The notes beneath the pieces are model-generated. The model did no database searches and had not been told where the DNA came from. It saw only the letters and a program-made list of their open reading frames with translations. This document shows, piece after piece, positions 1 to 64,000 of a stretch of DNA of 64,000 nucleotides (within the stretch, counting starts at the first letter, position 1; every line of letters begins with the position of its first letter). The stretch spans positions 20,154 to 84,153 of the forward strand of contig JANRJF010000255.1 of NCBI GenBank assembly GCA_033764095.1, written 5' to 3'. Made by a program: the position numbers and the translations under genes. This stretch comes from Deltaproteobacteria bacterium (GTDB lineage: Bacteria > Desulfobacterota > Binatia > HRBIN30 > CADEER01).

Positions 1-1
1 G

Positions 2-2020
2 ACCCACCTCAGCATCCTTATTTCAGCCGCCGAGCGTGCACTCCAGATGTTCGCATATGAAGATGCGGTACGTATGTACAGACAAGCGCTTGACTTCCTC
101 CCTCGCACGCCGGTCAACCAAAGGGAACGCTGCCAACTCCTCCTTTCACTCGGCGAAGCAGAGCGGCTTTCCGGGCGGGGTGGCGAGGCGCGTGAGGCGT
201 TTCGCGCCGCCGCCACGATAGCCAGATTATGCTCCGACATCGAACCATTCGCACAGGCCGCGCTCGGGCTGAGCGGGTTTCGCGCGTCAAACCCAGTCGA
301 CGTCGAGGCTATCAGCCTGATTGAGGAAGCACTTGAAAGAGCCGACCAACTCACTCTTGAGCTGCGCCACGAACTCCTCTGTGCGAGAATTGTTGCCCTG
401 CACTTCGCCCCCCACCTAACGGACATGAACAGGGACTGCGACGATGCGCTCTTTTTGGCCGACCAACTGAGGAACAATCGATCTCTCGCCCTTGCCTCGT
501 ATGCCAGACTCCTCACGGTCTTCGCCACAGTCCCCGCCGAAGAGATTAACAACCTTGCAGAACAAACTGCCGCCCTCGCGGAAACCTCGGGAGAGACCCG
601 CATCTACTTTGCTGCATTAACGTTCAGATATGGCGCACTGATCCGCCTGGGTCGGCTACCCGAATGCGATCGGATTCTTCACCAACTCATCCTCGCGACG
701 CAACGAGCCCCGTTTGCCCGACATCGCTGGCAACTCGCGCTGTTCGAAGCAGGCCGACGTCTAGCCTGGGATACACGGGAAAACATCAGGCTCTATATTG
801 AGCGAGCATTTGCCATCGGCGCCGACCTCGAACCTCTTACGGCCAGCCAACATGAAATCGCTCAAAAGGTTGTCCTAGAGTACTTGACGGGAAACCTGTC
901 GAACAACAGCGCCCTTCTTTTCGAAGCGGTGCAGACCCACCCTGACTCCGCAATCGCGCGTGCCGCTTGGGCGTTGTCGCTGTCTGACCCAGACAACCCG
1001 GCTGACGCTCAGGACGCGCTTTCATGGTTTTGCCCTGCGCGGATCGACTCGATTCCGGGCGCCTTCGCATCGCTCACCTTGGCGTTTCTCGCCGAAGCGA
1101 GTTTTCTTGCCGGGGATCGAACACTCGCCGTGCTTGTACACACGAGACTTGAAGCTTGGAGTGACGAACTAATTACACTGGGATTCGGAGCGGGCATAGT
1201 CGGTGCGGCGGGCTTCTATCTGGGACTCCTAGCTTGGCTTCAAAATGATCGCGCGCACGCGCTAGAGCTGCTAGAAGCCGCAGCAGAACTTGAACTCCGC
1301 GTCGGAGCACGACACTCATGGAGACGCACCCGGGCCGCCCTCTCCGCACTGAGGAATGGGCAGCGGACCTTCTCGATCCCCCGAGAAGATACCAACGATT
1401 TTGGCCGAGCCCCGAACCTCGGTCTCTCCGGCGGCGCTCCTCCTAGTGCACCACATCGGTTGCCGAATGTCTTCCGGAAGGAAGTCGGCGTCTGGACGAT
1501 TTGCTTCAACGGTCAGACTTCATACGTCCGCGATCAACTCGGCTTGGAGTATATTCGCCTGCTTTTGCGTGCCCCCGAGAAGGATATCCATGCGATTGAG
1601 CTAGTTCAGTCAGTCAGCCGCTCACCAGCGGAGACCCATCGCTTTCCAATTCACCAGACGGGCATCGAGCAAACAGACCGCGAGGCGCTGAACCAATATC
1701 GTCAGCGGCTGGCAGAGCTTTCCGCAGACATCGAGTCCGCGGACATCGACAACGATACCGGCCGAGCGGAACGCCTACGCGCGGAGCAGGAGTTGCTCTT
1801 GGAGGAGATTTCGCGGTCAAGGAACTATAAAAATCATATCCGCCGAGCGGGATCCGATGCCGAGCGGGCTCGCGTCGCCGTTAGAAATCGCATCACCAGC
1901 GCTTTGAAGAGCATAGGATCCGCTGACGCAAAGGCATCACGCCACCTGCAGAACGCGATTCGGACTGGCCTCTTCTGCTCGTACCGCCCAGAAGATTCCT
2001 GCAGGTGGGAACTCGACTGA
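2..2020 (+). CDS. TPR-repeat regulatory protein (STAND/MalT-like helical region), 5'-partial at window edge
   Basis: Reading frame is open from the window start through the ATG at 47 (no upstream in-frame stop). Helical TPR-like repeats (YRQALDFL, LGEAERLSG, several Ala/Leu-rich repeats). No recognisable HTH. Lower-GC codon usage. Confidence 0.45.
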   Translation, partial: THLSILISAAERALQMFAYEDAVRMYRQALDFLPRTPVNQRERCQLLLSLGEAERLSGRGGEAREAFRAAATIARLCSDIEPFAQAALGLSGFRASNPVDVEAISLIEEALERADQLTLELRHELLCARIVALHFAPHLTDMNRDCDDALFLADQLRNNRSLALASYARLLTVFATVPAEEINNLAEQTAALAETSGETRIYFAALTFRYGALIRLGRLPECDRILHQLILATQRAPFARHRWQLALFEAGRRLAWDTRENIRLYIERAFAIGADLEPLTASQHEIAQKVVLEYLTGNLSNNSALLFEAVQTHPDSAIARAAWALSLSDPDNPADAQDALSWFCPARIDSIPGAFASLTLAFLAEASFLAGDRTLAVLVHTRLEAWSDELITLGFGAGIVGAAGFYLGLLAWLQNDRAHALELLEAAAELELRVGARHSWRRTRAALSALRNGQRTFSIPREDTNDFGRAPNLGLSGGAPPSAPHRLPNVFRKEVGVWTICFNGQTSYVRDQLGLEYIRLLLRAPEKDIHAIELVQSVSRSPAETHRFPIHQTGIEQTDREALNQYRQRLAELSADIESADIDNDTGRAERLRAEQELLLEEISRSRNYKNHIRRAGSDAERARVAVRNRITSALKSIGSADAKASRHLQNAIRTGLFCSYRPEDSCRWELD

Positions 2021-2102
2021 CCACGAACTTCCCCATGAGTGGCACTCGTAGGCGCAGCCGTGCGATTAGTTCAGATATGGCGCGTTCGAGAAGTAAGACA
2101 CG

Positions 2103-3245
2103 TCACACCACACGCGACTGCCCGTTAATCACCGGCATATCCAAGCTTCCCCGCCCAAGCGCCTTATATGTCAAACCGGTTCTCGGATCAACTAACGTCG
2201 TAGCGTCGCTATGGAGCTTCGGTCGAGTATAAATTAAACGCAGTGCCTCAACGTGGCGCAATGATAAGTATCGGTCACCGTAAAGCCTGCGAATTGCCTT
2301 GCGGACGATAGGAGCATTTATGGCGCTCATCGTGGGAAAGATATGATGTTCGACGTGATATCCAAATTGGAGATGGATTGATTCGATAAAAGCAGGCGCT
2401 CGCACGGACACTGTATTGACAAGCGGATCGTTGGCAGATGTCAATGGGGTTAAGTAGTGGTTTGTGGCGATGTAGGACATTACAAGGGTATTTGCTGCTA
2501 GGGCGGGGACCACGACCAAGTAGGCGAAGTGTACAGGACCGAGGCACAGAAGCAGCAAGAGCCAAATACAAATCATGCTTCCCGTTTCGCAACAGACTCG
2601 CCGGAGAGAAATGCGCTTGTAGAACCCCCTTCGCATACTTTGCTTCAACAATACGACCCAAGCAACAACGGCGAAATGCGTGGGGAGGTAAAACCAGCTG
2701 GCAGTAGTCCCGGAGCCGGGCGCGATGGACTCCATAACCTTCAGGTAAGGGGTGCGCTCCCATAGATGAAGCGTACCGAAGTGATCGGTATCACCCATTA
2801 CATGACCCGTGTATGCGTGGTGGGTTTGATTATGCCACGCAACCCAGAACGTCGGAGACGTACAATATGGCAGCAGGCCAATGTATCCGACGATATTTTC
2901 GACGAGTCGGCTGCCCACCACGGCGTGATGCATCGTCTCATGGGCAAGAAACGTTATGCAGCCCCAACTGTGTCCCGCCAAAAGGCCGAACGGAACGGCC
3001 AACCACCAAGGCAGGTTGAGATACAATACGAGAACCGCCAGTGTGACAATGACCGTAAGATGTACCGCAAGCCAGGCCAACCGCACGGGGCGCCGTTGAA
3101 AAATCTCAGGAGGCAACTCTGCTCGGAGCTGCCGCGCGTATTCGTGCATTGTGGTAAGGCGCGCGCTTGAACCAGCAACATCCCTGCTGCCCGCATCAGC
3201 TTGCATTGGGGAGACGTCCATTTGACCGGATATAGATAGAACCAA
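2103..3245 (-). CDS. membrane-bound fatty acid desaturase family protein
   Basis: Three histidine boxes typical of integral-membrane desaturases (HETMHH, HNQTHH, HVEHH) plus several hydrophobic helices. The annotated start at 3245 is TTG; internal ATGs at ~3221 and ~3206 are possible true starts. Confidence 0.8.
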   Translation of the reverse strand: MVLSISGQMDVSPMQADAGSRDVAGSSARLTTMHEYARQLRAELPPEIFQRRPVRLAWLAVHLTVIVTLAVLVLYLNLPWWLAVPFGLLAGHSWGCITFLAHETMHHAVVGSRLVENIVGYIGLLPYCTSPTFWVAWHNQTHHAYTGHVMGDTDHFGTLHLWERTPYLKVMESIAPGSGTTASWFYLPTHFAVVAWVVLLKQSMRRGFYKRISLRRVCCETGSMICIWLLLLLCLGPVHFAYLVVVPALAANTLVMSYIATNHYLTPLTSANDPLVNTVSVRAPAFIESIHLQFGYHVEHHIFPTMSAINAPIVRKAIRRLYGDRYLSLRHVEALRLIYTRPKLHSDATTLVDPRTGLTYKALGRGSLDMPVINGQSRVV

Positions 3246-4515
3246 GCAAAAGACAGGAATTCACGCCGCCGTAGCCGTATCCGGTAACCAGTACGTTTTT
3301 CACGGATCGAGCCGTTGGCACGACCGGGAGGTTCGCCGTCAGATCACCCACTGCCGCCTCCCGAAGGTTTGTATTGGGCGGAACAATCTGGGTCGAAATG
3401 GCCAATGAGCCGGCGGCAACCTGAAAGGCCCCTGAAGCCCCAAATGGATGCCCAAGGACCCCTTTAATTGAGCTAATTGCTGGCGCTGACCCTGCCCCGC
3501 GCAGAGCGATCCTGAGAACCGCGCTCTCCTTGTCATCGAATGTCGGCGAAGAGTTTGCGTGGCTGCAGACGTAATCGATGTCTTTGGCCGATAAGCCGTA
3601 CCTCGACAGTAGTCGGAAGATTCCCTGCGCGGCCACATCGCCAGTCTGATCGATACGGTAGAGGCCCTTGGCATCGCACGAAGACTCACCCCCCAGAACC
3701 TCCGCCAACGGGGCGCCGGCCCGCTCAGCAGCTGCTGCGGCTTCCTCAAGCACGACAAAGCAGGCCCCTTCACTTAGCACGATTCCGGAATGCCTGCGGT
3801 CGAATGGACAAGACGAAAGACTTGGATCCTCGTTGAGCGTCGAGAGTTCCTGGGTTCTGCAAAGCGAGGCGAAGACGCTGGGACTCAATGGGGCCTCGGC
3901 GCCACCCGCGACGCAGAGGTCGGCTACACCCGCCTGAATCAGCAAGCTTCCTAGGCGGATTGCCTCCAATGCAGACGGGCACCCGTTCGCGATGGTCAAT
4001 TGCGGTCCTTGAGCGCCCAGTAGAGCTGCCACCTCTGCCCCCGGCCCGTGGCTAGCCGCTCCACTTACGATAAACGGATTGATCCGCCTGGCACCCCGCT
4101 CCAACATGAGGCCCACCTGAGCCTCAGCATCGGCCCAACCAGCCACCGCAGTCCCTACTACGACTGCTCTCCTGGACGGCGCATACGCACCTTCCTGCAA
4201 CCGCGCGTCCTCTGTCGCCAGCGCGGCCGCGGCGAGGGCGAACTGCGACACCCGGGGCGCGGTTCGAATCGTTCTGGAAGTCAGCAGAGGGAAAAACTCG
4301 TCGTCGGCGACCTGCCCGGCCACTCGGCACGACAAGGAGGAGGCGTCGAATCGGTCAATCGCGCGGATCGCAGACTTTCCCGAGAGAAGCGCCTTCCACA
4401 ACGCGCCCCTGCCTACGCCCACAGGCGCAACCGAGCCGATTCCGGTGATCACCGTCCGCCGTGCTGGGCTCGAAGGCCCCGGGGGAATCGCGCTTTCCAC
4501 AGGGAAACGCTTCAT
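3196..4515 (-). CDS. beta-ketoacyl-[acyl-carrier-protein] synthase (KAS I/II family)
   Basis: N-terminus RRTVITGIGSVAPVG is the classic KAS start. Full-length ~439 aa thiolase-fold condensing enzyme. Start lies 14 nt after the ACP stop. Confidence 0.85.
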   Translation of the reverse strand: MKRFPVESAIPPGPSSPARRTVITGIGSVAPVGVGRGALWKALLSGKSAIRAIDRFDASSLSCRVAGQVADDEFFPLLTSRTIRTAPRVSQFALAAAALATEDARLQEGAYAPSRRAVVVGTAVAGWADAEAQVGLMLERGARRINPFIVSGAASHGPGAEVAALLGAQGPQLTIANGCPSALEAIRLGSLLIQAGVADLCVAGGAEAPLSPSVFASLCRTQELSTLNEDPSLSSCPFDRRHSGIVLSEGACFVVLEEAAAAAERAGAPLAEVLGGESSCDAKGLYRIDQTGDVAAQGIFRLLSRYGLSAKDIDYVCSHANSSPTFDDKESAVLRIALRGAGSAPAISSIKGVLGHPFGASGAFQVAAGSLAISTQIVPPNTNLREAAVGDLTANLPVVPTARSVKNVLVTGYGYGGVNSCLLLGSIYIRSNGRLPNAS

Positions 4516-4528
4516 CTCGGATAGGCTG

Positions 4529-4783
4529 CTACCTTACGCCGGCAGCACACCCATGTATGTATTCGATTATGAGGCCGAGTTCGTTAAGCTCAATTATACG
4601 AATAGGATCTAGCTCGACATCGAACCTCTCTTCGAGCGCAACCTGCATCTCGACGAAAGCAACCGACTCCATGACGACATCCCTCTCTATCGTGGCGCGC
4701 TCATCGAGGGAAAGAGTTGGATCCTGCCCAAACTCCTTCAGCAACTGAAAAACGTACTCGGCAACCTCCTCACGACTCGGCAT
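4529..4783 (-). CDS. acyl carrier protein
   Basis: 84-aa product from an internal ATG (MPSREEVAEYVFQLLKEF...ERDVVMESVAFVEMQVALEERFDVELD). Four-helix ACP pattern with a phosphopantetheine-type Ser in the ESV motif. The upstream part of the 138-aa ORF is probably non-coding. Confidence 0.7.
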   Translation of the reverse strand: MPSREEVAEYVFQLLKEFGQDPTLSLDERATIERDVVMESVAFVEMQVALEERFDVELDPIRIIELNELGLIIEYIHGCAAGVR

Positions 4784-5060
4784 CTGAAACCTCGCGACGC
4801 CGGCCGCGAAAGCTCCGAGTCGTATCCCAAGAGTGCTGCACCGGGCGCCCTCCAGCGCCTGGGAGACCACCTCCCCAGAATGATCGCGCGTCTGGCAATG
4901 GCGGTCGCTCCAACTTTCGCGAGGTAGGTCCAGGATTTGGAACAACTGGCATCATTGACGGCTGAAGTCACGCTGAGTTACGCTTCGGGCCGGCGAGAAG
5001 TCAAGGCGATCTCCTTGGCTCCGCGAAGAACGACGCCAGCAGAGGCAACGAGACGCAATC

Positions 5061-5675
5061 GTGCGCAGCCGGACCATGCCGATAAGCACAAGAGATCTGC
5101 TCAAGGAGTTTTCGTTCAAGGTCGCCGTAGGACCTGACATTGGACCCGCCGTGAACCTCTTTCGACAGGTATATGAGGCTGACGTTGGCTTTGTGCCATC
5201 CGATGGAATGGACGATAGCGCTACCTACCTCATCGCCAAGTGCACCGATGGAGACGTCGCTGCTACATTGCGATTCCTCGGACCAGAGCATCGTCCCTTC
5301 GTGTTCGAAAAATCTTGTGAGGTGGCCCTTCCAGACGGCAGCAGGCCTGCCCTATTGAGCCGCTTTAGCGTGTCGCCGCTATTTCGCGCGGCTCCCCGCT
5401 CGATTGCGCTGCACTTTGGGATGTTGAAGCTTGCAGTCGAATTTGCGCTCCCCTTGGGCGTTACCGACCTTCTTCAATACACCCAGCCGCATCTCATCAA
5501 TTTCTACCGTGCTGCGTTCTTCGAAGCCACGGGTGTGACCTTTGAGTTGCCCCCCTTGCAGAGCAAGATGCATGTTCTTCGCCTCAACTTGCGCACGCTC
5601 GATGAGCGCTGCCGAGCCTCTAACTCCCGCGGCGCAGAGTTCCTTCGTTCTCCTGATCGAATTGTGACCCCGTAA
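5061..5675 (+). CDS. LuxI/FeeM-like N-acyltransferase (autoinducer synthase / N-acyl amino acid synthase family, GNAT fold)
   Basis: LuxI-family landmarks: R..VY....GF (equivalent to R24-F28-W34), acidic DGMDDSATYLI, RFLGP, LSRFSV (the E/L-SRFAV motif), GVTDLL...FYRAAGF. Size ~200 aa. Stop is 3 nt before the histidine kinase start. Confidence 0.6.
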   Translation: MRSRTMPISTRDLLKEFSFKVAVGPDIGPAVNLFRQVYEADVGFVPSDGMDDSATYLIAKCTDGDVAATLRFLGPEHRPFVFEKSCEVALPDGSRPALLSRFSVSPLFRAAPRSIALHFGMLKLAVEFALPLGVTDLLQYTQPHLINFYRAAFFEATGVTFELPPLQSKMHVLRLNLRTLDERCRASNSRGAEFLRSPDRIVTP

Positions 5676-5678
5676 GTA

Positions 5679-7772
5679 ATGCTCCCTTCCTGGTTCGTAC
5701 CCCTAGTGGCAGCCCTCGCAACGGCCGCGCTGGGCGTATTTGTCGCAGTGAGGGGACCGCGAGGCGAGCTGCGCGCCGCGTTTCTGTTTTTCGCCGCCAC
5801 CCTCGTCTTCTGGCACTGCTTTTATCTCGTTCTTTATTTGATACCCGACTACCAGACTGCCTTCGAGGGCGCTCGAATTCTTAGAGTCGGATCCTTCTAC
5901 ATGGTCGCCGCGGTCCTGCATCTTGCAGTTTCGGCGCGAGCAAGACCAAGGCGTCTTTGGCGGTGGATTGTCATTGGCAATTACGCTCTCGCCACCTCCT
6001 TCGTTGTCGCCAATGTATTTGACGTTTGGGTGAAGGAGCTTAGGCGAACCGACGCCGGATACGTCACAGTCGGCACGCGCTGGTACAGCATTCTGAGCCT
6101 CTACGCGTTGCTGAACTTTCTCGTCGCAATATCACTTTCGGTTCGTGACTACTGGATCACGAGGGACCCGCGGGTCAGACAGCAGGTAGGCTTTTGGCTC
6201 GCGGGCATGCTGGTCGCGCTCCCCCTCGGACTCACTAATTTCCTACCTGTTTACGGGGTCGAGTTTCCCCCGCTAGGCAATCTTGGAGCGGCCCTTTGGA
6301 CCGGAATCGTGGCGTACGCGATCGTCCGCCACAGATTGATGGACATCGACGTATTTGTCACCAAGGGGCTCGCTTACGCAGCAGTTACTCTTGTCTTGGT
6401 GACGCCAGCAATCGCAGTGTCAGTTATCCTACAGTGGTGGGCGTTCCGTGCGGTCGACTATGAATTTACGGCGGCGCTCGCGGTCCTGTTCTTGTCGATT
6501 GCCGTTTGTTTTCCGCTGGTTGTGTTCAGTGCCGAAGAGCGCCTGCAACGATCGCTGTTTCGCGCCCGCACCCAGACGCGTCGAGATCTTGCCGCCTTCT
6601 CCCGCAGCATGGTCAAAATTCTCGATAGACAAAGACTGATGGCGGAGATCTGCAACCGGCTGCACGATCTTCTCGACGTCGAACGGGTTGCAATTTACCT
6701 CTTGGATTCTTCAGGTACGCGGTTGGAACTTCGGAAGAGCCAAGGAACCCATGCAGAAACGACGGAGTTTGGGAGTCAACATCCGTTTGTTCGGTGGCTC
6801 GGCCGCCGATCCGAACCGTCGCTTCGCGAGGATGCGGAGGGGCTGGATACGGTGCAGGCAGTCTTTGTCGAGCAAGGGTGGGAGGTCTGCTTACCGATGC
6901 ATAGCGGACGTCAAATGCTCGGATTCCTAGCACTTGGGGCTCGGCATGGGAGGCAAGCGTTCGCGGGGGGCGATCTTGAGCAGTTGGCGGCTATCTCTGA
7001 CGAGGCGGGGGTCGCGTTTGAGAACGCTCGCCTGTACGAAGAGGTCCGGCGGTCCCGTGCAATCATTGATCGCACGAGCAGGCTCTCCTCGCTGGGAACC
7101 TTGGCCGCCGGGATTGCCCACGAGATCCGGAATCCTCTTGTATCGATCCATACGTTCTTCCAAATGGCGCCGACTCGACTCGGCGACGAAGAGTTCATGA
7201 CTTCATTCCTAGGACTGGCGGGAGAGGAGGTGCAGAGAATCAGTAGTTTGGTTGACGAGCTACTGATCTTTGGGAAATCGACGACGACGAATCCGACCGA
7301 GGTGCAGCCAAACGAGGTCGTCGATCGCGGCCTGGCCTTGCTAGCGCCACAGGCGCGTCAGAAGAATGTGACGCTCGATCGAAGTCTCTCAGAATCCCTC
7401 CCCCCCGTTCTGGCCGACGGCGATCAGTTGCTTCAGGTGCTCGTCAACCTGCTCCTGAATGCGATCCAAGCTACTTTGAGCGGCGGTCGCGTCACCGTCG
7501 AAACGCGCCTGATCACGGATGAGACGGGAGAATTCTGCCAGATCGAAATAGTCGACACGGGAGTCGGAATTCCCGCATCGGTTCGTGAAGCGATCTTCGA
7601 TCCCTTCTTTACAACGAAGGACCGTGGAACCGGTCTGGGCTTGTCCGTCGCGCATCGTATCGTCGCCGAATTTGGTGGGTTCCTCTCGGTCGAAAGCGCC
7701 GAAGGCCAAGGAAGCCGATTCAGCGTCAACCTACCTGCGTGCCGTAATCTGGAGTTTCCAGCTGGCGCTTAG
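5679..7772 (+). CDS. sensor histidine kinase: N-terminal ~7TM integral membrane domain, GAF domain, HisKA and HATPase_c (PrsK-like architecture)
   Basis: About seven hydrophobic helices in the first ~300 aa. GAF-like region (VAIYLLD...GFLALG). H-box LGTLAAGIAHEIRNPL. N/G1/G2 boxes (LLLNAIQA, DTGVGIP, GTGLGLSV). No receiver domain. Confidence 0.85.
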   Translation: MLPSWFVPLVAALATAALGVFVAVRGPRGELRAAFLFFAATLVFWHCFYLVLYLIPDYQTAFEGARILRVGSFYMVAAVLHLAVSARARPRRLWRWIVIGNYALATSFVVANVFDVWVKELRRTDAGYVTVGTRWYSILSLYALLNFLVAISLSVRDYWITRDPRVRQQVGFWLAGMLVALPLGLTNFLPVYGVEFPPLGNLGAALWTGIVAYAIVRHRLMDIDVFVTKGLAYAAVTLVLVTPAIAVSVILQWWAFRAVDYEFTAALAVLFLSIAVCFPLVVFSAEERLQRSLFRARTQTRRDLAAFSRSMVKILDRQRLMAEICNRLHDLLDVERVAIYLLDSSGTRLELRKSQGTHAETTEFGSQHPFVRWLGRRSEPSLREDAEGLDTVQAVFVEQGWEVCLPMHSGRQMLGFLALGARHGRQAFAGGDLEQLAAISDEAGVAFENARLYEEVRRSRAIIDRTSRLSSLGTLAAGIAHEIRNPLVSIHTFFQMAPTRLGDEEFMTSFLGLAGEEVQRISSLVDELLIFGKSTTTNPTEVQPNEVVDRGLALLAPQARQKNVTLDRSLSESLPPVLADGDQLLQVLVNLLLNAIQATLSGGRVTVETRLITDETGEFCQIEIVDTGVGIPASVREAIFDPFFTTKDRGTGLGLSVAHRIVAEFGGFLSVESAEGQGSRFSVNLPACRNLEFPAGA

Positions 7773-8148
7773 AGCGGTGGTTAATCCGAACCGCGAGTTG
7801 GACGGGTTCGGCAAACAACGGGCGGCAAGCGGGATACCGGCGAGCGCACGCTTTGGGATGCCGTGCATCCGGGGCGGCGCTGGAGCGAGTTCCAGCCGAT
7901 TCGCGGCCACGGTGCTCGCCAATTGGCGACGCGGCCAAGACGTGCCGTCGCCGCCGCAAGTCGCCAGGACCAAGCAGCGTTCCAAACGTCAGATATTGAA
8001 CGATGGCATCATTCCTGACGACATCTTCGAAGAGCCGGCCGACGACGCCGACAACGACTCAAACCCGGATACTTAGCCTCAAACCCGGACAGTCCCTCGC
8101 CCCTAGGTCGATTGATTCCGGGCGCGGGGCCTGCGAGAATAGGGTTCT

Positions 8149-8658
8149 ATGCCGCGCGCTGGTAAGGCTGAATCGTTGTTCAAGGTTGGAGAGAAGGTCG
8201 TCTACCCTGCACACGGAGTCGGCGTAATCCAGAGCATCCAGACCAAGGTCGTCTCCGGGACCGAGAAGACGTTTTACATGCTGAAAATCCTGGACAGCGA
8301 CATGACCATCATGATCCCGACCGAGAACGTGGCCTCCGTGGGGCTGCGGCGGGTGATCGGGCGGGAAATGGTCACCAAGGTCTACAAGATCCTGCGCGAG
8401 AAGCGGGTCGAGATCGACCAACAGACGTGGAACCGGCGCTACCGGGAGTACACCGAGAAGATCAAGACCGGCTCGGTCCTGGAGATCGCCAAGGTGCTGC
8501 GCGACCTGTTCGTGCTGAAGGGCGACAAGGAGCTGTCCTTCGGCGAACGGAAGATGCTGGATACGGCGCGCAACCTGCTGGTCAAAGAGCTCTCCATCGC
8601 TCGCTCCCACCCGGAGGAGAAGATCATGGAAGAGCTCAAGAACATCTTCGCCCACTGA
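8149..8658 (+). CDS. cdnL: CarD/CdnL family RNA polymerase-binding transcription factor
   Basis: FKVGEKVVYPAHGVGVIQSI, the CarD_CdnL_TRCF N-terminal RNAP-interacting domain. 169 aa. Immediately upstream of ispD, as in many Actinobacteria and Myxococcota. Confidence 0.9.
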   Translation: MPRAGKAESLFKVGEKVVYPAHGVGVIQSIQTKVVSGTEKTFYMLKILDSDMTIMIPTENVASVGLRRVIGREMVTKVYKILREKRVEIDQQTWNRRYREYTEKIKTGSVLEIAKVLRDLFVLKGDKELSFGERKMLDTARNLLVKELSIARSHPEEKIMEELKNIFAH

Positions 8659-8693
8659 CCGCCGGGCGCGGCGCCGTCTGACGGCCCCTTCAC

Positions 8694-9380
8694 GTGTCGA
8701 TCGTCGCGATCGTCGTCGCCGGTGGCCCCGGCAGTCGCCTCGGAGCCGACGTCCCGAAGGGGTTCGTCCGCCTCGCCGGCGAGGCGCTGATGGCGCGCTC
8801 GCTGCGCGCCATGCTGGCGTCGCCGGTGGTGAGCCGCGCGGTGGTGGTGGTGCCGCCCGGCCACACCGACGAAGCCAAGGCACTGCTGGAGTCGGCGCGC
8901 GACGCGCGCCCGCTGCTGGTGATCGAGGGCGGCGTGGAACGGCAGGACTCGGTGCGCAACGGCCTGGCCGCGGCCGGCGATGCCGACGTGGTCGCCATCC
9001 ACGACGCCGCCCGGCCGTTCGTCAGCCGGGCGGCGGTCGACGACGCCATCGCGACGGCTCGCCAATACGGCGCGGCCATCGTCGCCACGCCGGCCACCGA
9101 CACGATCAAGCTGGTGCATCCGGACGGCTGGGTCGAGACGACCCCACCGCGCGACCGCCTGTGGCTGGCGCAGACCCCGCAGGTCTTTCGCGCCAACCTG
9201 CTGCGCCGCGCCCACGCGCGCGCGCCACACAGTCTCGCCACCGACGACGCGCTGCTGGTCGAGGCGCTCGGCGAGCGCGTCTACGTCGTGCGCGGCAACC
9301 CGGAGAACCGCAAGATCACGACGCCCGACGACCTGCGCTGGGCCGAGGCGCTGCTGGCGCGCGCGCCAGCCCCTCGTTGA
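8694..9380 (+). CDS. ispD: 2-C-methyl-D-erythritol 4-phosphate cytidylyltransferase
   Basis: GTG start. IVAIVVAGGPGSRLG nucleotide-binding motif and IspD-family sequence throughout. Confidence 0.9.
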   Translation: MSIVAIVVAGGPGSRLGADVPKGFVRLAGEALMARSLRAMLASPVVSRAVVVVPPGHTDEAKALLESARDARPLLVIEGGVERQDSVRNGLAAAGDADVVAIHDAARPFVSRAAVDDAIATARQYGAAIVATPATDTIKLVHPDGWVETTPPRDRLWLAQTPQVFRANLLRRAHARAPHSLATDDALLVEALGERVYVVRGNPENRKITTPDDLRWAEALLARAPAPR

Positions 9381-10167
9381 GGCTGCCCGAGCGGAATCCC
9401 TGCAGGTCGACCGTCACGTAGCGGAAGCCGAGCGCGCGCAGGGCGGCCACCACCGCCTCGCGCACCGGCGGCTCGGCCAGACGGGCCACGTCCGCCGCCG
9501 GCACCTCGATGCGCGCGATCGGGTCGTGGACGCGCACGCGGCACTCGCGGAATCCGAGCCGATGCAGCGCCGCCTCGGCGCCGGCGACGCGGCGCAGCCC
9601 GTCGAGGGTGATGCGCGTGCCGTACGGGAAGCGCGACGACAGGCACGGGCTCGACGGCTTGTCCGCCGTCGGCAGACCGAGCTGGCGGCTGAGCCGCCGG
9701 ATCTCGTCCTTCGACAACCCGACCTCGGCGAGCGGATGGCGCACCGCGTGCTCCTCCGCCGCCTTCAACCCCGGCCGGTAGTCGCCGAGGTCATCGAGGT
9801 TGACGCCGTCGACGACCACCGCGATGCCGCGCCGATCCGCCTCGGCGCGGCAGATGGTATAGAGACTGCCCTTGCAGAAGAAGCAGCGGTTCACCGGATT
9901 GTCGGCATAGCCGGGAATGTGGAGCTCGTTGGCGTCGACGACGACGTGCTCGACGCCGAGCGCCTCCGCCAGTACGCGCGCCATCGTCTCGTCGGCCTCC
10001 GGCGCGGTGGGCGAACGCGTCGTCAGCGCGACCGCCGCGGCGCCGAGCTCGGCGTGCGCGACCTGCAACAGGAAGCTCGAGTCGACCCCACCGGAGAAGG
10101 CGACCACCAGCGGCCCGAGCTCGCGCAGCAGGGCGCGCAACGCGCTCAGCTTCGCATCGGCATCCAT
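9316..10167 (-). CDS. PP-loop ATP pyrophosphatase, LarE-like (TIGR00268 family) sulfur transferase
   Basis: PP-loop SGGVDSS, conserved CFFCK, ~283 aa. Start codon abuts the cysK stop (TGAATG). The 3' end overlaps the ispD 3' end by ~65 nt (convergent). Confidence 0.75.
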   Translation of the reverse strand: MDADAKLSALRALLRELGPLVVAFSGGVDSSFLLQVAHAELGAAAVALTTRSPTAPEADETMARVLAEALGVEHVVVDANELHIPGYADNPVNRCFFCKGSLYTICRAEADRRGIAVVVDGVNLDDLGDYRPGLKAAEEHAVRHPLAEVGLSKDEIRRLSRQLGLPTADKPSSPCLSSRFPYGTRITLDGLRRVAGAEAALHRLGFRECRVRVHDPIARIEVPAADVARLAEPPVREAVVAALRALGFRYVTVDLQGFRSGSLNEGLARAPAAPRPSAGRRAS

Positions 10168-11100
<933 letters not shown>

Positions 11101-11140
11101 CCGATAACGCCTACTTCCTGCCCGCAGGACTACCGGCGCC

Positions 11141-12058
11141 ATGCCGTTCAAGTCAATTGAGCCAGCCGCGACGCTGGTGCTGTTCCCCGGCGCGCTGGGC
11201 GACCTGCTGTGCTGCTGGCCGGCCCTGGCGGCACTGGCGCGCCAGGGGCCGCTGACGCTGGCGGCGCACGCCGCCCCCGCCAGCGTGCTGCCGGCCGAGC
11301 TCGGCGCACGGTTGTCGATCGACCGGCGCGAGTTCGCCGACCTCTTCGCCGACGCGCCGCTCGCGCCCGCCACGCGCGCCCTGCTCGGCGGCTTCGCGCG
11401 GGTGGAGAGCTTCACCGGCCACGGCGCCGCCGGATTCGCCGAGCGACTCGCCGCGGCCAGTCGCACGCGGCCCGCGATCCACCCGTTCCGCGCCATGCGA
11501 CACGGCGAGCACGCCAGCGCGTACTACGCGCGCTGCCTGCGCGTCGCGATCGACTGCACCCGACTGCCGGTCGCGGCCGACGCCGCCGCGTGGAGCGCCG
11601 AGCTCTGGCGCCAGCGGCGCCTCGGCCCGCGCGTGCTGGTCATCCATCCCGGCAGCGGCGCCGCACCGAAGAACTGGCAGGGCATGGCGGACGCGGCGCG
11701 CGCCTGGCGCGCCGCCGGCGGCGCGGTGCTGGCGCTCGCCGGTCCGGCCGAGCTCGAGCGCGCCATCGACCTGCCCGCCGACCTGACGCTGCGCGACGCG
11801 CCGCTGCCGCGCGTCGCCGCGGTGCTGCAGCGCGCCGCGCGCTACCTGGGGAACGACTCGGGCATCAGCCATCTCGCCGGACTGGTCGGCGCGCGCGGCG
11901 TCGCGCTGTTCGGCAACAGCGATCCCGACACCTGGCGGCCGCTCGGCGGGCTGCGCGTCGAGCACGCGCCGGCCGCCTGCCCCAGCTGCGGCCCGGACGT
12001 GTTCTGCCAGCACCGCCTGCCGCTGCGCCGGGTCATGGCCGCCCTCGCCGCCGACTGA
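11141..12058 (+). CDS. glycosyltransferase family 9 (heptosyltransferase-like)
   Basis: GT9 hallmarks: [15 protein letters not shown] and [13 protein letters not shown]. ~305 aa. Divergent from cysK. Confidence 0.65.
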
Positions 12059-12118
12059 CCGAGCGGCGGTTGCGAGACGCGCCGGTGCGGCGTAGGCACG
12101 GCGCGGGGGATCTCCGCC

Positions 12119-13813
12119 ATGTACGATCTGATCATTCGCGACGCCGATCTCGTCGACGGCAGCGGCGCCGCCCGGCAACGCGGCGACCTGGCGATCGCCG
12201 ACGGCCGCATCGCCGCGATCGGCGACGTGCAAGGCGCGGCGCACCGCGAGATCCACGCCGCCGGGCGCGTCGCCACCCCCGGGTTCATCGACGTGCACAC
12301 GCACTACGACTGCCAGGTGTCGTGGGATCCGGCGCTGACGCCGTCGTCCTGGCACGGCGTCACCAGCGTGGTGATGGGCAACTGCGGCTTCTCGATCGCG
12401 CCCTGCCGGCGCGCGCATCGCGATCTGCTGATGGAGATGCTGCTCTACGTCGAGGGCATGCCGACCGAAGCGCTGCGCGCCGGCATCCGCTGGGAGTGGG
12501 AGTGCTTCCCGGAGTATCTGGACGCCGTCGAACGGGCGCGCCCGGCGGTGAACACCGCCGCCTTCGTCGGCCACTCGGCGGTGCGCTACTTCGTCATGGG
12601 CGACGCCGCCGCCGAACGCGCCGCCAACGCCGACGAGCTGGCGCGCATGCAGGACGTCGTGCGCGAGGCGCTGCGCGCCGGCGCGATCGGCTTCTCGACG
12701 TCCGAGTCGCCGACCCACTTCTTCGGCAGCGGCGTACCGGTGCCGAGCCGCGTCGCGCCGCGCGACGAGCTGCTGGCGCTGAGCCGCGTGCTCGGCGAGC
12801 TCGGCCGCGGCCTGGTCGAGGTGGCGCCGCTGCACCTGCTCGGCGGCACCGACGACAAGCTCGCCGACCAGGCGTTCTACGCCGAGGTCGCGCGCGCCTG
12901 CGGCCGACCGGTCACCTGGGCGCCGCTGCTCGCCAATCCGTTCGATCCATCCGGCGCGCTGCAGATCATCGAACAGGCGGCGGCGGAACAACGCGCCGGC
13001 GCCCAGGTGTATCCGCAGGTCGGCTGCCGGCCGCTGGAAGTGCGCATCTCGTTCGCCAGCGCCGGCATCGCGGTGGCCAACAACCCGTTCTGGAGCCCGA
13101 TCGTCGCCCAGCCGCTGGCCGAGCGGGTCGCGCAGCTGCGCAGCCGCGCGTTCCGCGACGAGCTGCGCGCCATGTCGTCGGGCGGCGGCTTCGTCGCCGC
13201 GCTGGCGCCGAGCTGGCATCACATCCTGCTGCGCCTGTCCGGCAACCCGGCGCACGCGCCGCTGATCGATCGCAGCATTGCCGAGCTGGTCGCCGAGCGC
13301 GGCGGCGACGAGGTGGACACGCTGCTCGATCTCGCCCTCGCCGCCGACCTCGACTGCCAGTTCGGCGTGCCGATCATGAACACCGACGAAGCCGTGGTCG
13401 GCCAGCTGCTGCGCCATCCGGCCGCGCTGGTGGCGCTCTCCGATGCCGGAGCGCACGTCGACACGCTCGCCGACCAGGGGTTCACCACGACGCTGCTCGC
13501 CCACTGGGCGCGCGATCGCCGCGCGCTCACGCTCGAGGCCGCGGTCCGCCTGGTCACCGCGGTGCCCAGCACCCTCTACGGCCTCGGCCAGCGCGGGCAA
13601 TTGCGCGTCGGCTGGGCCGCCGACGTCGTGCTGTTCGACGAAGCGCGCCTCGGCCTGCAGCGCACCGAATTGGTGCGCGACCTCCCCGGCGGCGCCGCGC
13701 GTCTCATTCAGCGTCCGCTCGGCATCACGCACGTGCTGGTCAACGGCGCCGTGCTGGTCGACGATGGCGCCCAGACCGACGCGCGCAGCGGCCGCGTGCT
13801 GCGCGGCGCCTGA
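12119..13813 (+). CDS. N-acyl-D-amino-acid deacylase / D-aminoacylase family amidohydrolase
   Basis: [10 protein letters not shown] metal-binding start, MGNCGFS and the D-aminoacylase pattern through the C-terminal beta-domain. 564 aa. Confidence 0.85.
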
Positions 13814-13848
13814 CAGGGATCGCCTTGAAAACCCGACAGGTCGCAACT

Positions 13849-14934
13849 ATGAAGAAGCCCGCGTTGCCCATGATTCGTCCGGTCGAGTGGCGCAATGGCG
13901 CCGTCGTCCTGCTCGATCAGCGTCTGCTGCCGTTGCAGGAAGTCTACCGCGTCTATCGCGACCACCGCGACGTGGCACGCGCGATCAAGGACATGGTGGT
14001 GCGCGGCGCGCCCGCCATCGGCGTCGCGGCGGCCATGGGCATCGCGCTCGGCATGGCGCAGGCGAGCGACAGCGATCAGGCGCGCGCCTTCGATCGTATC
14101 GCGCGGCGCTTCGCGGCGACCCGGCCGACGGCGGTGAACCTCTTCTGGGCGATCGAGCGCATGCGGCGCGCCCTGGCGCGCGCGCGCGGCCGCAGCCCCG
14201 AAGTGGTGCGCGAGATCCTGCGCCAGGAGGCGGTGGCGATCTACCACGAGGACATCGCCAGCAACCGCGCGCTCGGCGCGCACGGCGCCGGCCTGCTGAA
14301 GCCGCGCACGACGGTGCTGACGCACTGCAACGCCGGTGCGCTGGCCACCGCCGGCTACGGCACCGCGCTGGGCGTCATCCGCGCCGCGCAGGAGGCAGGC
14401 AAGCAGATTGCCGTGATCGCCGCCGAAACACGGCCGTTCCTGCAGGGCGCGCGTCTGACCGCCTGGGAGCTGAAGAAGGATCGCGTGCCGGTGACGCTGA
14501 TCACCGACAACATGGTCGGCCACGTCATGAAGCGCGGCACGGTCGGCGCGGTGATCGTCGGCGCCGACCGCGTCGCCGCCAACGGCGACGTCGCCAACAA
14601 GATCGGCACCTACGGCGTGGCGGTGATCGCCGCGCGGCACCGGATTCCGTTCTATGTCGCGGCGCCGACCTCGACGGTCGATCTCGCCTGCGCGGACGGC
14701 GACGCGATCCCGATCGAGGAGCGCGCGGTGCGCGAGGTGACGCATCTCGGCGACGCGCAGATTGCGCCGAGCGGCATCAAGGTGATGAACCCGGCGTTCG
14801 ACGTCACGCCGCACACGCTGGTGACGGCGATCATCACCGAGCGCGGCGTCGCGCGCGCGCCCTACACGCGCTCGCTGGCGCGGATGCTGGGCGGCGAGAC
14901 GCGCGACGTCCGCCGGCGCGCCAGCCGCTCGTAA
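13849..14934 (+). CDS. mtnA: S-methyl-5-thioribose-1-phosphate isomerase
   Basis: ATG at 13849 inside a long chimeric six-frame ORF. eIF-2B/MtnA family sequence ([39 protein letters not shown]). Confidence 0.85.
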
Positions 14935-14946
14935 CCGCTCCGCGCC

Positions 14947-15351
14947 CTACTGCCAGATCACCTGGCGCAGATCGGCCTGGCCGGCGCGCTCCTTGCCGAG
15001 GCGATCCACCGGGCGGTTCTGCGCGTCGACGAAGACCAGCTTCGGATCCCACTCGCGCGCCTCGGTGTCGGTCATCCACCCGAAGGTGGCGATGATCACC
15101 AGGTCGCCGGCACGCGCCTTGTGCGCCGCGGCACCGTTGATGCACACCACCCCCGAGCCGGGCTGTCCGCGCAACGCGTAGGTGCGGAAGCGCTCGCCGT
15201 TGGTGACGTTCCAGATCTCGACTTCCTGGTTCGGCCAGATGTCCGCGCGCTCGAGCAGGTCGGCGTCGATCGTCACGCTGCCCTCGTAATGCAGATCGGC
15301 GCCGGTGACGGTGGCGCGGTGGATCTTGCTGCGCAGCATGTTGCGATGCAT
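14947..15351 (-). CDS. panD: aspartate 1-decarboxylase
   Basis: [12 protein letters not shown]...GSVTID, the pyruvoyl-dependent PanD signature with the self-cleavage Gly-Ser site. 134 aa. Confidence 0.92.
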
Positions 15352-15367
15352 GGGAATCCTCCTGGCC

Positions 15368-16222
15368 TCAGGCTGGGCTGGCGGTGAGTACGGCGTTGTC
15401 GATCAGGCGCGTGCGGCCGACGAACACGGCCAGCGCGAGCAGGGCCGGACGCTCGAGCGCGTCCGTCGGTTCAAGGCTGTCGGCGTCGACCAGCTCGGCG
15501 TAGTCGACGCGCGCCAACGGTTCCGCCGCCAGGACGGTGGTCGCGGCGGCGAGCACGTCCGCGGCGCGGCGCGCGCCGCCGAGGTAGGCCGTACGCGCGG
15601 CGGCGAGCGCGCGCGACAGGCAGCGCGCCGCGACGCGCTCGTCAGCCGCCAGGTAGGCGTTGCGCGAGCTCATCGCGAGGCCGTCGGCCTCGCGCACGAT
15701 CGGCATGCCGACCACCTCGACGCCCATGTCGAGATCGGCCGCCATGCGCCGCAGCACGGCGAGTTGCTGATAGTCCTTCTCGCCGAAGACTGCGACGTGC
15801 GGCCGCACCGCGTTGAACAGCTTGGTGACGACGGTGGTCACGCCGCGAAAGTGCCCGGGACGCGAGCGGCCGCAGAGACCGGCCGTCATCTTGGTCACCG
15901 CCACCTCGGTCTGGAAGCCGGCCGGGTACATCACCTCGGCGGTTGGCAGGTACAGCACGTCGACGCCGGCGCCGGCGAGCGCGGCGCGATCGCGTGCGAG
16001 GTCGCGCGGATAGGCGGCGAGATCCTCGCGCGGTCCGAACTGCATCGGGTTGACGAAGATCGACGCGACGCAGGTGTCGGCGCGCCGGCGCGCCTCGGCC
16101 ACCAGGCTGAGGTGCCCGTCGTGCAGATACCCCATGGTTGGCACCAGGCCGATGCGCCGCCCGGCGGTGCGGGTGGCGTCGGCCCAGGCCTGCATGGCGG
16201 CCGGCGTGGCGATCTCGCGCAC
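15368..16222 (-). CDS. panC: pantoate--beta-alanine ligase
   Basis: [20 protein letters not shown]-type motif. Probable GTG start ~4 nt after the panB stop (alternative ATG at ~16195). The upstream 116 codons of the six-frame ORF are a read-through artefact. Confidence 0.85.
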
Positions 16223-16226
16223 CGGC

Positions 16227-17084
16227 TCAGCCCTTCGCGGCCGCTTCCTTCGCCGGCACGGTGGCGAGCGAGGTGAAGCTGTGCGCCGCGCTGGGGAACG
16301 CCGCGCCGCGCACCTCGCTGGCATAGCTCTCGACCGCCTCGCGCGCCGCCGTCCACAGATCGGCGTAGCGCTTGGCGAAGCGCGGTGCGGTGCGCTCGCC
16401 GAGCCCGAGCACGTCGTGCAGCACGAGGATCTGCCCGTCGCAGTGCGGGCCGGCGCCGATGCCGATGGTCGGAATCTCCAGGCGCGCGGTGATGTCGGCG
16501 GCGAGGTCGAGCGGAATGCCCTCCAGCACGATGGCGAAGGCACCGGCTGCCTCGACCGCGAGCGCGTCATCGATCAGGCGCTCGCGCTGTCCCGGCGCCT
16601 GACCGCGCTTGCGGCCCTGCACCTTGTGGCCGCCCATGCGGTGCACCGACTGCGGCGTCAGGCCGATGTGGCCCATCACCGGAATGTCCACCGAGGCGAT
16701 GCGCGCGATGGTCTCCGCGACCGCGGCGCCGCCCTCGAGCTTCACCGCCTCGGCACCGCCGTCCTTGATCAGGCGCCCGGCGTTGGCGACCGCGTCGGTC
16801 GGGCTGACCTGGTACGACAGGAACGGCAGGTCGGCGACCAGCAGCGCGCGCCGTCGGCCGCGCGCCACCATGCGCGTGTGGTAGACCATCTCGTCCATGG
16901 TCACCGGCAGCGTGGTGTCGAAGCCCTGCACCACCATGCCGAGCGAGTCGCCGACCAGCAGCAGGTCGACACCCGCCTGGTCGGCGATGCGCGCGAAGGG
17001 AAAATCGTACGCTGTCAGGGCGACGATCGGCCGGCCGGTGGCCTTGGCCTTGACGATCTCGGGTACGGTAACTTTCTGCTCCAT
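16227..17084 (-). CDS. panB: 3-methyl-2-oxobutanoate hydroxymethyltransferase
   Basis: [12 protein letters not shown]...[13 protein letters not shown] PanB signature. 285 aa. Confidence 0.92.
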
Positions 17085-17254
17085 CGGAAAGCCCTCCGAG
17101 ACCGAGTGCCGGAGGGCTGCTCCAAGAGCAGGGACGGTGCGGTCGACGTGTCGCTGGTCCGCTTCGAGCTTGGTGAGTCGGGTACAGGTTCCCGCTCGGC
17201 TCGCTGCGGGGCGTGACGGCGATCAGCCCGCAATTGCCTTCCGTCTCGGTCCAG

Positions 17255-17929
17255 TTATCTGGATCCAAGCGGTATGTAGTGTTGGACGCCTTGTCCCATC
17301 TCGTGGATCTCGCGCATGAGATCCGCGGTCTCCTCGGAGTGCGCGACGAAGTCGATCTCCGAGCAGTTCACCACGAGCAGGGGAGTCTCCTCATAATGAA
17401 AGAAAAAGTCCTTGTACGCCTCTGCGACGCGCCGGACGTATTCCGGCGTGACGTGTCGTTCGTAGTCGCGTGATCGTTTCCGTAATCGAGCCATAAGCAC
17501 ATCTGCACGCGCTTGCAAGTACACCACGAGATCGGGCTTGGGGATGCGCGCCCCGAGCATGTGGTAGAGCTGCCGGTAGAGCGCGAGCTCATCGGGGTCG
17601 AGGTTGATCTGCGCGAAGATGTGATCCTTGGCGAACAGGTAGTCCGCCACCAGGCTCTGCCGGAACAGCTCCTGCTGGGCGAGCTCCTGCTGCTGGCGGA
17701 AGCGCGTCAGCAGAAAGAACATCTGCGCCTGGAAGGCGTGCTTGTCGGGGTCGTCGTAGAAGCGGCGCAGGAACGGGTTGTCGTCGACCTGTTCGAGCAC
17801 CATGCGCGCCTGCCACTCGTCGGCAATGAGCCGCGCGAGGGTGGTCTTTCCGACACCGATGGGGCCCTCGACGACGATGTAGCGTGTCTTGGTCAGGGCG
17901 CGCTCCCGCAGGCGAGGGGCGAGTAGCAT
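17255..17929 (-). CDS. deoxynucleoside kinase (dAK/dCK/dGK family)
   Basis: P-loop VEGPIGVGKTT and the dNK family pattern (ERS motif region, LVVYL). Confidence 0.85.
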   Translation of the reverse strand: MLLAPRLRERALTKTRYIVVEGPIGVGKTTLARLIADEWQARMVLEQVDDNPFLRRFYDDPDKHAFQAQMFFLLTRFRQQQELAQQELFRQSLVADYLFAKDHIFAQINLDPDELALYRQLYHMLGARIPKPDLVVYLQARADVLMARLRKRSRDYERHVTPEYVRRVAEAYKDFFFHYEETPLLVVNCSEIDFVAHSEETADLMREIHEMGQGVQHYIPLGSR

Positions 17930-19019
17930 GGCCCCCCCGGGGAGTCCAGATTGCGCCGTGACGCGCGCGCTCGCTGGTCAGGTGCTGACCGTCGGCATCC
18001 CCGGCGCGACGCTGACGCGCGGCGTGCAACGCGCGCTGGCGCGCCTCGCGCCGGGCGGCGTGGTGTTGTTCGCGCGCAACGCCGTCGATCCGCCGCAGCT
18101 CGCGGCGCTCACCGCGGCGCTGCACGCGCTGCCATCGCGGCCGTTGATCGGCATCGATCAGGAGGGCGGCCGCGTGCAGCGCCTGCCGGCGCCGTTCACG
18201 CGCTTCCCGAGCGCCGCCGCCATCGGCCGTGCCGGCGCCGGCGCGACGCGCGCCGCAGGCGTCGCGATCGGACGCGAGCTGCGCGCGGCAGGCATCGACA
18301 TCGACTACGCGCCGGTGCTCGACGTGCGCACCGCGGGCGGCGACGACGTGGTGGGCGACCGCGCCTTCGCCGCCGATGCCCGGCGCGCCGCGACCTTGGC
18401 GGTCGCCTTTCTACGCGGACTGCGCGCCGCCGGCGTGCTTGCCTGCGGCAAGCATTTCCCGGGACACGGCGCCGCCGACGCCGACTCGCACCTGCGCCTG
18501 CCGACCGTGCGCCGCGGCCGCGCCGCACTGGCGCGGCGGGAGCTGCTGCCATTCCGCGCGGCCATCGCTGCCGGCATCCCGCTGCTGATGGCCGCGCACG
18601 TGCGCTACCCGGCCCTCGACCGGCGGCGCTGCGCGACGCTCTCGCCGGCCATCGTCACCACGCTGCTGCGGGCTCGCCTGCGCTTCGACGGCGTCGTGGT
18701 CAGCGACGATCTCGCCATGGGCGCGATCCGCAACACCCTCGACGCGCCGCGGGCCGCGGTCGCCGCGCTGCGCGCCGGGGTCGATTGGCTGCTGCTCTGC
18801 GGTGCGCTCGGCGAGGCCCAGCGCGTCGCCGATCAGCTCGTCGCCACCGCGCTCGCCGACCCGCGCTTTGCCGCCCGCCTGCGCCAAGCGGCGGCGCGCG
18901 TCGCCGCGCTGCACTCCCTGCGACGGCCCGCGCGCGCGCCGCTGGCGTTTCCGGTCGCGGCGCATCTCCGACTGGTCGAGCGGATACGCGCCGTGGCGAC
19001 CAACGCGGCGGCTTGCTAG
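17928..19019 (+). CDS. nagZ: beta-N-acetylhexosaminidase (GH3)
   Basis: IGIDQEGGRVQR and KHFPGHG GH3 motifs. Start placed at the ATG at 17928, which shares the CATG tetranucleotide with the divergent kinase start. A start further downstream is possible. Confidence 0.8.
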   Translation: MAPPGSPDCAVTRALAGQVLTVGIPGATLTRGVQRALARLAPGGVVLFARNAVDPPQLAALTAALHALPSRPLIGIDQEGGRVQRLPAPFTRFPSAAAIGRAGAGATRAAGVAIGRELRAAGIDIDYAPVLDVRTAGGDDVVGDRAFAADARRAATLAVAFLRGLRAAGVLACGKHFPGHGAADADSHLRLPTVRRGRAALARRELLPFRAAIAAGIPLLMAAHVRYPALDRRRCATLSPAIVTTLLRARLRFDGVVVSDDLAMGAIRNTLDAPRAAVAALRAGVDWLLLCGALGEAQRVADQLVATALADPRFAARLRQAAARVAALHSLRRPARAPLAFPVAAHLRLVERIRAVATNAAAC

Positions 19020-19029
19020 GTCTCGCCAG

Positions 19030-19503
19030 GTGAAGAAGGAGACCACGCACGATCGCGACGTGGCGGTGAACCGCCGCGCCCGCCACGAGTTCCACATCGA
19101 CGAGACCTTCGAAGCCGGCATCGCCCTGATGGGCAGCGAAGTGAAGGCCCTGCGCGCCGGCAAGGCCAACCTCAAGGACAGCTTCGGCCGCGTCGAGAAC
19201 GGCGAAGTCTGGCTGTGGAACGCGCACATCAGTCCCTACGGGCCCGCCTCGCAGTTCGGCCACGAGCCGACCCGGACCCGCAAGCTCTTGCTGCACCGCG
19301 AGGAGATCGCCCGCCTGCACGGCAAGGTGAAGGAGAAGGGGCTCACGCTGGTGCCGCTGCGCCTCTACTTCAAGAACGGGCGCGCCAAGGTCGAGCTCGG
19401 CCTGGCGCGCGGCAAGAAGCAGCACGACAAGCGCGACGCCATCCGCGAGCGCGAGGTGAAACGGGAGATCGACCGCGCCCTGGCCTCGCGGCGTCGCGGG
19501 TGA
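19030..19503 (+). CDS. smpB: SsrA-binding protein
   Basis: GTG start. NRRARHEFHIDETFEAGIAL...GSEVKALRAG and C-terminal basic tail, as in SmpB. Confidence 0.9.
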   Translation: MKKETTHDRDVAVNRRARHEFHIDETFEAGIALMGSEVKALRAGKANLKDSFGRVENGEVWLWNAHISPYGPASQFGHEPTRTRKLLLHREEIARLHGKVKEKGLTLVPLRLYFKNGRAKVELGLARGKKQHDKRDAIREREVKREIDRALASRRRG

Positions 19504-19555
19504 GCTTGCACCCGGCGGCGAGCCCGACCTAGACGGACGGGAAAGAGGAGATGCG

Positions 19556-19804
19556 ATGAGCAAGGACGATCCCATCAGCCGAGCGCTCGACGGCGACATC
19601 GTCATGGCGCACGAGCGTTTCGTCGAGGCGATGGAAGCGCGCCTGCCGACCCTCGAGCTGGCGTCGAAGGAACGCTACTTCGCCGTGCTGACCATCCTGA
19701 TCGGCAAGCTGGAAACCGCCGAGAAGTCGATGCAGGAGGTGCTGGTGGAGATGATGGCCGAGGCCGGCCGCCACCTGATGGAAGAGATGAGCGCGCGCCG
19801 CTGA
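19556..19804 (+). CDS. hypothetical protein (82 aa)
   Basis: Strong SD (GAGGAG) 7 nt upstream of ATG. Helical acidic protein. No recognisable domain. Confidence 0.5.
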   Translation: MSKDDPISRALDGDIVMAHERFVEAMEARLPTLELASKERYFAVLTILIGKLETAEKSMQEVLVEMMAEAGRHLMEEMSARR

Positions 19805-19814
19805 CGGCGCGGAT

Positions 19815-19984
19815 CAGTTGGTCGGCACCGCCGTCGCCGTGTTCTGCGATGTCGGCGTCGCCGGCACGTCGCCGGGGAACACCAGGTCGCCGCCGCAGGC
19901 GCTCAGCGCGCCGAGCAGACAGGCGAGCAGCGACAGCGCAGCGATCAGGTGCAGGGCGGCGGCGCGGGATGAGGTCGGCGTCAT
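19815..19984 (-). CDS. small predicted lipoprotein (56 aa)
   Basis: MTPTSSRAAALHLIAALSLLACLLGALSAC GGD...: signal peptide plus lipobox LSAC. Its start overlaps the stop of the upstream M24 peptidase (ATGA). Not in the ORF track (<60 aa). Confidence 0.5.
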
Positions 19985-21183
19985 GCGTGGGTTCTCGGCG
20001 CAGCGTCACCGAGAATGGCGACGACCGCTGTCTGAATCGGTTCTCCTGTCACAACGATCTCCGATCGGTCAACAAAGGCGTTCAGCTCGCTGCGCACGCC
20101 GAACTCGCCGGGCAGATACACGCCCGGCTCGACCGAGAAGCAGGTGCCGGGCAGCAGCCGGCGCGTGTCCGGCGTCTCGAAGCCATCGATGTTGGCGCCG
20201 TTGCCGTGCACCTCGACACCGATCGAATGGCCGGTGCGATGCACGAACTGCGGCCCATACCCGGCCGCTTCGATGACGCCGCGGGTCGCGGCATCGACGT
20301 CACAGCCGCGCAGCGGCGTGCCGTCGGCGAGCCCGCGACGCGCCGCCGCGACGCCGGCGTCGCGCGCCCGGCGCACGACGTCGAACACCGCCGCATGGCG
20401 CTCCGGCACCGCGCGGCCGACATAGCCAGTCCAGGTGATGTCGGCGTAGACGCCGTCGGGCTCCTTCGCCCAGAGGTCGATGAGGACGAACTCACCGGCG
20501 CCGATCGACCGCCCCGCGGCGGGCGTCTCGTAATGCGGATCGGCGCTGTGCGGGCCGGCGGCGACGATCGGGGGGTGATGGGTGACCAGGCCGTCCTGCG
20601 CGAAGCGCTCCAACAGGAAGCGCTGCACGCCGCCCTCGTCGCAGGGCCGGCCGGCGCGGCAGCGGGCGCCGATCTCGGCGAAGGCCGCGTCCACCGCCGC
20701 GCGCACCGCGCGCGCGGCGCGGCAGTGGCTGGCGTACTGCGCCGCGCTCCACACCGCCTCGAAGCGCTGCACCAGGTCGGCCGCGGTCCGTACCTCGACG
20801 CCGCAGCCGCGCACCAGCTCGACCGTACCGGCGTCGACCCGTGCGACGTACGGCACGGCGTTGAGCGGCGAGTACTGCATGGCAACGGTGCGCAGGCCGG
20901 CGAGCATCTCCGCCAGGCCGGCGTGCAACTCCTGCCAGGTGCGATAGACGCGCATCGCGCCGGGGAGTCCGCGCAAGGCGGCGGGCTCGACTGCCGACAC
21001 CAGGCCGCGCGGGGCGCCGGCGGTCGGGACCAGGTAGAACCAGCGCCGCGTCGCCAGGCGGTCGCCGAGCTCGAGGATGCGCGCCGCGATCGGATCGCTG
21101 CCGCGGAAGTCGCAGAACAGCCAGGCGTCGAGCCCCTCTTCCGCCACGGCGGCCTGCATGGCCGCCAGTCGATCCGCCTGCAT
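19981..21183 (-). CDS. M24 family metallopeptidase (Xaa-Pro aminopeptidase/creatinase-like)
   Basis: C-terminal pita-bread domain with metal ligands (DLWAKEPDGVYADITWTG, HRTGHSIGVEVHG, SVEPGVY) and an N-terminal creatinase-like domain. Confidence 0.85.
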   Translation of the reverse strand: MQADRLAAMQAAVAEEGLDAWLFCDFRGSDPIAARILELGDRLATRRWFYLVPTAGAPRGLVSAVEPAALRGLPGAMRVYRTWQELHAGLAEMLAGLRTVAMQYSPLNAVPYVARVDAGTVELVRGCGVEVRTAADLVQRFEAVWSAAQYASHCRAARAVRAAVDAAFAEIGARCRAGRPCDEGGVQRFLLERFAQDGLVTHHPPIVAAGPHSADPHYETPAAGRSIGAGEFVLIDLWAKEPDGVYADITWTGYVGRAVPERHAAVFDVVRRARDAGVAAARRGLADGTPLRGCDVDAATRGVIEAAGYGPQFVHRTGHSIGVEVHGNGANIDGFETPDTRRLLPGTCFSVEPGVYLPGEFGVRSELNAFVDRSEIVVTGEPIQTAVVAILGDAAPRTHA

Positions 21184-21301
21184 GTGCGGTGACGCTACCG
21201 GAACGGATCGACTCGGTCCAAGCCCGCCGGAGCAGGTGACGGCGGGCAGTCTGGTACGCGGCGGCGGTCCGCGTTACCCTCGCTGCCGGTCGCGTGTCGC
21301 C

Positions 21302-22321
21302 ATGCCTGCCGCCTTCGTTCCCAGACTGGTCAACCCGCCGTTCGGCGATCCCGGCCTCTACGTCGGACTGCGCCACCAGGGCCGCGCGATGCTCTTCGAC
21401 CTCGGCCGCCTCGACCGCCTGCCGGCCGCGGCGCTGATCAAGCTCACGCACGTCTTCGTGTCGCACACGCACATGGACCACTTCATCGGCTTCGACCACC
21501 TACTGCGCGTCCTGCTGGCGCGCGAGGTGCACATCGCGCTGTTCGGGCCGCCCGGCATCATCGCCAACGTGCGCGGCAAGCTGGCCGGCTACACCTGGAA
21601 CCTCATCGACAGCTACCCGTTCGAGCTCACCGTGCACGAGGTGCACCCCGACCGCATCGAGGCCGTGCACCTCCCGGCGCGCACCGCCTTCACCCCCGAG
21701 CCGCTGCCGGCGCAACCGTTCGACGGCACGCTGGTCGACACCGACACCCTCCGCGTCAGCACCGCGCACCTCGATCATCGCATCCCCTGCCTCGGCTTCG
21801 CGCTGACCGAAAAGACGCGCCTGAACGTCCGCGCCGAGGCGCTGGACGAGCTCGGCGTGCCGCCGGGTCGCTGGCTGAACCGACTGAAGGACGCGGTGCG
21901 CGCCGGCGAACCGGACGACACCCCGCTGATCGCCGAGTGGCGCGAGCAGGGCGCGGCGCGCACGGCGCAGTTCACCGTCGGCGCGCTGCGCGACCGGCTG
22001 CTGGTGGCGACGCGCGGCCAGAAGCTCGCCTACGTCGTCGACACCCTGTTCAGCCAGGCGAACCTCGAGCGCATCGGCGCGCTGGCGCGCGACGCCGACG
22101 TCTTCTTCTGCGAGTCGCTGTTCCTCGACGCCGACCGCGACCAGGCGAGCAAGCGCTACCACCTGACCGCGCGCCAGGCGGCGACGCTGGCCCGCGCCGC
22201 CGGCGTCGCGCGCCTGGAAACCTTCCACTTCTCCTCGCGCTACGACCGCGACCCGGCGCCGCTGCGCGCCGAGGCGCAGGCGGTCTTCCGCGGCGAGCTG
22301 CCGCCCGACGTCCCGGGCTGA
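21302..22321 (+). CDS. MBL-fold metallo-hydrolase
   Basis: Internal ATG at 21302. HxHxDH motif VSHTHMDHFIG. ~339 aa. Confidence 0.75.
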   Translation: MPAAFVPRLVNPPFGDPGLYVGLRHQGRAMLFDLGRLDRLPAAALIKLTHVFVSHTHMDHFIGFDHLLRVLLAREVHIALFGPPGIIANVRGKLAGYTWNLIDSYPFELTVHEVHPDRIEAVHLPARTAFTPEPLPAQPFDGTLVDTDTLRVSTAHLDHRIPCLGFALTEKTRLNVRAEALDELGVPPGRWLNRLKDAVRAGEPDDTPLIAEWREQGAARTAQFTVGALRDRLLVATRGQKLAYVVDTLFSQANLERIGALARDADVFFCESLFLDADRDQASKRYHLTARQAATLARAAGVARLETFHFSSRYDRDPAPLRAEAQAVFRGELPPDVPG

Positions 22322-22324
22322 GCC

Positions 22325-22768
22325 GTGTCGCTGAACGACGAGGCGCGCGCGTTTCTCGACCGGCATGCGGTCGCCCACCTGGCGACCGCCGGCGCCGACG
22401 GCGCCCCGCACGTCGTACCGCTGTGCTACGCGCGCCTCGGCGACGCGCTCTACTTCGTCGCCGACGACAAGCCGAAACGGCACGGGCCGCGCGGCCTGCG
22501 CCGGCTGGCCAACATCGCCGAGAATCCGCGCGTCGCACTGGTGGTCGACGACTACGACGACGCCTGGCAGCGGCTCGCCTACCTGCTGGTGCACGCCGAC
22601 GCGGCCGCGGTCACCGACGCCGCGGAATATGCCGCCGCGTTGGCGGCGCTGCGCGCGCGCTACGCCCCCTATCGACGCATGCCGCTCGGCGTCGCCACCC
22701 ATCCGATGGTGCGGCTGCAGCCGCGTCGCTGGCACCTGTGGCGCATCGACGAGGGCCGGTTGCGCTGA
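22325..22768 (+). CDS. pyridoxamine 5'-phosphate oxidase family protein (PPOX class, F420/FMN-binding split-barrel)
   Basis: GTG start. HLATAGADGAPHVVPLCY...LYF pattern of the PPOX/F420-dependent family. Confidence 0.65.
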   Translation: MSLNDEARAFLDRHAVAHLATAGADGAPHVVPLCYARLGDALYFVADDKPKRHGPRGLRRLANIAENPRVALVVDDYDDAWQRLAYLLVHADAAAVTDAAEYAAALAALRARYAPYRRMPLGVATHPMVRLQPRRWHLWRIDEGRLR

Positions 22769-22794
22769 CCGATCGCATCAGGTGTATTCGCGCC

Positions 22795-23442
22795 ATGCGG
22801 TGTGGAACGGTGCGGAATGGTGTGTGGATCGGCGCGCTCCTGGTGCTGCTCGCGGGATCGCTGAACAGCGGCTGCTTCCGCCAGGTGCGCAGCGCCGGCC
22901 CCGCGCCGAGCGCGGCGGGCGGCACCGCGACAGGTGAGTTCACCACACACGCCCTCCCCGTCTACCGCCTGGCGACCAGCGAGGTGCTGGTCGACTCGCC
23001 GTCGCGCCTGGTGGTGTTCCAGGTACGCCTGGAGGGCGGCGACAGCAGCTACGCCTTCACGCCGCGCGATCTCACCATCGCACTGCCCGACGGCACCCAG
23101 GCGGTCATCTTCGACCAGGCGCGCGCCGTCGAGTTGCTGCGCCGCACCACCATCGCCAACGCCGACTTCAGCTATCTGCAGCGCGACGGCCACGTGCCGG
23201 GCGGCATCGCCCCCTATTCGCGCCAGCCGATCGCCGAGATGGTGGCCAGCCGCCTGTTGAGCGAGGGCTCGTTCGGCGCCGGCGAGGCGCTGCAGGGCTA
23301 TGTCGTGGCGGACGTCGGCACCGCGCGCATGTCGCTCGACGGCACCGTCGTCGAGGTCACCGCGCGCCGGCTGCCGGATGCCGCGCCGACCCGTGCCACC
23401 TTCGTCCTCGCCACCGCACCAGCGGTCGGGGCAACGCGCTGA
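22795..23442 (+). CDS. hypothetical secreted/lipoprotein
   Basis: ATG at 22795 followed by a hydrophobic signal peptide (VWIGALLVLLAGSLNSGC) ending in Cys. No domain recognised. Confidence 0.5.
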   Translation: MRCGTVRNGVWIGALLVLLAGSLNSGCFRQVRSAGPAPSAAGGTATGEFTTHALPVYRLATSEVLVDSPSRLVVFQVRLEGGDSSYAFTPRDLTIALPDGTQAVIFDQARAVELLRRTTIANADFSYLQRDGHVPGGIAPYSRQPIAEMVASRLLSEGSFGAGEALQGYVVADVGTARMSLDGTVVEVTARRLPDAAPTRATFVLATAPAVGATR

Positions 23443-23444
23443 AC

Positions 23445-23744
23445 ATGGCCGCACCGACCAGCGATCGCGTCGCCTGGCTGGAGGGCGTGCTGCGCGCGGG
23501 CTTCTCGCCCGAACACCTCAGCGTCGAGGACGAGAGCCATCTGCACCGCGGGCATGCCGGCGCCGCCGGCGGCGGCGGACACTTCCGCGTCTGCATCGTC
23601 GCCGCCGCCTTCCGCGGCCAGAATCAGGTGGCGCGCCAGCGCGCCGTCTACGCCCTGCTCGGCGACGCGATGCGCAGCACCATCCACGCCCTCGCGCTGC
23701 GCACGCTGACGCCGGAGGAGTGGGCGGCCTCGCCGCGCGGCTGA
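23445..23744 (+). CDS. bolA: BolA family protein
   Basis: SHLHRGHAG...HFRVCIVAAAFRG...RQRAVY. 99 aa. Confidence 0.8.
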   Translation: MAAPTSDRVAWLEGVLRAGFSPEHLSVEDESHLHRGHAGAAGGGGHFRVCIVAAAFRGQNQVARQRAVYALLGDAMRSTIHALALRTLTPEEWAASPRG

Positions 23745-24568
23745 TGCCCGTCGACGGCTGGGTTGCGCACGGCGACCTCCGCCTGCACTACCTCGACTGG
23801 GGCCCCCCGGGGCGGCCGCCGGTGGTGTTGTTGCACGGCGGCTCGGCGCACGCGCACTGGTGGGACTTCACCCTCCCCTATCTCGCCGACCGCTACCGCT
23901 GCATCGCGCTCGACCTGCGCGGCCACGGCGACAGCGGCCGGCCGGCCGACGGCGACTACAGCCTCGCCGCGCACGCCGCTGACGCGCTGGCACTGTTCGA
24001 TGCGCTCGACCTGCACCGCCCGGCCCTGATCGGTCATTCGTTCGGCGGCTTCGTCGCAATGGTGCTGGCCGGCCAGGCCCCCGATCGCCTTGCCGCGCTG
24101 GCGCTGGTCGACAGCCGCGCCCGCATCGGCGTACGCAGCGCCCGCTTGCTGGAGGCGCTGCGCAAGCTGCCACATCCCCGCTGGGCCACTCGCGAGGAGG
24201 CAATCACCCGCTTTCGCCTGCTGCCCGCCGACACCACCGCCGCCCCCGAGGTGCTGGCGCAGGTCGCCGAACACGGCCTGGCGCTGGATACGAACGGCAC
24301 CTGGTCGCTCAAGTTCGATCGCCGCGCCCTCGCCGGCGCCGGCGCGCAGGATCTGGCGCCGCACCTCACCGCGCTGCGCTGCCCGGTGCTGGCGGTGCGC
24401 GCCGCGTCGAGCGCCATCGTCGGCCCAGAAGCGATGGCCGAGTACCGGACCGCCGTGCCGCACGTCGAGTTGGCGGAGATCGCCGATGCCCACCACCACG
24501 TCATGCTCGATCAGCCGCAGGCGTTGGCGCGCGTGCTGGGCGATTTCCTCGACCGCACCTTCCGCTGA
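23744..24568 (+). CDS. alpha/beta hydrolase
   Basis: ATG overlaps the bolA stop (TGATG). HGGSAHAHWW, nucleophile elbow GHSFGG. 274 aa. Confidence 0.8.
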   Translation: MPVDGWVAHGDLRLHYLDWGPPGRPPVVLLHGGSAHAHWWDFTLPYLADRYRCIALDLRGHGDSGRPADGDYSLAAHAADALALFDALDLHRPALIGHSFGGFVAMVLAGQAPDRLAALALVDSRARIGVRSARLLEALRKLPHPRWATREEAITRFRLLPADTTAAPEVLAQVAEHGLALDTNGTWSLKFDRRALAGAGAQDLAPHLTALRCPVLAVRAASSAIVGPEAMAEYRTAVPHVELAEIADAHHHVMLDQPQALARVLGDFLDRTFR

Positions 24569-24613
24569 CGAGCCGCGGCCGGCCTACCAACGCCCTGCGC
24601 CATGCGCTAGTCC

Positions 24614-25396
24614 TTGCCGCGCATGGCGCATCGCAGCGACGTGATCGAGGTGCGCGGCGTGCGCACCCGTCTCCTGAAGGGCGGTCGCGGCCAGCCGCTG
24701 CTCGTCCTGCACCCGGAATTCGGCGCCGGATTGTGGGCGCCGTATCATGATGCGTTGGCGGCGCGCTTCCACGTGCTGGCGCCCGATCATCCCGGCTTCG
24801 GCGGCAGCGAGCGGCCGAATTGGCTCGACCACATCGACGACCTGGTCTTCCACTACATCGACCTGCTCGATCAGCTCGGCATCGAGCGCGCGGCGATCGC
24901 CGGGTGCTCGCTCGGAGGATGGATCGCGGCGGCGTTCGCCATCGCCCACCCGGAACGCGTCGAACGCCTGGTGCTCGCGGCGCCGGCCGGGGTGAAGGTC
25001 GACGGCGTGCCGCGCTACGACTATTTCGCCAACCCGATCGAGGACGTGCTGACCCACCTCTTCCACGATCCGGCGCGCGCCGCGCAGATCCTGCCGGAGG
25101 AGTACGGCGCCGAGGTGGTGGTGCGCGGCTACCACGAGCTGACCACGCTGGCGCGGCTGTCGTGGAATCCGTACCTCTACGACCCGAAGCTGCAGCAACG
25201 CCTGCCGCGCGTCCGCACACCGACCCTGCTGCTGTGGGGGGCCGAGGACGCCGTCCTGCCGCCGCCGCACGCCGACGCCTGGGCGGCGCTGCTGCCCTAC
25301 GCGACGCTGCGCCTGCTCACCGCCTGCGGTCATCTGGCACCATTCGAGCAGGCCGACGCCTGCGCGCGCCACACCATCGAGTTCCTCAGCGCCTGA
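24614..25396 (+). CDS. alpha/beta hydrolase
   Basis: LVLHPEFGAG, nucleophile elbow GCSLGG. 260 aa. Confidence 0.8.
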   Translation: MPRMAHRSDVIEVRGVRTRLLKGGRGQPLLVLHPEFGAGLWAPYHDALAARFHVLAPDHPGFGGSERPNWLDHIDDLVFHYIDLLDQLGIERAAIAGCSLGGWIAAAFAIAHPERVERLVLAAPAGVKVDGVPRYDYFANPIEDVLTHLFHDPARAAQILPEEYGAEVVVRGYHELTTLARLSWNPYLYDPKLQQRLPRVRTPTLLLWGAEDAVLPPPHADAWAALLPYATLRLLTACGHLAPFEQADACARHTIEFLSA

Positions 25397-26565
25397 TGCA
25401 GTTCTTCTACTTCCACCTGATGCCGTGGCCGCACCTGCCGCGCGACTTCGACCGCGCCTACGATTCGGCCTGGGTGACGCTGCCGAATCGGCTCTACGAT
25501 CCGAAGCGCGGGCATCGGCTCTACAACGAGTACCTCGACGAGCTCGAGTACGCGGAAGCGCTCGGCTTCGACGGCGTCTGCGTCAACGAGCACCACCAGA
25601 ACGCCTACGGCACCATGCCATCGCCCAACCTGATGGCGGCGGCCCTGGTGCGCCGCACGCGGCGCGTCAAGCTCGCCATCCTCGGCAACGCCATCGGCCT
25701 GCGCGACCATCCGCTGCGCGTCGCCGAGGAGATCGCGATGCTCGACGTGCTGTCGGGCGGCCGCGTCATCTCCGGCTTCGTGCGCGGCATCGGCTGCGAG
25801 CACCTGTCGCTCGGTATCGACCCGACCCACTCGCGCGCACGCTTCTACGAGGCGCACGATCTGATCCTGCGCGCCTGGACCGAGCCCGGGCCGTTCACCT
25901 TCGAGGGCGACCACTTCCGCGTCCGCTACGCCAACATCTGGCCGCGCCCGCTGCAGCGCCCGCACCCGCCGGTCTGGCTGCCGTCGCAGGGCAGCCCGGA
26001 AACCATCACCTTCGGGGCGCGGCACCGCTATCCGTTCGTCAGCGTCTTCACCCCGTATGCCAACGCCCGCCGCCTGCTGACCGAGTATCGCGACGCAGCG
26101 GAGCGCGAGGGCTACCGGGCCAAACCGGCGCAGCTCGGCTTCGCCGTGCCGACCTACGTGGCGCGTACCGACGCCGAGGCGCGGCGCGACGCCAAGCCAC
26201 ACATCCTGTGGCTGTTCCGCCGCGGCCTGAAGATCCCGCCGCATTTCCTCGCGCCGCCCGGCTATCTGAGCGAGGACACCCTGCGCCGCTTCCTGCTCGC
26301 CGGCGTGAAGCCGCCGAGCGAGCTGAGCTTCGAGGAGCTCGAGCGCGACGGCTACATCCTGGTCGGCAGCCCGGCGACGGTGCGCGACCGACTGAAGGAG
26401 ATCGAGCGCGACCTCGGCATCGGGGTCTTCGTCGGCTGCGGGCGCATCGGCGACATGTCGCACGCCAAGGCGACGCGCAGCGCCGCGCTCTTCGCGCGCC
26501 AGGTGATGCCGCACTTCCGCCCGCGCCGCGGCGCCGCGGCGGGACGGGGAGCGCGCCGGCGATGA
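25396..26565 (+). CDS. LLM-class (luciferase-like) flavin-dependent oxidoreductase
   Basis: ATG overlaps the preceding stop (TGATG). TIM-barrel luciferase-like monooxygenase pattern (VCVNEHH, LAILGNAIGL, RLKEIERDLGI). Confidence 0.75.
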   Translation: MQFFYFHLMPWPHLPRDFDRAYDSAWVTLPNRLYDPKRGHRLYNEYLDELEYAEALGFDGVCVNEHHQNAYGTMPSPNLMAAALVRRTRRVKLAILGNAIGLRDHPLRVAEEIAMLDVLSGGRVISGFVRGIGCEHLSLGIDPTHSRARFYEAHDLILRAWTEPGPFTFEGDHFRVRYANIWPRPLQRPHPPVWLPSQGSPETITFGARHRYPFVSVFTPYANARRLLTEYRDAAEREGYRAKPAQLGFAVPTYVARTDAEARRDAKPHILWLFRRGLKIPPHFLAPPGYLSEDTLRRFLLAGVKPPSELSFEELERDGYILVGSPATVRDRLKEIERDLGIGVFVGCGRIGDMSHAKATRSAALFARQVMPHFRPRRGAAAGRGARRR

Positions 26566-27821
26566 CCGACTTCGTCGACGAAGCGGCGCGGCGCACGCCG
26601 GTACGGGCGCGCACACAGGTGCTGGTGGTGGGCGGCGGCAGCGCCGGTGCCGCCGCCGCCATCGCCGCGGCGCGCCAGGGGGCCGACACCATGCTGGTCG
26701 AGCGCAGCGGCGGGCTCGGCGGCCTGGCCACCGGCGGCCTGATCATCCTGCTGCTGACGCTCGACGACGGCGACGGCGAACAGGTGATTGCCGGACTCTG
26801 CCAGGAGGTGGTCGATCGCATCGCCGCCCGCGGCGGCGTCTTCCACCCGCCGCGCGGCGAGTGGGGCTCGCGCGACGAGGCGAAGATCGAGAGCTACCGG
26901 CGGTGGGGCCTGGTGTGGGGCTCGGGCCCGCACCGGGTGCGCTACTCGGTCGCCTACGACCCGGAGGAGCTGCGCTTCGCCCTCAACGAAATGGTCGAGG
27001 CCAGCGGCGCACGGCTGCTGCTGCACGCCTGGGGCTGCGAGCCGCTACGCGACGGCGACCGGCTGACCGGCGTGGCGTTCCAGAGCAAGGCCGGCCGCTT
27101 CGCGGTGCTCGCCGACGTGGTCATCGACGCGACCGGTGACGGCGACTTGTTCGCCGCCGCCGGCGCGCCGTTCGAGCTCGAGAAGGTGCTGCCGTGGCTG
27201 TGGTTCCGCATGGGCGGCGTCGAGGACATCGACGGCGCCCTGGACGACGGCGGCTGGTTCTTCCGCACCGTCGGCGACGGCCAGGTGCTGCTGCCGTGGG
27301 GCGCCACCGAGCGCATCCTGCGCAAGATCGACGCCACCGATCCGGCCGACCTGACGCTCGCCGAGGTCGAGTGCCGCAAGATGGTGATGCGCGAGGTCGA
27401 CCGCCTGCGCGCCGAGGTACCGCAGTTCCGCCGTGCGCACCTGTGCGACATCGCGACGCAGCTCGGCATCACCGAGAGCCGCCGCCTGATCGGTGAATAC
27501 GTGCTGCGCCGCGAGGATGCCGGCAAGCCGTTCGACGACGCGATCGGCATCACCGGGCACTGGACCAGCTACGGGACGCGCTACTGGATTCCGTATCGCT
27601 GCCTGCAGGTGCCGGCATTCGCCAACCTACTGGCGGCGGGGCGCTGTATCTCGGTGGACCACCGCGTCCATCACGCCACCAAGGAGATTCCGGCCTGCAT
27701 GGTCACCGGCCAGGCGGCCGGCACGGCGGCCGGACTGGCGGTCGCCGCCGGCCTCACGCCGCGTCAGGTCGATGCCGACGCCCTGCGCGATACCTTGCGG
27801 CGAGCCGGCGCGATCGTGTAG
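26562..27821 (+). CDS. FAD-dependent oxidoreductase
   Basis: ATG overlaps the LLM stop (ATGA). Rossmann dinucleotide motif [14 protein letters not shown]. Confidence 0.75.
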
Positions 27822-27831
27822 GCGCCGGTCG

Positions 27832-29439
<1,608 letters not shown>

Positions 29440-29447
29440 GTCCGCCG

Positions 29448-30940
<1,493 letters not shown>

Positions 30941-30941
<1 letters not shown>

Positions 30942-31438
30942 TGCACAGCACCTATCAGCTCGGCGCCCGCCACCTGCACGTCGGCCTGCGGCGCGAGGGC
31001 GCCGGGCGCTTCGAGGCCACGACCGACAGCGGCGTACAGCAGGTCGACGCGGCGCTGGTCGACGGGCACACCGTCCAGCTGTGCATCGGCGACGCGGTGC
31101 ATGTCGCACACGTCGTGCGGGTCGGCGCGGTGGCGCACGTCTGGCTCGCCGGACGCGCCTATGTGCTGGAGCCCGAACGCGCCACGAGCAGCAGCCATGC
31201 GGTGCTGGCGCCGCCGCAGATCGTCGCGCCGATGCCGGGCAAGGTGCTGGAGGTGCTGGTCAGCCCCGGCCAGCAGGTCGCGGAGGGCGACGGGCTGGTG
31301 ATCCTCGAGGCGATGAAGATGGAGCACCGCATCACCGCCGCCGCCGCCGCGACCGTGCGCGCGGTGCATGCCAGCGGCGGGCAGATGGTCGACGGCGGCG
31401 CGGTGTTGATCGAGCTGGAGTACGCCGGCGACGACTGA
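30941..31438 (+). CDS. biotin carboxyl carrier protein (stand-alone biotinyl/lipoyl domain)
   Basis: ATG overlaps the BC stop (TGATG). C-terminal EAMKMEH biotin-attachment motif. 165 aa. Confidence 0.75.
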
Positions 31439-31444
31439 CGCCGC

Positions 31445-32350
31445 TCAGAGCGTCGTGCCGGGGCGCAGGCCGAGGCCCTCGGCCGCCTCGGCGGCGGCGA
31501 GCTTCTTGTCGCCGACGCGCAGGCGCCCGACGCGGATCGCGCCGCCGGCGGCGCCGATGGTCACCCCGTCGGCATCGACGCTCAGGACCTGGGCGGGCGT
31601 CGCGTCGGCGCGATCGACACGCCGCGCATCGTGACAACGCACTTTCGCGTCGCCATGCGTGAACCAGGCACCGGGCTGTGGATCGCAGCCACGGATCAGG
31701 TTGTAGACCTCGGCCACCGGCCGCCGCCAATCGAGCGCGGCGTGCTCGTCTCGACAGAGCGGATCGTAGGTGGCGAGCGCCTCGTTCTGCGTCTCGCGCG
31801 GCGGGTCGCCGTCGGCGACCAGGTCGACGGCGTCGAGCACCGCGTCGACGCCGAGCGGGAAGAGGGTGTTGTAGTAGAGCGAGCCGGCGGTGTCGTCGGG
31901 CCCGATCGCCGCGTCGCGCTGCAGCAGCAACGGGCCGGTGTCGATACCGGGATCGACCCAGAACAGGCTGACACCGGTGCGCGTCTCACCCTTGATGATC
32001 TGCCAGGGGATCGCGCTGCCGCCGCGGTAGCGGGGCAGCAGTGACGGGTGGAAGCAGATGCTGCCGAGGCGCGGCGTCTCGAACACCGCCGGGGGCACGA
32101 TCTGGGTGACATAGGCAAGCACGCCGAGCTCGGGCGCATACGCCGCCAGCTCGCGCGGCACCTCCGGCCCCTTGAGCGACTTGTGCTGGTGCACCGACAG
32201 CCCGAGCGCCAGGGCGCGCGCCTTGAACGGGTCCGGTCGAGTGCCCGCGTCGGGCGGGCAGTAGGTCGCGACCACGTCGTGGCCGCGCTCGATGAGGCCG
32301 TCGAGCACCTTCTCGGCAAAGGCCGCCTGGCCGAACAGGGCAATGCGCAT
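31445..32350 (-). CDS. formyltransferase family protein (Fmt-like, N- and C-terminal domains)
   Basis: ATG at 32350 with GGAG SD. MRIALFGQAAF, SLLPRYRGGSAIPW (HxSLLPxxRG motif region). Confidence 0.75.
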   Translation of the reverse strand: MRIALFGQAAFAEKVLDGLIERGHDVVATYCPPDAGTRPDPFKARALALGLSVHQHKSLKGPEVPRELAAYAPELGVLAYVTQIVPPAVFETPRLGSICFHPSLLPRYRGGSAIPWQIIKGETRTGVSLFWVDPGIDTGPLLLQRDAAIGPDDTAGSLYYNTLFPLGVDAVLDAVDLVADGDPPRETQNEALATYDPLCRDEHAALDWRRPVAEVYNLIRGCDPQPGAWFTHGDAKVRCHDARRVDRADATPAQVLSVDADGVTIGAAGGAIRVGRLRVGDKKLAAAEAAEGLGLRPGTTL

Positions 32351-32369
32351 GGGGAGACTCCTTTGTGGC

Positions 32370-33104
32370 TCAGGCGCAGTCGGTGGGATCGAGCAGCGCG
32401 CCAACCGCGTCGACCAGACGGCGCGCGACCGCGCGGGCATCGCCATCGCTGCGCAGCAGGCGGTTGTTGATCTCCAACTCGACGTAGCGCAAGCCGTGGC
32501 GCCGGCCGTGGAGGCGCGCGCTGAAGATCAGGCCGTCGAGGCCCGAATACGGCTCGTTCATGCGCACGGCGAAGCCGGCCGCGCTGGTGGCCGCGGCCAG
32601 CCGTTCGGCGACGTCGTCGAAGGCGTCGAACAGTACGCCGACGTCGAACGGCCGCTGGCGCCCGTGCAGCGCCGGCGTGAACGAGTGGATGCTGAGCAGC
32701 AGCGCGTCGGGATGCGACGCCAGCGTCGCGTCGATTGCGGCATGGAACGGCTCGTAGAAGCGCTGCAGGCGGGCGCGGCGTTCCGACGCGTCAATGCGCG
32801 TGTTGCCGGGGATGGCGACGCCGCAGCTCTGGTGCGGCATCAGGTCATGGTCGGTGAGGCCGCGGTTGCAGTCGACCAGCAGGCGCGAGGCGCCGCTCAG
32901 CACCGCCGGCGCGTTCAGCTGGCGGGCGAGCTCGTCGCTGACCGCAGCGGCACCGATGTCCCAGCCGATGTGGTCGCGCACCTGCTCGGCGGCCAGACCG
33001 AGGTTGGCGTACTCGGCCGGCACGTCGGGCGAAGCGTGTTCGCAGGTGATCACCAGCCGCGCGTCGCGCGCCGGCCCCGCGACGGTGACGGGAACGAAGC
33101 TCAC
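32370..33104 (-). CDS. N-formylglutamate amidohydrolase family protein
   Basis: ITCEHASPDVP, LLLSIHSFTP: FGase/HutG-like zinc hydrolase pattern. Confidence 0.75.
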   Translation of the reverse strand: MSFVPVTVAGPARDARLVITCEHASPDVPAEYANLGLAAEQVRDHIGWDIGAAAVSDELARQLNAPAVLSGASRLLVDCNRGLTDHDLMPHQSCGVAIPGNTRIDASERRARLQRFYEPFHAAIDATLASHPDALLLSIHSFTPALHGRQRPFDVGVLFDAFDDVAERLAAATSAAGFAVRMNEPYSGLDGLIFSARLHGRRHGLRYVELEINNRLLRSDGDARAVARRLVDAVGALLDPTDCA

Positions 33105-33808
33105 GGCATGAGGTGCTTGGTGAAGAACTTGCCGAGCTCATCCCAGGCATCGCGTGCCGCGTCGGGCCGGTAGGAGTCGCGCTCGTCGCAGAAGAAGCCG
33201 TGCGGCGCGCCCGGATAGACCTTCACCGTCGCGTCCTTCTTCAGGTCGGCCAGCGTCTGCGTGATCTTCGCCACTTCCTCGTTGGGGATGAACGGATCCT
33301 GGTCGCCAAAAAACAACAACAGCGGGCAGGCGATCTTGTGCGCCTGATCAAGCAAGCCGCCGATGCCGCCACCGTAGAACGGCGCCGCCGCCCTGATGGC
33401 CGGCACGTTGCAGGCGCTGAGGAAGCTGATGCGGCCGCCCATGCAGAAGCCGGTGATGCCGATGCGGGCGCCATCGACGCCGGGATCGGACTGCAGCGTG
33501 GCGACCGCCGCGGAGACATCGGCGATGATCTGCGCGTCGGTGACGCTGGTCATCAGACGAATGGCTTCGGGAAGCTGATCGTAGCCGACCACCGCGTTTG
33601 CCTGGCGGTGGTAGATGTCTGGCGCCAGGGTGACGAAACCCTTCGCCGCGATACGATCGGCGACGCCCTTGATGTGCGCGTTCAGGCCGAACGCCTCCAT
33701 GATCACCAGCGCGGCTGGATAGCGCCCGCCGTCGGCTGGGCGGGCCAGGTGACCGGTCATGTTGCCGTCCGGCGTGGCGATCTGCACCGTGCTCGAATTG
33801 GTCTGCAT
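33101..33808 (-). CDS. dienelactone hydrolase family protein
   Basis: DLH pattern with nucleophile elbow GFCMGG and PHGF. Stop overlaps the downstream start (ATGA). Confidence 0.8.
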   Translation of the reverse strand: MQTNSSTVQIATPDGNMTGHLARPADGGRYPAALVIMEAFGLNAHIKGVADRIAAKGFVTLAPDIYHRQANAVVGYDQLPEAIRLMTSVTDAQIIADVSAAVATLQSDPGVDGARIGITGFCMGGRISFLSACNVPAIRAAAPFYGGGIGGLLDQAHKIACPLLLFFGDQDPFIPNEEVAKITQTLADLKKDATVKVYPGAPHGFFCDERDSYRPDAARDAWDELGKFFTKHLMP

Positions 33809-33948
33809 CCCTGTGCCCCTCCGTGGAAAATCGCGCTCCTCACTAACGGGTCGGCGACGACCCGCGCAACCGGGGACCGCCGGGCGGTTGACACAACTCC
33901 CGCCGGCTGGGTAGCTAAAACGCCTTTTCCGCAGACTCGGGAGGCAGC

Positions 33949-34725
33949 GTGCGTCGCGAGAAAACGAACTACATCATCCAGTCGGTGTCGCATGCCCTCG
34001 ACGTGCTCGAGCAATTCGTCGGCGAGCACGACGAACTCGGCGTGACCGAGTTGAGCAAGCGGTTGAAACTGCACAAGAATAACGTCTTCCGCCTGCTCGC
34101 GACGCTGGAGTCGCGGGGCTACATCGAGCAGAACAAGGCGACCGAGAACTACCGGCTCGGCATCCGCTGCCTGCAGCTTGGGCAGACCTACGTGACCCAG
34201 ATGGGCCTGCTGCGGCAGGCGCACCCGATCATCGAGTCGCTCGCCAACTCGGCGAATGAGACGGCGTTCGTCGCGGTGTTGCGGAAGGCGAGCGTGGTGC
34301 CGTTGGACGCGGTCGAAGCGAAGCGGCCGATCCGCATGACGTCGCGGGTTGGCGAAGCGCTGCCGCTGCACTGCACGGCGGCCGGCAAGGTCCAGCTGGC
34401 GTTCATCTCCGATGCCGACTTGCGAGAGGCGCTGACCGCGGGGCTGGCGAAGTTCACCGACCACACGATCACCGATCAGCAGGCGTTGCAGCAGCAACTC
34501 AAGCGCGTCGCCGAGACCGGCTACTCGGTCGAGTTGGGCGAGCACATCGTGGACGTGCACTCGATCGCGGTGCCGATCCGCGATTACACGCGCAACGTCG
34601 TCGGCAGTCTCGCCGTGTCGGGTCCGGCGCACCGAATGAGTGGCGAGCGGTTGGAAAAGGAGATCGCGCCGCTCATGCAGAAGGCCGGCAAAGAACTCTC
34701 CAGCCGGCTCGGTTTCAACGCCTGA
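33949..34725 (+). CDS. IclR family transcriptional regulator
   Basis: N-terminal wHTH (LSKRLKLHKNNVFRLLATL) and C-terminal IclR effector domain. Sits upstream of etfBA. Confidence 0.85.
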   Translation: MRREKTNYIIQSVSHALDVLEQFVGEHDELGVTELSKRLKLHKNNVFRLLATLESRGYIEQNKATENYRLGIRCLQLGQTYVTQMGLLRQAHPIIESLANSANETAFVAVLRKASVVPLDAVEAKRPIRMTSRVGEALPLHCTAAGKVQLAFISDADLREALTAGLAKFTDHTITDQQALQQQLKRVAETGYSVELGEHIVDVHSIAVPIRDYTRNVVGSLAVSGPAHRMSGERLEKEIAPLMQKAGKELSSRLGFNA

Positions 34726-34827
34726 TCAGGCGCTTGGCGGCGGCGCTCCCGCTCGCCCGGGCGTGCTTGTCCCGCCCAGGGGTGCGTGCTAGGCCCCGGG
34801 TTTCCATCCACGTCGAGGAGGCTCCCC

Positions 34828-35583
34828 GTGAAAATTCTGGTAGCGGCGAAGCGGGTCCCGGACCCGAACGCCACGATCAAGGTGCGGCCTGACGGCACCG
34901 GAATCGCGACCGAAAACGTCAAGTACGTGGTCAATCCGTTCTGCGAGATCGCCATCGAGGAAGCCCTGCGCATCAAGGAGAAGCAGGGGGGCGCCGAGGT
35001 GGTGTTGGTCAGCGTCGGCGGCAAGGTCGCGCAGGAGCAGCTCCGCACCGGGCTGGCGATGGGCGCCGACCGGGCCGTCTTGGTGGTGAGCGAGACCGAG
35101 GTCGAGCCTGCCGTCGTCGCGCGCGTGTTGGTCAAGCTGATCGAGGGCGAGAAGCCGGACCTGGTGCTGATGGGCAAGCAGTCGATCGACGACGACTCCA
35201 ACGTCGTCGGGCAGATGGCGGCCGAGATGCTCGGTTGGGGTCAGGCGACCAACGCCTCCGAGGTCAAGCTGGCGGGCGACAAGCAATCGGCCGTCGTGAC
35301 GCGCGAGGTGGACGGTGGCCTGGAGGACGTCGAGATCAAGCTGCCCGGCATCGTCACCACCGACCTGCGTCTCAACGAGCCGCGCTACGCTTCGCTTCCG
35401 GGCATCATGAAGGCGCGCAAGAAGGAGCTGAAGGAGATTCCGCTCGCCGAGGTCGGGGTGGACACGACGGCGACGGTGAAGATCCACAAGCTCGCGCCGC
35501 CGCCGGCGCGGCAGGCGGGCAAGAAGGTGGGCAGCGTGCAGGAGTTGGTCGACATGCTGCACAGCGAGGCGAAGGTCATCTGA
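34828..35583 (+). CDS. etfB: electron transfer flavoprotein beta subunit
   Basis: GTG start preceded by [19 protein letters not shown]...[17 protein letters not shown]. Confidence 0.9.
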
Positions 35584-35618
35584 AGCGGTTCGCCGCTGCA
35601 GCGCGAGGAGTCTGATTC

Positions 35619-36581
35619 ATGAACGTGCTTGTATTTGCGGAGCACCAGCACAAGAAGTTCTCGAAGCTTGCCCTGGTCGCCGTACGCGCCGGCCAGATCC
35701 TGGCCGAGAAGACCGGCGGCACCTGCAGTGCCGCGGTGCTGGGCAACGACGTCGAGGGTCTGGCGAAGGAATTGGCCGAGTACGGCCTCAAGACCGTGTA
35801 CGCGGTCGAGCACGCGGCGCTCGAACACTACACCGCCGACGCGCACGCGCAGGCGCTGGCCAATCTGGCGCGCGACAAGGGTTTCACCGCCGTCGTTGCG
35901 GCGGCCAGCGTGGTCGGCAAGGATCTGATGCCGCGCGTCGCCGTACGGCTCGGGGCGGGCATCGCCTGCGACATCACGGGTATCAGCGACAGCGGGTTCG
36001 AACGTCCGATGTACGCCGGCAATGCCATCGCCACGATCTCGATCGAGACGCCGAACAAGGTCGTCACCGTGCGCCCGACGGCGTTCGATGCGGCGGCGAA
36101 AGGCGCGGCAGGCGCGGTCGAGAAGATCGCCGCGAGCATCGACACCAACGCCCTGCGGATGAAGTTCATCTCGTTCAACGAGACCAAGTCGGATCGGCCG
36201 GTGCTGACCGAGGCGCGCATCGTCGTCTCCGGCGGCCGCGGCCTGAAGAACGGCGAGAACTTCACCACCGTGCTCGAACCGCTGGTCGACGCCATGGGCG
36301 CCGCGATGGGGGCCAGTCGCGCCGCCGTCGACGCAGGCTTCGTTCCCAACGACCTGCAGGTCGGTCAGACCGGCAAGGTGGTCGCCCCGGAGCTGTACGT
36401 GGCGGTCGGTATCTCCGGCGCGATCCAGCATCTCGCCGGCATGAAGGACTCGAAGGTGATCGTCGCGATCAACAAGGACGAGGAGGCGCCGATCTTCCAG
36501 GTCGCCGACTACGGCCTGGTCGCCGACCTCTTCAAGGCCGTGCCGGAGATGAAGGACGCGGTCGAGAAGCTGAAGCACTGA
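35619..36581 (+). CDS. etfA: electron transfer flavoprotein alpha subunit
   Basis: FAD-binding C-terminal domain ([27 protein letters not shown]). Confidence 0.9.
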
Positions 36582-36602
36582 ACCGAGATACGCACGCAAG
36601 CA

Positions 36603-36644
36603 AAAAGGGGCCGTGGCATACGCCACGGCCCCTTTTTGCTTTTG
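36603..36644. terminator. bidirectional rho-independent terminator between etfA and the convergent etfD-like gene
   Basis: GGGGCCGTGG-CATACG-CCACGGCCCC perfect 10-bp GC stem. Followed by TTTTTGCTTTTG and preceded by AAAAA. Confidence 0.8.
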
Positions 36645-36668
36645 CGGCGCGGTGGCGGCGCGCCGCGA

Positions 36669-38750
36669 TCAGCTCTTGAGCGAGCTCGCCACCAGTTCCA
36701 TCACGTCGAGCGCCGGCACCTTCTCTTCCATGCCCTTCGACTTGAGGCCGTCGTCGATCATGGTCATGCAGAACGGACAGGCGACCGCGACTGCATCCGG
36801 ATTGGTCTCCAGCGCCTGCTCGACTCGGCGGAAGTTGACGCGCTGCGTCGGCTCCTCTTCCATCCACATGCGACCACCGCCGGCGCCGCAGCACATGCCG
36901 AAGCGGCGGCTGCGCTCCATCTCCTTCAGCTGCACGCCGGGGAGCTTGCTGAGGATGTTGCGCGGGGACTCGAAGACGCCGTTGTAGCGGCCCAGGTAGC
37001 AGGAGTCGTGGTAGGTGATGGCGCGCGGTTGGCCGGCGCTGTTCAGCTCCAGCTTGCCCTCGCTGATCAGGCGGTCGACCAGCTCGGACGCGTGGATCAC
37101 CTCGAAGTTGCCGCCGAACTGCGGATAGTCGTTGCGGAACGTGTTGAAGCAGTGCGGGCAGTTGGTGATGATCTTGCGCACCGAGTAGCCGTTCAGCACC
37201 TCGACCGCCATCTGCGCCATGGTCTGGAACAGGTACTCGTTGCCGATGCGGCGCGCCGTCTCGCCATTGCAGGGCTCCTCGACACCGAGGATGGCGAAGC
37301 TGACGTTGGCCGCGTTCAGCACTTTGGCCAGGGCCTGCGTGGTGCGCTTGTGGCGGTCGTCGAACGATCCGGCGCAGCCGACGAAGTAGAGGTACTCGGC
37401 ATCCGGCTTCTCGGCGATGGTCGGCACCGACAGTCCCTCGGCCCAGTCGGCGCGCGTGCCGGCGTCGATGCCCCAGGGATTGCCCTGCGTCTCCATCGAC
37501 TTGAAGGTGCGCGTCAGCTCGGCCGGAAAGCGCGACTCCTCCTGCACCAGGTGGCGGCGCATGTCGACGATCTTGTCCACGTACTCGATGAGCACCGGGC
37601 AGGCCTCTTCGCAGGCGCGACAGGTGGTACAGGCCCACAGCACCTCGTCATGGATGAGGCGCTCACCGACGATGTTCTCGCCGATCGTCACCGGGGCCGC
37701 GTCGGCCTCGGCGCTCGCGGCGCCATTGGTCTTCGCCGCCAGCACCTCGCCCTCGTGCTCGTAGAGGTAGTCGCGCAGATTGAGCATGAGCTGCCGCGGT
37801 GCCAGCTCCTTGCCGCTGATCGTCGCCGGGCAGTGCGACGAACAGCGCCCGCACTCGGTGCAGGAGTACATGTCCAGCACCTGCTTCCAGGTGAACTGGT
37901 TGATGTACGAGGTCCCGAAGGTGGTGGCGTTCTCCAAGTCCTGCTTGCTCAGCTGTCCGGTGGGCTCGAGCTTCTTGAAGAAGACGTTCGGCACCGAGGT
38001 GATGATGTGGAAATGCTTCGACAGCGGCAGCAGGTTCATGAAGACCAGGATCACGCCGTTGTGGAGCCACCACCCGACGCTACTCACCAGGCCCGCCAGG
38101 CTCGCCCCGCCCAGGGCGAACAGGGCCGCCCCCACCAGCGAGCTGAGCGGCTGCCACGCCCGCTCACTGGCGATCTCCGGCGTCAACTCTCCCGCATAGA
38201 GATGGCCACCGTCGTACAGAAAGCCGGCGATCATGATCGTGGCGATGAAGCTGAGGATCAGGATCGCCTCGCCGTGCGACTGGCCGCGCAGCTTGTTCTC
38301 CGCCGGGGCAAATCCGTAGAGCCGCGCCGGATGGGTGATCAGCCAGCGCACCAACGCCATGCCGATCGCGCCAAGCACGACCAATTGGATGACGTCCTTC
38401 AGCAGCAGATAGGGCCCGCCAAGCAGGTCGACAGACAGCCCGGGCAAGTGGAAGCCCGGGAAGAAACCGCGCACGAACATGTGCACGACCTGCACGGCCA
38501 GAATGGTAAAGCCCCAGAAAATGAAGAAGTGCATCCAGCCGGCGGCCCGATCGCCCTTCAGCGGCTGCTCGCCGACGACGAATTTCTTCTGGCCGAGCAC
38601 GTACTGCAGCACCGCCGAGACGCGCTCTGGAATGCGATCGAAGCGCGGCACGTCGACGACCTTCGTGAGTACCGCGAAGCGCCGGTACAGGGTTCGGCCA
38701 AGCAGGCCGCCGCCCAGCGCCAGCATCGCGGCGAAGATAAGCATACTCAT
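36669..38750 (-). CDS. membrane-anchored (Fe-S)-binding oxidoreductase, EtfD/GlpC/HdrD-like (N-terminal membrane domain, 4Fe-4S dicluster, CCG domains)
   Basis: N-terminal hydrophobic helices. [12 protein letters not shown] and [12 protein letters not shown] ferredoxin motifs. Two Cys-rich CCG-type motifs (CPHCFNT..., GMCCGAGGG...CPFC). Convergent with etfBA. Confidence 0.8.
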
Positions 38751-38923
38751 TGGAACAGCCCCCGATGCGAGGAAGTTGGCTTATGTGGTGAGCCCTACCA
38801 GCAAGCCCCCAACGCTGACAAGAACGGGTGCCTGGGGCGCCGCGGCAGTGCGGATCGTGGACAAAAAAAGAGCCGGGAGGATGCCCTCCCGGCTCTCGTG
38901 AAGCCTCGAAGCGTCAGTGCCGC

Positions 38924-40126
38924 TTACGGCATCGTGATGAAGTCCGGCGTGGCGCGCTCGCCCGCCTGATGGATGTTGAATGCCGTCGTGGCGCGCACCG
39001 TCCCCAGATCGTTCGGATCGGTGCGGTAGAACTCCTCCGCCACGCCGAGCAGGCCGTTGCCGTGCAGCGGCGAGCCGTCATCCACACCGCGGATGCGAGT
39101 CTGGCCGGTGAGGGTTCCGGAGACATAGGCGCTGAACACCGAGAACTGGCAGCTGTTGGAGGTCGGATCGTCGTCGAAGATGGCGCGATCCTTACCGGTG
39201 CCCAGCGAGCACAGTTCGAATTCCTTGAAGCAACGCACAGGACGGCTGGCGGAGAAGCGCTGCTCGAACTCGTTGAAGACCAGGAACTGCGCGGTCGTGC
39301 TGAACAGTGCGACGTCCTGCAGGAGGAAATTCTGCGAGCACGGCACCAGCGTCAGGTGCGTCTTGACATACTGGTTGCTGACCGGTTCGACCGCGTCGTC
39401 GAAGAAGTGGTTCAGGATGAGAACGTTCGGGCAGCCGTTGTACTCAGGATCTTCGCCGCCCAGAACCAGCGTGTTGTCGCCATCGTTGGCGCCGGCGATC
39501 GCCTGGATGCCGATGCCGTTGTAGGCGCGCGCATCGATCGAGCTGTCGTCGTAGGTGATGATCGACACTTCGGCCTTGACGTCATTGCGATCGACCGGTG
39601 CATCGTCCGGGCCGACCTGGACGCACTTGAGCTCGCCCATGAACGGGTCTTCATTGACCGCCGGAACCGAGCCCTCCTGGCCGGCATCAGCCAGCGGCAT
39701 CGAGGTGAGCCCTTCGCTGATGCGCCAGATCAGGGGCTGATGCGGCGTCATCGTGATCTCGAAGTCGGTCTCGATCCAGCCCTCGAAGCACAGCCCACCC
39801 GGGATCGGCGTCTGGCAATCCGCCGCTACCGAGCAGACCCGCGACGGATCGTTGGTGCAGTGCGAGTTCGCGTTCACGTAGAAACAACGCATCTTGACCG
39901 CCTGGTCCGATACGTTGGTGATCTGAATCTCGGTGTCGACCGGGTCGCCGTTACCGGTCAGCACACCGAGATCACCGTCGGAGTCGAAGATCAGCTTTGG
40001 GATGACGATCAGGCCAGCCGGCCGATCAGAGGTCACGTCAGCGCGCGAGGCCCCCGCCGTCAACATCAGTCCGCCGAGGATCGCCAGCGCGCCCGCGAGG
40101 ACAGGATTACGCTTCACCGTACGCAT
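38924..40126 (-). CDS. secreted Cys-rich hypothetical protein, paralog A
   Basis: ATG (MRTVKRNPVLAGALAILGGLMLTAGASRA signal peptide) preceded by AAAGGAGAAGGG. ~400 aa. Paralogous to the next gene. Confidence 0.7.
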   Translation of the reverse strand: MRTVKRNPVLAGALAILGGLMLTAGASRADVTSDRPAGLIVIPKLIFDSDGDLGVLTGNGDPVDTEIQITNVSDQAVKMRCFYVNANSHCTNDPSRVCSVAADCQTPIPGGLCFEGWIETDFEITMTPHQPLIWRISEGLTSMPLADAGQEGSVPAVNEDPFMGELKCVQVGPDDAPVDRNDVKAEVSIITYDDSSIDARAYNGIGIQAIAGANDGDNTLVLGGEDPEYNGCPNVLILNHFFDDAVEPVSNQYVKTHLTLVPCSQNFLLQDVALFSTTAQFLVFNEFEQRFSASRPVRCFKEFELCSLGTGKDRAIFDDDPTSNSCQFSVFSAYVSGTLTGQTRIRGVDDGSPLHGNGLLGVAEEFYRTDPNDLGTVRATTAFNIHQAGERATPDFITMP

Positions 40127-40179
40127 TGCCCTTCTCCTTTCAACCGTCAGGGAGAACCCAGCCACAACCACTTCCGCGC

Positions 40180-41424
40180 TCACAGATCCGGAAGCGTGAC
40201 CTTGTCCACGACCTCGCCACCGCTGGCGGTGAATCGATCACCTTCCATGTGGATGTTGAGCGCGGCGCGGGTCAGGTTGCCCGACGAATCGGCGCGAGTC
40301 ACTCCGGCGACGCCGAGCACCGCGCCGCCATCCGGATTCGGGATGATGCGGGTGTGGGCGGCGACAGTCCCCAGGGAGCCGAAGGAGAACACGGACTTCT
40401 CAGGATTGTTCGGGCTGTCGACCTCGAACAGGTAGAAGTTCTTCCAGCAATCGACGGTCGTGCTGGCCGAGAAGACCTGCTCAAACTCGTTGTAGATCTT
40501 GAACTGGACCGTCACGCTGGCCGGCGTGGCGTTCTCGAAGTCCTCGGTGCACGGGATCAGCGTCAGGTCGGTCAGAGAGGCGCTGACCAGATCGATGTCG
40601 CCGGCCATGTTTTCGATCTGCGGCGGGTTGTTGCACACGCCCGTGCAGTCCGCATCGCTGTAGCACGGCGTATTGACCGGTGCGCTGCAGGTGCCGCCCC
40701 GGAGGTTGGCGTACAGCACGGGATCGGTAACGCCCTCCGAGAGGTGGTTGAGGAGCAGGACGTTCGGGCAGGCGTCGTACTGACCGACTGCTTCCTCGGC
40801 TTCCAAGGGCTGGTTCAGCAGCAACTCGTTGCCGGTCTCGCCGGCGAGGTCGGTGCCCTGGATACCAATCGCATTGTACTTGGAGACGTCGTTGTCGGCC
40901 GAGATCAGCGTCGCCTCACCCTTCAGATGGTTGCCGCCGATCGGATTGCCGGCGACGTCCACCTCGACGCACTTGAGCTCGCCGACGAAGTCCTCCAGCA
41001 CCGGCGGGACAGCTCCTGGATCGATACCAGCATTCGAGCATTGCGGGCTCGGCTGATAGCGACCGTCCGAGCTAGAGCAGACGTCGGTCGGATTGACGAA
41101 GCGACCGGTGCTCACCTGCCAATGGGTCGGCTGCTGCTTGGTGAGCCAGATGGTGAAGTCGGTCACCTGCCATTGCGGGATTCCGAAGAAGTCCGGCGCG
41201 GCATTCACATAGAAGCAGTGCGCGTGCACCATGTTGTTCGAAATGTTGGTAATTTGGATGATGGTGTCACCATCTTCCGAATTGGCCAGGACCTTCGGGA
41301 AAGCGAGGATCGATGCTCCCCTCTCCGTCGTGACGGCCGCGTGCGCGGTGCCGGCCATCATCCCCAGCGCCACCGCGACCCCGCAGAGCCCTGAGAGAAA
41401 AGCATTCCGCTTCTCCGTTCGCAT
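40180..41424 (-). CDS. secreted Cys-rich hypothetical protein, paralog B
   Basis: ATG (MRTEKRNAFLSGLCGVAVALGMMAGTAHA signal peptide) preceded by GAAAGGAGGAGGG. ~414 aa. Shares motifs with paralog A (IQITN.S, CFYVNA, GELKCV.V, NGIGIQ, CPNVL.LNH, FNEFEQ.FSAS, NIH). Confidence 0.7.
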   Translation of the reverse strand: MRTEKRNAFLSGLCGVAVALGMMAGTAHAAVTTERGASILAFPKVLANSEDGDTIIQITNISNNMVHAHCFYVNAAPDFFGIPQWQVTDFTIWLTKQQPTHWQVSTGRFVNPTDVCSSSDGRYQPSPQCSNAGIDPGAVPPVLEDFVGELKCVEVDVAGNPIGGNHLKGEATLISADNDVSKYNAIGIQGTDLAGETGNELLLNQPLEAEEAVGQYDACPNVLLLNHLSEGVTDPVLYANLRGGTCSAPVNTPCYSDADCTGVCNNPPQIENMAGDIDLVSASLTDLTLIPCTEDFENATPASVTVQFKIYNEFEQVFSASTTVDCWKNFYLFEVDSPNNPEKSVFSFGSLGTVAAHTRIIPNPDGGAVLGVAGVTRADSSGNLTRAALNIHMEGDRFTASGGEVVDKVTLPDL

Positions 41425-41755
41425 TGCCCTCCTCCTTTCCAGTCGGCCGAGACTCATACCTCACTCCCTTGCATTCGAAACCAAGACGCGGCCGCGCTTT
41501 TTTTGGACGCGGCTGCAGAAGTGGCGCGTTACATACTCAAAATTCAAACACATTGTCAAGGGAATATCGGGCGTTGCACCGCGGCGTACGGACAAACCGT
41601 TCATGTCCGACTATTCCGCGTCACTGGATGAGCGCCCCTCGCTTGCGGCTCAGCCTGCCAATGCCCGTCCCCTCTCCCTCTACCGTTTCGGTGGGCGCTT
41701 AGATCACGTTTCGCCGAACCGGTCAAATGCAAAACCGGGGACGAGATGTACGCAA

Positions 41756-43090
41756 TCAGGCGAGGACGATCTTGCCACGCCCCTCGCTCACGTTGCGGGT
41801 TGCGTTGCGAGTGTCCACGACCAGGCGCGCATGGCGCACGACGAATTCGTAGTCGACCGTCGTGTGGTCGGTGGCAATGAGGACGGCATCGGCAGCCGCC
41901 AGCGTCGCCGCGTCGAGTGGCACTGACGTCAATCCAAAGTCATGGCGACGACCCGGCTTGAGCGCCGGCACGAACGGATCGTGGTAGGTCACCCGCGCGC
42001 GCTTGCGCGCCAGCAGCTCCAACAACTTGAAGGACGGTGATTCGCGGTCGTCATCGAGATCGCGCTTGTAGGCCACGCCGAGGAGGAGAATCTGCGACCC
42101 GTTCAAGCTGCGGCCCTGTTCGTTGAGCGCATCGGCAAGGCGCTCGACGACATAGGCGGGCATCGACAGGTTCACCTCGCCGGCGAGCTCGATGAACCGC
42201 GTGCTCATCTCGAACTGGCGGGCGCGCCAGGTGAGGTAGAACGGATCGATTGGGATGCAGTGCCCGCCCAAGCCTGGACCCGGATAGAATGGGGTGAAGC
42301 CGAAGGGCTTGGTCGCCGCTGCGTCGATGATCTCCCAGATGTTCAGGCCCATGCGGTCGAAGAGCACCTTGAGCTCATTGACCAGCGCGATGTTGACACT
42401 GCGGTAGACGTTCTCCAGCAGCTTGGCGGCTTCCGCGACCGACGCGTTCGACACCGGCACGACGCGATCGATGAAGGCGCCGTAGAGTGCGGCCGCGACC
42501 CGACCGCAAGCGGGCGTGACACCGCCAACGAGTTTGGGAATCGTGCGCGTGGTGAAGTCGCGATTGTTGGGATCTTCGCGCTCGGGCGAGAAGGCCAGAT
42601 GGAAGTCCTTCGCCACGCGCAGCCCGCCGCGCTCCAGAATCGGCCGCACCACTTCGTCGGTGGTACCGGGATAGGTGGTGCTCTCGAGGACGATCAGCTG
42701 CCCCGGACGCAGATACCGGGCGACCGTCTCCGCCGTGCTGGTGACGTAGGACAGGTCGGGCTCGCGATTCTCCGTCAGCGGAGTTGGGACGCAGATGAGG
42801 ATCCCATCACAGCGCGCCAGATCCGCGTATTCAGCGCTCGGGAAGAATCCCGCCTCGCCGGGTGCCGGGATCGCCGTACGAATGATCGGCTCGAGGCGCT
42901 CGGACGCGACGTGGCGAATGTACGAGCGCCGCTGGCGCAGGAGCTCGATCTTGTCCTGCCGCAGGTCGAACCCGACGCTGGGGAACCCCGCTTCCGCGAT
43001 CGTCGCCGCCAACGGCAGACCGACGTAGCCCAACCCGAGCACGCCGACGACGGCCCGACGCGACTCGAACAGTTCGATAAGCTCCGCCAT
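41756..43090 (-). CDS. nucleotide-sugar dehydrogenase (UDP-N-acetyl-D-mannosamine/-glucosamine dehydrogenase family)
   Basis: Internal ATG at 43090 with GGAGG SD. VGVLGLGYVGLP NAD-binding motif, catalytic GGHCIP, FSPER. 444 aa. Confidence 0.85.
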   Translation of the reverse strand: MAELIELFESRRAVVGVLGLGYVGLPLAATIAEAGFPSVGFDLRQDKIELLRQRRSYIRHVASERLEPIIRTAIPAPGEAGFFPSAEYADLARCDGILICVPTPLTENREPDLSYVTSTAETVARYLRPGQLIVLESTTYPGTTDEVVRPILERGGLRVAKDFHLAFSPEREDPNNRDFTTRTIPKLVGGVTPACGRVAAALYGAFIDRVVPVSNASVAEAAKLLENVYRSVNIALVNELKVLFDRMGLNIWEIIDAAATKPFGFTPFYPGPGLGGHCIPIDPFYLTWRARQFEMSTRFIELAGEVNLSMPAYVVERLADALNEQGRSLNGSQILLLGVAYKRDLDDDRESPSFKLLELLARKRARVTYHDPFVPALKPGRRHDFGLTSVPLDAATLAAADAVLIATDHTTVDYEFVVRHARLVVDTRNATRNVSEGRGKIVLA

Positions 43091-43282
43091 TGCGTTCTGC
43101 GTGCCTCCGCCCGGATTCCCCCCCGGCGGGAGCGATGATTTCCCGCCAGGCCATTCGTCATACCGTCGCCGGCAGCGCAAAGAAAGCTCGATCCTGCCGC
43201 ACAAACGACAACGGGGGGCGACCCATTCGGATCGCCCCCCGTCGCCGATTCAGGCCTTCGAGTGGCCTGACTTCTCGCGTTC

Positions 43283-44209
43283 TCAGTTGCGCCGACGGAC
43301 CCAGAGCAGCAGTGCCGGCAGCAGCAGGAGGGCAGCGGCTGAACCGTTGCTCTCGCGCGGCGAAACGACATTGCAGCCGTCGTCGTTGTCGGTCGGCGTG
43401 CGCACACCGATCGTCGGCGTGCGCGTCACCGTGTGCGTCGCCGTCGGCGGCACCGTCGAGGTGATTGTCGCCGTCGCGGTCGGCGTCCCCGGTCCGGACG
43501 TGTCGGTCGCGGTGGCGGTGGCCGTCGGCGTTCCCGGCCCGAAGGTATCGGTCGGAGTGGCCGTCGCGGTCGACGTGGCTTCCGTCGGCGGGGTGTCCGT
43601 CGGCGTGGCAGTCGCGGTCGCCGTAACTGGAGGCGTCGAGGTGACCGTCGGCGTTGCCGTCGGCAGCTGATCCACGATGACGATCGAGCCCCCGCGCGTG
43701 ACGACTGGGATCTCCTGTCCCTCCTCGTCGCCGAGGAAGGGCGACTCGATTTCCAGCGCCACCGTGCCGGTCGGCACGCCCGGCTTGATCAGGAAGTCGC
43801 AGGTCGCAAGGTCACCGTTGCCGAGCGGCGGCAGCGGATCGGGCGTCCCGGAGACGAAGATCTCCAGGTTGAGAACCCCGGGCTCGAGGATACGGCCGCC
43901 GATCGCGTGCGTATCGGCGATGCGCTCGGCGACCGAGCAGCTGTCGGCGACCGGCACGAAGAACTCCAGTTTCTCCGCGTCGAACAACAGATCCATCCCG
44001 GCGCTGACGGCGTTGTCCTGGGCGCGATCCAGTGCCAGCGTCACCGACACCGTCCCGCCCGGCACGCCAGTGCCACCGGTGACCGACAGTTCCGGCAACT
44101 CGATGCCCGCGTAGGCTCGCGTCCCGACCCCTACGAGCATCAAGGCACTGAATGCGGTGGTCGCCAGTCCCATTCCCCAGAGTTGCCGCGCCATGCTGGT
44201 GCGCATCAT
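43283..44209 (-). CDS. cell-surface protein: signal peptide, cohesin-like domain, Thr/Pro-rich linker, C-terminal GC-TM-RRR sorting signal
   Basis: Start ATG-ATG with AAGGAGAGG SD. Cohesin-like pattern (TGVPGGTVSVTLAL...MDLLFDAEKLEFF...CDFLIKPGVPTGTVALEI...GGSIVIV). TATATATPTDTPPTEATST... linker. Terminal GCNVVSPRESNGSAAALLLLPALLLWVRRRN. Confidence 0.75.
   Translation of the reverse strand: MMRTSMARQLWGMGLATTAFSALMLVGVGTRAYAGIELPELSVTGGTGVPGGTVSVTLALDRAQDNAVSAGMDLLFDAEKLEFFVPVADSCSVAERIADTHAIGGRILEPGVLNLEIFVSGTPDPLPPLGNGDLATCDFLIKPGVPTGTVALEIESPFLGDEEGQEIPVVTRGGSIVIVDQLPTATPTVTSTPPVTATATATPTDTPPTEATSTATATPTDTFGPGTPTATATATDTSGPGTPTATATITSTVPPTATHTVTRTPTIGVRTPTDNDDGCNVVSPRESNGSAAALLLLPALLLWVRRRN
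43430..43665. repeat. imperfect tandem nucleotide repeats encoding the Thr/Pro/Ala-rich linker
   Basis: Reiterated gtcgcggt(c/g)gc(c/g)gt...cccggcccg units. The opposite strand reads as a VAVAVGV repeat. Confidence 0.5.
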
Positions 44210-44265
44210 GTCCTCTCCTTCCTTCCCGGTTGTGGTCCTCGCCCTACGCAGCGCCCCCGGTCGAA

Positions 44266-47010
44266 TCATGGACAGCCGAGATTGATGTTGTTGATGGCGA
44301 TGGTGATGTCGTTCGCCCGCACCCGTCCATCGCCGTTGAAGTCGGCCGCCAGGCACGCGTCGAGCGGCTGGGTGCCGTTGATGATGTTGACCATGATGGT
44401 GATCTCGTTGGCGCGCACGCGGCCATCGAGGTTGCAGTCACCGACGCATTCGCACTGATCGTTCACGCAGGCCTGGCGGTCATCCAGGCACTGGCCCGGC
44501 CCGGCCATCGGTCCGTCGCACTCGATGATCGGACGGCACTCGTTGCCCTTGCACTCCGTGCCCGAGGGGCACTCATCCGGCTTCGTGCACGGCGGACGCG
44601 GCTTGATCTCGAGCTCGCCACCACTCACCTGCGCGTCAAACGGGTTGGCGCCCGGATCAGCGATCTCGAGACGGTCGAGATCGTACAGCAGCTGGCTCGT
44701 GCTCGGCGACGCCGCCGGCGCAATGCGGAAGTTGCACTGCCAAACCGGCCCTGAGCCGAAGGAGTCGATCGGCGGCATCTTGTCGATCACCGCAACGCGC
44801 AGCCGGCCCAGACCCGGCGGATTGGTTGGCACCTGCGGCAGCTGCACCTCGGCTTCGAAGGAACCTTCCTGCAGCATGCGCGGATGCAACGTGCAGGCCG
44901 GCGTACCGATCGGGACTTCCAGCAGGGAGAGGTCGTAGAGAATGTCCACCTGCGCGGTGGTGATGTCGTCGCCGCCGGCAAGGCCGATATTCACCGTGAC
45001 GTACTCACCCGGGATGCCGGTGATCTTCGGCACTTCGATGGTGCGGGTCTCGCTGCTGCGGTCGAGCGCGTAGATCAGCGGCGACCCCTCGCCCGGGCAG
45101 CCGAGGCCGAGGTTGTTGACTGCCAGCGTGATGTCACCGGCGGTCACCTCGCCGTCCTGGTTGATGTCGCCCGCCGGGCAGATGCCGATACCGCATCCGC
45201 CACCGACGATGCAGACCATCTTCGTGATCTCACTGCCGAAGACGATACCGTCCAGGTTGCAGTCGCCGCCGCACTCACAGATCCCCTCCAGGCAGGTTTC
45301 ACGAATGCCGCGGCATTCGATCTGACCGTCGGGGCACGGCCGCGGCGGCACGCAGACCATGGCGCGGCACTGCGTCCCCTCCGGGCAGTCCTCGTCGACC
45401 ACACAGGTCGGCAGCGGCGTCGGCGTCACCGTCGGCGTCGACAAATCGCGGCAGACACCGTCGACACAGAACAGACCAGACGGGCAGTCTTCGGTCCTGT
45501 CGCAACGGATCGTCGGCGTCGGCGTCGGCGCCTCCACGCACACGTCGTCGGGGCCGCACACCTGCCCAACCGGGCAGTCGGTGTCACGCTGACACGGAAT
45601 CCTACGGGTGGGTGTCGGCGTCGGCGGCGGTGTATCGGTCTTCGTCGCCGTCGCTTCCACCGTCACGTTGGCGCGGATGTAGGCGTCGAGGTAGCCCTGC
45701 GTGTCGGCCGGCACCAGGTTGGTCGCCAGCGACTGGAACGCAACCCAACCGCCGTTGAGACTGATGCTGGGCGGCAGGTCAGGCACGCTGCCGTTCGCCG
45801 GCAGACCATCGACGCTGGAGCTCACCAGGGTCGTGGTCTGCTGCTGCAGGTCGCGCACATACACCTGCGAGTTGCCGTTGGTAGTCACGCCCGCCAACAG
45901 GTTGCTGGCGAACGACCCGAAGGCGACGAAACGGCCGTCGCCACTGATGCTCGGCGGAATGGCGATGTCGTTGCCCTGCTGGCCCATCTCACCGACGCTG
46001 ACGCGCTGCGTCTCGCCGCTCGTGCAGTCGTGCACGAAGACGTCGGCCGCCTGGTTGGTGTCGCCGGCGACCAGGTTGGTGGCGTTCGACTTGAACGCGA
46101 CGATGGTCCCGTCGGCGTTGAGGGCCGGCAGGAAGCTCATCTGGTTGGCCTCGACCCCGGCGCTGCTGACGCTGGCGCGGCAGTACACGGCGCCGTCACA
46201 GGCCACGTAGATGTCGATCACGCCGTTGGTGTCGGGCGACGAGGGGAGCAGGTTGGTCGCGCCGGAGGCAAAGGCGACACAGCGACCGTCAGCGCTGATC
46301 GACGGGGCCACGCTCGGGCCGTTCGCCTGCACGCCGCCGGGTCCGACACTGATCAGCGTCGTCGTGCCGGCGCTGCGGTCACGGACAAAGACGTCGGAGG
46401 TCTGGTTGGTGTCGTCAGGCACCAGATTGCTCGCGACGGAATGGAACGCCACCAGGTTGCAGTTGCTGTTCACGCTGGTGAACGAACTGCCGCCGTCGGT
46501 GGGACCATCGATCCCGACGCTGATCAACTCGGTGGTGGATCTCGTCAGGTCACGCACGTAGACGTCGGTGCGCCCGTTGGTGTCGTTCGGCACCAGGTTG
46601 GTCGCGTCGGAACTGAACGCCACGCAGGTGCAGTCGCTGTCGATCGACGGACGGAACCGCTGCGCCTGACTCGGCCCGTTCGCCGCCTGGCCGCTCGAAT
46701 TGACGCTGACGCGCGTGGTCTGCTCCGCATCGCGGTTGTAGACATACACGTCGGTGAAACCGTTGGTGTCGTTCGGAACCAGGTTGGTGGCATCCGAGTA
46801 GAACGCGACGCAGCGGCCATCGGCGCTCGGCACCGCGCCGCTGCTGTTGCCGTTCGGCTGGCCGCCGCTGGCGCTGACGCTGACCAACTCGACCGGCGGA
46901 TACGGATTCAGCGGCGCGGTCTTGGCCACCTGACCGGTGAGGGTCAGCACGGCAACGAACACGCCCACTCCACACAACGCAACGGTGACCGCTTTTCGTC
47001 CGGCGTTCAT
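44266..47010 (-). CDS. large secreted multidomain protein: 7x PD40/TolB-like beta-propeller repeats, Cys-rich modules, cohesin-like domain, two dockerin (type I-like) modules
   Basis: ATG at 47010 with GGGGAGGTG SD. Signal/TM AVTVALCGVGVFVAVLTL. Seven ~44-aa repeats S.DGR.VAF.S.A.NLV..DTN...DV.V.D. Modules C..D.DCP.G..C....C. Dockerin pairs GDCNLDG.V...EIT.MV / GDINQDGEVTAGDITLAVNNLG and DCNLDGRVRANEITIMVNIING / DFNGDGRVRANDITIAINNINLG. Cohesin-like GIPGEYVTVNIGLAGG...VDILYDLSLLEV. Confidence 0.8.
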   Translation of the reverse strand: MNAGRKAVTVALCGVGVFVAVLTLTGQVAKTAPLNPYPPVELVSVSASGGQPNGNSSGAVPSADGRCVAFYSDATNLVPNDTNGFTDVYVYNRDAEQTTRVSVNSSGQAANGPSQAQRFRPSIDSDCTCVAFSSDATNLVPNDTNGRTDVYVRDLTRSTTELISVGIDGPTDGGSSFTSVNSNCNLVAFHSVASNLVPDDTNQTSDVFVRDRSAGTTTLISVGPGGVQANGPSVAPSISADGRCVAFASGATNLLPSSPDTNGVIDIYVACDGAVYCRASVSSAGVEANQMSFLPALNADGTIVAFKSNATNLVAGDTNQAADVFVHDCTSGETQRVSVGEMGQQGNDIAIPPSISGDGRFVAFGSFASNLLAGVTTNGNSQVYVRDLQQQTTTLVSSSVDGLPANGSVPDLPPSISLNGGWVAFQSLATNLVPADTQGYLDAYIRANVTVEATATKTDTPPPTPTPTRRIPCQRDTDCPVGQVCGPDDVCVEAPTPTPTIRCDRTEDCPSGLFCVDGVCRDLSTPTVTPTPLPTCVVDEDCPEGTQCRAMVCVPPRPCPDGQIECRGIRETCLEGICECGGDCNLDGIVFGSEITKMVCIVGGGCGIGICPAGDINQDGEVTAGDITLAVNNLGLGCPGEGSPLIYALDRSSETRTIEVPKITGIPGEYVTVNIGLAGGDDITTAQVDILYDLSLLEVPIGTPACTLHPRMLQEGSFEAEVQLPQVPTNPPGLGRLRVAVIDKMPPIDSFGSGPVWQCNFRIAPAASPSTSQLLYDLDRLEIADPGANPFDAQVSGGELEIKPRPPCTKPDECPSGTECKGNECRPIIECDGPMAGPGQCLDDRQACVNDQCECVGDCNLDGRVRANEITIMVNIINGTQPLDACLAADFNGDGRVRANDITIAINNINLGCP

Positions 47011-47386
47011 GTCGGTCTCACCTCCCCTAAATCCGACGCGCCGCGCAGCGTGCCCGTTGCCTGCGCGACACGGCACTCACATCGTCTCGCGACCGCGCAT
47101 GCCGAACACCGCCGCTCCACTCCGGCGTCGGCACTCAGGCTCTCGAGCCGTCGAGCCGAGGTTTCGGATCTTTCCGTTCACGCGCGTGTCGACCAACTCG
47201 TCTGCGACTGGTTTCAGTGCCGGCACCGTACAATGTTCAACGGCAAAGTCAAGGATGTTTGATGCATGACAGAGCAGCATCAGATAGCCCAAAGATTGTT
47301 TGCTGACGCCGACTTGCACCGGGCACGCGATGCTGATTGTCGCATGCATAACGCAAGTCGCGGGGCGCGGCGGGTGACCTGGTAAG

Positions 47387-47459
47387 TGGAGCTGAGCGGA
47401 GTCGAACCGCCGACCTCCTGAATGCCATTCAGGCGCTCTCCCAACTGAGCTACAGCCCC
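47387..47459 (-). tRNA. tRNA-Ala (anticodon GGC)
   Basis: 73-nt cloverleaf: GGGGCTG/CAGCTCC acceptor stem with the G3:U70 Ala identity pair. D-arm GCTCAGTTGGGAGAGC. Anticodon loop ATGGCAT. T-arm GGCGGTTCGACTCCGCT. Discriminator A, no encoded CCA. Confidence 0.9.
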
Positions 47460-47522
47460 GCACCCGCCGCGCGGGTCCCTGGCTGTAGCGAGAATCGACA
47501 GGAGCCGCAAGACCATCCGCCC

Positions 47523-48869
47523 CTACTCGGCTGCCTCATCGCGACGCCGGCGGCGCTCGCCAAGGCGGGCGACCATCGCCGCCTCCGCCCCATCCTGGCG
47601 GCCCCGGTAGTATTGCCGACCGACCAGCGCGTCGGGCAGGTGATCGTGGCCCACCTGCCCACCTGGCTGGTCGTGCGCGTACTGGTAGCCCCGTCCATAC
47701 CCGAGATCTTTCATGAGCCGCGTCGGCGCGTTGCGCAGCTGCAGCGGCACCGGCAGCGGACCGTGCCGGGCAACGTCCTCGGCAGCCGCCTGCATTGCGG
47801 AGTAGGCGCTGTTCGATTTGGGAGCCGCCGCCAGGTAGACCGCCGCCTCGGCCAGCGGAATCCGCCCTTCGGGCAGACCGACGAACGCGACCGCCTGCTG
47901 CGCCGCAACTGCCAGCGAGAGGGCCTGCGGATCGGCCAACCCCACGTCTTCCGCCGCGAAGATGACCATGCGGCGCGCGACGAAGAGCGGATCCTCGCCC
48001 GCGTCGAGCATCCGCAGCATCCAATAGAGGGCCGCGTCCGCATCGCTGCCGCGCATGCTTTTTATGAACGCCGACGCGATGTTGTAGTGCTCGTCGCCGT
48101 CCTTGTCATAGCGGATGGCGCGGCGCTGGGCGGCTTCCTCGACGAGCTCGGCGGTGAGACGCGACGCCCCCCGCAAGGCGGCCAGATCCGCTGCCGCTTC
48201 CAGGATATTGAGTCCCGACCGCGCGTCGCCGTGCGCCAGCTGCACCAACGCATCGAGCGCTTCTGCGTCGGCCGTCAGTCCGTGCCCGCCCAGACCTCGT
48301 TCCACGTCGGTCAGCGCCCGTTCGATCAGCCCGCGCAGATCCTCGGCCGCCAACGGCTCGAGCGTCAGCACAGTGGCGCGCGAGAGCAGCGGCGCGATGA
48401 TCTCGAACGAGGGATTCTCGGTGGTCGCCCCGATGAGGATCACGGTGCCGTCCTCGACGTGCGGGAGGAAGGCATCCTGCTGGGCCTTGTTGAAACGGTG
48501 AATCTCGTCGACGAAGAGGATGGTACGCCGGCCGCGCCGGCGCTCCTCGCGGGCCTCCTCGATCACCACGCGCAGTTCCTTCACACCCGACAACACGGCG
48601 GAGAAGGCCACGAAGCGCGCCTGGCTGGCGCCGGCGATGACGCGCGCCAGCGATGTCTTCCCACTCCCCGGCGGTCCCCAGAGGATGAGCGAGTGGACCC
48701 GGCCGGCTTCGACCATGTCCCGCAACAACCGGCGCGCCCCGACGAGGTGCGCCTGACCGACGTACTCGGCCAACGAGCGCGGCCGCATCCGCTCGGCGAG
48801 CGGCGCATCCAGGGAGGCGGGCGGTTCATTCGCCGCGAAGAGCGACGGTTGGTCGCCAGAGCGCCGCAT
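47523..48869 (-). CDS. rarA: replication-associated recombination protein A (AAA+ ATPase)
   Basis: PLAERMRPRSLAEYVGQ, Walker A GPPGSGKTS, Walker B ILFVDEIHRFNK, and the MgsA C-terminal domain. Confidence 0.9.
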   Translation of the reverse strand: MRRSGDQPSLFAANEPPASLDAPLAERMRPRSLAEYVGQAHLVGARRLLRDMVEAGRVHSLILWGPPGSGKTSLARVIAGASQARFVAFSAVLSGVKELRVVIEEAREERRRGRRTILFVDEIHRFNKAQQDAFLPHVEDGTVILIGATTENPSFEIIAPLLSRATVLTLEPLAAEDLRGLIERALTDVERGLGGHGLTADAEALDALVQLAHGDARSGLNILEAAADLAALRGASRLTAELVEEAAQRRAIRYDKDGDEHYNIASAFIKSMRGSDADAALYWMLRMLDAGEDPLFVARRMVIFAAEDVGLADPQALSLAVAAQQAVAFVGLPEGRIPLAEAAVYLAAAPKSNSAYSAMQAAAEDVARHGPLPVPLQLRNAPTRLMKDLGYGRGYQYAHDQPGGQVGHDHLPDALVGRQYYRGRQDGAEAAMVARLGERRRRRDEAAE

Positions 48870-48948
48870 AGACAGACCCTATCACAGCGGCGGCAGAGCG
48901 CAGCTCGGCATCTGGCTGGCGCCGTGAACGGCGTGGTATGGTCCGGCG

Positions 48949-49797
48949 GTGCGCCAGGTTGGGATCGTCGTCAAGCGCGGGCGCGACGAAGCGGTCGCGT
49001 TGGGACGGGATCTCGTACCGTGGCTGCGCACCCGCCAACTGACGCCGCTCGCCGAAACGCACGTCGCGGAGGCGCTCGACTGCACGCCGGGGCTCCCGCT
49101 GGCGTCGCTGGTCGCCGAAGCTGACCTGGTGGTCGTGCTGGGCGGCGACGGCACGTTGCTCGGTGTGGCGCGCCACATCGGTCGCCGCGCCGTGCCGGTG
49201 CTCGGCGTCAATCTCGGCGGTCTCGGCTTCCTCACCAGCGTCACCACCGACGAGCTCTACCCGGTGCTCGCCGACGCGCTCGAGGGGCGCGTGCAGATCG
49301 ACCCGCGCATGACCCTCGACGTCCACATGCCGGGGCAGCCGCAGCCACAGCGGGTGCTGAACGACGTCGTCATCAGCAAGGGCGGGGCGCGCGCCCGCAT
49401 CATCGACCTCGACACGCGCGTCGACGGCGAGGTGGTCTGCACCTACAAGGCCGACGGGCTCATCGTCGCCACGCCGACCGGATCGACGGCGTACTCGCTC
49501 TCGGCCGGTGGACCGATCGTGTACCCGTCGCTCGACGTGATCCTGCTGTCGCCGATCTGCCCGCACACGCTCACCAACCGGCCGATGCTGGTACCCGGCG
49601 GAGCGACCGTCCGCGTCACGCCGCGCTCGCCCGATGGCCACGTCGAGGTCACGCTGGATGGTCAGGTCGGGGTGTCGCTGGGCGACGGCGAGGTGGTCGA
49701 GATCCGCAAGAGCGAGACGGTCGTCCCGCTCGTCCGACCGCGCGAGCGGAGTTACTTCGGCGTCCTGCGCAACAAACTGCGCTGGGGCGAGCGGTGA
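48949..49797 (+). CDS. nadK: NAD(+) kinase
   Basis: GTG start. GGDGTLL motif and NadK family pattern (NDVVI...[21 protein letters not shown]). Confidence 0.9.
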
Positions 49798-49815
49798 GCC
49801 GAAGGCGCTCTGACC

Positions 49816-51480
49816 ATGCTGCGCGAGCTGCGCATTCGCGACGTCGCGATCATCGACGACCTGACGCTCACCTTCGGCCCCGGCCTGAACGTCATCACCG
49901 GTGAGACCGGCGCCGGAAAGAGCATCATCCTGCAGTCACTTGCGCTGCTGTGCGGCGGCCGCGGCAGCGCCGACCTGATCCGCGGCGACGCCGACGCGGC
50001 GCTGGTCGAGGGGCTGTTCGATGGTGGACTACCCGACGACGTGCGCGACGCGCTCGGGATGGACGCCGATGACGAAGTGCTCGTCCGCCGCCATCTGACG
50101 CGCGCCGGCAAGGGCCGCATCCAGGTGAACGGCGGCCCCCTCACCCTCGCCCTGCTGTCGCAGCTCGGCGAGCACCTGGTGCACGTGTACGGGCAGCACG
50201 AGCAGGCTCATCTCCTCCGGCCGAGCAGCCATCGCGAGTTGCTCGATCGCTACGCCGAAGCGGGGCCGCCGCAGCGCCAGGTCGCTGAGGCATACGCTGC
50301 CTTCGCCGCCGCGCGGCGCCGCCGCGACGAACAGCAGGCGCGCGCCGCGGCATTGGTCGAACGCCGCGATCTGCTGGAGTTTCAACAGCGCGAGCTGTCG
50401 GCCGCCGCCCCGCGCGCCGGCGAGGAGGCGGCGCTGCGCGAGGAGCGCGAGCTGCTGCGCCACGCGGAGCGCCTGCAGAGCGCCTGTCGCGAGGGGGATG
50501 TCGCGTTGTACTCGGGCCACGGCGCCATGGTCAGCGCGCTCGCTCGCTTGCAGGCGCAGCTCGACGAGTTGTCGACGGTCGCGCCGCTGCTCGCGCCGAT
50601 CGCCGAGCTGGTCGAGGGTGGTCGCGTGCAACTCGAGGAGGCGGCGCTGCAGCTCCGCGCCGCCGGCGCCCGGCTCGACGCCGATCCGGCGCGCCTCGAC
50701 GACGTCGAGGAACGCCTCGCGTTACTGCAACGGCTGGCGCGCAAGTACGGCGTCGAGGTCGACGGCCTGGCCGACACCCTGGCAACGGTCGAGCGCGACC
50801 TGGCAACGCTGGCGAGCGATGCCAGCGACGCGGCGGCGGCGGAGACCGCGCTCGCCGCGCTGCGCGAGGCAGCGCTCGTCGCGGCGCGCGACCTCTCGCG
50901 GCGACGACGCGCGGCGGCGAAACGGCTGGAACGAGCGATGGTCGGCGAGCTCGCCGCGCTCGGCATGCAGGGCGCGATCTTTCGCGTCGAGCTCACCAGC
51001 GACGAATCCGGACTCAACGCCGACGGGATCGACCAGATCGAGTTCTTCCTCTCCGCCAATCCCGGCGAGCCTCCCAAGCCCCTCACCCGCGTCGCCTCCG
51101 GCGGCGAGCTGTCGCGCATCCTGTTGGCACTGAAGGCACTCACCGCTTCAGTCGGCGAGACGCCCATCCTCATCATCGACGAGGTCGACGCCGGGATCGG
51201 CGGCACCGTCGCCGATGCGGTGGCGCGCCGACTCCGTACGCTGGCGGCGAACCGACAATTGCTGTGCATCACCCACCTGCCGCAGATCGCCGCGTATGCC
51301 GACCAACACTTCGCCGTCGAGAAGGGCCTGACCAACGGCCGCACGCAAACGCGCGCGCGCGCCCTCGACGCCGGCGCGCGCGTCGCCGAGGTGTCGCGCA
51401 TGCTCGGCGGCGACACGGCGCCGGCCGAAGCGGAGCGTTACGCCAAGCGCCTGATCGCCGAAGCGCGCCGCCTCGGCTGA
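49816..51480 (+). CDS. recN: DNA repair protein RecN
   Basis: MLRELRIRDVAIIDDLTLTFGPGLNVITGETGAGKSI, coiled coils, C-terminal SMC signature and D-loop (LIIDEVDAGIGG). nadK-recN linkage is conserved. Confidence 0.92.
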   Translation: MLRELRIRDVAIIDDLTLTFGPGLNVITGETGAGKSIILQSLALLCGGRGSADLIRGDADAALVEGLFDGGLPDDVRDALGMDADDEVLVRRHLTRAGKGRIQVNGGPLTLALLSQLGEHLVHVYGQHEQAHLLRPSSHRELLDRYAEAGPPQRQVAEAYAAFAAARRRRDEQQARAAALVERRDLLEFQQRELSAAAPRAGEEAALREERELLRHAERLQSACREGDVALYSGHGAMVSALARLQAQLDELSTVAPLLAPIAELVEGGRVQLEEAALQLRAAGARLDADPARLDDVEERLALLQRLARKYGVEVDGLADTLATVERDLATLASDASDAAAAETALAALREAALVAARDLSRRRRAAAKRLERAMVGELAALGMQGAIFRVELTSDESGLNADGIDQIEFFLSANPGEPPKPLTRVASGGELSRILLALKALTASVGETPILIIDEVDAGIGGTVADAVARRLRTLAANRQLLCITHLPQIAAYADQHFAVEKGLTNGRTQTRARALDAGARVAEVSRMLGGDTAPAEAERYAKRLIAEARRLG

Positions 51481-51594
51481 CGGCGCCGAACGCCTTGACA
51501 TCATTCCGACGGGCACACTAAACCCGCGCGCAGTCGTCTTGGACATCCACAGGGCGTCAGCGCCAGGGGGGGCCTGGCTCGGAAGGAGGAGGCG

Positions 51595-52503
51595 ATGTTG
51601 GGTGCAGCGTTGAGAACTGTCGCGCTCACGGTGCTGGTGTGTTCGTGCGTCGGCGCCGCGGCCGCACAGCCCGAGCCTGGCGCGGCAGACACGTCCGGCA
51701 CGACCACCACGACCGCCAGCACGCCGGACGTCGCGGTGACCGACCGCGATCGCGTCTGGGCCAACTTCACCCGCGAAGCCGCCGTGGTGGGCGAGAACCG
51801 CTTCTGGGTCGAACTGCGCGGCATGATCCTGCAGACGGGGAACTTCCCGACCCTGGGTTTGAACGGCTATCCCGTCCGTGACTTCGAGAAGCAGACCGGC
51901 AAGACGGTCGAGAACATCGACGGCGGGCGCTTCGACCTGATCGGCGCCTACGGCCTGGGAAAGATGGGCGAGATCGGCATCGACCTCCCCTTTGTCATGC
52001 AACAGCAGATCGAGTTCACCGACGGCTCCTTCCAGAACGACGCCAATGTCGGCGACCTGGTTCTGTACGGCAAGTTCATGCAGCAGCTGGCGCAGGACTG
52101 GAATGGCGCCGTGGGCATGGAGCTGAGTGCGCCCACCGGCCCGGTGGACGAGATGCTCGGCTCCGGCGATCTCGGCCTCAACCCGTTCCTGTCGACCCGC
52201 TACCAGTCGGGTCGCGTCGGCGTCGGCGGCCACCTCGGCTTCCTGTTCAACACCGGCAGCCAGCCGCAGGTGTTCAACTGGAGCGTCGAGTTCCTGGCGC
52301 GCGCCAACAAGCAGCTGGCGCTGCGCACCGAGGTGAGCGGCCGCCTGTTCAACGACGACGGCACGATCAACGACATCTCGATCTGGCCGGGCTTCGACTT
52401 TAACCTGACCGACTACTTCATCATCCGACCGCAGGGCCTGGTGCACGCCACCGATGACGCGATCAATTGGGGCATCGGCATCGGCTTCGTCGTGACGATG
52501 TGA
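51595..52503 (+). CDS. hypothetical secreted protein (possible outer-membrane beta-barrel)
   Basis: Signal peptide VALTVLVCSCVGAAAA, Thr-rich stretch, then alternating-polarity strands. GGAGGAGG SD. No domain assigned. Confidence 0.55.
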   Translation: MLGAALRTVALTVLVCSCVGAAAAQPEPGAADTSGTTTTTASTPDVAVTDRDRVWANFTREAAVVGENRFWVELRGMILQTGNFPTLGLNGYPVRDFEKQTGKTVENIDGGRFDLIGAYGLGKMGEIGIDLPFVMQQQIEFTDGSFQNDANVGDLVLYGKFMQQLAQDWNGAVGMELSAPTGPVDEMLGSGDLGLNPFLSTRYQSGRVGVGGHLGFLFNTGSQPQVFNWSVEFLARANKQLALRTEVSGRLFNDDGTINDISIWPGFDFNLTDYFIIRPQGLVHATDDAINWGIGIGFVVTM

Positions 52504-52510
52504 GGCGCGG

Positions 52511-53239
52511 TCAGTAGCGCACTTCGACCAGACACAGCCCGGCGGCCGGCGCGGTCGCCGCCGCCAGGCTGCGGTCGCGCGCCGCCAGCAATGCGGTGAG
52601 ATCGGCCGCGCGCCGACCCAGTCCGATCTCGACCAGGGTGCCGACGATGTTGCGCACCATGTGGCGCAGAAACGCCGTCGCCTCGATCTCGTAGCGCAGC
52701 AGGGCACCGTCCGCCTCGACGATGCTGCGCAACACGCGGCGCACCGGATGCGCGGCGTCGCACCCGGCCGCGCGGAACGACGAGAAGTCGTGCTCGCCGA
52801 GCAGCTCGGCGGCGGCGCGCGCCATCTCCGCGACGTCGAGCGGCTGCGGGACGTGCCAGGCGTAGCGCCGCCAGAACGGCGACGGCACGCGCCGATTCCA
52901 GATGCGGTAGACGTAACGCCGACTGCGCGCGTGGCGCCGCGGATCGAAGGCGTCGTCCACCACGTCCACCTGGCGCACGGCGACGTCCGCAGCGGTGTGA
53001 GCGTTGAGCGCCCGGCAGACGACATCCGGCGACAGCGCGCGCTCGGCGTGAAAGCTCACCACCTGGCCGGAGGCATGGACGCCGGCGTCGGTGCGACCGG
53101 CGGCGGTCACCCGCGTCGGTTCGCCGAACAGCTGCGCGACGGCTGCTTCCAGTTCGCCCTGCACGGTGCGCGCGTTCGGCTGCAGTTGCCAGCCGTGCAG
53201 GTCCGTTCCGTCGTATTCGACGACCAGCCGGTAGTGCAT
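52511..53239 (-). CDS. truA: tRNA pseudouridine(38-40) synthase
   Basis: Internal ATG. YRLVVEYDGTDLHGWQ, catalytic GRTDAGVHA. Confidence 0.9.
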   Translation of the reverse strand: MHYRLVVEYDGTDLHGWQLQPNARTVQGELEAAVAQLFGEPTRVTAAGRTDAGVHASGQVVSFHAERALSPDVVCRALNAHTAADVAVRQVDVVDDAFDPRRHARSRRYVYRIWNRRVPSPFWRRYAWHVPQPLDVAEMARAAAELLGEHDFSSFRAAGCDAAHPVRRVLRSIVEADGALLRYEIEATAFLRHMVRNIVGTLVEIGLGRRAADLTALLAARDRSLAAATAPAAGLCLVEVRY

Positions 53240-53255
53240 GGCCGCCCCGACGGCG

Positions 53256-54263
53256 TCAGCCGCGCTCGCGCAGGGCGCGCTCGGCGATCTGCACGGCGTT
53301 GACCGCCGCGCCCTTGCGCAAGCCGTCGATCGCGACCCACAGCGCCAATCCGTAGGGCACGGTGGGATCGTCGCGCAGGCGTCCGACCTGCGTCGCATCG
53401 GAGCCGACGACGTCGGCCAGCGTCGGGCCGCTGCCCTCCTCGACCAACAACACGCCCGGTGCGCCGCGCAGCACATCGCTCGCCGCGGTCGCGTCGAGTG
53501 GTCGCTCGGTCTCGACCGACACCGCGTACCCCTGTCCGTAGAAGGTCGGCACGTGAATGCTGGTGACGGTCAGCGGCAGATCGGGCAGGCCGAGCACCGC
53601 GCGCGTCTGCGTTTCGATGTCCCACTCGCCGCGCACGCGCCCGCCCGGCATATCGTCGCCGACGCGCGGAATGAGATTGAAGGCGACGCGGTGCGGAAAG
53701 ACGACCGGCTCGACCGACTCGCCGGTGAGCAGCTGGCGTGTCTGCGTCGCCAGCTCGTCGACGCCCGCGGTGCCGCGATACGAGGCCGGCTCCAGCGCGG
53801 TGACGACGACGCGGCGCAGCGTCGCCGCCTCGTCGAGCGGCTTCAATGTCACCGCCAGCGCCGTCGCGCCCGGCACCGGGCAGGCAAACACGCCGCGATC
53901 GGCCGCATCGGCGACGGCGTCGGCATTCACTTCCGGAACGATCAGGGTGGCGCCGCTGTCGCCAAGCCCCTGACTGACGTCGACGACCAGTGCACCCACT
54001 TCGCGGCCGCGCTCGCTCCATTCCCGCGCCGAGTCGGCCGGTCCGCAAATGAACAGCACGTCGACGCCCTCAAGCTCGACGTCGTCCAGAGGCAGCAGGT
54101 CCGCCGGCAAGGCGCTGGTGTCGCCGTCCTCCGCCTGGTTGGTCGTGTCGTAGAGGCGCCACTCCGCCACCACGACGCCGCGCGTATCGAGCACGTCCTG
54201 GAGCTCGCGCCCGAGCTCGCTTACCGCACCGACGATGGCGACGATGATGCCGTCTTCGTTCAT
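53256..54263 (-). CDS. aspartate-semialdehyde dehydrogenase family protein (Asd/USG-1-like)
   Basis: Internal ATG at 54263 overlapping the leuB stop (ATGA). N-terminal Rossmann IVAIVGAVSELG. Active-site Cys region FACPVPGATALAVTLKPL. asd/usg-truA order as in other bacteria. Confidence 0.75.
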   Translation of the reverse strand: MNEDGIIVAIVGAVSELGRELQDVLDTRGVVVAEWRLYDTTNQAEDGDTSALPADLLPLDDVELEGVDVLFICGPADSAREWSERGREVGALVVDVSQGLGDSGATLIVPEVNADAVADAADRGVFACPVPGATALAVTLKPLDEAATLRRVVVTALEPASYRGTAGVDELATQTRQLLTGESVEPVVFPHRVAFNLIPRVGDDMPGGRVRGEWDIETQTRAVLGLPDLPLTVTSIHVPTFYGQGYAVSVETERPLDATAASDVLRGAPGVLLVEEGSGPTLADVVGSDATQVGRLRDDPTVPYGLALWVAIDGLRKGAAVNAVQIAERALRERG

Positions 54264-55360
54264 GCGCGTGCGAGCGCCGTCCGCACCGCGTCGCCCATGG
54301 CGCGGCAACCGACGATGCGGCAGCCTTCCTGACGCACGTCGGCCGTGCGCAGACCGCTGTCGATCACCGAAGACACCGCCGCCTCGATGGCGCGCGCCGG
54401 AGCCGCCTGACCGAGCGAGTACTCCAGCAGCATCGCCGAGGACAGGATGGCGCCGAGCGGATTGGCGATGTCCTGACCCGCAATGTCCGGCGCGCTGCCG
54501 TGGATCGGCTCGTAGAGACCGAGCCGGCCGCCGAGGCGGTTGACGGTCTCTCCGAGCGAGGCGGACGGCAGCATGCCGAGCGAGCCGGTCAGCACCGACG
54601 CCTCGTCGGTGAGGATGTCGCCGAACATGTTCTCGGTGACCACGACGTCGAAGTCGCGCGGGCGGCGCAACAGATGCATCGACATCGCGTCGACCAGCAC
54701 GTCATCGCAGGCCACGTCGGCGAAGTCGCGGGCGATCTCGTGCGTCACCTCACGCCACAATCGCGAGGTGGCGAGGATATTGGCCTTGTCCACCTGCGTG
54801 ACCTTCTTGCGCCGCGGGCGCGCCAGCTCGAACGCCAGCCGCACGACGCGCGTCACCTCGCCCTCGGCGTAGACGACCGTATCGACCGCCGACCGCCCAT
54901 CCGGGCCGGTGCGGCGCTCACTCGGCTGTCCAAAGTAGACGCCGCCGGTGAGCTCGCGCACGAAGAGGATGTCGACGCCCTCGAGGAGCTCGCGCTTCAG
55001 CGGCGCGGCGGCAATCAGTGCCGGGTGGGCGACGATCGGCCGTAGGTTGGCGAACAAGCCGAGGCCACGGCGCAGGCCGAGCAGCGCCTGCTCCGGCCGC
55101 ACGGTCGCCTGCGGATTGTCCCACTTCGGGCCGCCGACCGCACCGAGCAGCACCGCATCGCTGCGCTGGGCGAGCGCGAAGCTCGCCTCGGGCAGCGCCG
55201 TGCCATCGCGGTCGATGGCACAGCCGCCGAGCAGTGCCTCCTCGAAGGTGAGATCGAGGTCGAACTGCCGGGCGCACACCTCCAGCACGGCGCGCGCCTC
55301 GCGCGTCACTTCCGGGCCAATGCCGTCGCCGGCGAATACGGCGATCGTCGCCTGTTGCAT
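54260..55360 (-). CDS. leuB: 3-isopropylmalate dehydrogenase
   Basis: IAVFAGDGIGPEV, NLRP, and the isocitrate/isopropylmalate DH signature NMFGDILTD. Adjacent to leuA. Confidence 0.88.
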   Translation of the reverse strand: MQQATIAVFAGDGIGPEVTREARAVLEVCARQFDLDLTFEEALLGGCAIDRDGTALPEASFALAQRSDAVLLGAVGGPKWDNPQATVRPEQALLGLRRGLGLFANLRPIVAHPALIAAAPLKRELLEGVDILFVRELTGGVYFGQPSERRTGPDGRSAVDTVVYAEGEVTRVVRLAFELARPRRKKVTQVDKANILATSRLWREVTHEIARDFADVACDDVLVDAMSMHLLRRPRDFDVVVTENMFGDILTDEASVLTGSLGMLPSASLGETVNRLGGRLGLYEPIHGSAPDIAGQDIANPLGAILSSAMLLEYSLGQAAPARAIEAAVSSVIDSGLRTADVRQEGCRIVGCRAMGDAVRTALARA

Positions 55361-55369
55361 CGCGTCTCC

Positions 55370-56929
55370 TCAGGGACCGACCGTCGCCTGGGCCCGCTGA
55401 TGATGGCGGTGGCGGTAGTCGAGCTTGTTGAGCGCGTTCACGTAGGCGAGCGCGCTGGCGGTGATGATGTCGGTATGGACGCCCTGGCCGCTGACCGCGA
55501 TGGCGCCCTCGCGCAACGAGCACGACGCTTCGCCCTGCGCATCGGTGTCGGCGGTGATGGCGCTCACCTGAAAGCGCTCCAGCGTCGGCTGGCGACCGAC
55601 CAGCCGACTGATCGCCTGGAAGCAGGCGTCGACCATGCCGTCGCCGGTCGCCGCCTCCTCGCGTTCGGCGCCGTCGACCCGCATGCGCACGCGCGCCTGC
55701 GGTGCCGCGCTGGTGGACGACGTCACGCTCAGGTCGAGCAGCTCGTAGCGGTCCGCCGTGCGCACGCCAGTCTCAGCGACCAGCGCGACGATGTCTTCGT
55801 CGTAGACGTTCTTCTTGCGGTCGGCGAGCGCCTTGAATCGCGCGAAGGCCTCGTTCATGTCGATGCCGCTGAAATCGACGCCGAGCTCCTGCAACCGCTG
55901 CACGAAGGCGTGGCGGCCGGAGTGCTTGCCGAGCACCAGCTTGTTGCTCTTCAGGCCGATCGATTCGGGCCGCATGATCTCGTAGGTGAGCTTGTTCTTG
56001 ATCACACCGTCCTGGTGGATGCCGGCCTCGTGGGCAAACGCGTTGTCGCCCACCACCGGCTTGTTGATCGGGATCGGGATCCCGGTGATCTGCGAGAGCA
56101 GGCGGCTCGACGGGTAGATCTGCTCGGTGACGATGGCGACGTCGACCTCGGTGAAGACGTCGCGGCGCGTCTTGATCGCCATCACCACTTCTTCCAGCGA
56201 GGTGTTACCGGCGCGCTCACCAATGCCGTTGATCGTGCATTCGACCTGCCGGGCACCGTTGCGCACCGCGGCGAGCGAGTTCGCGACCGCCATGCCGAGG
56301 TCGTTGTGGCAGTGCGCGCTCCAGGTGACGCGATCACCGCCCGGGGTGCGCTGGATGAGGTCGCGGAACAGCCCGCCGAACTCCTGCGGCACGGCGTATC
56401 CGGTGGTGTCGGGCACATTGAGCACGCGGGCGCCCGCCTTGATGACCTCGCCGAAGACCTGCACCAGGTAGTCGGGATCGCTGCGCGAGGCGTCCTCGGC
56501 CGAGAACTCGATGTGGTCGACGTGCCGCTTGGCAAGCCCGATCGCCCAGCAGGCGGCGTCGATCACCTCCTGGTGGCTCATCATGAGCTTGCTCTTCAGA
56601 TGCAGATCGGAGGTGGCGATGAAGATGTGGATGCCGGGCCGCCTGGCTTTCGCGACACTGGCCAGTGCCGCCTCGATGTCGGCTTGCTTGGTGCGCGCCA
56701 GGCTGAGCACCACCGGCGCACTGACCGCCTCGGCGACGCGGGCGACCGACTCGGCGTCGCCCGGCGATGCGGCGGCGAAGCCCGCCTCGATAACGTCGAC
56801 GCCGAGCTTCTCCAGCTGACGGGCGATCACGAGTTTCTCTTCGACGTTCATCGTCGCGCCGGGCGACTGCTCACCGTCGCGCAAGGTGGTGTCGAAGATC
56901 CGTACGACCTGGTCCTGGGTAGTCATCAT
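55370..56929 (-). CDS. leuA: 2-isopropylmalate synthase
   Basis: Internal ATG-ATG at ~56929. RIFDTTLRDGEQSPG, HCHNDLGMAVANSLAAV, C-terminal LeuA dimerisation/regulatory domain. Confidence 0.9.
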   Translation of the reverse strand: MMTTQDQVVRIFDTTLRDGEQSPGATMNVEEKLVIARQLEKLGVDVIEAGFAAASPGDAESVARVAEAVSAPVVLSLARTKQADIEAALASVAKARRPGIHIFIATSDLHLKSKLMMSHQEVIDAACWAIGLAKRHVDHIEFSAEDASRSDPDYLVQVFGEVIKAGARVLNVPDTTGYAVPQEFGGLFRDLIQRTPGGDRVTWSAHCHNDLGMAVANSLAAVRNGARQVECTINGIGERAGNTSLEEVVMAIKTRRDVFTEVDVAIVTEQIYPSSRLLSQITGIPIPINKPVVGDNAFAHEAGIHQDGVIKNKLTYEIMRPESIGLKSNKLVLGKHSGRHAFVQRLQELGVDFSGIDMNEAFARFKALADRKKNVYDEDIVALVAETGVRTADRYELLDLSVTSSTSAAPQARVRMRVDGAEREEAATGDGMVDACFQAISRLVGRQPTLERFQVSAITADTDAQGEASCSLREGAIAVSGQGVHTDIITASALAYVNALNKLDYRHRHHQRAQATVGP

Positions 56930-56989
56930 CGTCCCCTGTTTTTCTGCATCTTCGTCGATCCTGGGGAGCGGATCGATCCTTCCATCGGC

Positions 56990-57030
56990 GACCGAGAACA
57001 CAAAGGGCCACGGACGACTTGCCCGTGGCC
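56990..57030 (-). terminator. putative intrinsic terminator/attenuator hairpin in the pssA-leuA intergenic region
   Basis: Minus-sense GGGCCACGG-gcaagtcgtc-CCGTGGCCC (9-bp perfect GC stem) followed by CTTTGTGTTCTC. Lies ~75 nt upstream of the leuA start and ~180 nt downstream of the pssA stop. Confidence 0.45.
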
Positions 57031-57212
57031 CTCGAGACGCTACCGGTTCCAACCAACGGACAAGTTCCCCTGCCCGTGGCGCCGTCGATCGAGTTTACCG
57101 ATTCGCAAGCGCACCGAGCCCTGGGCATAGTCGTAGCGCCAGGGCTAGGAGCGTGGTGGTGTGCGAATCGAAAGCCATTGGGTCGCGAAGCTAGAAGAGG
57201 GCCGCCGGAGTG

Positions 57213-58028
57213 TCAAGCCGCTTGTCGGGCGCTCGGGCGGCGCACCAGGCGGCGGCCGGTCACCCACACCCAGCGAGCCGGGCCCGACAGCGCATACAGG
57301 AAGAATCCGGCGAACAGACACACCTGAGGCTCGGCGATCAGGAGCTTCAGCACCAGGATCCCGGCCAACAGCACCCAGAACGGCTGGCGCCGGTGCAGGT
57401 CGATCTCCTTGAAGCTGAAGTAGCGCACGTTGCTGACCATCAGCCCGGCCAGCGCGTAGATCATCAGCAGCACGATCAGGTGCCGGTACGTCGCACCCTC
57501 ACCGCCGAAGAAGTAGTAGAGCATCACCGTCGAGGCGATGACCTCGGCGGCGGCCGGAATCGGCAGGCCGAGGAAGTGGCGCTTCTGCGCCGTCTCGACA
57601 CGCACGTTGAAGCGCGCCAACCGTAGTGCGCCGCAGGTGACATACAGCGCCGCCGCCATCCACCCGATCGTCCCCCACGGCTCCAGCGCCCAGCGATAGA
57701 CCAGGATGCCGGGCGCGACGCCGAAGGCGACCAGGTCGCAGAGCGAATCGTACTCGATGCCGAAGCGTGAGGTGGTCTTGGTCAGCCGCGCGACGCGGCC
57801 ATCGAGCACGTCGAAGACATTGGCGGCCATGATCGCGATCGCGGCGACGAGAAAGTCGCCGCGCACGCTGGCGATCAACGAGTAGACGCCGCAGAACAAC
57901 CCACCGGTGGTGAGCAGGTTGGGCAGCAGGTAGACGCCCTTGCGCAGCGGCTGGTCGACCAGACGCGGCGCCGCATCGGCTCCCGAGTCCGACGCGTCAG
58001 CGCCAATGCGCGAAACGGGCTGCGCCAT
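57213..58028 (-). CDS. pssA: CDP-diacylglycerol--serine O-phosphatidyltransferase (CDP-alcohol phosphatidyltransferase family)
   Basis: D-G-x2-A-R-x8-G-x3-D-x3-D motif (NVFDVLDGRVAR...FGIEYDSLCD) and multiple TM helices. Confidence 0.85.
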   Translation of the reverse strand: MAQPVSRIGADASDSGADAAPRLVDQPLRKGVYLLPNLLTTGGLFCGVYSLIASVRGDFLVAAIAIMAANVFDVLDGRVARLTKTTSRFGIEYDSLCDLVAFGVAPGILVYRWALEPWGTIGWMAAALYVTCGALRLARFNVRVETAQKRHFLGLPIPAAAEVIASTVMLYYFFGGEGATYRHLIVLLMIYALAGLMVSNVRYFSFKEIDLHRRQPFWVLLAGILVLKLLIAEPQVCLFAGFFLYALSGPARWVWVTGRRLVRRPSARQAA

Positions 58029-58034
58029 GCGCGC

Positions 58035-59051
58035 TCAGTTCTTCGAGCGGTCGACCAGTCGATCCGACGCCAGCCACGGCATCATGGCGCGCAGCTTGGT
58101 CCCCACCGCCTCGATCGGATGGTGCTCCGCCTCTTTGCGCAGTTCGCGGAAGTGCGGCATGCCGACGCGGTACTCGGTGATCCACTCCTCGGCGAACTTG
58201 CCGCTCTGGATCTCGGCGAGGATTGCTTTCATCGCCTGCCGCGCCTCGGGTCCGATGATGCGCTTGCCGCGCGTCATGTCGCCGTACTCGGCGGTGTTGC
58301 TGATCGAGTAGCGCATGTCGGCGATGCCGCCCTCGTAGATCAGGTCGACGATCAACTTCACTTCATGCAGGCACTCGAAGTACGCCATCTCCGGGCTGTA
58401 GCCCGCCTCGACCAGCGTCTCGTAGCCGGCGCGGATCAGCTCGGTGAGGCCGCCACACAGCACCGACTGCTCGCCAAACAGGTCGGTTTCGGTCTCTTCC
58501 TTGAAGGTCGTCTCGAGCACCGCGGCGCGCGTCCCGCCGATCGCCTTGGCATAGGCGAGCCCGACCGCGCGCGTGTCGCCGCTCGGATCCTGGTGGATGG
58601 CGAGCAGGCACGGCACCCCGCGCCCCTTCTGGAACTCGCTGCGCACGAGGTGGCCGGGTCCCTTCGGCGCCACCATGAACACGTTCAGGCCCGGCGCCGG
58701 CACGATGCCCTTGAAGTGGATGTTGAAGCCGTGCGCGAAGCAGAGGTACTTGCCGTCGGTCATCCCGGCGGCAACTTCCTTCTGGTACAGCTCGGCGGCG
58801 AGCTCGTCGGGCACCAGCATCATCACCACGTCGGCCGCCTTGGCGGCGGCGCCTGGCTCCAGCACCGTGAACCCGGCCGTTTCCGCCTTGGCCCACGAGC
58901 CACCGCCCTTGCGCAGGCCGATGATGACCTTGATGCCGCTGTCGCGCAGATTGTTGGCGTGCGCGTGCCCCTGGCTGCCGTAGCCGATCACGGCGACGGT
59001 CTTGTTCTGCAGCGGCGCCAGATCGGCGTCGCGGTCGTAGAAGATCTTCAT
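58035..59051 (-). CDS. ilvC: ketol-acid reductoisomerase
   Basis: [11 protein letters not shown]...[21 protein letters not shown]. Class I KARI, 338 aa. Confidence 0.92.
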
Positions 59052-59566
59052 GCCACTCGCTCCTTCGTGCCTCGCGCGCCGCGCATCAACTGCATGCCGC
59101 GATGCATCGCGACTTTGCCGGTACGGGCGATCTCCTTGATGCCGAGCGGCTTGAGGAGCTCGAGCAAGGCGGTGATTTTGTCCTCGGTTCCGGTGACCTC
59201 GATGAGATACGATTGCGGGCTGACGTCGATGACCTTGCCGCGGAAGATGTCGACGATGTGCATGACTTCGGAGCGCGTCTGCTGGTCGGCGGTGACCTTG
59301 ATCAGCGCCAACTCGCGCTCGACGTGGCTGGCCCGGGTGAAGTCCTGCACCTCGATGACGCTGACCAGCTTGTTGAGCTGCTTGTTGATCTGCGCCAGCA
59401 CCTGATCGTCGCCACGCGTGACCAGGGTGATGCGCGATACCGCCGGGTCGAGGGTTTCGGCTACGGTGAGGCTCTCGATATTGAAGCCGCGTCCGCTGAA
59501 CAGCCCGGCAATACGCGCCAGGACGCCGAATTCATTCTCGACCAGGATCGAAATGGTATGGCGCAT
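59048..59566 (-). CDS. ilvN: acetolactate synthase small (regulatory) subunit
   Basis: Internal ATG. ACT domain [32 protein letters not shown]. Stop overlaps the ilvC start (ATGA). Confidence 0.88.
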
Positions 59567-59648
59567 CGATTGTGGGTAGCGCGTTGCGCCCGGCAACGCG
59601 AGTCGCCCCCGGGCCGCGGGGAGCGCGTTGAGCAACGGCAGGTCGCCG

Positions 59649-59873
59649 TCAGTGCGTGCGGTAGCGGCCGAGGATCTCCATGATCCGATCCTTGCCGGCC
59701 AGCTTCACCTTCTGGATCCGCTTGCGTTCGACCTCTTCCTCGGGGGTGAGAAAGTGTTTGTGTTGCAGGGCCGCCAGCTGTTTCTCGAGCTCGAGGTGCT
59801 CCTCGTAGAAGCGCCTCAGCTCGGGGTCGCGGTCGAGCAGCGTGCGGATCAGTTCTTCGTCGTGCTTCTCCAT
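59649..59873 (-). CDS. DUF465 (YdcH-like) small protein
   Basis: 74 aa. LLDRDPELRRFYEEHLELEKQLAAL resembles the DUF465 motif. Weak call. Confidence 0.4.
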   Translation of the reverse strand: MEKHDEELIRTLLDRDPELRRFYEEHLELEKQLAALQHKHFLTPEEEVERKRIQKVKLAGKDRIMEILGRYRTH

Positions 59874-59942
59874 GCCCAGAAACTCCGCGAGGGTGCCGGC
59901 AGACTTAGCCCAGCCCGCTCCTCCCTGTCAATTTTCCCACAC

Positions 59943-60650
59943 TTATCCAATGGATAGCGCCGCGGCGCGACGCTCCCGGTGCATCTCGGCCTCGGCCGCG
60001 CGGCAATAAGCGGGCTCCAAGGCGGCGAGCGCTGTCGGCTCGCGCGTTTGCCCCAGTTGGGCGACGACCACGCCGCTCGGCGGGCGCTGGCTGAGCCGCA
60101 GGCGCCGCACTCCGGGCGGCAGCGCGTCCCACAGCGATGCGTGCGCGTCCACCGCGTCACCGACCAGCGTGCACGGCGCCGAGAGACGCTCGATCAGGGC
60201 AGCCGGGGCCATCGCGGTGGCTGGCATCTCGGCGTGCAACGCGTCGCCCCGCCAGCGGAAACTGGCGGCATAGATCTCGCCCTTGCGGGCGTCGAGGATC
60301 GGCCAGACAGCCCCGTCCGTGGGCCCGACCGCATGCGCATATGCTTCCAGCGTCGGCACGCCGACCAGCGGCAGGCGGGTCGCGACCGCCAACCCTTTGG
60401 CCACGCTCAGCCCAATGCGCAGGCCAGTGAAGGAGCCAGGGCCGATCGAGATCGCGATGCGGGTCAGCTCGGCCAGCCGCATCCCTGCATCGGCCAGGAC
60501 CGCGTCGATCAGCGGCAGCAGCGCGCGCGCGTGACTACCGGCAACCGACTGCACGCGTTCAACGCATTGCGCGGCGCCGACGATGCCGACGCTGGCGACA
60601 CCGGTGGCGGTGTCGAGGCCGAGTACGGGCACCCCGTCAGCCCCAGCCAC
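59943..60650 (-). CDS. tsaB: tRNA threonylcarbamoyladenosine biosynthesis protein TsaB
   Basis: VLGLDTATGVASVGIV...ISIGPGSFTGLRIGLSVAKGLA. YeaZ/TsaB family. Confidence 0.85.
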   Translation of the reverse strand: MAGADGVPVLGLDTATGVASVGIVGAAQCVERVQSVAGSHARALLPLIDAVLADAGMRLAELTRIAISIGPGSFTGLRIGLSVAKGLAVATRLPLVGVPTLEAYAHAVGPTDGAVWPILDARKGEIYAASFRWRGDALHAEMPATAMAPAALIERLSAPCTLVGDAVDAHASLWDALPPGVRRLRLSQRPPSGVVVAQLGQTREPTALAALEPAYCRAAEAEMHRERRAAALSIG

Positions 60651-61710
60651 GAACGATGCGCAGGATGTCGTTGTAGAACGCGAACGCCATCAACCCGATC
60701 AGGATCACCAGGCCGACCTGCTGCGCGATCTCGCGATGGCGCAGATCGAGCGGTCGACGCATGACGATCTCGATCAGGAAGAACAACAGGTGGCCGCCGT
60801 CGAGGATCGGAATCGGCAGCAGGTTGAGGATGCCGAGGTTGATGCTGATCACCGCCATGAACAGCAGCAGCGATTCCAACCCGACCTGCGCCTGCTGCCC
60901 GGCTGCCTGGACGATCAGGATCGGACCGCCGATGTCCTGTGCCGAAATGCGCCCCTGGAAGATCTTCACCACGCTCATGACCAGCGTGCCGATCCACCAC
61001 GCGGTCTGCTTCGCGCCGTTGGCCACCGCTTCGATCGGCCCGACCGACACCTGCTCGAAGCCGCGCTCGATGCCGATCACGTATGCTTGGCCCACCACCT
61101 CGCCGAAGATGTTCTTCTCCGGCTGCGCCTCCGGCGTCACCGACAGATCGACTGGGGCGCCGTTGCGCTGCACGGTCAGCACCACCGTGCGGCCCTCGCT
61201 GCCGCGGATCGCCTTCGACAGTTCGTCCCAGGTCGCGACGGGCTGACCATCGAAGGCAGTGACGGTGTCGCCCGCTGCGATGCCGGCCTTGGCCGCCGGC
61301 CGATCGGCCATCACGCCACCGACGGTGGCACTGTCGGTCGGCACGCGCTGTCCGTACACGGCCAGCACCAGCGTGAAGGCAAGGAAAGCGAAGACCAGGT
61401 TGAACGCCGGACCGGCAATGACGATGGCGATGCGCTTCCAGACGTTCTGGTGCGAGAACGAGATGCGCGGATCGACCGGCTCGGTGGAGTCCGGATCTTC
61501 ACCGACCATCTTCACGAAGCCGCCGAGCGGCACCGCGCTGACGGCGTACTCGGTACCGTTCACCGTCCGCCCGAAGATCTTCGGACCGAAACCGACCGAG
61601 AACTTCAGCACCCCGACGCCCGCCCACTTGGCGACGATGAAGTGCCCGAACTCGTGCACGACGATGAGCACGCCGAGCACGACGATGGCGGCGAGAATTC
61701 CAGTCAGCAT
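60637..61710 (-). CDS. rseP: RIP metalloprotease RseP (site-2 protease)
   Basis: HEFGHFIVAK zinc motif, PDZ region, LDGGH motif (ILDGGHLLF). 357 aa. Confidence 0.9.
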   Translation of the reverse strand: MLTGILAAIVVLGVLIVVHEFGHFIVAKWAGVGVLKFSVGFGPKIFGRTVNGTEYAVSAVPLGGFVKMVGEDPDSTEPVDPRISFSHQNVWKRIAIVIAGPAFNLVFAFLAFTLVLAVYGQRVPTDSATVGGVMADRPAAKAGIAAGDTVTAFDGQPVATWDELSKAIRGSEGRTVVLTVQRNGAPVDLSVTPEAQPEKNIFGEVVGQAYVIGIERGFEQVSVGPIEAVANGAKQTAWWIGTLVMSVVKIFQGRISAQDIGGPILIVQAAGQQAQVGLESLLLFMAVISINLGILNLLPIPILDGGHLLFFLIEIVMRRPLDLRHREIAQQVGLVILIGLMAFAFYNDILRIVRGWG

Positions 61711-61733
61711 GCGGACGCGAGACCGTGATCAGG

Positions 61734-62543
61734 TCAGACGTTGAGATAATAGTACACGAGCGCGACCGGGAAAAGCAGACTATCGATACGGTCGAGCACG
61801 CCGCCGTGTCCCGGGAAGAGCGCGCCCGACTCCTTCGCGCCGAAGCTACGCTTCATGACCGACTCGGTGAGGTCGCCGACCTGCCCGATGAGCGCCATGA
61901 CCGTCGCCAGGGTCAGGATTTCGGTCCAGCTTCTCGGTGACAGGACGCCGAGAAACTCGAGCACCAGCTTGGCCAAGGCCGCCGCCACCAGGCTGCCGGC
62001 GATGATGCCGATCGCGCCCTCGACGGTCTTGCCTGGGCTCACATGGGGAATGAGCTTGTGTCGACCGAGCGCATGACCGACGAAATAGCCCGAACTGTCG
62101 CCCGCCATGGCGATGGCGATGACGAACGTCACCCAGGCGGCGCCGTCGGGCAGCACGCGCAGCCAGTAGAAGTGGGGCAGCAACAGCCCGGTGTAGAGCA
62201 CGCCGATCGTGATCAGGCCGACATCCGCCAGGCCGCGGTCGAGATCGCGTCGCGCCAGCACGACGTAGCTCAGCGCGCCGGCTAACATCGCCGACAACGC
62301 CGCCGCCAGCCGCACGCCGGGCTCCGGCGCACTGACGCCGGCGAGGATCACCACCACCCCGAGCAGGCCGCCGACCACGCGCGGTCCGACACGCGACGTG
62401 AAGGCCAGTCCGCCGTACTCCACCAGGGCGAGTGTCGAGATCAGCACCACCACCACTCGCCAGATCCACACCGGCGCGCCGAAGATCAGCACGACGAGTA
62501 GTGGGATCGCGACGAGGGCGGTGAGAAGCCTAGCGCGCAGCAC
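61734..62543 (-). CDS. cdsA: phosphatidate cytidylyltransferase
   Basis: C-terminal CdsA signature (SVMKRSFGAKESGALFPGHGGVLDRIDSLLF). Probable GTG start at ~62543 with GGGGAG SD, overlapping the uppS 3' end by ~14 nt. The longer six-frame ORF is an extension through the uppS 3' end. Confidence 0.8.
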   Translation of the reverse strand: MLRARLLTALVAIPLLVVLIFGAPVWIWRVVVVLISTLALVEYGGLAFTSRVGPRVVGGLLGVVVILAGVSAPEPGVRLAAALSAMLAGALSYVVLARRDLDRGLADVGLITIGVLYTGLLLPHFYWLRVLPDGAAWVTFVIAIAMAGDSSGYFVGHALGRHKLIPHVSPGKTVEGAIGIIAGSLVAAALAKLVLEFLGVLSPRSWTEILTLATVMALIGQVGDLTESVMKRSFGAKESGALFPGHGGVLDRIDSLLFPVALVYYYLNV

Positions 62544-63312
62544 CGGCGCGCTCCCCACCCTGGCGCTGCTCGCCGGTGAGCCCGAAGCGCCGCTCGCGCT
62601 GTTGATAGTGTTCGAGCGCGGTGAGGAATTCGGCCTCGCGGAAGTCAGGCCACAGGGTGTCCGTGACGTAGAGCTCCGCATAGGCGATCTGCCAGAGGAA
62701 GAAGTTCGAGAGTCGCATCTCGCCGCTGGTGCGGATCAGCAGGTCCGGGTCAGGCAACCCCGCCGTACCGAGAGCGCCAGCCAGCGCCGTCGCGTCGATC
62801 GCGTCGGGATCCAGTTCGCCGTCGCGCGCGGCGCGGGCCAGCCGGCGCGCCGCCTGGACGATGTCCTCGCGACCGCCGTAGCTGACACAGAGGCCGACGG
62901 TGAGGCGCTGATTGTCGCGCGTCAACTCGACGACGTGCTCGAGCTCGCGGCGCACGCTGTCGGGCAGGCGGCTGAGATCGCCGATCGCCAGCACCCGCAC
63001 CTCGTTGCTCATCAAGCGACGGATCTCGGTGCGCAGGTAGCGCCGCAACAGCGCCATCAGCGCGTTGACCTCACGCGGCGGCCGCTGCCAATTCTCGGTC
63101 GAGAAGGCGAACAGGCTGAGGTACGGCACGCCGAGCCGGCGCGCCGCTTCGACGACCGCGCGCACCGAGTCCTTGCCGCGACGGTGCCCCTCGATGCGTG
63201 TTAACCCACGGCGTTGAGCCCACCGCCCGTTGCCATCCATGATGATGGCGACGTGCCGCGGCAGGCGCGTGAGGTCGAGTCCGGAGGTGTCGAGCGCGGG
63301 CACCTCGGTCAC
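62530..63312 (-). CDS. uppS: isoprenyl transferase (undecaprenyl diphosphate synthase)
   Basis: HVAIIMDGNGRWA, FSTENW, and the cis-prenyltransferase pattern. Confidence 0.9.
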   Translation of the reverse strand: MTEVPALDTSGLDLTRLPRHVAIIMDGNGRWAQRRGLTRIEGHRRGKDSVRAVVEAARRLGVPYLSLFAFSTENWQRPPREVNALMALLRRYLRTEIRRLMSNEVRVLAIGDLSRLPDSVRRELEHVVELTRDNQRLTVGLCVSYGGREDIVQAARRLARAARDGELDPDAIDATALAGALGTAGLPDPDLLIRTSGEMRLSNFFLWQIAYAELYVTDTLWPDFREAEFLTALEHYQQRERRFGLTGEQRQGGERAGAAR

Positions 63313-63872
63313 ACCTCCATGATCTCTTCTTCTTTCGCCTTGAGGACCTTGTCCAGGCGCTCGGTGTAATCCTTGGTCAGATCCTGGATCTTCTCCTGCC
63401 CCTTGCGCAGGTCGTCCTCGGTGATGTCGCCGTCTTTCTCCAGCGCCTTCAACAGGTCGTTCGCGTCGCGCCGGTGATTGCGCAGCGAGACGCGGAAGTC
63501 CTCCGCCACTTTGCGGATGTGCTTGACCAGATCCCGGCGGCGTTCCTCGGTGAGCTCGGGAATCGGCACGCGGATCAGTTTGCCGTCGTTCTGCGGTACG
63601 AGGCCGAGGTCGGACTGCAGGATCGCCCGCTCAATGTCGTTGATCGCGCTGCGGTCGTAGGGCTGGATAACCAACAGGCGCGGTTCCGGCGCACTGAGGC
63701 TGGCGAGTTGATTCAACGGCGTGCGGGCCCCGTAGTACTCGACGTGGATGCCCTCGAGCAACGCCGTCGAGGCACGGCCGGTCCGCGTGCGCGTCATGTC
63801 GCGCCGCATCGCGACGATGGTGTCCTCCATCTCGCGGCGCAGGTCGGCCAGGACGTCGTCGCTCGCGGCCAT
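63309..63872 (-). CDS. frr: ribosome recycling factor
   Basis: Internal ATG at ~63872 overlapping the pyrH stop (TGATG). RRF family sequence (IRVPIPELTEERRRDLVK). Confidence 0.9.
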   Translation of the reverse strand: MAASDDVLADLRREMEDTIVAMRRDMTRTRTGRASTALLEGIHVEYYGARTPLNQLASLSAPEPRLLVIQPYDRSAINDIERAILQSDLGLVPQNDGKLIRVPIPELTEERRRDLVKHIRKVAEDFRVSLRNHRRDANDLLKALEKDGDITEDDLRKGQEKIQDLTKDYTERLDKVLKAKEEEIMEV

Positions 63873-64000
63873 CAATGCACCAGGGTTCCAATCGGCTCGC
63901 CCCGCACGGCGCGGCCGATGTTGCCTTCCACCGTCATGTTGAAGACCATGATCGGCAATGCGTTCTCCATGCACAGCGTGACAGCGGTCGCGTCCATCAC
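63872..64000 (-). CDS. pyrH: UMP kinase, C-terminal fragment (gene continues beyond window end)
   Basis: Translation of the window end on the minus strand: ...[40 protein letters not shown], the PyrH C-terminus. pyrH-frr-uppS-cdsA-rseP order is conserved. Confidence 0.85.

Follow-up and report, generated by a model that had tools for sequence, protein, structure and literature searches.

A low-GC block upstream of cdnL as a probable conserved, hypervariable cassette locus with putative lipid-signal cargo

Introduction

Among the described systems that resemble the locus reported here are the LuxI-type AHL synthases and the synthase/membrane sensor kinase pairs LuxM/LuxN, CqsA/CqsS and RpfF/RpfC; in LuxM/LuxN-type pairs, the signal-synthase gene lies directly beside the gene of a multi-pass membrane histidine kinase. 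FeeM is a GNAT-fold acyltransferase with a dedicated ACP encoded next door, and FeeM-type enzymes make N-acyl amino acids that act as surfactants or antibiotics (PMC4897644, PMC7293339). In chromosomal organization, the closest counterparts are the O-antigen rfb and capsule loci of Enterobacteria (for example the E. coli group 3 capsules, PMC10433991), which occupy a fixed site between conserved flanks, carry non-orthologous or very divergent content even among close relatives, have an un-ameliorated GC content well under that of the genome and show a phylogeny in conflict with that of the flanks.

The sequence analysed here (the window, 64,000 nucleotides of a metagenome-assembled genome) begins with a low-GC gene cassette that shares these features with rfb/capsule loci, the low GC being found in all seven carriers whose genome GC is 0.66 or more. 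It differs from them in its cargo, which is a putative lipid-signal synthase and a sensor kinase rather than surface-polysaccharide genes, in its host, an uncultured high-GC phylum, and in that its variation is known from between-genome comparison rather than from within-species polymorphism; moreover, its variants have a homologous core in common, whereas rfb/capsule loci hold unrelated gene sets. The synthase–kinase adjacency is that of LuxM/LuxN-type pairs, although the receptor here combines 7TM and GAF domains, and, unlike the FeeM system, the cassette includes its own KAS and a desaturase or an acyl-CoA dehydrogenase-like (ACAD) gene. A genomic island, too, would stand out by its GC, codon usage and dinucleotide signature and end sharply against core genes; unlike such an island, the cassette has no visible tRNA, integrase or direct repeats, its site is filled by a homologous module in relatives, and its composition anomaly is common to all seven high-GC carriers. 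The low-GC block is probably a conserved, hypervariable lipid-signal cassette locus upstream of the cdnL promoter, subject to horizontal exchange.

Composition of the low-GC block and its right edge

The features of the block and of its right flank are as follows.

2..2020, + strand: AAA16/TPR (STAND-type) regulator gene, 3' two-thirds, truncated by the left window edge
2103..3245, - strand: membrane fatty-acid desaturase (Pfam FA_desaturase, E 1e-27)
3196..4515, - strand: FabF-like beta-ketoacyl-ACP synthase, KAS II-like (Pfam ketoacyl-synt and Ketoacyl-synt_C)
4529..4783, - strand: dedicated acyl carrier protein (ACP), 84 aa (Pfam PP-binding, 23.9 bits, cutoff 20.8)
4955..5004, no strand: inverted repeat TTGAC-N40-GTCAA in the divergent ACP/FeeM intergenic region
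5061..5675, + strand: FeeM/LuxI-like GNAT acyltransferase (Pfam FeeM, 26.9 bits, cutoff 27)
5679..7772, + strand: 7TM-GAF-HisKA-HATPase sensor histidine kinase (Pfam HisKA_7TM, GAF_3, HisKA, HATPase_c)
7773..8105, no strand: non-conserved spacer, right edge of the variable region (alignment of five cdnL upstream regions)
8112..8140, + strand: conserved cdnL promoter (-35 TTGATT 8112-8117, 17-nt spacer, extended -10 TGCGAGAAT 8132-8140)
8149..9380, + strand: cdnL (8149-8658; Pfam CarD_TRCF_RID and CarD_C) and ispD (8694-9380; Pfam IspD)

The low-GC block is real. Composition computed across the region is not uniform: bases 1-7772 have 58% GC, 1-kb windows give 0.53-0.62 for 1-8000, 0.70-0.78 for 9-33 kb and 0.61-0.74 for 33-64 kb, and 7.8-kb chunks give 0.581 for the island against 0.652-0.728 in the seven remaining ones. 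The preliminary description, made from the letters of the window, had placed this island in the first ~8 kb and had put the rest at about 70% GC; the 33-64 kb part has 62-70% GC, though its GC3 is still high. Downstream DNA is indeed GC3-rich throughout, with a GC3 of 0.876 ± 0.050 (minimum 0.757) for 47 ORFs from a crude ORF call on the rest of the window. Set against this distribution, the island genes are more than 4 sd low, at 0.59-0.66 (regulator 0.62, desaturase 0.585, KAS 0.655, ACP 0.60, FeeM-like 0.63, kinase 0.65), and the regulator stays at 0.59-0.68 across all 80-codon bins; 1-7730 is the sole stretch of more than 1.1 kb without a high-GC3 ORF.

The altered codon choice seen earlier was also recovered. 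Relative to host genes, CTA (x24), TTA (x17), ATA (x15), CTT (x14) and AGA (x10) stand out, and 32% of Leu codons in the island end in A or T vs 3% in host genes. At the same time, the amino-acid composition is close to the host's (Lys 1.4%, Ala 12.4%), and the shift is therefore mostly synonymous. The dinucleotide signature distance between island and host chunks is 144 (range 101-175), vs 67 ± 25 between host chunks.

The switch falls after the kinase stop (7772) and before the cdnL promoter (~8110). Total GC of cdnL is only 0.59, because of its amino-acid content, but its GC3 is host-like (0.88; ispD 0.92), which places the boundary between 7772 and 8149, where the preliminary description had drawn it. 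The spacer carries an inverted repeat at 7786-7811 and a perfect 12-bp direct repeat, CTCAAACCCGGA, at 8058-8069 and 8078-8089, and its small ORFs have no Pfam match. In the alignment of five cdnL upstream regions, similarity is absent upstream of the promoter, which is the first sequence common to the window and its relatives; the TTGAC and TGCnAnAAT elements are kept in the window, L015, L005, L008 and L013. From there on, cdnL-ispD opens a conserved high-GC3 flank, collinear with the nearest relative, L015, through 18.8 kb, and its earlier assignment to the core genome extends to the next 10 kb. No tRNA, integrase or bounding repeats, which had been proposed as things to look for, are present in 1-9.5 kb. 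The left cassette edge lies outside the window, as anticipated, the regulator frame being open to base 2.

Genes of the cassette

The product earlier labelled a TPR regulator corresponds to the last 672 residues of an AAA16/TPR protein some 1100 aa long. In L005, L009 and L012 the module is flanked by genes for full-length homologues of 1095-1138 aa, and the window fragment has 29-33% identity over ~655 aa to their residues 416-1138; AAA_16 is matched in the L005 homologue with E 7e-24, while TPR matches of the fragment itself to Pfam are insignificant.

The desaturase has three His boxes (HETMHH, HNQTHH, HVEHH) and DesB-like as its best NCBIfam model (220 bits, under the 500 cutoff). Its position is occupied in relatives by the ACAD gene, and it appears specific to the window's cassette, with no tblastn match in L001-L006, the loci searched. 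KAS scores 302 bits, under cutoff, with TIGR03150 fabF and has 50-55% identity to the module KAS of seven other loci. The ACP is 39-52% identical to relatives' module ACPs, and the Ser of its ESV motif is kept in L001 and L005. The inverted repeat between the ACP and FeeM-like genes occurs once in the 64-kb window, where chance alone would give 0.27 matches, and the same half-sites with N43-45 are the sole match in L001, L009, L010/L011 and L013, always in the ACP-FeeM intergenic region. It is a candidate operator or overlapping promoter pair.

The acyltransferase, a putative acyl-ACP-dependent N-acyl amino acid (signal) synthase, had been named LuxI-like. Its fold is indeed related to that of LuxI-type enzymes: the AF2 model (pLDDT 94) has as top Foldseek matches SbzI, FeeM (2g0b, TM 0.67) and TofI, RpaI and BjaI (TM 0.60-0.67), the values for TofI, LasI and BjaI lie at TM 0.58-0.67, and a PDB profile search with the family returned the AHL synthase TofI alone (E 0.0018). 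At the sequence level, the best Pfam match is FeeM, at 0.1 bit under cutoff, Autoind_synth is not matched by the window protein, and the Glu of the LuxI E-x-S-R-F block is Leu, as read from the alignment. Identity to FeeM itself is ~15%, and NCBIfam NAS models gave no match at E <= 0.01. Across the family, Acetyltransf_5 is matched by 19 of 21 members, FeeM by 14 and Autoind_synth by 5. With 123 cluster representatives in a set of 1.84 billion proteins, the family is rare, and the window's FeeM-like protein has no homologue on 72,556 plasmids.

The kinase, which lacks a receiver domain, starts 3 nt past the FeeM-like stop, and at every locus read its gene is directly 3' of the FeeM-like gene (gaps of -4 to 19 nt). 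Among 5.8 billion proteins it has more than 480 homologues, the best non-self one with 55% identity; several of the few source-named ones are Candidatus Binatia. Its partial match to the PrsK model (126 bits, cutoff 300), with a TPR-type regulator close by, is reminiscent of PrsK/PrsT, but no locus that was read had an evident exosortase gene.

The cassette in other genomes

Nine independent Binatia-type genomes or contigs (L001/L002, L005, L007/L008, L009, L010/L011, L012, L013, L014, L015/L017) have the KAS-ACP/FeeM-kinase core, with its genes divergently arranged as in the window, and four have the AAA16/TPR regulator as well, which bears out the view of the six genes as one module. The core adjoins cdnL-ispD five times, in the window, L005, L008, L013 and L015; of these relatives, L015/L017 alone was found independently of the module, via ispD, and the other three by module-gene search.

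Seven hosts have a GC of 0.66 or more, and in all of them module GC3 lies at 0.58-0.64 vs 0.80-0.91 in the flanks. Module GC3 is nearly host-like in L013 and L014 (hosts of ~63% GC), and low GC3 is therefore not universal. GC1 and GC2 of the kinase are equal across loci, the difference being confined to GC3, and dinucleotide distances are 52 ± 15 between modules, 129 between a module and its own flank and 128 between a module and a foreign flank. In each of the high-GC hosts examined, low GC3 with a distinct dinucleotide signature belongs to the cassette as such and does not mark one recent arrival. The short low-GC contigs L001 and L002 contain the module only and so are no evidence for a low-GC donor genome.

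Gene content varies around the core. The chain-modifying enzyme is ACAD-like in most relatives and a desaturase in the window, with an extra P450 in one relative; ACAD is absent from the L008 and L001 modules, as from the window. An MMPL exporter lies beside the cassette in L013, L014 and probably L005, and in L010 a homologous 7TM domain, fused to a sigma-54 activator, adjoins the kinase. The most divergent parts are the FeeM-like protein (26-45% identity) and the sensor and GAF domains of the kinase (31-53%), vs 54-62% for the kinase core. Relatives show sharp GC3 switches inside boundary genes, and the distal module edge carries IS3 and IS110 transposases in L015/L017 and L008.

By its flank, L015 is a close relative of the window: 12 collinear proteins have 62-98% identity (mean 83%; cdnL 97.5%, ispD 75%), including ten further genes (nadE to GH3) in kept order, likewise at 62-98%. 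It has a low-GC cassette at the same cdnL site, but this module is inverted, carries ACAD instead of the desaturase, and is only 46% (kinase), 37% (FeeM-like) and 50% (KAS) identical. In bootstrap NJ trees, the flank joins the window with L015 (200/200), while the kinase joins the window with L008 (196/200) and L015 with L005 (200/200); a KAS-only tree left the branching unresolved.

Proposed function

As judged from homology and gene order, the cassette likely encodes a private lipid signal (N-acyl amino acid-like) and its receptor. KAS and the tailoring enzyme would assemble a specific acyl chain on the cassette's own ACP, and the GNAT enzyme would move it onto an amine to give an N-acyl amino acid or AHL-like lipid. 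This lipid would leave the cell, possibly through the MMPL exporter where one is present, and be perceived by the kinase of the same cassette through its 7TM domain, so that the two would form a private signal/receptor pair.

The product may instead be a structural or surface-active lipid (an OlsB-type membrane aminolipid or a biosurfactant), with the kinase regulating production on another cue, a possibility that we take seriously but think doubtful. The Acetyltransf_5 GNAT family, matched by most of the FeeM-like proteins, also includes the ornithine-lipid synthase OlsB, and both the surfactant or antibiotic activity of FeeM-type products and the adjoining MMPL lipid exporter in L013 and L014 would suit such a lipid. 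This reading is at odds with the acyltransferase-kinase coupling at every locus, with the second 7TM-domain receptor next door in L010 and with the extreme diversity of synthase and sensor domains combined with cassette swapping, which fits specificity pairs better than a housekeeping lipid.

Evolution of the locus

A cassette far more divergent than its flanks, conflicting trees, and another subtype, inverted, in L015 together imply that the core was exchanged horizontally or that ancient alleles were sorted. The favoured reading is accordingly one in which cores would be swapped, or old alleles sorted, at a fixed site, comparable to O-antigen and capsule loci. Low GC3 might be maintained because the cassette is continually replaced out of a pool of lower-GC genes, because the locus has become too divergent for recombination and so escapes GC-biased gene conversion, or because AT-rich or rare-codon sequence is selected for.

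Purely vertical inheritance, with the cassette always at this site and diverging fast and losing GC3 in place with zero exchange, is improbable. It could be driven by diversifying selection on the signal/receptor pair together with AT-biased mutation uncountered by GC-biased gene conversion or codon selection; Lassalle et al. (2015) reportedly found higher GC3 in recombining bacterial genes. Five genomes share the module locus, the outgroup L013 being arranged like L005 and L015, the divergence peaks in the synthase and sensor domains, and the mostly synonymous shift leaves a host-like amino-acid composition, all of which speaks for it. The strongly supported flank-kinase tree conflict contradicts it, as do the differences in subtype and orientation between the window and L015 despite their 83% identical flanks, and the grouping of the window with L008 and L001, both without ACAD.

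The preliminary description had proposed a horizontally acquired accessory island. Of this, exchange is supported, by the tree conflict (196-200/200), and new insertion beside the core is not: we give little credence to the idea that low-GC DNA of unrelated origin was recently inserted at cdnL in the window's lineage alone and is still un-ameliorated. The sharp break in GC, GC3, codons and dinucleotides, the conflict between module and flank trees and the left edge outside the window, where a mobility gene or att site may lie, would agree with it, and Binatota genomes span 53-73% GC, so that lower-GC donors exist inside the phylum (bioRxiv 10.1101/2020.09.14.296780). The counter-evidence named in advance was the same block, of the same composition, in close relatives, and essentially this was found, already one taxonomic level up: the nearest relative (L015/L017) and the more distant L005 and L008 have a homologous low-GC module abutting cdnL, and a third more distant relative, L013, has one with host-like GC. 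Moreover, tRNA, integrase and bounding repeats are absent from 1-9.5 kb, the plasmids searched hold no homologue of the FeeM-like protein, the best kinase match of only 55% identity means that no recent donor has been sampled, and the narrow module GC3 of the seven high-GC hosts resembles a steady state rather than a set of insertions of differing age.

A chimeric contig, fusing low-GC and high-GC populations near cdnL, is highly improbable: the window does come from a metagenome-assembled genome, the switch is abrupt and relatives' assemblies often break here (the L016 contig stops within cdnL, and L015 begins within an IS element), but the switch lies inside a non-conserved spacer where two populations would have no common k-mers, the junction of low-GC module and high-GC3 cdnL recurs in three other genomes (L005, L008, L015/L017), and independent assemblies reproduce it base for base in L007/L008 (equal over 22 kb) and L015/L017 (99.8% identity), as they do the module junctions at another site in L010/L011 (99.99%).

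Compositional break upstream of cdnL

The low-GC block and the abrupt shift in base and codon usage, which the preliminary description placed at the start of the window, were confirmed by GC, GC3, codon and dinucleotide measures alike. The GC content per 1-kb window was 0.53–0.62 at 1–8000 and 0.70–0.78 at 9–33 kb. In 7.8-kb chunks, it was 0.581 for the island and 0.652–0.728 for the seven others. The atypical composition of a genomic island was thereby observed (GC 0.58 against 0.65–0.73). The features of the block and its right border are as follows:

from base 2 (open frame, cut by the left edge of the window), AAA16/TPR regulator
2103–3245, membrane fatty-acid desaturase (Pfam, NCBIfam)
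FabF-like KAS (Pfam, NCBIfam)
ACP (Pfam PP-binding, 23.9 bits, cutoff 20.8)
5061–5675 (+), FeeM-like GNAT acyltransferase, 204 aa, locus tag SF182_17060
5679–7772 (+), 7TM-GAF-HisKA-HATPase kinase (Pfam, NCBIfam)
8058–8069 and 8078–8089, perfect 12-bp direct repeat CTCAAACCCGGA
8112–8117 and 8132–8140, −35 box and extended −10 box of the cdnL promoter
8149, ATG of the listed cdnL ORF (169 aa)

The GC3 of the six island genes was 0.585–0.655, and a crude ORF call in the rest of the window gave 0.876 ± 0.050 with a minimum of 0.757 (47 ORFs); the sole long stretch of the window without a high-GC3 ORF was 1–7730. The codons enriched in the island relative to host genes were CTA (24-fold), TTA (17-fold), ATA (15-fold), CTT (14-fold) and AGA (10-fold), and the amino-acid composition was close to that of the host. 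The dinucleotide distance was 144 between island and host and 67 ± 25 within the host.

The total GC of cdnL is low (0.59) because of its amino-acid content and not its codon choice, which is host-like (GC3 0.88; ispD, 0.92); therefore, the boundary lies where it had been proposed, between the kinase gene and cdnL. The switch in GC3 falls in a spacer that has no counterpart in relatives, and similarity to them begins at the cdnL promoter. The two copies of CTCAAACCCGGA, 8 bp apart, lie in this non-conserved spacer ≈ 20 nt upstream of the −35 box and could be a regulator site or a rearrangement scar. Note that the listed cdnL start is just 9 nt past the predicted −10 box, and that the relatives' cdnL is annotated as 160 aa, with a start matching window 8173–8175 (TTG in the window; ATG in the related loci L015, L008 and L013); which start is true is uncertain.

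At the other end of the window, the total GC of 33–64 kb was 0.61–0.74 (mostly 0.62–0.70), with GC3 still at 0.76–0.93. The genes there are ordinary (an IclR regulator, ETF alpha and beta, an HdrD-like Fe-S protein, UDP-glucose dehydrogenase, cohesin- and dockerin-domain proteins, MgsA and tRNA-Ala(GGC) at 47386–47459), and with this gene content and high GC3 the region was rejected as a second island.

Genes of the cassette

The "TPR regulator" of the preliminary description is indeed a regulator of this type, but a truncated AAA16/TPR protein: the fragment aligns to residues ≈ 420–1100 of relatives' proteins of 1095–1138 aa. A scan of genome contigs with this fragment as the query yielded a single Binatia homologue, 29% identical (L003), which lacks the module.

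The label "LuxI-like synthase" agrees with the predicted fold, and among Pfam families the protein scores best as FeeM. It belongs to the FeeM/LuxI branch of the GNAT acyltransferases, and its AlphaFold (AF2) model (pLDDT 94) has the FeeM/LuxI-type GNAT fold; Foldseek matched it to the carrier-protein-dependent SbzI, FeeM (2g0b, TM 0.67), TofI, RpaI and BjaI, and the family profile had a sole PDB match, the AHL synthase TofI (E 0.0018). Unlike LuxI-type AHL synthases, the window protein had no match to Autoind_synth (PF00765) at E ≤ 1, and when aligned with TofI it keeps the Ser and Arg of the E-x-S-R-F block but has Leu in place of the Glu. Among 21 family members, Pfam matches at E ≤ 1 were Acetyltransf_5 in 19, FeeM in 14 and Autoind_synth, weakly, in 5. 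The adjacent dedicated ACP suggests an acyl-ACP donor. The family is small, with 123 representatives among 1.84 billion proteins, and a plasmid search yielded no homologue. Among the homologues of the kinase for which a source is given, several are labelled Candidatus Binatia.

The nearest known enzymes are the FeeM-type N-acyl amino acid synthases (NAS), although the window protein scored 26.9 bits on Pfam FeeM (PF21926) against a cutoff of 27. According to the passages of PMC4897644 and PMC7293339 that cite Craig et al. 2011, a subset of these synthases is linked to PEP-CTERM/exosortase systems. The present cassette differs from the systems combining NAS with PrsK/PrsR/PrsT, since the cutoffs of the NCBIfam models for NAS and PrsK were not reached: no NCBIfam model matched the FeeM-like protein at E ≤ 0.01, and the kinase scored 125.8 bits on TIGR02916 (PrsK; cutoff 300). 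A literature search on PrsK gave nothing relevant.

The same module in other genomes

Among the related loci (L001–L017, contigs of other genomes or assemblies), those with the module were retrieved using IspD, the kinase or the FeeM-like protein; the query of the metagenome scan was a 5-sequence alignment, the 21-sequence alignment being too divergent. The carriers compared were L001/L002, L005, L007/L008, L009, L010/L011, L012, L013, L014 and L015/L017. The recurring core has KAS and ACP genes on one strand, in some loci together with an acyl-CoA dehydrogenase (ACAD) gene, and the FeeM-like and kinase genes on the other; in L012, these last two genes and that of the AAA16 regulator are the only ones present. 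The gap between the FeeM-like and kinase genes ranges from −4 to 19 nt (window, L008, L009, L013, L014 and L015), and the two are also side by side in L001, L005, L011 and L012. L001/L002 are short contigs containing the module alone and were for that reason rejected as a low-GC donor genome.

The surroundings of this core vary. The window, L005, L009 and L012 have the AAA16/TPR regulator beside the module, sigma-54 activators adjoin it in L009, L010 and L012, and an MMPL exporter is next to it in L013, L014 and probably L005. The tailoring enzyme is a membrane desaturase in the window, a P450 in L008 (12270–13580) and acyl-CoA dehydrogenase-like in L005, L009, L010, L013 and L015; the ACAD-less layout is common to the window, L008 and L001. 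These differences look like non-orthologous displacement that would alter the acyl chain. In L014, a second pair of KAS and 7TM-GAF kinase genes (4138–7568), without a second FeeM-like gene, lies directly upstream of the module; its kinase shares 53% identity with that of the module, and the MMPL exporter and plsX adjoin.

An inverted repeat, TTGAC-N40-45-GTCAA, occurs in the divergent ACP/FeeM intergenic region; the window and the other loci listed contain one match each, always at this place:

window 4955–5004 (N40)
L001 756–809
L009 9285–9339
L010 9240–9294
L011 9020–9074
L013 9267–9321

No match was obtained in L005, L008, L014 or L015/L017. The repeat is a candidate operator or overlapping promoter pair. 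A search of nine ACP-FeeM intergenic regions for sigma-54 promoters gave no match, despite the neighbouring sigma-54 activators.

Across loci, the FeeM-like synthase (26–45% identity) and the sensor and GAF domains (31–53%) diverge most, and identity is 54–62% for the kinase core. Additionally, L010 encodes, beside the kinase, a sigma-54 activator with a fused homologous 7TM domain (33% identity). These features suggest the following scheme. The dedicated ACP, KAS and tailoring enzyme (the desaturase in the window, an ACAD in most relatives, with a P450 added in L008) would build a specific acyl chain, which the FeeM/LuxI-like GNAT would transfer to an amine; the product would be exported and then recognised by the kinase, whose gene starts 3 nt downstream, through its 7TM domain. 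Hints in favour of this scheme are the coupling of synthase and kinase in every locus, the 7TM fusion in L010, the divergence of synthase and sensor, and the conserved inverted repeat. The cassette looks like a diversifying signal/receptor system. It is somewhat unlikely that the product is a structural lipid or surfactant and the kinase a mere regulator.

In LuxM/LuxN and CqsA/CqsS, a signal synthase is encoded beside a membrane kinase. The window and its relatives have a similar layout, a putative signal synthase side by side with a multi-pass sensor kinase. No paper on this cassette or on quorum sensing in Binatia was found in the literature; the cassette is defined here as an undescribed gene set of an uncultured, globally distributed phylum, and as a concrete one for heterologous expression.

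Probable exchange at a conserved locus

The preliminary description proposed a horizontally acquired accessory island. Near relatives should then lack such a block at the corresponding position, which was contradicted: a homologous module abuts cdnL-ispD not only in the window but also in L005, L008, L013 and L015/L017, of which only L015, the closest relative, came from a search independent of the module (through ispD). The acquisition part of the claim fared better. The L015 flank has the gene order of window 8.1–18.8 kb, and its twelve proteins there (cdnL through a GH3 enzyme) are 62–98% identical (mean 83%), whereas module identity is 37–50% (kinase 46%, FeeM-like protein 37%, KAS 50%). 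The L015 module is inverted relative to cdnL, has an ACAD, which the window lacks, and lacks the desaturase.

Bootstrapped neighbour-joining trees grouped the window with L015 for ispD+nadE+PALP (200/200). For the kinase, the window grouped with L008 (196/200) and L015 with L005 (200/200), and kinase+KAS+FeeM-like sequences gave the same two pairings (179/200 and 200/200); KAS alone resolved no grouping. The conflict between flank and kinase trees means that lineages exchanged at least the FeeM-kinase core after the window and L015 had diverged, or else that ancient cassette alleles were sorted differently. The exchange took place at a conserved cassette locus, and the island reading holds only in part. 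O-antigen and capsule loci behave alike: they occupy a fixed site between conserved flanks, their content is divergent and low in GC, and their phylogeny conflicts with that of the flanks.

An assembly chimera joining low-GC and high-GC DNA near cdnL is very improbable, given the agreement of paired assemblies (L007 and L008 identical over 22 kb; L010 from NCBI and L011 from Logan 99.99% identical; L015 and L017 99.8% identical across the module-cdnL junction) and the position of the window's own switch in the spacer without counterpart in relatives. At the same time, the identical L007/L008 and nearly identical L010/L011 provided no within-pair polymorphism.

No tRNA, integrase or bounding repeats were found in window 1–9.5 kb, the left boundary lying beyond the window edge; the sole tRNA of the 64-kb window is the tRNA-Ala. 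Mobile elements adjoin the distal module edge in two relatives: an IS3-family transposase abuts the kinase 3′ end in L015 (1–611) and L017 (73–941), and in L008 (14797–16197) the P450 is followed by an rve fragment and an IS110 transposase. The L015 ORF "hyp202", considered as a regulator remnant, proved to be a fragment of the IS3 transposase. The L016 contig (1–401) ends inside cdnL, and the assembly breaks at the locus in L016 and L015 hint at repeats or strain-level variation.

Module GC3 across hosts

GC3 of the module and of its flank in the window and related loci

Locus: module, flank
Window: 0.63, 0.90
L015: 0.58, 0.86
L005: 0.61, 0.80
L008: 0.62, 0.83
L009: 0.60, 0.89
L010: 0.58, 0.82
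L012: 0.64, 0.91
L013 (host GC ≈ 63%): 0.76, 0.80
L014 (host GC ≈ 63%): 0.74, 0.79

The low-GC3 anomaly was present in every examined host with a GC of at least 0.66 and almost absent in the two hosts of ≈ 63% GC. Since diverged relatives carry the same anomaly at the same site, an abrupt low-GC block beside core genes is insufficient to call a recent acquisition. GC1 and GC2 of the kinase were equal in all loci, and GC3 alone varied. The dinucleotide distance was 52 ± 15 between modules, 129 between a module and its own flank and 128 to other flanks; modules are no nearer their own flank than foreign ones, and these distances gave no sign of amelioration. Position-specific GC regressions, calculated with the Lawrence-Ochman coefficients, were uninformative on amelioration or reverse amelioration because the flanks showed the same offset as the modules.

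Low GC3 is a shared trait of the cassette locus, and perhaps a maintained one. A GC3 of ≈ 0.6 in genomes of ≈ 0.9 might be explained by continual import from Binatota of lower GC, by the locus escaping GC-biased gene conversion, or by selection that favours AT-rich or rare-codon sequence. The genomes of Binatota have a GC content of 53–73% (bioRxiv 10.1101/2020.09.14.296780). With proteins 45–55% identical, the locus offers a test case for models of amelioration, GC-biased gene conversion and silencing. As a comparison for the gene-conversion idea, recombining bacterial genes reportedly have higher GC3.

A broader and rather unlikely reading is that low GC3 is actively maintained, phylum-wide, in a private lipid-signalling (kin or "pherotype") cassette, whose types would be ancient alleles setting Binatia specificity groups. 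Maintenance might follow two routes: the locus would be too divergent between strains to recombine and so would escape GC-biased gene conversion, or AT-rich, rare-codon sequence would be selected as a regulatory gate (a silencer or rare-tRNA dependence). If the former is true, the locus would be a naturally occurring test of which forces maintain high GC in bacterial genomes.

Moreover, genes at the module edge look mosaic in three loci. In the AAA16/TPR regulators of L005 (12767–16117; GC3 0.78–0.89, then 0.55–0.64) and L012 (12207–15494; 0.82–0.91, then 0.47–0.72), the N-terminal ATPase part has host-like GC3 and the C-terminal part is low, and in the 7TM-sigma-54 activator of L010 (12256–14631) GC3 is 0.53–0.65 in the 7TM part and 0.80–0.86 in the AAA+ part.

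Follow-up and report, generated by a model that had tools for sequence, protein, structure and literature searches.

The window analysed here is a 64-kb stretch of DNA which, within positions 2103-4783, carries three minus-strand genes arranged head to tail, encoding in the order of transcription an acyl carrier protein (ACP), a beta-ketoacyl-ACP synthase (KAS) and a membrane fatty acid desaturase (Table 1). A preliminary description of this DNA had placed the three in a single operon, and each gene lies where it was drawn. The overlap it reported between KAS and desaturase is present and amounts to 11 nt (KAS stop at 3196-3198, desaturase ATG at 3206), while the ACP-KAS gap, given there as 14 nt, measures 13 nt (ACP stop at 4529-4531, KAS ATG at 4515). 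The ACP ATG (4783) is preceded, at a distance of 7 nt, by a GAGG Shine-Dalgarno sequence. Facing this operon is a second one, in which a synthase stop codon and the following kinase gene are separated by 3 nt. The region between the two operons, estimated earlier at ~280 bp, spans 277 bp if the synthase starts at GTG 5061 and 292 bp if it starts at ATG 5076. As for the hairpin at the end of the desaturase gene, structures of this type are rarer in the DNA than shuffled sequences predict, and its reading as a terminator is at most suggestive.

Table 1. Features of the ACP-KAS-desaturase locus and its surroundings (positions within the 64-kb window).
Feature	Position	Strand	Support
ACP, 84 aa, first gene of the operon	4529..4783	-	PF00550
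KAS I/II-type beta-ketoacyl-ACP synthase, 439 aa	3196..4515	-	PF00109 + PF02801
Three-His-box integral-membrane fatty acid desaturase, 367 aa	2103..3206	-	PF00487
Weak terminator-like hairpin at the desaturase gene end	2099..2116	-	pattern scan, 5-bp stem
Control region between the divergent ACP and synthase-kinase operons	4784..5075	.	277-292 bp
Promoter-like conserved element	4955..5005	.	TTGACG-N38-AGTCAAG
FeeM-type GNAT N-acyltransferase, 199 aa (204 aa from GTG 5061)	5076..5675	+	PF21926
7TM-GAF-HisKA-HATPase sensor histidine kinase	5679..7772	+	PF16927, PF13492, PF00512, PF02518
Low-GC ORF convergent with the desaturase	47..2020	+	tblastn homology to AAA16/TPR protein
Compositional boundary between the foreign-looking cluster and host genes CarD, IspD	7773..8148	.	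GC3

The ACP is a member of the carrier-protein superfamily (23.9 bits, gathering score 20.8), but scores only 18.3 bits against the housekeeping AcpP equivalog TIGR00517, whose cut-off is 70.45. The serine of its motif M-E-S-V-A-F-V-E aligns with Ser36 of E. coli AcpP and is invariant in an alignment of five cluster ACPs and AcpP, yet the motif itself is M-E-S-V and lacks the D-S-L phosphopantetheine motif of AcpP. Identity to AcpP is 27%, compared with 37-51% to the ACPs of related clusters (tblastn). The KAS, for its part, carries both KAS domains, aligns full-length with FabF structures and conserves the Cys-His-His triad and the active-site lysine of Thermus thermophilus FabF (1j3n), as elongating enzymes of the KAS I/II type do. 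It reaches 302.3 bits against the FabF equivalog TIGR03150 (cut-off 493.75), and also stays below the cut-off of every other KAS equivalog in NCBIfam. Same-position KAS genes in Binatia clusters are 50-55% identical to it, and that of the metagenomic locus L032 is 62% identical.

The divergent synthase had been described as LuxI-like, a label that had to be replaced: it has no match to PF00765, the family of LuxI-type AHL synthases, and it belongs with the FeeM-like GNATs. Its score against the FeeM family PF21926 is borderline (27.0 bits, gathering score 27); among ten relatives, eight match this family (best E = 1.3e-9), nine match PF13444, and one matches PF00765 (E = 0.0017). Since a sequence profile of the synthase family reached FeeM in the PDB at E = 0.02 only, a fold comparison was needed. 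The AF2 model (pLDDT 95.6) found FeeM (2g0b), which uses acyl-ACP, as its best match (E = 2.6e-9, TM 0.65-0.73), followed by SbzI, TofI, LasI and BjaI. AHL synthases are second-tier matches by both fold and profile. No NCBIfam model matched the synthase at E <= 0.01, and the family is small, with 123 representatives among 1.84 billion. From the fold and the adjoining ACP we infer that the enzyme takes a long acyl chain over from acyl-ACP and attaches it to an amino acid at the alpha-amine. In all related loci a kinase gene likewise comes after the synthase, and the window's kinase is 43-54% identical to these kinases (tblastn).

These related loci, nearly all of them from Binatia MAGs and metagenomes, share a conserved core, KAS<-(ACAD)<-ACP <> FeeM-like->HK. 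In 20 of 21 distinct related loci, orthologues of ACP and KAS are found at this divergent position, the sole exception without an adjacent ACP being L022, where a transposase stands in its place; the ACP-synthase arrangement is thus not due to chance. We define here a Binatia FeeM-HK/ACP-KAS cluster by an ACP-led operon with KAS, a divergent FeeM-like gene directly followed by a 7TM-GAF kinase, and a TTGACT...AGTCAAG element in the spacer; the window has all of these. In the literature on Binatia N-acyl products, on FeeM with a histidine kinase and on HisKA_7TM, we found no description of such a cluster.

Around this core the gene content varies. An ACAD-like gene, which most relatives have between ACP and KAS, follows the ACP in 13 loci and is missing from the window, L014, L016/17 and L027; it is a weak match to the MbtN model (111 bits, cut-off 700). 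In the window's lineage, which has no ACAD, it is the desaturase that is coupled to KAS instead. Tailoring and export genes at the cluster edges of relatives include those for a B12-radical SAM enzyme, a patatin (L027) and an MMPL/HpnN-like lipid exporter, which adjoins KAS in five loci (L005, L013, L014, L026 and L027). Often, relatives have in addition another membrane sensor, a paralogue of the first, that is fused to a sigma-54 activator; this activator lacks a receiver domain and scores 332 bits against the PrsR model (cut-off 502). The cluster includes no PPTase, malonyl transferase or acyl-ACP ligase, and no exosortase or PEP-CTERM genes were seen at its loci.

The spacer is conserved as well. 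An element of the form TTGACT-N18-GAAnnTA-N~19-AGTCAAG, 55-56 nt long, recurs in 18 of 22 distinct spacers between ACP and FeeM-like genes, including that of the window, whose copy falls 5 nt short of this length. In minus-strand orientation, the window's element presents TTGACT (5004-4999), N18 and TAACTC (4980-4975), directed toward the ACP operon. Because relatives carry a neighbouring sigma-54 activator, we looked for a sigma-54 promoter in the spacer, but the window holds no good GG-N10-GC (-24/-12) site and the relatives no consistent one; a TGGCAC ahead of the L005 desaturase is not spaced correctly. For the ~185-nt stretch leading into the ACP operon, a riboswitch or leader RNA was likewise rejected, as neither this stretch nor the divergent spacer matches any Rfam family and the fold z-score is 0.02.

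In base composition the cluster stands apart from its host. GC3 is 0.59-0.66 in the six genes at 47-7772, as opposed to 0.88-0.94 in CarD, IspD and the next two genes, or about 0.62 for the cluster and 0.90 for host genes, with an overall GC of 0.58 as opposed to ~0.72. The low-GC ORF convergent with the desaturase shares this composition (GC3 0.62). It matches no Pfam or NCBIfam model; by tblastn, its homologue is the C-terminal 720-aa part of an AAA16/TPR protein (26% identity across 723 aa, E = 1e-42). In L004/L011 that AAA16/TPR protein adjoins KAS. Overall, the whole cluster in this genome looks horizontally acquired, at a site near CarD-IspD. The compositional boundary contains no tRNA or integrase, and a plasmid origin was rejected, as the synthase had no tblastn match in PLSDB.

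An abrupt GC3 step within ~400 bp, in a sequence that comes from a MAG, could also mean that the low-GC 8 kb was joined to a high-GC contig by faulty assembly or binning, making the genomic context meaningless. Such a chimera is very improbable, given that CarD-IspD adjoins the same cluster in L005, L013, L026 and L027, albeit in the opposite orientation, and that the core cluster genes are lower in GC3 than their flanks in most other loci as well; how the operon is organised internally would not change in either case. Composition also bears on whether the ACP and KAS are simply the housekeeping acpP and fabF, serving ordinary fatty acid synthesis beside a lipid desaturase. ACP and FabF are indeed the best-scoring named families, and the 64-kb window contains no second acpP or fabF copy. 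However, both proteins fall far under the AcpP and FabF cut-offs, the ACP is a distant relative of AcpP without its DSL motif, no fabD, fabG, fabH or plsX lies near the pair, their orthologues always travel with the FeeM-like/HK pair, and their codon usage is foreign. A housekeeping role is therefore hardly credible, in agreement with the preliminary description, which had set both genes apart from the housekeeping set.

The desaturase matches PF00487 (E = 1e-27, 98 bits) and carries the three histidine boxes HETMHH, HNQTHH and HVEHH, conforming to the pattern HX3-4H, HX2-3HH, HX2-3HH in a polytopic membrane protein by which membrane desaturases are recognised; a crude hydropathy scan of the 367-aa form places hydrophobic cores at residues ~49-68 and 212-239. 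Judging by the N-termini of 20 homologues, translation most likely starts at ATG 3206; the longest ORF, from TTG 3245, would overlap KAS by 50 nt. The best NCBIfam model, NF052549, is named for the Bacillus Delta(10) desaturase DesB, one of the membrane-bound fatty acid desaturases, and its cut-off of 500 was taken to imply the same regiospecificity as DesB. With 219.7 bits the window's enzyme falls short of it, and therefore its regiospecificity cannot be assigned from this model.

Its closest relative (P0121, 66% identical) likewise lies directly after a cluster-type KAS; in L032 the KAS-desaturase pair recurs with 62% identity for KAS and 66% for the desaturase. A second desaturase clade (bootstrap 100) is found in L005/6, L036 and L037, between the sigma-54 activator and the histidine kinase. 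The next-closest relatives (58-65% identity; L007, L008, L033 and L035) stand alone in unrelated contexts, so the enzyme family is not specific to the cluster. A strict rule that the desaturase replaces the ACAD fails, as L005 and L036 carry both and L014 and L027 neither; the swap is a tendency in the window's lineage only. The desaturase is, then, a lineage-specific accessory tailoring gene and not a core gene, and its predicted substrate may be either an acyl-ACP or the finished lipid.

The stand-alone relatives, together with the DesB model and the position of the gene in L005 and L036, between two 7TM sensors and outside the ACP operon, allow for a different view: that this is an ordinary phospholipid desaturase, acting on neither an ACP-bound nor an N-acyl chain, which simply adjoins the cluster or is part of a DesK/Des-like homeoviscous circuit under the cluster's sensors. 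We consider this unlikely. The cluster holds desaturases of two phylogenetically separate lineages, at two different positions; the window's gene overlaps the KAS stop codon, in a pairing kept in L032 at 62-66% identity; and its codon usage is as foreign as that of the cluster around it (GC3 0.59).

Taken together, these results make it probable that the three genes provide the acyl chain in a conserved Binatota cluster that makes a tailored N-acyl lipid, and that they are a lineage-specific version of its fatty-chain supply arm. That a private acyl pool feeds the N-acyl synthase had been proposed at the outset, by analogy with the fee cluster; the proposal is well supported by the synteny, and further by the ACP and KAS profile scores, the recurrence of desaturases inside the cluster and the FeeM-like fold, and the analogy gains from FeeM being the synthase's best fold match.

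The route we propose starts from what is observed, i.e., the genes, their motifs, their tight coupling and their conserved synteny, and its steps are deduced from there. The 84-aa ACP would serve as a private carrier, made holo and loaded with malonate by host enzymes. KAS would condense malonyl-ACP with a fatty acyl primer drawn from the general pool, thereby shifting the chain to the private ACP and adding two carbons. On its own, however, a KAS yields a 3-oxoacyl-ACP; a mid-chain desaturase or an ACAD could follow only once host reductases and a dehydratase had taken the private ACP as substrate. The membrane di-iron desaturase would then add a double bond, either on the ACP thioester or on the finished amphiphile in the membrane. 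Finally, the FeeM-like GNAT would take the chain over from the ACP and join it to an amine, most likely that of an amino acid, yielding an unsaturated N-acyl lipid that the co-transcribed 7TM-GAF kinase probably binds as its ligand. The ACAD-like dehydrogenase of most relatives would instead yield a 2-enoyl chain; with an ACAD there and a KAS-coupled desaturase in the window, the position and kind of unsaturation thus appear to vary between lineages. An unsaturated long-chain N-acyl signal had been expected to be unusual, which does not hold: unsaturated N-acyl products are not especially unusual, as the stieleriacines exemplify (PMC7293339).

What the lipid is for is a separate matter. It may be a structural aminolipid of the membrane or outer membrane, lyso-ornithine-lipid-like or an N-acyl amino acid lipid, and not a signal; ACP, KAS and desaturase would tailor its chain, the MMPL protein would export it and the kinase would monitor the envelope, leaving the private acyl supply as proposed. 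The match of most synthase relatives to PF13444, the OlsB-type GNAT family, is in line with this, as are the exporter genes beside KAS and the patatin gene. Yet no locus encodes an OlsA-type O-acyltransferase, and translational coupling ties the synthase to a sensor kinase in every case, as in synthase-receptor pairs. Moreover, the family is small and patchy and its tailoring genes vary by lineage, two traits that fit signals or specialised metabolites better than bulk lipids. On balance, a structural role seems rather doubtful.

We also put forward, tentatively and as a bolder reading that falls well short of an even chance, that the cluster is a previously undescribed lipid-based cell-cell signalling system of the uncultured phylum Binatota. 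The FeeM-type synthase, fed by its own ACP/KAS line, may make an N-acyl signal, whose chain may be diversified between lineages by a swappable ACAD, by either desaturase lineage or by the B12-radical-SAM enzyme. Two paralogous 7TM-GAF receptors, the histidine kinase and the receiver-less sigma-54 activator, may read the signal, and the window may hold a horizontally transferred 'dialect' defined by its desaturase. If the product is a signal, synthase and kinase would form a new synthase-receptor family in which the chain-tailoring genes would predict the dialect; even if it is a structural lipid, the cluster would give a first point of entry to the specialised lipid chemistry of Binatota. The ACP-KAS-desaturase operon and the synthase together span ~3.6 kb, small enough for direct heterologous expression.

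Several known systems resemble parts of this arrangement. The fee cluster from soil eDNA, with the N-acyl-tyrosine synthase FeeM and the ACP FeeL, likewise sets a FeeM-fold GNAT beside a dedicated small ACP, and ACP binding by FeeM is named in the title of Van Wagoner & Clardy 2006, as cited in PMC7293339. The window's synthase is, however, only ~15% identical to FeeM in sequence, and the Binatia cluster adds KAS, an ACAD or desaturase, and the 7TM-GAF kinase, while none of the other fee genes was seen in it. In rhizobia, the private ACP NodF and the KAS NodE build an unusual unsaturated chain that the N-acyltransferase NodA places on the amine of a signal (PMC9048898). This is a precedent for an ACP and KAS pair making an unsaturated chain for N-acylation, like the arm predicted here; yet NodA does not have the GNAT/FeeM fold and its acceptor is a chitooligosaccharide, the unsaturation by NodFE comes from a skipped enoyl reduction and not from a desaturase or ACAD, and no sensor kinase is encoded alongside.

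The mycobactin mbt-2 locus, said to have been described by Krithika et al. in 2006, reportedly comprises the N-acyltransferase MbtK, the ACP MbtL, the acyl-AMP ligase MbtM and the acyl-ACP dehydrogenase MbtN. Its logic is close to that of the ACAD form of the cluster, in that an ACP of its own is joined by an ACAD-family dehydrogenase and by a GNAT for the N-acylation of an amino acid side chain, but it loads its carrier through the ligase, whereas the Binatia cluster is predicted to do so through KAS, and the window has no ACAD. Membrane desaturases of the PF00487 family that act on the chain of a designated ACP are known from JamB (bioRxiv 10.1101/291195) and from the bacterial polyyne pathways cay/pgn, where the chain is ACP-bound (PMC9828172). 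As in the window, the JamA/JamB/JamC and polyyne pathways encode such a desaturase with its designated ACP; there, however, the ACP is loaded by an acyl-AMP/ACP ligase and the products are alkynes. What the window's enzyme is seen to share with JamB is the PF00487 family and the gene pairing with an ACP.

On the sensory side, NAS-type GNATs have been linked to PEP-CTERM/exosortase systems and PrsK/PrsR (Craig, Cherry & Brady 2011, as referred to in PMC7293339). Those systems similarly encode a NAS-type GNAT together with a sigma-54 activator and a histidine kinase of the multi-TM GAF type, and PrsK and PrsR are the most architecture-consistent matches of the Binatia kinase and activator, both under cut-off (126 bits for the kinase against TIGR02916, cut-off 300). 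The cluster nevertheless falls outside the PEP-CTERM/exosortase group, given a synthase that matches no NCBIfam model, the exosortase-associated acyltransferase included, loci in which no exosortase was seen and an activator devoid of a receiver domain. In LuxM/LuxN, AinS/AinR and CqsA/CqsS, the gene of a lipid-signal synthase adjoins that of a polytopic kinase that would sense a hydrophobic ligand in the membrane. These belong to other protein families and have no dedicated ACP/KAS arm, and the signalling role is here one we infer. Dedicated ACP/KAS lines for N-acylation are known from a few well-studied cases, such as Nod factors, mycobactin and fee; in Binatota that logic takes the form of a compact, conserved cluster from an uncultured phylum, with variable tailoring genes and hard-wired to a sensor kinase.

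The window's operon for an acyl carrier protein (ACP), a ketoacyl-ACP synthase (KAS) and a membrane desaturase lies on the minus strand, divergent from a synthase-kinase pair (see table). The three-gene layout given in the preliminary description is borne out by the open reading frames, their domains and the gene overlap; the ACP-KAS spacing is likewise tight, at 13 nt from ACP stop to KAS start rather than the 14 nt first counted. The ACP start codon, ATG, has a GAGG at -7, and its serine is the counterpart in alignment of Ser36 of E. coli AcpP. The KAS can be aligned with FabF structures over its full length, and its catalytic residues (Cys, both His, Lys) are kept. For the desaturase, the start was chosen by alignment with 20 homologues and gives an 11-nt overlap with the KAS stop (for the longest ORF, which begins at TTG 3245, the overlap would be 50 nt), and a weak terminator-like hairpin stands 3' of its stop. 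The identities of these genes, their catalytic motifs and their translational coupling are thereby demonstrated. A sigma-70-like hexamer pair, TTGAGC-16-CATAAT, is also found within the ACP gene just 5' of the KAS (4566-4593, minus strand), as one match in the scanned region against 2.4 expected by chance.

Features of the window and of related loci (L numbers, genome or metagenome contigs), with coordinates on each contig stretch
Feature	Locus	Coordinates	Strand	Description
ACP	window	4529-4783	minus	84 aa; PP-binding (PF00550) threshold reached; first of three consecutive ORFs
KAS	window	3196-4515	minus	439 aa; both ketoacyl-synthase domains
Desaturase	window	start ATG 3206	minus	PF00487, 1e-27; His boxes HETMHH, HNQTHH, HVEHH; hydrophobic segments
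GNAT synthase	window	5076-5675	plus	199-204 aa; across 277-292-bp spacer from ACP
7TM-GAF-HisKA-HATPase kinase	window	5679-7772	plus	697 aa; 3 nt past synthase stop
ORF	window	47-2020	plus	657 aa; 26% identical to C-terminal 720 aa of the AAA16/TPR protein of L004/L011
Receiver-less sigma-54 activator (785-791 aa)	L001	1143-3518
Receiver-less sigma-54 activator (785-791 aa)	L005	6464-8824
Receiver-less sigma-54 activator (785-791 aa)	L012	8379-10655
Receiver-less sigma-54 activator (785-791 aa)	L014	14761-17118
Receiver-less sigma-54 activator (785-791 aa)	L024	7232-9565
Receiver-less sigma-54 activator (785-791 aa)	L026	12843-15227
Receiver-less sigma-54 activator (785-791 aa)	L036	637-3012
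B12-binding radical-SAM enzyme	L014	12887-14476		slot holding the desaturase in L005/L036 (between kinase and activator)
Patatin-like lipase	L027	9619-10914		3' of kinase
Spacers bearing the shared element	window, L001, L004, L005, L010, L012-L014, L016, L018, L019, L026, L028-L031, L036

In line with the earlier proposal, the ACP and KAS are very probably not housekeeping enzymes. On the AcpP equivalog the ACP reached 18 bits where the cut-off is 70, and it shares 27% identity with E. coli AcpP, with M-E-S-V in place of D-S-L; the KAS reached 302 bits on the FabF equivalog, where the cut-off is 494, and fell under the cut-off of all other named KAS models. Only broad-family memberships were reached in the cluster, namely PP-binding, KAS I/II, FA_desaturase and FeeM-fold GNAT, while every score on the AcpP, FabF, DesB, PrsK and PrsR equivalogs lay under its cut-off. 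No second ACP or KAS gene was found in the 64-kb window, nor any gene for an acyl-CoA-dehydrogenase-family protein (ACAD).

The facing synthase had been called LuxI-like, a name that does not hold: the protein has no LuxI (PF00765) match, and it reaches the Pfam FeeM family at 27 bits, exactly at threshold. It has no NCBIfam match and therefore none to the exosortase-associated acyltransferase model. Its family is small, since an exhaustive HMMER search of 1.84 billion proteins returned only 123 representatives. When an 83-member profile of the family was compared with PDB sequences, it matched GNATs, the AHL synthase TofI (E = 1.8e-4) and FeeM (E = 0.02). An AlphaFold model built on the alignment of this profile (pLDDT 95.6) demonstrated the fold, with FeeM (2g0b) as the best PDB match (E = 2.6e-9, TM 0.65-0.73), followed by SbzI, a carrier-protein-dependent GNAT, and the AHL synthases TofI, RpaI, LasI, MesI, BjaI and EsaI. 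Because of these Pfam, profile and fold matches, the accurate predicted label is 'FeeM-like N-acyltransferase', and from the modelled fold we reasonably infer that the enzyme would use acyl-ACP donors.

We collected relatives' loci from contig look-ups and by scanning genome and metagenome collections for patterns seeded with the synthase, all mapped by tblastn, which yielded ~21 distinct loci. The ACP gene is divergent from the synthase in 20 of the 21, the sole exception (L022) carrying a transposase-domain (DUF772) ORF at 758-1585 in the place expected for the ACP-KAS arm, with the synthase-kinase pair standing alone. Where contigs are long enough, a cluster-type KAS is always present in the ACP operon and a 7TM-GAF kinase directly follows the synthase. 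This conserved synteny, demonstrated across the loci, provides strong guilt-by-association evidence for the suggestion that a private acyl-ACP supply is tied to the facing N-acyl synthase. One rearranged variant of the arm was also seen, in which part of a cluster-type KAS, its C-terminal half (L031, 2-1045), lies on the strand opposite to the ACP. Another locus, L013 (DATKMS010000270.1), is labelled Candidatus Margulisiibacteriota, yet has a Binatia-type cluster with CarD-IspD synteny; in tblastn the query proteins match it with the same identities and scores as they match a metagenome contig (L024), and the label probably stems from a mistake in binning or labelling.

Around this core, the gene content varies. 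An ACAD gene follows the ACP in 13 loci and sits between ACP and KAS wherever the contig continues; its NCBIfam matches include the carrier-protein-dependent dehydrogenases PigA, RedW and MbtN, all under cut-off. It is absent from the window, L014, L016/17 and L027. An MMPL/HAE3 lipid exporter adjoins the KAS in L005, L013, L014, L026 and L027, and in L004/L011 an AAA16/TPR protein of 1138 aa does so. The window's own ORF resembling the latter has no Pfam or NCBIfam match, and its N-terminal ATPase part is either missing or beyond the window start. In many relatives a sigma-54 activator gene flanks the cluster, with an N-terminal 7TM+GAF module that is a paralogue of the cluster kinase's own (27-28% identity over ~470 aa); none was found in the 64-kb window, though one could be encoded before its first base. 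The positions of the radical-SAM enzyme in L014 and the patatin-like lipase in L027 suggest a variable tailoring slot.

The desaturase is one such accessory gene, though a recurrent one. Its closest relative (P0121, in L032) is 66% identical and lies 82 nt 3' of a KAS sharing 62% identity with that of the window, closer than every other KAS found; since L032 has both, the KAS-desaturase pair is conserved within the window's sub-lineage. Among database proteins, the window KAS has an identical NCBI entry from a MAG labelled 'Deltaproteobacteria bacterium'; the next KAS relatives are ~50-55% identical, and those named by organism are mostly Candidatus Binatia. A second desaturase group (P0130, P0132; 54-55% identical) is also inside the cluster at another position, with the sigma-54 activator on one side and the kinase on the other, in loci where the ACAD is kept (L005/6, L036, L037). 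A neighbour-joining tree built from 118 homologues pairs the window desaturase with P0121 as sisters (bootstrap 74), inside a bootstrap-96 clade that also holds stand-alone desaturases encoded in unrelated contexts (L007, L008, L033, L035), and the P0130 group forms a separate clade (bootstrap 100). Separate clades within the cluster therefore reflect either two recruitments that were independent of each other or a single ancient association followed by losses. Two of the stand-alone homologues, 62-63% identical and from high-GC genomes (L007, 7884-10056; L035, 3396-6709), share a synteny block in which the desaturase adjoins an ABM monooxygenase gene and a short exosortase-family (PF09721) gene.

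Such repeated embedding argues that the desaturase would act on the cluster's lipid, at an intermediate that the pattern does not specify. The best NCBIfam model, named for the Bacillus Delta(10) desaturase DesB, gave 220 bits where the cut-off is 500, a score too low to assign regiospecificity or the form of the substrate. There are known membrane PF00487 desaturases whose genes accompany a designated ACP and which work on the ACP thioester, as in JamB (bioRxiv 10.1101/291195) and polyyne pathways (PMC9828172). As a refinement of the supported interpretation, we regard the desaturase as a lineage-specific tailoring module in a conserved, uncharacterised cluster.

One feature recurs in the ACP-synthase spacers, an element of 55-56 nt, TTGACT-N18-GAA(A/G)(A/G)TA-N~19-AGTCAAG, present in 18 of 22 distinct spacers that are otherwise unalignable. 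Toward the ACP operon it reads as a good sigma-70-type promoter, TTGACT-N18-TA(T/C)(C/T)TT, and toward the synthase as TTGACT-N18-GAAnnT. The window copy (4955-5005) is 51 nt, 5 nt shorter, with TTGACT at 5004-4999 and TAACTC at 4980-4975 on the minus strand. The element resembles a divergent pair of sigma-70-type promoters that overlap in a common -10 region, a pattern that fits a predicted shared pair of promoters, possibly mutually exclusive. In the window, transcripts would be predicted to begin near 4968 on the minus strand and near 4990 on the plus strand. Searches of the control region brought up neither a convincing sigma-54 site nor an Rfam family, and no stable leader fold was seen.

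In composition, the cluster stands apart from its surroundings: GC3 is 0.59-0.66 in the six genes at 47-7772 versus 0.88-0.94 in CarD, IspD and the following genes, overall GC is 0.58 versus ~0.72, and the codon-usage boundary is sharp (7772-8149). Such a break could be a chimeric join of a low-GC cluster to a high-GC contig, which is unlikely because the neighbourhood is conserved: the relatives' cluster is also CarD-IspD-proximal, but inverted and with the MMPL gene between (L005, L013, L026, L027). Core-gene GC3 is somewhat under that of the flanks in most relatives too. The most economical reading is that the cluster was horizontally replaced or acquired at a conserved site. No tRNA was found at the composition boundary, and tblastn against PLSDB returned no plasmid relatives of the synthase. 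A weak Rfam match to the ASdes sRNA within the IspD gene (8934-8998, minus strand; 23.8 bits, gathering score 40, E = 0.07) is most likely chance.

We envisage a pathway in which host enzymes would make the private ACP holo and then malonylate it, whereupon the KAS would join a general-pool primer to malonyl-ACP, achieving chain transfer and extension at once. The 3-oxo group might be processed by host reductases and a dehydratase, a double bond would come from the desaturase (window) or the ACAD (most relatives), and the FeeM-like enzyme would move the chain to an amine. The resulting amphiphile would be exported (by MMPL in relatives) and then sensed by the 7TM-GAF kinase. Its weak points are that the product of a lone KAS is 3-oxoacyl-ACP and that no loading or PPTase genes were found in the cluster. 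That the product is a diversifiable signal read by paired 7TM-GAF receptors is a tentative and rather doubtful idea, which if true would give the cluster greater interest.

We found no published description of this Binatia cluster in the literature searched. Its logic is that of FeeL/FeeM, where a dedicated ACP is paired with a synthase, of NodF/NodE/NodA (PMC9048898) and of the mycobactin MbtK-N locus, and a desaturase working on an ACP-bound chain has precedents in JamABC and the polyyne pathways. The association of synthase, multi-TM-GAF kinase and sigma-54 activator resembles the NAS-PEP-CTERM link summarised in PMC7293339.

Follow-up and report, generated by a model that had tools for sequence, protein, structure and literature searches.

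The two genes of interest lie next to each other on the plus strand of the window, the whole 64-kb stretch of DNA that was analyzed. The upstream gene (5061..5675) encodes, from GTG 5061, a 204-aa homolog of the FeeM/LuxI-fold GNAT N-acyltransferases, and the downstream gene (5679..7772) encodes, from an ATG, a 697-aa sensor histidine kinase with a PrsK-like architecture and an AtoS/ZraS-like kinase core. Both open reading frames were present as described in the sequence-only reading, with the synthase stop 3 nt ahead of the kinase start, and the two genes are probably co-transcribed. A second possible start, ATG 5076, would give a 199-aa synthase and may be the true one because homologs align from 'MPISTRDLLKEF'. 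Since syntenic homologs were found on more than 50 independent contigs and the AlphaFold model of the 204-aa synthase reached a pLDDT of 95.4, we consider the synthase and kinase to be real genes and not chance open reading frames.

On the minus strand, divergent from this pair, lie genes for a dedicated acyl carrier protein (ACP; 4529..4783; Pfam PP-binding, 22.3 bits with a gathering threshold of 20.8), a FabF-like beta-ketoacyl-ACP synthase of the KAS II type (3196..4515; Pfam ketoacyl-synt, 123 bits, and its C-terminal domain, 65 bits) and a membrane-bound di-iron fatty-acid desaturase (2103..3245; Pfam FA_desaturase, 98 bits). The ACP frame can be extended to TTG 4945; homologs favor a start at Met55, and from residue 58 on the protein is 51% identical to the ACP of a related locus (L001). 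The KAS carries the Cys/His/His motifs NGCPS, SHANSS and LGHPFGASG, and because its 302 bits on TIGR03150 (fabF) fall below the cut-off of 494, it is a paralog and not the housekeeping FabF. The desaturase has the His boxes HETMHH, HNQTHH and HVEHH and scored 219.7 bits on the NCBIfam DesB-like model (cut-off, 500). Among 22 class A loci (the class, defined below, to which the window belongs), 21 had a divergent ACP, 21 of the 22 with at least 3.5 kb of upstream sequence had a KAS ortholog (49–54% identity) and 15 had an MMPL gene. A desaturase homolog was found among the related loci only in L053, and in most relatives (13 of 22 class A loci) a gene for an acyl-CoA-dehydrogenase-like protein (ACAD), likewise an enzyme that forms double bonds, takes its place. 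Thus, the divergent ACP-KAS-desaturase operon that had been proposed exists, but its desaturase, judged by gene content, is a lineage-specific component.

The landmarks quoted earlier for autoinducer synthases and N-acyl amino acid synthases (NAS) can be read in the translation of the 204-aa frame: R35..V37-Y38....G43-F44, D48/D51/D52, R71-F-L-G-P75 and L99-S-R-F-S-V104. Profile and fold matches also bore out the description of the protein as a LuxI/FeeM-fold homolog that is not a canonical LuxI and not an obvious FeeM either. It has the FeeM-like GNAT fold; its best structural neighbors were carrier-protein-dependent GNATs, with FeeM ahead of the LuxI-type structures that were also among the top matches. 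On the Pfam FeeM/N-acyl amino acid synthase model (PF21926) it scored 26.9 bits (E = 4.8e-6), just under the gathering threshold of 27, and 47 of the 61 members of its family matched this model at E<0.01; some members weakly matched OlsB and Acetyltransf_5. Identity to FeeM itself is only 13–15%, and the family differs from FeeM in having its own invariant residues (E83, R109, Y149 and F154) and a histidine kinase partner, a coupling not described for FeeM. We conclude that the synthase founds a small distinct subfamily. The earlier remark that no biochemical characterization is known holds for this subfamily but not for the wider NAS family, in which FeeM and NAS enzymes from eDNA have been characterized (PMC4897644). 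Adjacency to the ACP gene, together with the fold neighbors, suggests that the synthase may use an acyl-ACP donor and form an N-acyl amino acid.

The kinase N-terminus was predicted to be a 7TM receptor domain, as had been expected, with residues 9–223 passing the HisKA_7TM threshold (Pfam PF16927; 29.9 bits, gathering threshold 28.6). The claimed polytopic membrane region, GAF domain and lack of a receiver were likewise found; however, hydropathy indicated ∼9 TM segments (aa 5–287), namely the HisKA_7TM region plus two segments ahead of the GAF domain, instead of ∼7. The Pfam domain search placed the cytoplasmic GAF/GAF_3 at 316–449, HisKA at 472–534 and HATPase_c at 580–687 and returned no receiver domain, and the H-box (HEIRNPL) and G-boxes (DTGVGI, GTGLGL) are present. 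The sensor lacks any extracytoplasmic loop of notable size and contains conserved intramembrane motifs, as would a receptor for a lipid or membrane signal. HisKA_7TM is a sequence family without a known ligand, and PMC5847659 merely lists it as a sensor domain; the subgroup to which the kinase belongs differs by its two extra TM segments and GAF domain and is marked out by its synthase partner.

A locus search with a 4-sequence synthase alignment returned three genomes only; the synthase family alignment comprised 61 sequences. The relatives came from dozens of soil bacteria, Binatia-like. When the metagenomic loci were collected from the sensor side, the synthase was directly upstream of the kinase on the same strand in 41 of 42 class A loci, and from the synthase side a kinase was found in every locus whose sequence continued past the synthase, even at synthase identities as low as 28%. 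The kinase orthologs, 38–54% identical and directly 3′ of the synthase, begin 3 nt from the synthase stop or overlap it. In 23 of 29 class B loci, a FeeM-like gene and the kinase gene are transcribed divergently, and the class B FeeM-like proteins scored 29–41 bits on PF21926, above the threshold. This layout suggests that the pairing outlasts gene rearrangement. The synthase is missing from the set of MMPL, KAS and kinase genes in a few relatives (L055, L061 and one copy in L051). We conclude that the pair is real and conserved, and the gene neighborhoods support a true functional partnership of the two genes, strongly conserved and tied to the ACP-KAS operon. A correlation between synthase and sensor identities (r = 0.75, mirror-tree style) was rejected as evidence of co-evolution because co-inheritance or shared ancestry suffices to produce it.

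A conserved divergent promoter/operator region lies between the ACP and synthase genes (4955..5005), with TTGAC at 4955–4959, GTTAC at 4977–4981 and GTCAAG at 5000–5005. Across 38 class A ACP/synthase intergenic regions, GTCAAG occurred in 28 (1.9 expected) and TTGACT in 19 (1.6 expected), and the aligned architecture is TTGACt-N17-22-GAAgGTAc-N18-aGTCAAg. No conserved sigma-54 −24/−12 element was found in these regions, that of the window included, and we conclude that the predicted class A synthase and ACP promoters are sigma-70-like. A sigma-70 and terminator scan of 1900–8200 gave nothing above chance. Sigma-54 sites scoring at least 10/12 were as frequent overall as in shuffled sequence (61 versus 63 expected), and only their positional cluster in class B is meaningful: in 14 of 14 class B loci a GGCAC-N5-TTGC promoter, followed by a Shine-Dalgarno sequence and ATG, stands directly upstream of the FeeM-like/MMPL operon and beside genes for an NtrC-type regulator and the kinase. 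Because the class A promoters are sigma-70-like, this feedback wiring is not demonstrated for class A. In 8 of 22 class A loci, the gene that follows the kinase joins a paralog of the 7TM-GAF sensor to a sigma-54 activator. The 64-kb window has no MMPL gene and no receiver-domain or sigma-54 AAA+ regulator, so that the PrsR-like regulator for which the sequence-only reading proposed a search was not found there.

The catalytic glutamate of characterized NAS enzymes is E95 in FeeM and E103 in Nas354 (PMC4897644), and the corresponding residue of the window synthase, in the ‘E-x-S-R’ motif on strand beta4, is Leu98. This column pairs Glu to Glu with TofI, MesI and RpaI; the mapping rests on LuxI-type synthases because FeeM is absent from the displayed alignments (P0016, profiles A2 and A5), and the correspondence to FeeM E95 comes from the literature and not from residue-level superposition. 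Thus, the proposed R, F, D and SRF positions were retained, but not the Glu of ‘E-x-S-R-F’, and by its own standard this loss counts in part against the sequence-only reading. Across the 61 family sequences, position 98 is L in 28, E in 14, Q in 8, V in 4, M in 3 and T in 1. Because an E-to-A change at the equivalent residue of Nas354 abolished its activity-dependent haemolytic and surface-active phenotypes (PMC4897644), catalytic activity of the window's clade is not assured. One could suppose that GNATs with Leu, Met, Thr or Gln at position 98 are impaired as enzymes and serve as acyl-ACP- or lipid-binding subunits that report ACP acylation to the kinase. Replacement of the canonical Glu in roughly half of the family, the additional lack of R101 in the Q-type members and strict co-transcription with the kinase, often with overlapping stop and start codons, would all fit such a role. 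Many GNATs, however, are active without a dedicated general base, and the Leu clade strictly preserves the remaining family invariants (R71, R78-P79-F80, E83, R109, Y149 and F154), among which E83 is a candidate replacement base. Moreover, an acyl-modifying gene (ACAD or desaturase) accompanied 13 of 14 unique loci with a non-Glu residue but 4 of 14 with Glu (Fisher p = 0.0013). This co-variation links the GNAT to what the divergent operon produces and speaks for an adapted active site more than for a dead one, and we consider loss of enzymatic function unlikely.

What, then, might the pair do? Known systems resemble parts of it. The enzymes of LuxI-type acyl-homoserine-lactone (AHL) synthesis share with the synthase the R-x-x-V-Y...G and D..D motifs, appear among its top fold matches and are reached by the family profile (TofI, E = 1.8e-4), so that an AHL synthase coupled to a LuxN-like receptor kinase might be envisaged. 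LuxI and RhlI mutagenesis defined the conserved catalytic and SAM-site residues R, F, W, D, D, R, E and R. Equivalents of several are present (R35-x-x-V-Y38, D48/D51, R71 and R101), but the Glu is Leu98 and the Trp is Phe44. The suggested Pfam comparison returned no Autoind_synth (PF00765) match at E<0.1 for the 204-aa protein and weak matches in only 8 of 61 relatives, the best structural neighbor is FeeM and not LuxI, and the kinase, unlike LuxN, is not a hybrid; AHL synthesis is therefore very improbable. The PEP-CTERM/exosortase regulatory set combines the TIGR03694 N-acyl amino acid synthase with PrsK (Haft 2006, PMC1569441; Craig 2011), and its likeness to the locus lies in a FeeM-like acyltransferase, a polytopic kinase with an extra cytoplasmic domain and sigma-54 regulators; a link of NAS genes to PEP-CTERM systems is attributed to Craig 2011 in PMC4897644 and PMC11072679. 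The kinase has the PrsK-type arrangement of polytopic TM region, additional domain and kinase core without a receiver, 30 of 61 relatives weakly match TIGR03694 (best E = 7e-9) and the alignment of the class B kinase with TIGR02916 spans the full length. The curated cut-offs, however, were failed throughout. The suspected membership in the exosortase-associated NAS family was contradicted by the lack of an NCBIfam TIGR03694 match at E<0.1 for the window synthase, and the PrsK assignment by a score of 125.8 bits on TIGR02916, where the cut-off is 300 (residues 204–686 on model positions 201–679). Class B proteins also fell below the TIGR03694, PrsK (134.9 bits on the full model) and PrsR (TIGR02915; 340.8 versus 502.6 bits) cut-offs. 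The conserved neighbors are ACP, KAS, ACAD or desaturase and MMPL genes instead of exosortase/EPS genes, no PrsR-type regulator lies within the window and the class A sigma-54 activator carries a membrane sensor in place of a receiver domain. The exosortase looked for did not turn up when seven larger ORFs of the window were run against Pfam, and no exosortase or PEP-CTERM gene was seen among these or the conserved neighbors in ∼80 loci. Membership in this set is essentially refuted, and its probability is as slight as that of AHL synthesis.

We favor, with a probability of about 0.5, the reading that the two genes form the core of a conserved module that makes, exports and senses a lipid amide. 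With the dedicated ACP as carrier, the KAS and desaturase would assemble a specialized unsaturated acyl chain. The GNAT would then join this chain to an amine, of which an amino acid is the likeliest, and the resulting N-acyl amide lipid would enter the membrane or be exported across it. The loop-less polytopic sensor would detect the lipid inside the membrane, and the kinase would signal to a regulator encoded away from the locus, probably one of the NtrC/sigma-54 type. Such a loop might run between cells, in a quorum-sensing-like manner, or within one cell as envelope-lipid homeostasis, and the sequence fits either. The step in which the kinase recognizes the product of the synthase is inferred, and the synteny would fit equally well a kinase that only regulates the pathway.

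The strongest competitor, to which we give a distinctly smaller but real chance, dispenses with a signal molecule: like the N-acyltransferases of the OlsB/GlsB type, the GNAT would make a structural lipid, either an aminolipid or one of the outer membrane, MMPL would export it and the kinase, a housekeeping regulator, would control expression in response to general membrane state or an external cue. A dedicated ACP, KAS and ACAD with an MMPL exporter is typical of bulk specialized-lipid pathways, the weak OlsB and Acetyltransf_5 matches point the same way and in many loci the cluster keeps the same chromosomal position next to carD-ispD, which suggests a core function passed on by vertical descent. 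The sigma-54 promoter of the class B synthase/MMPL operon, with the kinase and regulator at its side, shows that production is regulated, and sigma-54 is generally associated with lipid and envelope genes (PMC3162934). However, no OlsA/GlsA-type O-acyltransferase for a second acylation was noticed in the loci, tight coupling to a kinase, which is usually of low abundance, would be unusual for a bulk-lipid enzyme and the second copy of the sensor, carried by a sigma-54 activator of the same locus, hints at a ligand specific to the locus. These objections do not settle the matter. The low GC of the cluster had raised the idea of a recent horizontally acquired island, which was rejected because both the low GC and the carD-ispD neighborhood recur in relatives.

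The lipid-amide module has organizational parallels in LuxM/LuxN, AinS/AinR and CqsA/CqsS of Vibrio and LqsA/LqsS of Legionella, in which a synthase gene likewise adjoins one for a multi-TM histidine kinase; here the adjacency is conserved in 41 of 42 class A and 23 of 29 class B loci. To our knowledge, LuxM/AinS and CqsA are not GNATs, and these synthase families are unrelated to the window synthase. Their sensors have no detectable homology to the kinase, which differs in having a GAF domain and no receiver, and the systems lack a dedicated ACP/KAS/desaturase set and an MMPL exporter. Receptors of the LuxM/LuxN type bind a hydrophobic acyl-derived signal within the TM bundle, whereas for the kinase such a ligand is only proposed; in LuxN, which is predicted to have nine TM helices, the acyl-HSL binds between helices TM4 and TM7, and the signal passes to the sigma-54 activator LuxO (PMC5007282).

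More tentatively, and doubtful as it is at present, the FeeM-like synthase with its own acyl genes, MMPL and two 9TM-GAF receptors may represent an undescribed family of lipid-amide signaling systems, mainly in Binatota-like soil bacteria; we found no published description of this module. The synthase, fed by its own ACP, KAS and desaturating enzyme, would make a lineage-specific N-acyl signal, the MMPL pump would export it and the paralogous receptors would be the histidine kinase and a membrane-anchored sigma-54 enhancer-binding protein; signal ‘dialects’ would arise as active-site chemistry and acyl-chain modification co-evolve. What stimulates PrsK-type kinases ‘remains obscure’ (PMC1569441), and such a family, if real, would give the first concrete idea of what PrsK-like kinases bind. 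A FeeM-like enzyme strictly paired with a PrsK-like kinase, the acyl genes, the exporter and the sigma-54 wiring combine into one testable ligand-receptor hypothesis that needs few genes, and the module points to signaling or envelope chemistry in the candidate phylum Binatota. The sensor paralog that acts as a membrane-anchored sigma-54 activator, if real, would be an unusual coupling of a membrane signal to transcription.

At the edge of the window, a plus-strand gene cut by the window start (1..2020; listed ORF 47..2020, with the frame open from base 2) encodes the C-terminal ∼670 aa of an AAA_16 ATPase/TPR-type protein. The fragment is 30% identical to residues 495–1187 of a 1188-aa protein at a related locus (L004:12741-16307). 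Proteins of this type occurred in 5 of the 22 class A loci with enough downstream sequence, and by this recurrence we regard the gene as a recurrent accessory of the cluster.

The synthase ORF (5061..5675, + strand, GTG start, 204 aa) is followed by the ORF of the sensor histidine kinase (5679..7772, + strand, ATG start, 697 aa), with the 3-nt stop-to-start spacing that the sequence-only reading had claimed. Divergent from this pair, on the − strand, lie genes for an ACP (4529..4783, extendable to 4945), a FabF-like KAS with Cys/His/His motifs (3196..4515) and a membrane fatty-acid desaturase with three His boxes (2103..3245). At 4784-4945 (−) the ACP ORF stays open for another 54 codons, back to a TTG start; since alignments with homologous ACPs of 87-108 aa begin at Met55, this extra stretch is probably an untranslated leader, which would make the ACP/synthase intergenic region ~280 nt long. 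Beyond the desaturase, positions 1-2020 (+) encode the C-terminal two-thirds of a STAND-like AAA_16 ATPase/TPR-type protein of ~1190 aa, cut by the window start, in which no DNA-binding domain was detected; such a protein recurs near the module at 5 of 22 class A loci (synthase directly upstream of the kinase on the same strand, as in the window) and at none of class B (cousin loci in which the FeeM-like gene is mostly divergent).

Is the pairing of synthase and kinase conserved? An orthologous kinase directly follows the synthase in every related contig with downstream sequence, separated by a few nt or by a stop/start overlap, down to 28% synthase identity, and most synthase-bearing related contigs also carry the divergent ACP. 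Starting from the kinase, we scanned metagenomes with the sensor alignment and obtained 385 relatives; the best 80 loci of the 385 were analysed and split into class A (sensors 39-59% identical, window included) and class B (30-36%). Among loci with at least 650 nt upstream, the FeeM-like gene is directly upstream on the same strand in 41 of 42 class A loci and divergent from the kinase in 23 of 29 class B loci. Because the pairing is kept despite this change of gene order, we conclude that gene context provides strong evidence for a functional link between synthase and kinase. The sole class A exception, L055, has the order MMPL-KAS-kinase. This third arrangement, on one strand and without a FeeM-like gene, occurs at L055:3752-10154, L061 and L051:3-5565 (L051 also bears a full class A module), so the sensor kinase can accompany lipid genes without the GNAT.

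The surrounding genes differ between the classes. An ACP is present in 21/22 class A loci with at least 3.5 kb upstream, a KAS in 21/22 and an ACAD-like gene in 13/22, none of which is a feature of class B; a desaturase is found in 1/22, the window itself, and in no class B locus. The double-bond-forming enzyme of the cluster is interchangeable: in most relatives (L003-L006, L019, L022, L023 and others) the ACAD-like gene lies between ACP and KAS, the window has no ACAD-like gene and a desaturase after the KAS instead, and in L053 a desaturase follows the kinase. An MMPL transporter gene accompanies 15/22 class A and 9/11 class B loci, in the latter within the operon of the FeeM-like gene, and carD is found in 9/22 and 1/11, respectively. 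The GC content of the first 8 kb of the window is 56-60%, versus ~70% or more over most of the remainder (8001-64000). Since a similar contrast recurs in related loci (0.53-0.60 vs 0.65-0.72 in L003-L005) and carD-ispD adjoins the cluster in many of them, low GC is a feature that the module has long had and not a mark of recent transfer. The locus is tagged SF182_17060 in the source MAG, which NCBI lists as 'Deltaproteobacteria bacterium', and the nearest genome loci are from Candidatus Binatia MAGs.

The sole Pfam match of the 204-aa protein is FeeM (PF21926), whose gathering score of 27 it just misses with 26.9 bits, and there was no Autoind_synth match, in keeping with the earlier description of the protein as neither a canonical LuxI nor an obvious FeeM. 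Searched exhaustively with HMMER, 1.84 billion representatives yielded a small family of 123 proteins (E≤1e-3), nearly all ~200 aa. The 61 aligned members gave mixed matches (FeeM 47, Acetyltransf_5 47, Autoind_synth 8, weak TIGR03694 30), so the family sits between described ones. An AlphaFold model built from the 61-member alignment had a pLDDT of 95.4 and a pTM of 0.90, and we take the predicted fold class as confirmed.

The sequence landmarks quoted in the sequence-only reading are present in the translation. The family β4 motif pA-x-i-G-R-f-c-v aligns in profile alignments on TofI WELSRF, MesI AAEI..TRF and RpaI YELSRI, and where family members bear a Glu it falls on the Glu of these three enzymes; the window synthase has Leu98 there. 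In NAS enzymes this column would correspond to the residue taken to be catalytic (FeeM E95; Nas354 E103A is inactive, PMC4897644). Across the 61 members it holds L28/E14/Q8/V4/M3/T1. P79, R109, Y149 and F154 are invariant and R78, E83, R71 and Y38 are conserved at 95% or more; as a conjecture, E83 might stand in as the base. Among unique class A loci with upstream genes visible, an ACAD or desaturase lay alongside 13 of 14 non-Glu synthases (L/Q/M/T at 98) versus 4 of 14 Glu-type ones (Fisher's exact p=0.0013, uncorrected for phylogeny), a correlation that speaks for the acyl-ACP built by the divergent operon being the GNAT's substrate. Every class B enzyme that could be scored, 23 in all, has the Glu.

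The kinase matches HisKA_7TM (29.9 bits vs 28.6, residues 9-223), GAF/GAF_3, HisKA and HATPase_c, with no receiver domain in Pfam, which bears out the proposed architecture except that hydropathy gives about nine hydrophobic segments rather than seven; there is no large extracytoplasmic loop. Strong conservation marks the sensor motifs ALPLGxTNxLPxYG, PLGNLG and YAIVRHRLMDI. The catalytic core is AtoS/ZraS-like, and kinases of this type usually partner NtrC-family regulators. The whole 64-kb window revealed neither a receiver nor a sigma-54 AAA+ domain, and neither a second kinase nor an MMPL gene.

Sigma-54 links are found in relatives. Among loci with at least 2.5 kb downstream, a sigma-54 activator is present in 13/17 of class B, where it is NtrC-type and a further kinase lies downstream, and in 9/22 of class A, 8 of them with a sensor-fused paralog. 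All 14 class B loci examined have a textbook GGCA[C/T]-N5-TTGC sigma-54 promoter followed by AGGAGG and, ~23 nt later, the FeeM-like ATG, so the class B synthase and exporter are sigma-54-dependent. Next to them lie the PrsK-like 7TM-GAF kinase, a sigma-54 regulator of the NtrC type and one more kinase. The promoter, xGGCAC[G/A]GCGGTTGC[A/T], is near-identical across these 14 class B loci (L063-L092) directly upstream of the FeeM-like/MMPL operon (for example, upstream of L087:7073-8149 (−)). No sigma-54 element was found between ACP and synthase in class A. This region instead has a conserved inverted architecture, TTGACt-N17-22-GAAgGTAc-N18-aGTCAAg, with GTCAAG in 28 of the 38 related sequences between these two genes versus 1.9 expected. 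The window copy at 4955-5005 (TTGAC ... G(G/T)TAC ... GTCAAG), whose left arm is 5 nt nearer the centre than in most relatives, may represent two divergent sigma-70-type promoters that overlap around a common −10 region, or else a regulator's operator. The sensor-fused paralog (~800 aa) joins the 7TM-GAF module of the kinase to Sigma54_activat and HTH_8 (Fis-type HTH) without a receiver, and would be a polytopic membrane-anchored enhancer-binding protein. It is ~27% identical to the kinase over 460 aa, keeps PLGxLG and Y-A-x-V-R-H-R-x-M-D-I, and lies directly downstream of the kinase at L005:12669-15053 (+), L023:10179-12650, L022, L028, L030, L042, L044, L054 and L059.

Beyond the observed genes, domains, fold, obligate pairing, lipid-gene and exporter context and sigma-54 links in relatives, which make the system real and conserved, we propose a putative function. 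KAS and desaturase would together produce an ACP-bound unsaturated acyl chain, and the GNAT would transfer it to the nitrogen of an amino acid or amine; the lipid amide would enter the membrane or be exported, and be detected by the kinase through its polytopic, loop-less sensor; the kinase's output would pass to an unlinked, probably NtrC-type, regulator. LuxN offers a functional precedent, with nine TM helices, acyl-HSL bound between TM4 and TM7 and output to the sigma-54 activator LuxO (PMC5007282), and in its mode of action the system would be like LuxM/LuxN and CqsA/CqsS, which also pair a synthase with a receptor kinase. We put the probability that the kinase responds to the pathway's product at about 0.5. 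It is possible, at lower odds, that the cluster makes a structural envelope lipid and its kinase senses something else.

That the GNAT of the Leu98 clade is a pseudo-enzyme acting as a co-sensor seems improbable; the residue-98 correlation fits an active site adapted to an acyl donor that is modified (unsaturated) better than it fits mere decay. NAS-PrsK-PrsR of PEP-CTERM systems has a similar parts list, but a canonical PEP-CTERM system is very unlikely here, as the window proteins fall short of the TIGR03694 and PrsK models: the suggested exosortase-associated NAS membership found no support in NCBIfam, where the 204-aa protein had no match, TIGR03694 included, and the kinase scored 125.8 bits with TIGR02916 (cut-off 300), which speaks against its assignment to PrsK. 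Class B proteins likewise reach none of the TIGR03694, PrsK or PrsR cut-offs; their kinase aligns to the PrsK model end to end, and their FeeM-like proteins pass the Pfam cut-off (29-41 bits). Just as slight is the chance of a canonical LuxI, given the lack of an Autoind_synth match. The window system falls outside TIGR03694, PrsK, PrsR and LuxI and is borderline on Pfam FeeM. The searchable literature, which did not include the main 2011 NAS/PEP-CTERM paper, yielded no paper on the synthase-kinase pairing, on sensor-fused sigma-54 activators or on a HisKA_7TM ligand. The system makes two questions experimentally tractable, namely the purpose of bacterial NAS enzymes and the signal of PrsK-like kinases.

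Unrelated to the synthase-kinase pair, the window contains two neighbouring ~420-aa ORFs at 38924-41457 (−) with coding-like GC3 and no Pfam match, and a 936-aa PD40-repeat protein at 44266-47076 (−) that carries a dockerin domain at its C terminus.

Follow-up and report, generated by a model that had tools for sequence, protein, structure and literature searches.

The locus analysed here raises the question of what two neighbouring genes without a nameable domain encode, and what their products could do together. Both minus-strand open reading frames reported by the first-pass annotation are present in the window (the whole stretch of DNA that was analysed, 64 kb in length): gene B, encoding the B-type subunit, occupies positions 40180..41424 (414 aa and a stop codon, beginning MRTEKRN at the ATG at 41424), and gene A, encoding the A-type subunit, occupies 38924..40126 (400 aa and a stop codon, beginning MRTVKRN at the ATG at 40126). 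Their start codons are called at the same position in orthologous contigs. The orthologues of gene B reach up to 92% identity and every one of them is annotated as a hypothetical protein. No Pfam or NCBIfam model matched full-length A or B at E values up to 1, which agrees with the initial failure to name a domain, and the GC content of the genes (63.2% for A, 62.6% for B) does lie below the background, 68.0% for the window.

The two proteins, their export and their family

The N-termini of both proteins follow the classical pattern of a cleavable signal peptide, as had been claimed. In B it covers residues 1-29 (41338..41424, minus strand) and ends in the cleavage motif A-H-A, according to a heuristic call and the predicted model, in which residues 1-27 form a low-confidence helix; in A it likewise covers residues 1-29 (40040-40126, minus strand). 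Basic residues followed by a hydrophobic core were found, again heuristically, in 488 of the 495 full-length family members, with Ala at -1 in 80% and at -3 in 76% of the cleavage sites and a median presequence of 29 aa. The signal peptide alone places A and B in the periplasm.

A and B are tandem paralogues. BLASTP aligns them with 31% identity (E 2e-51) along the full length, and the shared blocks IQITN, CFYVNA, GELKC, CPNVL and NEFEQ all align between the two colinearly, not in the non-colinear arrangement that would speak against paralogy. The two proteins gave 1,316 and 1,874 matches, and the family comprises 1,810 clusters at 50% identity. Nearly all of its 209 loci in GTDB species genomes are labelled Binatia, and the named sources are almost all Candidatus Binatia. 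The affiliation to Myxococcota suggested at first has to be abandoned, since the relatives that carry a name and show identical synteny belong to Candidatus Binatia.

The arrangement of the family genes is highly regular. Among 194 genes in 81 loci, the co-oriented order BA occurs 48 times and BABA 12 times, and the transitions between adjacent family genes are BA in 76 cases, AB in 15, BB in 6 and AA in one. In the divergent loci the B-A order is kept with the genes overlapping by 4 nt. Each genome examined carries several paralogous pairs, and the pairs fall into four lineages, in which the B-B and A-A identities are correlated (r 0.77). These four pair lineages are old and vertically inherited.

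Fold and conserved residues

The C-terminal half of B (residues 195-414; 40183..40842, minus strand) is an eight-stranded beta-sandwich superposable on TM1070 or ASRT, and we take its fold as established. Both reference proteins belong to the ASRAH superfamily (Pfam ASRT/DUF1362), which includes TM1070 (PDB 1nc7) and ASRT (PDB 2ii7), the sensory rhodopsin transducer from Anabaena (De Souza, Iyer and Aravind 2009, PMC2739507). Within this half, residues 229-282 form a Cys-rich excursion and the NEFEQ motif occupies residues 312-316. The N-terminal half (residues 33-194; 40843..41328, minus strand) is all-beta according to the predicted model and the conservation, with a low-confidence insert at residues 104-145, and also turns up by itself, as a module of large beta-propeller proteins; in A and B alike it probably also adopts an ASRAH-like fold. 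At least half of each protein adopts the fold of a small domain for which binding of sugars or other small molecules is predicted. An internal duplication of the halves was considered and rejected: when the two halves were compared by hhalign, first on 56 and later on 552 sequences, the probabilities stayed below 1%, leaving a common origin of the two without support.

The likeness to TM1070 and ASRT exists at the level of fold only, with 7-9% sequence identity. Profile searches detected neither the ASRT/DUF1362 Pfam model nor an HMM link to TM1070 or ASRT sequences; 32 N-terminal and 25 C-terminal halves had no match in Pfam at E up to 10, and phmmer and hmmsearch profile searches against all PDB sequences at E up to 10 returned nothing meaningful. 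TM1070 and ASRT reside in the cytoplasm, have a single domain and a length of about 115 aa, and form homotetramers, whereas B and A are exported, about 400 aa long, two-domain, disulfide-rich, endowed with long inserts and diverged into two subunits. B and A also lack the strand-1 Trp and the SHEshChhN signature of ASRT and TM1070: strands 39-48 and 283-291 have no conserved Trp where they begin or close by, and the conserved W85 and W102 lie elsewhere. The scores against carbohydrate-binding modules and lectin sandwiches (CBM4, CBM11, CBM22, CBM32, CBM35, galectins) were at the background for sandwiches, with no sequence match.

In strand 2 of TM1070, H25 and C29 contact the ligand and N32 is the turn residue (PMC2739507). 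Strand 2 of B (residues 52-60) presents D53 (98% conserved), Q57 and N60 (99% conserved) with the same -7, -3, 0 spacing. N60 closes the predicted strand 52-60, N312 (96% conserved) comes right after strand 303-311, and each precedes a 5-residue turn, which would make them candidate counterparts of TM1070 N32. In the C-terminal half, Q307 lies on the same face as N312. By analogy, counting back from the Asn, D53 and Q57 would occupy the H25 and C29 positions and mark a candidate ligand cleft.

The first-pass annotation had counted at least ten conserved cysteines and proposed disulfide-stabilised extracellular proteins. The notion of exported, disulfide-rich proteins stands, but the count does not: only five cysteine columns are common to A, B and the family, with C70, C152, C219, C292 and C326 of B corresponding to C81, C168, C232, C263 and C299 of A, respectively. 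The remaining six cysteines of each mature protein sit in non-homologous, lineage-specific inserts, such as the four-Cys insert of gene A (C90-C113, minus strand). Of 552 members, 538 have the full set of five core cysteines; C326 is the sole loss in 11 cases, and C219 and C292 are missing together once. The number of cysteines in the mature protein is odd in 486 of the 552. We regard C70-C152 and C219-C292 of B as probable disulfides, whereas C326 of B (codon 40447..40449, minus strand) and C299 of A (39230-39232, minus strand) appear to be an unpaired conserved cysteine. An intermolecular B-A disulfide through this residue found no support, as A-type proteins without the cysteine have B partners that keep it (loci L082 and L083) and no co-loss was seen in the three pairs examined. 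Eight of the 12 aligned members without a cysteine in the C326 column carry C-terminal tails of at least 25 aa; as the members without it group loosely together, this association may reflect one or a few evolutionary events.

The invariant polar residues of B (E313, E315, H227, Y216, D89 and D407), together with the free cysteine, would also suit a catalytic or metal site. One could argue that A and B are extracytoplasmic enzymes, either cleaving or modifying glycans or acting as a thiol-dependent hydrolase or transferase, with an active site formed by E313-x-E315, H227, Y216, D89 or D407 and C326. We consider this unlikely: the only strong fold match is a non-catalytic small domain, with no catalytic family of this fold; the sequence searches in Pfam, NCBIfam and PDB (for halves in Pfam and profiles against PDB, at E up to 10) gave no match; C326 is dispensable in tail-bearing A-type members; and two diverged subunits in strict order are unusual for a simple hydrolase. 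Neither protein could be assigned to a well-characterised enzyme family, the outcome that would have spoken against the original view of the pair; the fold match is to the poorly characterised TM1070/ASRT domain. Methylotrophy and alkane oxidation use metal-dependent enzymes. A metal-binding or metal-handling function in the envelope, for example for copper via C326 with His and carboxylate ligands, would account for a lone conserved cysteine beside the invariant H227, E313 and E315 in an otherwise fully disulfide-bonded exported protein, and would be in line with the description of Binatia as methylotrophs and alkane oxidisers (PMC8262859); we give it a very low probability.

Expression signals and genomic surroundings

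The promoter, leader, maximal Shine-Dalgarno sequence and strong terminator frame a B-A operon. The -35 hexamer TTGACA (41554..41559, minus strand) is invariant in 13 aligned orthologous upstream regions and is followed by the invariant element TTTTGAGTATGTA (41530..41542, minus strand), within which the hexamer TATGTA (41535-41530), 18 nt past the -35 hexamer, would serve as the -10 element, judged from its position and spacing. The combined motif TTGACA-N11-TTTTGAGTATGTA occurs once in the window and in 33 type-I loci, in every case at a distance of about 135 nt upstream of where B starts; a strict consensus promoter scan missed it because the -10 hexamer ends in A. If transcription begins just past the -10 element, the 5' leader (41425..41529, minus strand) is about 100 nt long. 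Its start (ACGCGCCACTTCTGCAG) and its final ~40 nt are kept in the alignments, with a variable, GC-rich middle. A structured RNA leader was rejected: the leader had no match in Rfam, where a sub-threshold suhB-like match covered the terminator only, and RNAalifold found no consensus structure with covariation. Downstream of gene A, an intrinsic terminator (38858..38897, minus strand) with a 13-bp stem containing 9 G-C pairs and a following T run begins 27 nt past the stop codon, and no terminator was found in the 53-nt B-A spacer (40127..40179, minus strand).

The extended 9-nt Shine-Dalgarno sequence of gene B, GAAAGGAGG (41431..41439, minus strand), lies 6 nt ahead of the ATG, and the ~40 nt around it are invariant. 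The spacer carries the Shine-Dalgarno sequence of gene A (GAAAGGAG, 40134-40141). GAAAGGAG occurs three times in the 64 kb, two of these being the ribosome-binding sites of A and B with the start ATG 7 nt downstream in each case, and the nucleotide identity of this region and the first codons, as observed originally, was confirmed. The explanation offered for it, a recent or homogenised 5' end, did not hold. In type-I orthologous loci B always has GGAGGAGGG followed by ATG CGA, and A always GGAGAAGGG followed by ATG CGT, so that the region is found in both genes of every such locus with the gene-specific differences fixed, and it is unchanged in type-I orthologue comparisons in which the dS of the gene bodies is 0.7-1.5. 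The shared translation start reflects long-term selection, not gene conversion.

Taken as sequence signals, these elements suggest high abundance of the products. S-layer genes typically show such strong expression signals. It could be that A and B are self-assembling S-layer-like coat or matrix scaffold proteins without a specific small ligand. Their promoter is strong and invariant, the leader runs to about 100 nt, the Shine-Dalgarno sequence is maximal and the terminator strong, as is typical of envelope proteins of very high abundance; the all-beta multidomain build, the several paralogous pairs per genome and the Foldseek matches to RbmA, a scaffold protein of biofilms, and to capsid proteins go in the same direction. 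However, these matches are weak (TM-scores below 0.22), the proteins are small for S-layer subunits and lack an anchoring module, four long-kept pair lineages fit specialised binding better than a single lattice, and the cleft positions of TM1070 are matched by conserved polar residues in strand 2. We hold such a coat to be improbable.

The neighbourhoods give little functional information. They are of three conserved types and consist mostly of housekeeping genes, identified by eye in representative sequences (TopA, TrmFO, GlnE, IlvE, GshB, LptD, MsbA-like, EtfD), which we interpret as synteny and not as shared function; a functional operon context was rejected on this ground. The sole functional link is a nucleotide-sugar dehydrogenase adjoining the type-I pairs. 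The first-pass annotation had proposed a secreted binary toxin or adhesin, or a cargo of the neighbouring cohesin-dockerin proteins, and this we consider most improbable. The toxin proposal conflicts with the conserved housekeeping surroundings and the four old, vertically inherited lineages; A and B showed neither similarity to PirA/PirB or iota-type toxin folds nor a mobile or patchy distribution. As to the cohesin partnership, Pfam detected no Dockerin_1 or EF-hand in A or B, both of which stop right after the last conserved strand, and two of the three neighbourhood types contain no cohesin gene. The neighbouring cohesin protein (43283-44356) has a MYXO-CTERM-type tail, scoring below the cutoff of the model; the features of such a tail (Gly-Cys motif, hydrophobic helix, basic tail) are absent from A and B.

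Among relatives a faint trace of the partnership does survive, as a few distant A-type proteins end in their own dockerin or in a MYXO-CTERM-like tail (a Thr/Pro linker followed by a Gly-Cys, hydrophobic and Arg-rich segment). The dockerins are confined to distant relatives such as P0346, P0374 and P0371, and the association with the cohesin/dockerin and MYXO-CTERM display systems of the same genomes is limited to a minority of relatives. Additionally, the A-type module terminates large beta-propeller surface proteins. These tails and fusions suggest a surface location of the family. A restriction of the tails to A-type subunits did not emerge: 13 of 14 tailed members are A-type, but so are 79% of the listed representatives, and the difference is not significant.

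A possible envelope complex and its meaning

Our tentative reading, which we rate at somewhat less than an even chance, is that B and A form an abundant exported heteromer which, in the cell envelope, binds a glycan or another small ligand. The two genes constitute an operon that has a promoter, leader and terminator to itself and encodes two disulfide-stabilised proteins exported by Sec, each about 40 kDa in mass and made of two beta-rich halves, of which the C-terminal ones are TM1070/ASRT (ASRAH) beta-sandwiches and the N-terminal ones probably likewise. As the B-type and A-type representatives of a family which extends across Binatia and appears to be inherited and duplicated only in B-then-A units, the two would assemble outside the cytoplasm into a heteromer made in large amounts. 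Such a unit would contain four sandwich domains, matching the dyad and tetrad rule of other ASRAH families, and may bind its ligand in the periplasm or at the cell surface; its role in the envelope would be lectin-like, structural or anchoring, and not that of an enzyme or toxin.

The nearest parallel would be the secreted ASRAH families. Other ASRAH families form dyads or tetrads and are predicted sugar binders, and the secreted ones comprise lipoproteins of actinobacteria, which have two ASRAH domains, and amidases of Chloroflexi, which have four (PMC2739507); the sugar binding is itself a computational prediction, and another line of work has examined ASRT as a protein that loops DNA (PMC8660804). 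Like these families, B and A are extracytoplasmic, and their two beta-rich halves per protein and paired genes would amount to ASRAH-type domains in dyads or tetrads. Envelope-glycan binding is predicted for both groups, and both adjoin sugar-nucleotide or glycan genes at some loci, which for B and A is the type-I nucleotide-sugar dehydrogenase. In contrast, B and A lack both a lipobox and an amidase, are not detectably related to these families in sequence, belong to a different phylum (Binatota) and reach their multiplicity partly through two separate genes.

One may go further and imagine a previously unseen, abundant heteromeric assembly in the envelope, peculiar to Binatota, in which TM1070-fold domains build a lectin-like coat or a lattice for anchoring, with four pair types per genome for different glycans and the free thiol taking part in attachment or ligand chemistry. 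We think this extension unlikely.

To our knowledge, Binatota is a globally distributed phylum without a cultured member. The family counts among its large lineage-specific ones, with about 1,800 clusters at the 50% identity level, and has no name, domain model or studied member; a metaproteomics preprint in which Binatia appear does not mention it. It obeys a clear genetic rule, by which B-then-A units are obligatory in each of the four old lineages. The fold assignment would make it a fourth, secreted, two-subunit branch of the ASRAH superfamily, whose role rests on prediction. If the heteromer and its ligand binding are false, this would be an ordinary lineage-specific family of hypothetical exported proteins. 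If they are true, the family would offer a way into the biology of the envelope in an uncultured phylum and a natural system in which to learn what ASRAH domains bind.

Paralogy, export and distribution of the B/A family

The window contains two adjacent minus-strand genes, B (ATG at 41424, stop at 40180; 414 aa, MRTEKRN...) and A (ATG at 40126, stop at 38924; 400 aa, MRTVKRN...), which are separated by 53 nt and whose ATG codons both lie 7 nt past GAAAGGAG; gene calls in orthologous contigs begin at the same start codons. The first-pass annotation had described them as tandem paralogues of an unnamed family with cleavable signal peptides and a GC content below the background, and this description largely stands. 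The two proteins align colinearly over their full length (31% identity, E 2e-51), every motif block that had been listed aligns between them, and the GC content of B (62.6%) and of A (63.2%) is below the 68.0% of the window. Comparison with orthologues gave dN/dS values of 0.13-0.35, and neither protein matched Pfam, NCBIfam or PDB sequences. Both N-termini carry basic residues, a hydrophobic core and an A-x-A site, and heuristic scoring (not SignalP) found an export-type N-terminus in 488 of 495 full-length family members, with Ala at -1 in 80%, Ala at -3 in 76% and a median presequence of 29 residues. A low-confidence N-terminal helix in the structure model agrees with this heuristic signal peptide.

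A 90%-clustered collection yielded 1,316 and 1,874 matches for the two proteins, the named ones being all "hypothetical protein"; a profile search of 50% representatives gave 1,810 clusters (E up to 1e-3), and the GTDB species genomes contain 209 loci. Records that name a taxon are almost all Candidatus Binatia or carry older labels (Deltaproteobacteria, Myxococcales). The few odd-labelled records share synteny, e.g. L007, a related locus labelled Mycobacterium with the gene order of the window (type I), and we take such labels to be binning errors. Given the labels of the relatives, the shared synteny and the lineage, the window comes from Binatota and not from Myxococcota, the phylum that the first-pass annotation had named.

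Pairing of B with A and gene neighbourhoods

Gene calling in 81 related loci and the window returned 194 family genes, each typed as B or A according to how it scored against the two proteins of the window. They form co-oriented arrays of two, four or six that read B-A (BA 48 times, BABA 12 times), the transitions between adjacent family genes being BA 76, AB 15, BB 6 and AA 1; divergent loci too retain the B-A order, with 4-nt gene overlaps. Such strict pairing is strong genetic evidence for what would be a two-subunit product, and we infer a physical heteromer of B and A, which we regard as rather probable. Proteins that share one of the four pair positions (I, II first, II second and III) are 51-54% identical for B and 49-54% for A. 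Between positions the identity falls to 37-46% for B-B and A-A alike, B against A stands at ~34%, and B-B and A-A identities correlate with r 0.77 over 2,850 comparisons. This pattern implies that B and A split first and that the pair was then duplicated as a unit; the four pair lineages predate the divergence of the sampled Binatia and have persisted ever since.

The pairs lie in three conserved neighbourhoods. Type I, that of the window, reads MgsA-type AAA protein, PD40/dockerin protein, cohesin protein, nucleotide-sugar dehydrogenase, B, A, EtfD-like Fe-S protein and ETF; type II reads TopA, TrmFO, GlnE, IlvE, B-A-B-A and GshB; type III has two MsbA-like ABC genes and an FG-GAP lipoprotein (divergent), then B, A and LptD. 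The type-I neighbours come from a Pfam/NCBIfam scan or contig annotation, and the type-II and type-III functions are our reading of representative sequences. In all type-I loci a 936-aa protein (44266-47076, minus strand) with PD40-type propeller repeats, Cys-rich DUF7107/EB-like repeats, a cohesin-like segment and a C-terminal type-I dockerin adjoins the cohesin-domain protein (43283-44356, minus strand), and the two look like a Binatia cohesin-dockerin surface system. The cohesin protein ends in a long Thr/Pro-rich linker and 'DDDGCNVV...LLLLPALLLWVRRRN', a tail with a weak match to the MYXO-CTERM sorting domain (TIGR03901, E 0.0077, below cutoff); similar tails on some A-type family members elsewhere suggest a MYXO-CTERM-like sorting system in Binatia. 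That B and A would be a toxin or the cargo of these cohesin neighbours, as proposed earlier, we consider most improbable; the three neighbourhoods are housekeeping synteny, not functional operons.

At L004, a related locus on a 4.77-Mb Binatia contig, two group II intron RT genes of identical length (6808-8181 and 17185-18558; RVT_1 + GIIM, 457 aa), absent from the window, flank the orthologous B-A locus. Positions 1-8000 of the window, possibly a foreign island or else the result of an assembly join, have a GC of 0.56-0.60 versus 0.69-0.74 from ~9 kb on; their ORFs include a fatty-acid desaturase (2103-3245, minus strand), a beta-ketoacyl synthase (3196-4515, minus strand), a 7TM-GAF histidine kinase (5679-7772, plus strand) and a 657-aa ORF (47-2020, plus strand) without a Pfam match.

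Fold and cysteines

The C-terminal half of B matches by fold the ASRAH superfamily of small beta-sandwiches, which includes TM1070 and ASRT. The N-terminal half has eight predicted strands as well, and profile-profile comparison found no similarity between the halves. A lone N-terminal half precedes a complete A-type module at the C-termini of P0350, P0352, P0339, P0363 and P0290, large secreted relatives from outside the window with beta-propeller regions (Vgb-lyase/NHL or lactonase/YNCE type), and in this it behaves as an autonomous module. P0243 and P0296 appear to be A-B or A-A fusions or the product of gene-call read-through.

The ASRAH superfamily was defined by De Souza, Iyer and Aravind, whose prediction is that strand 2 lines a binding cleft for sugars or small molecules; in TM1070, H25 and C29 contact the ligand and N32 makes the following turn, and the non-ASRT families always occur as dyads or tetrads (PMC2739507). 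ASRT was also studied as a DNA-looping protein (PMC8660804), thus the reference function is itself unsettled. Compared with TM1070, the B strand 52-60 carries D53 (98% conserved), Q57 and N60 (99%) at the spacing of H25/C29/N32. Within the C-terminal half, strand 303-311 leads into N312 (96%) and then the invariant E313-F-E315, and Q307 lies on the same face. An enzyme could also use the invariant Glu, His and Cys residues of the family, which we consider unlikely beside the fold match. The ASRAH strand-1 Trp is missing in the B/A family, sequence methods found no link to ASRAH families, and the parallels with strand 2 of TM1070 are suggestive only. Therefore, we class B and A not as Pfam ASRT members but as a new two-subunit, secreted variant that has the ASRAH fold without being related in sequence.

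At least ten cysteines had been called conserved; only five columns are common to A, B and the family, namely C70, C152, C219, C292 and C326 of B (C81, C168, C232, C263 and C299 of A), and each mature protein has six more, all of them in inserts without homology between A and B. All five are kept in 538 of the 552 aligned members, among which C326 was lost alone 11 times and C219 together with C292 once. The cysteine count of the mature protein is odd in 486 of the 552 and even in most members without C326. The simplest reading would be core disulfides C70-C152 and C219-C292 and further ones within the inserts, which would leave C326 as a single free thiol. A metal-handling protein, with C326 as a ligand, we consider very improbable. 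An A-B disulfide through the C326 column is not supported, since at the related loci L082 and L083 A is without that cysteine and its B partner retains it.

C-terminal tails (dockerin, Thr/Pro linker with a MYXO-CTERM-like signal, or Cys-rich) are found on 8 of the 12 aligned members without a cysteine at the C326 column, an association that is a lead and not a statistic because the tailed members are related to one another. The tails, and the fact that large surface proteins end in the module, indicate that at least part of the family is on the cell surface. A ligand-free S-layer-like scaffold appears unlikely to us beside the strand-2 parallels.

The four-Cys inserts lie at different places, residues 86-113 of A (~39788-39871) and 246-264 of B (~40633-40689), in a similar style (C-x7-8-C-x5-DC-x3-8-C). 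Similar Cys-rich repeats occur in the neighbouring 936-aa protein, and some inserts of relatives gave weak DUF7107, conotoxin or Dickkopf-type matches; a small disulfide knot module seems to have entered surface loops repeatedly in this lineage.

Expression signals and proposed role

Upstream of B, the -35 hexamer TTGACA (41559-41554, minus strand) is followed after 11 nt by the promoter element TTTTGAGTATGTA (41542-41530, minus strand), both invariant in 13 aligned orthologous regions. The combination has a single occurrence in the window and recurs in 33 type-I loci, at a constant distance to B, and the B-A operon apparently has its own promoter; after A lies a terminator with a 13-bp stem (9 G-C pairs) and a T run. 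A second promoter-like element (41698-41726, minus strand), TTGACC (41726-41721) then TGATCTAAG (41706-41698), lies just past the nucleotide-sugar dehydrogenase stop codon, ~170 nt upstream of the main promoter; eight close orthologous loci conserve it, and it could serve as a distal promoter or mark where a small transcript starts.

The Shine-Dalgarno core of both genes is GAAAGGAG, an octamer found only 3 times in 64 kb, which presumably gives the longest possible pairing with the 16S rRNA 3' end. The last ~40 nt before the B start (GGTCTCGGCCGACTGGAAAGGAGGAGGGCA; 41425-41470, minus strand) are nearly invariant in orthologues, likewise the region before A (TCCCTGACGGTTGAAAGGAGAAGGGCA; 40127-40160, minus strand). 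Such conservation exceeds the Shine-Dalgarno need, so that a protein or small RNA might bind here as a regulator; the leader matched no Rfam family and showed no covarying structure. The shared 5' end had been thought recent or homogenised. However, every type-I orthologue has GGAGGAGGG...ATG CGA for B and GGAGAAGGG...ATG CGT for A at a dS of 0.7-1.5 in the gene bodies, and type-II and type-III pairs have their own versions on the GAAAGGAG core. Therefore, the shared 5' end is old and selected. We infer selection for very high translation, which would make the proteins abundant.

In the picture that we favour, a single transcript would yield B and A in similar amounts, and both would be exported by Sec, oxidised and joined in a B/A unit of four beta-rich halves. 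The ligand of this unit in the envelope may be a glycan or another small molecule, and its role would be a lectin-like structural or anchoring one. We are confident of an exported two-domain pair; the whole picture is tentative, and glycan or small-molecule binding is slightly more tentative still. The new results are a fold for the family, its organisation as an obligatory B-then-A unit in four old lineages, a lone thiol that is conserved and expression signals that are invariant. They make the B/A family a good and clearly delimited target within an uncultured phylum.
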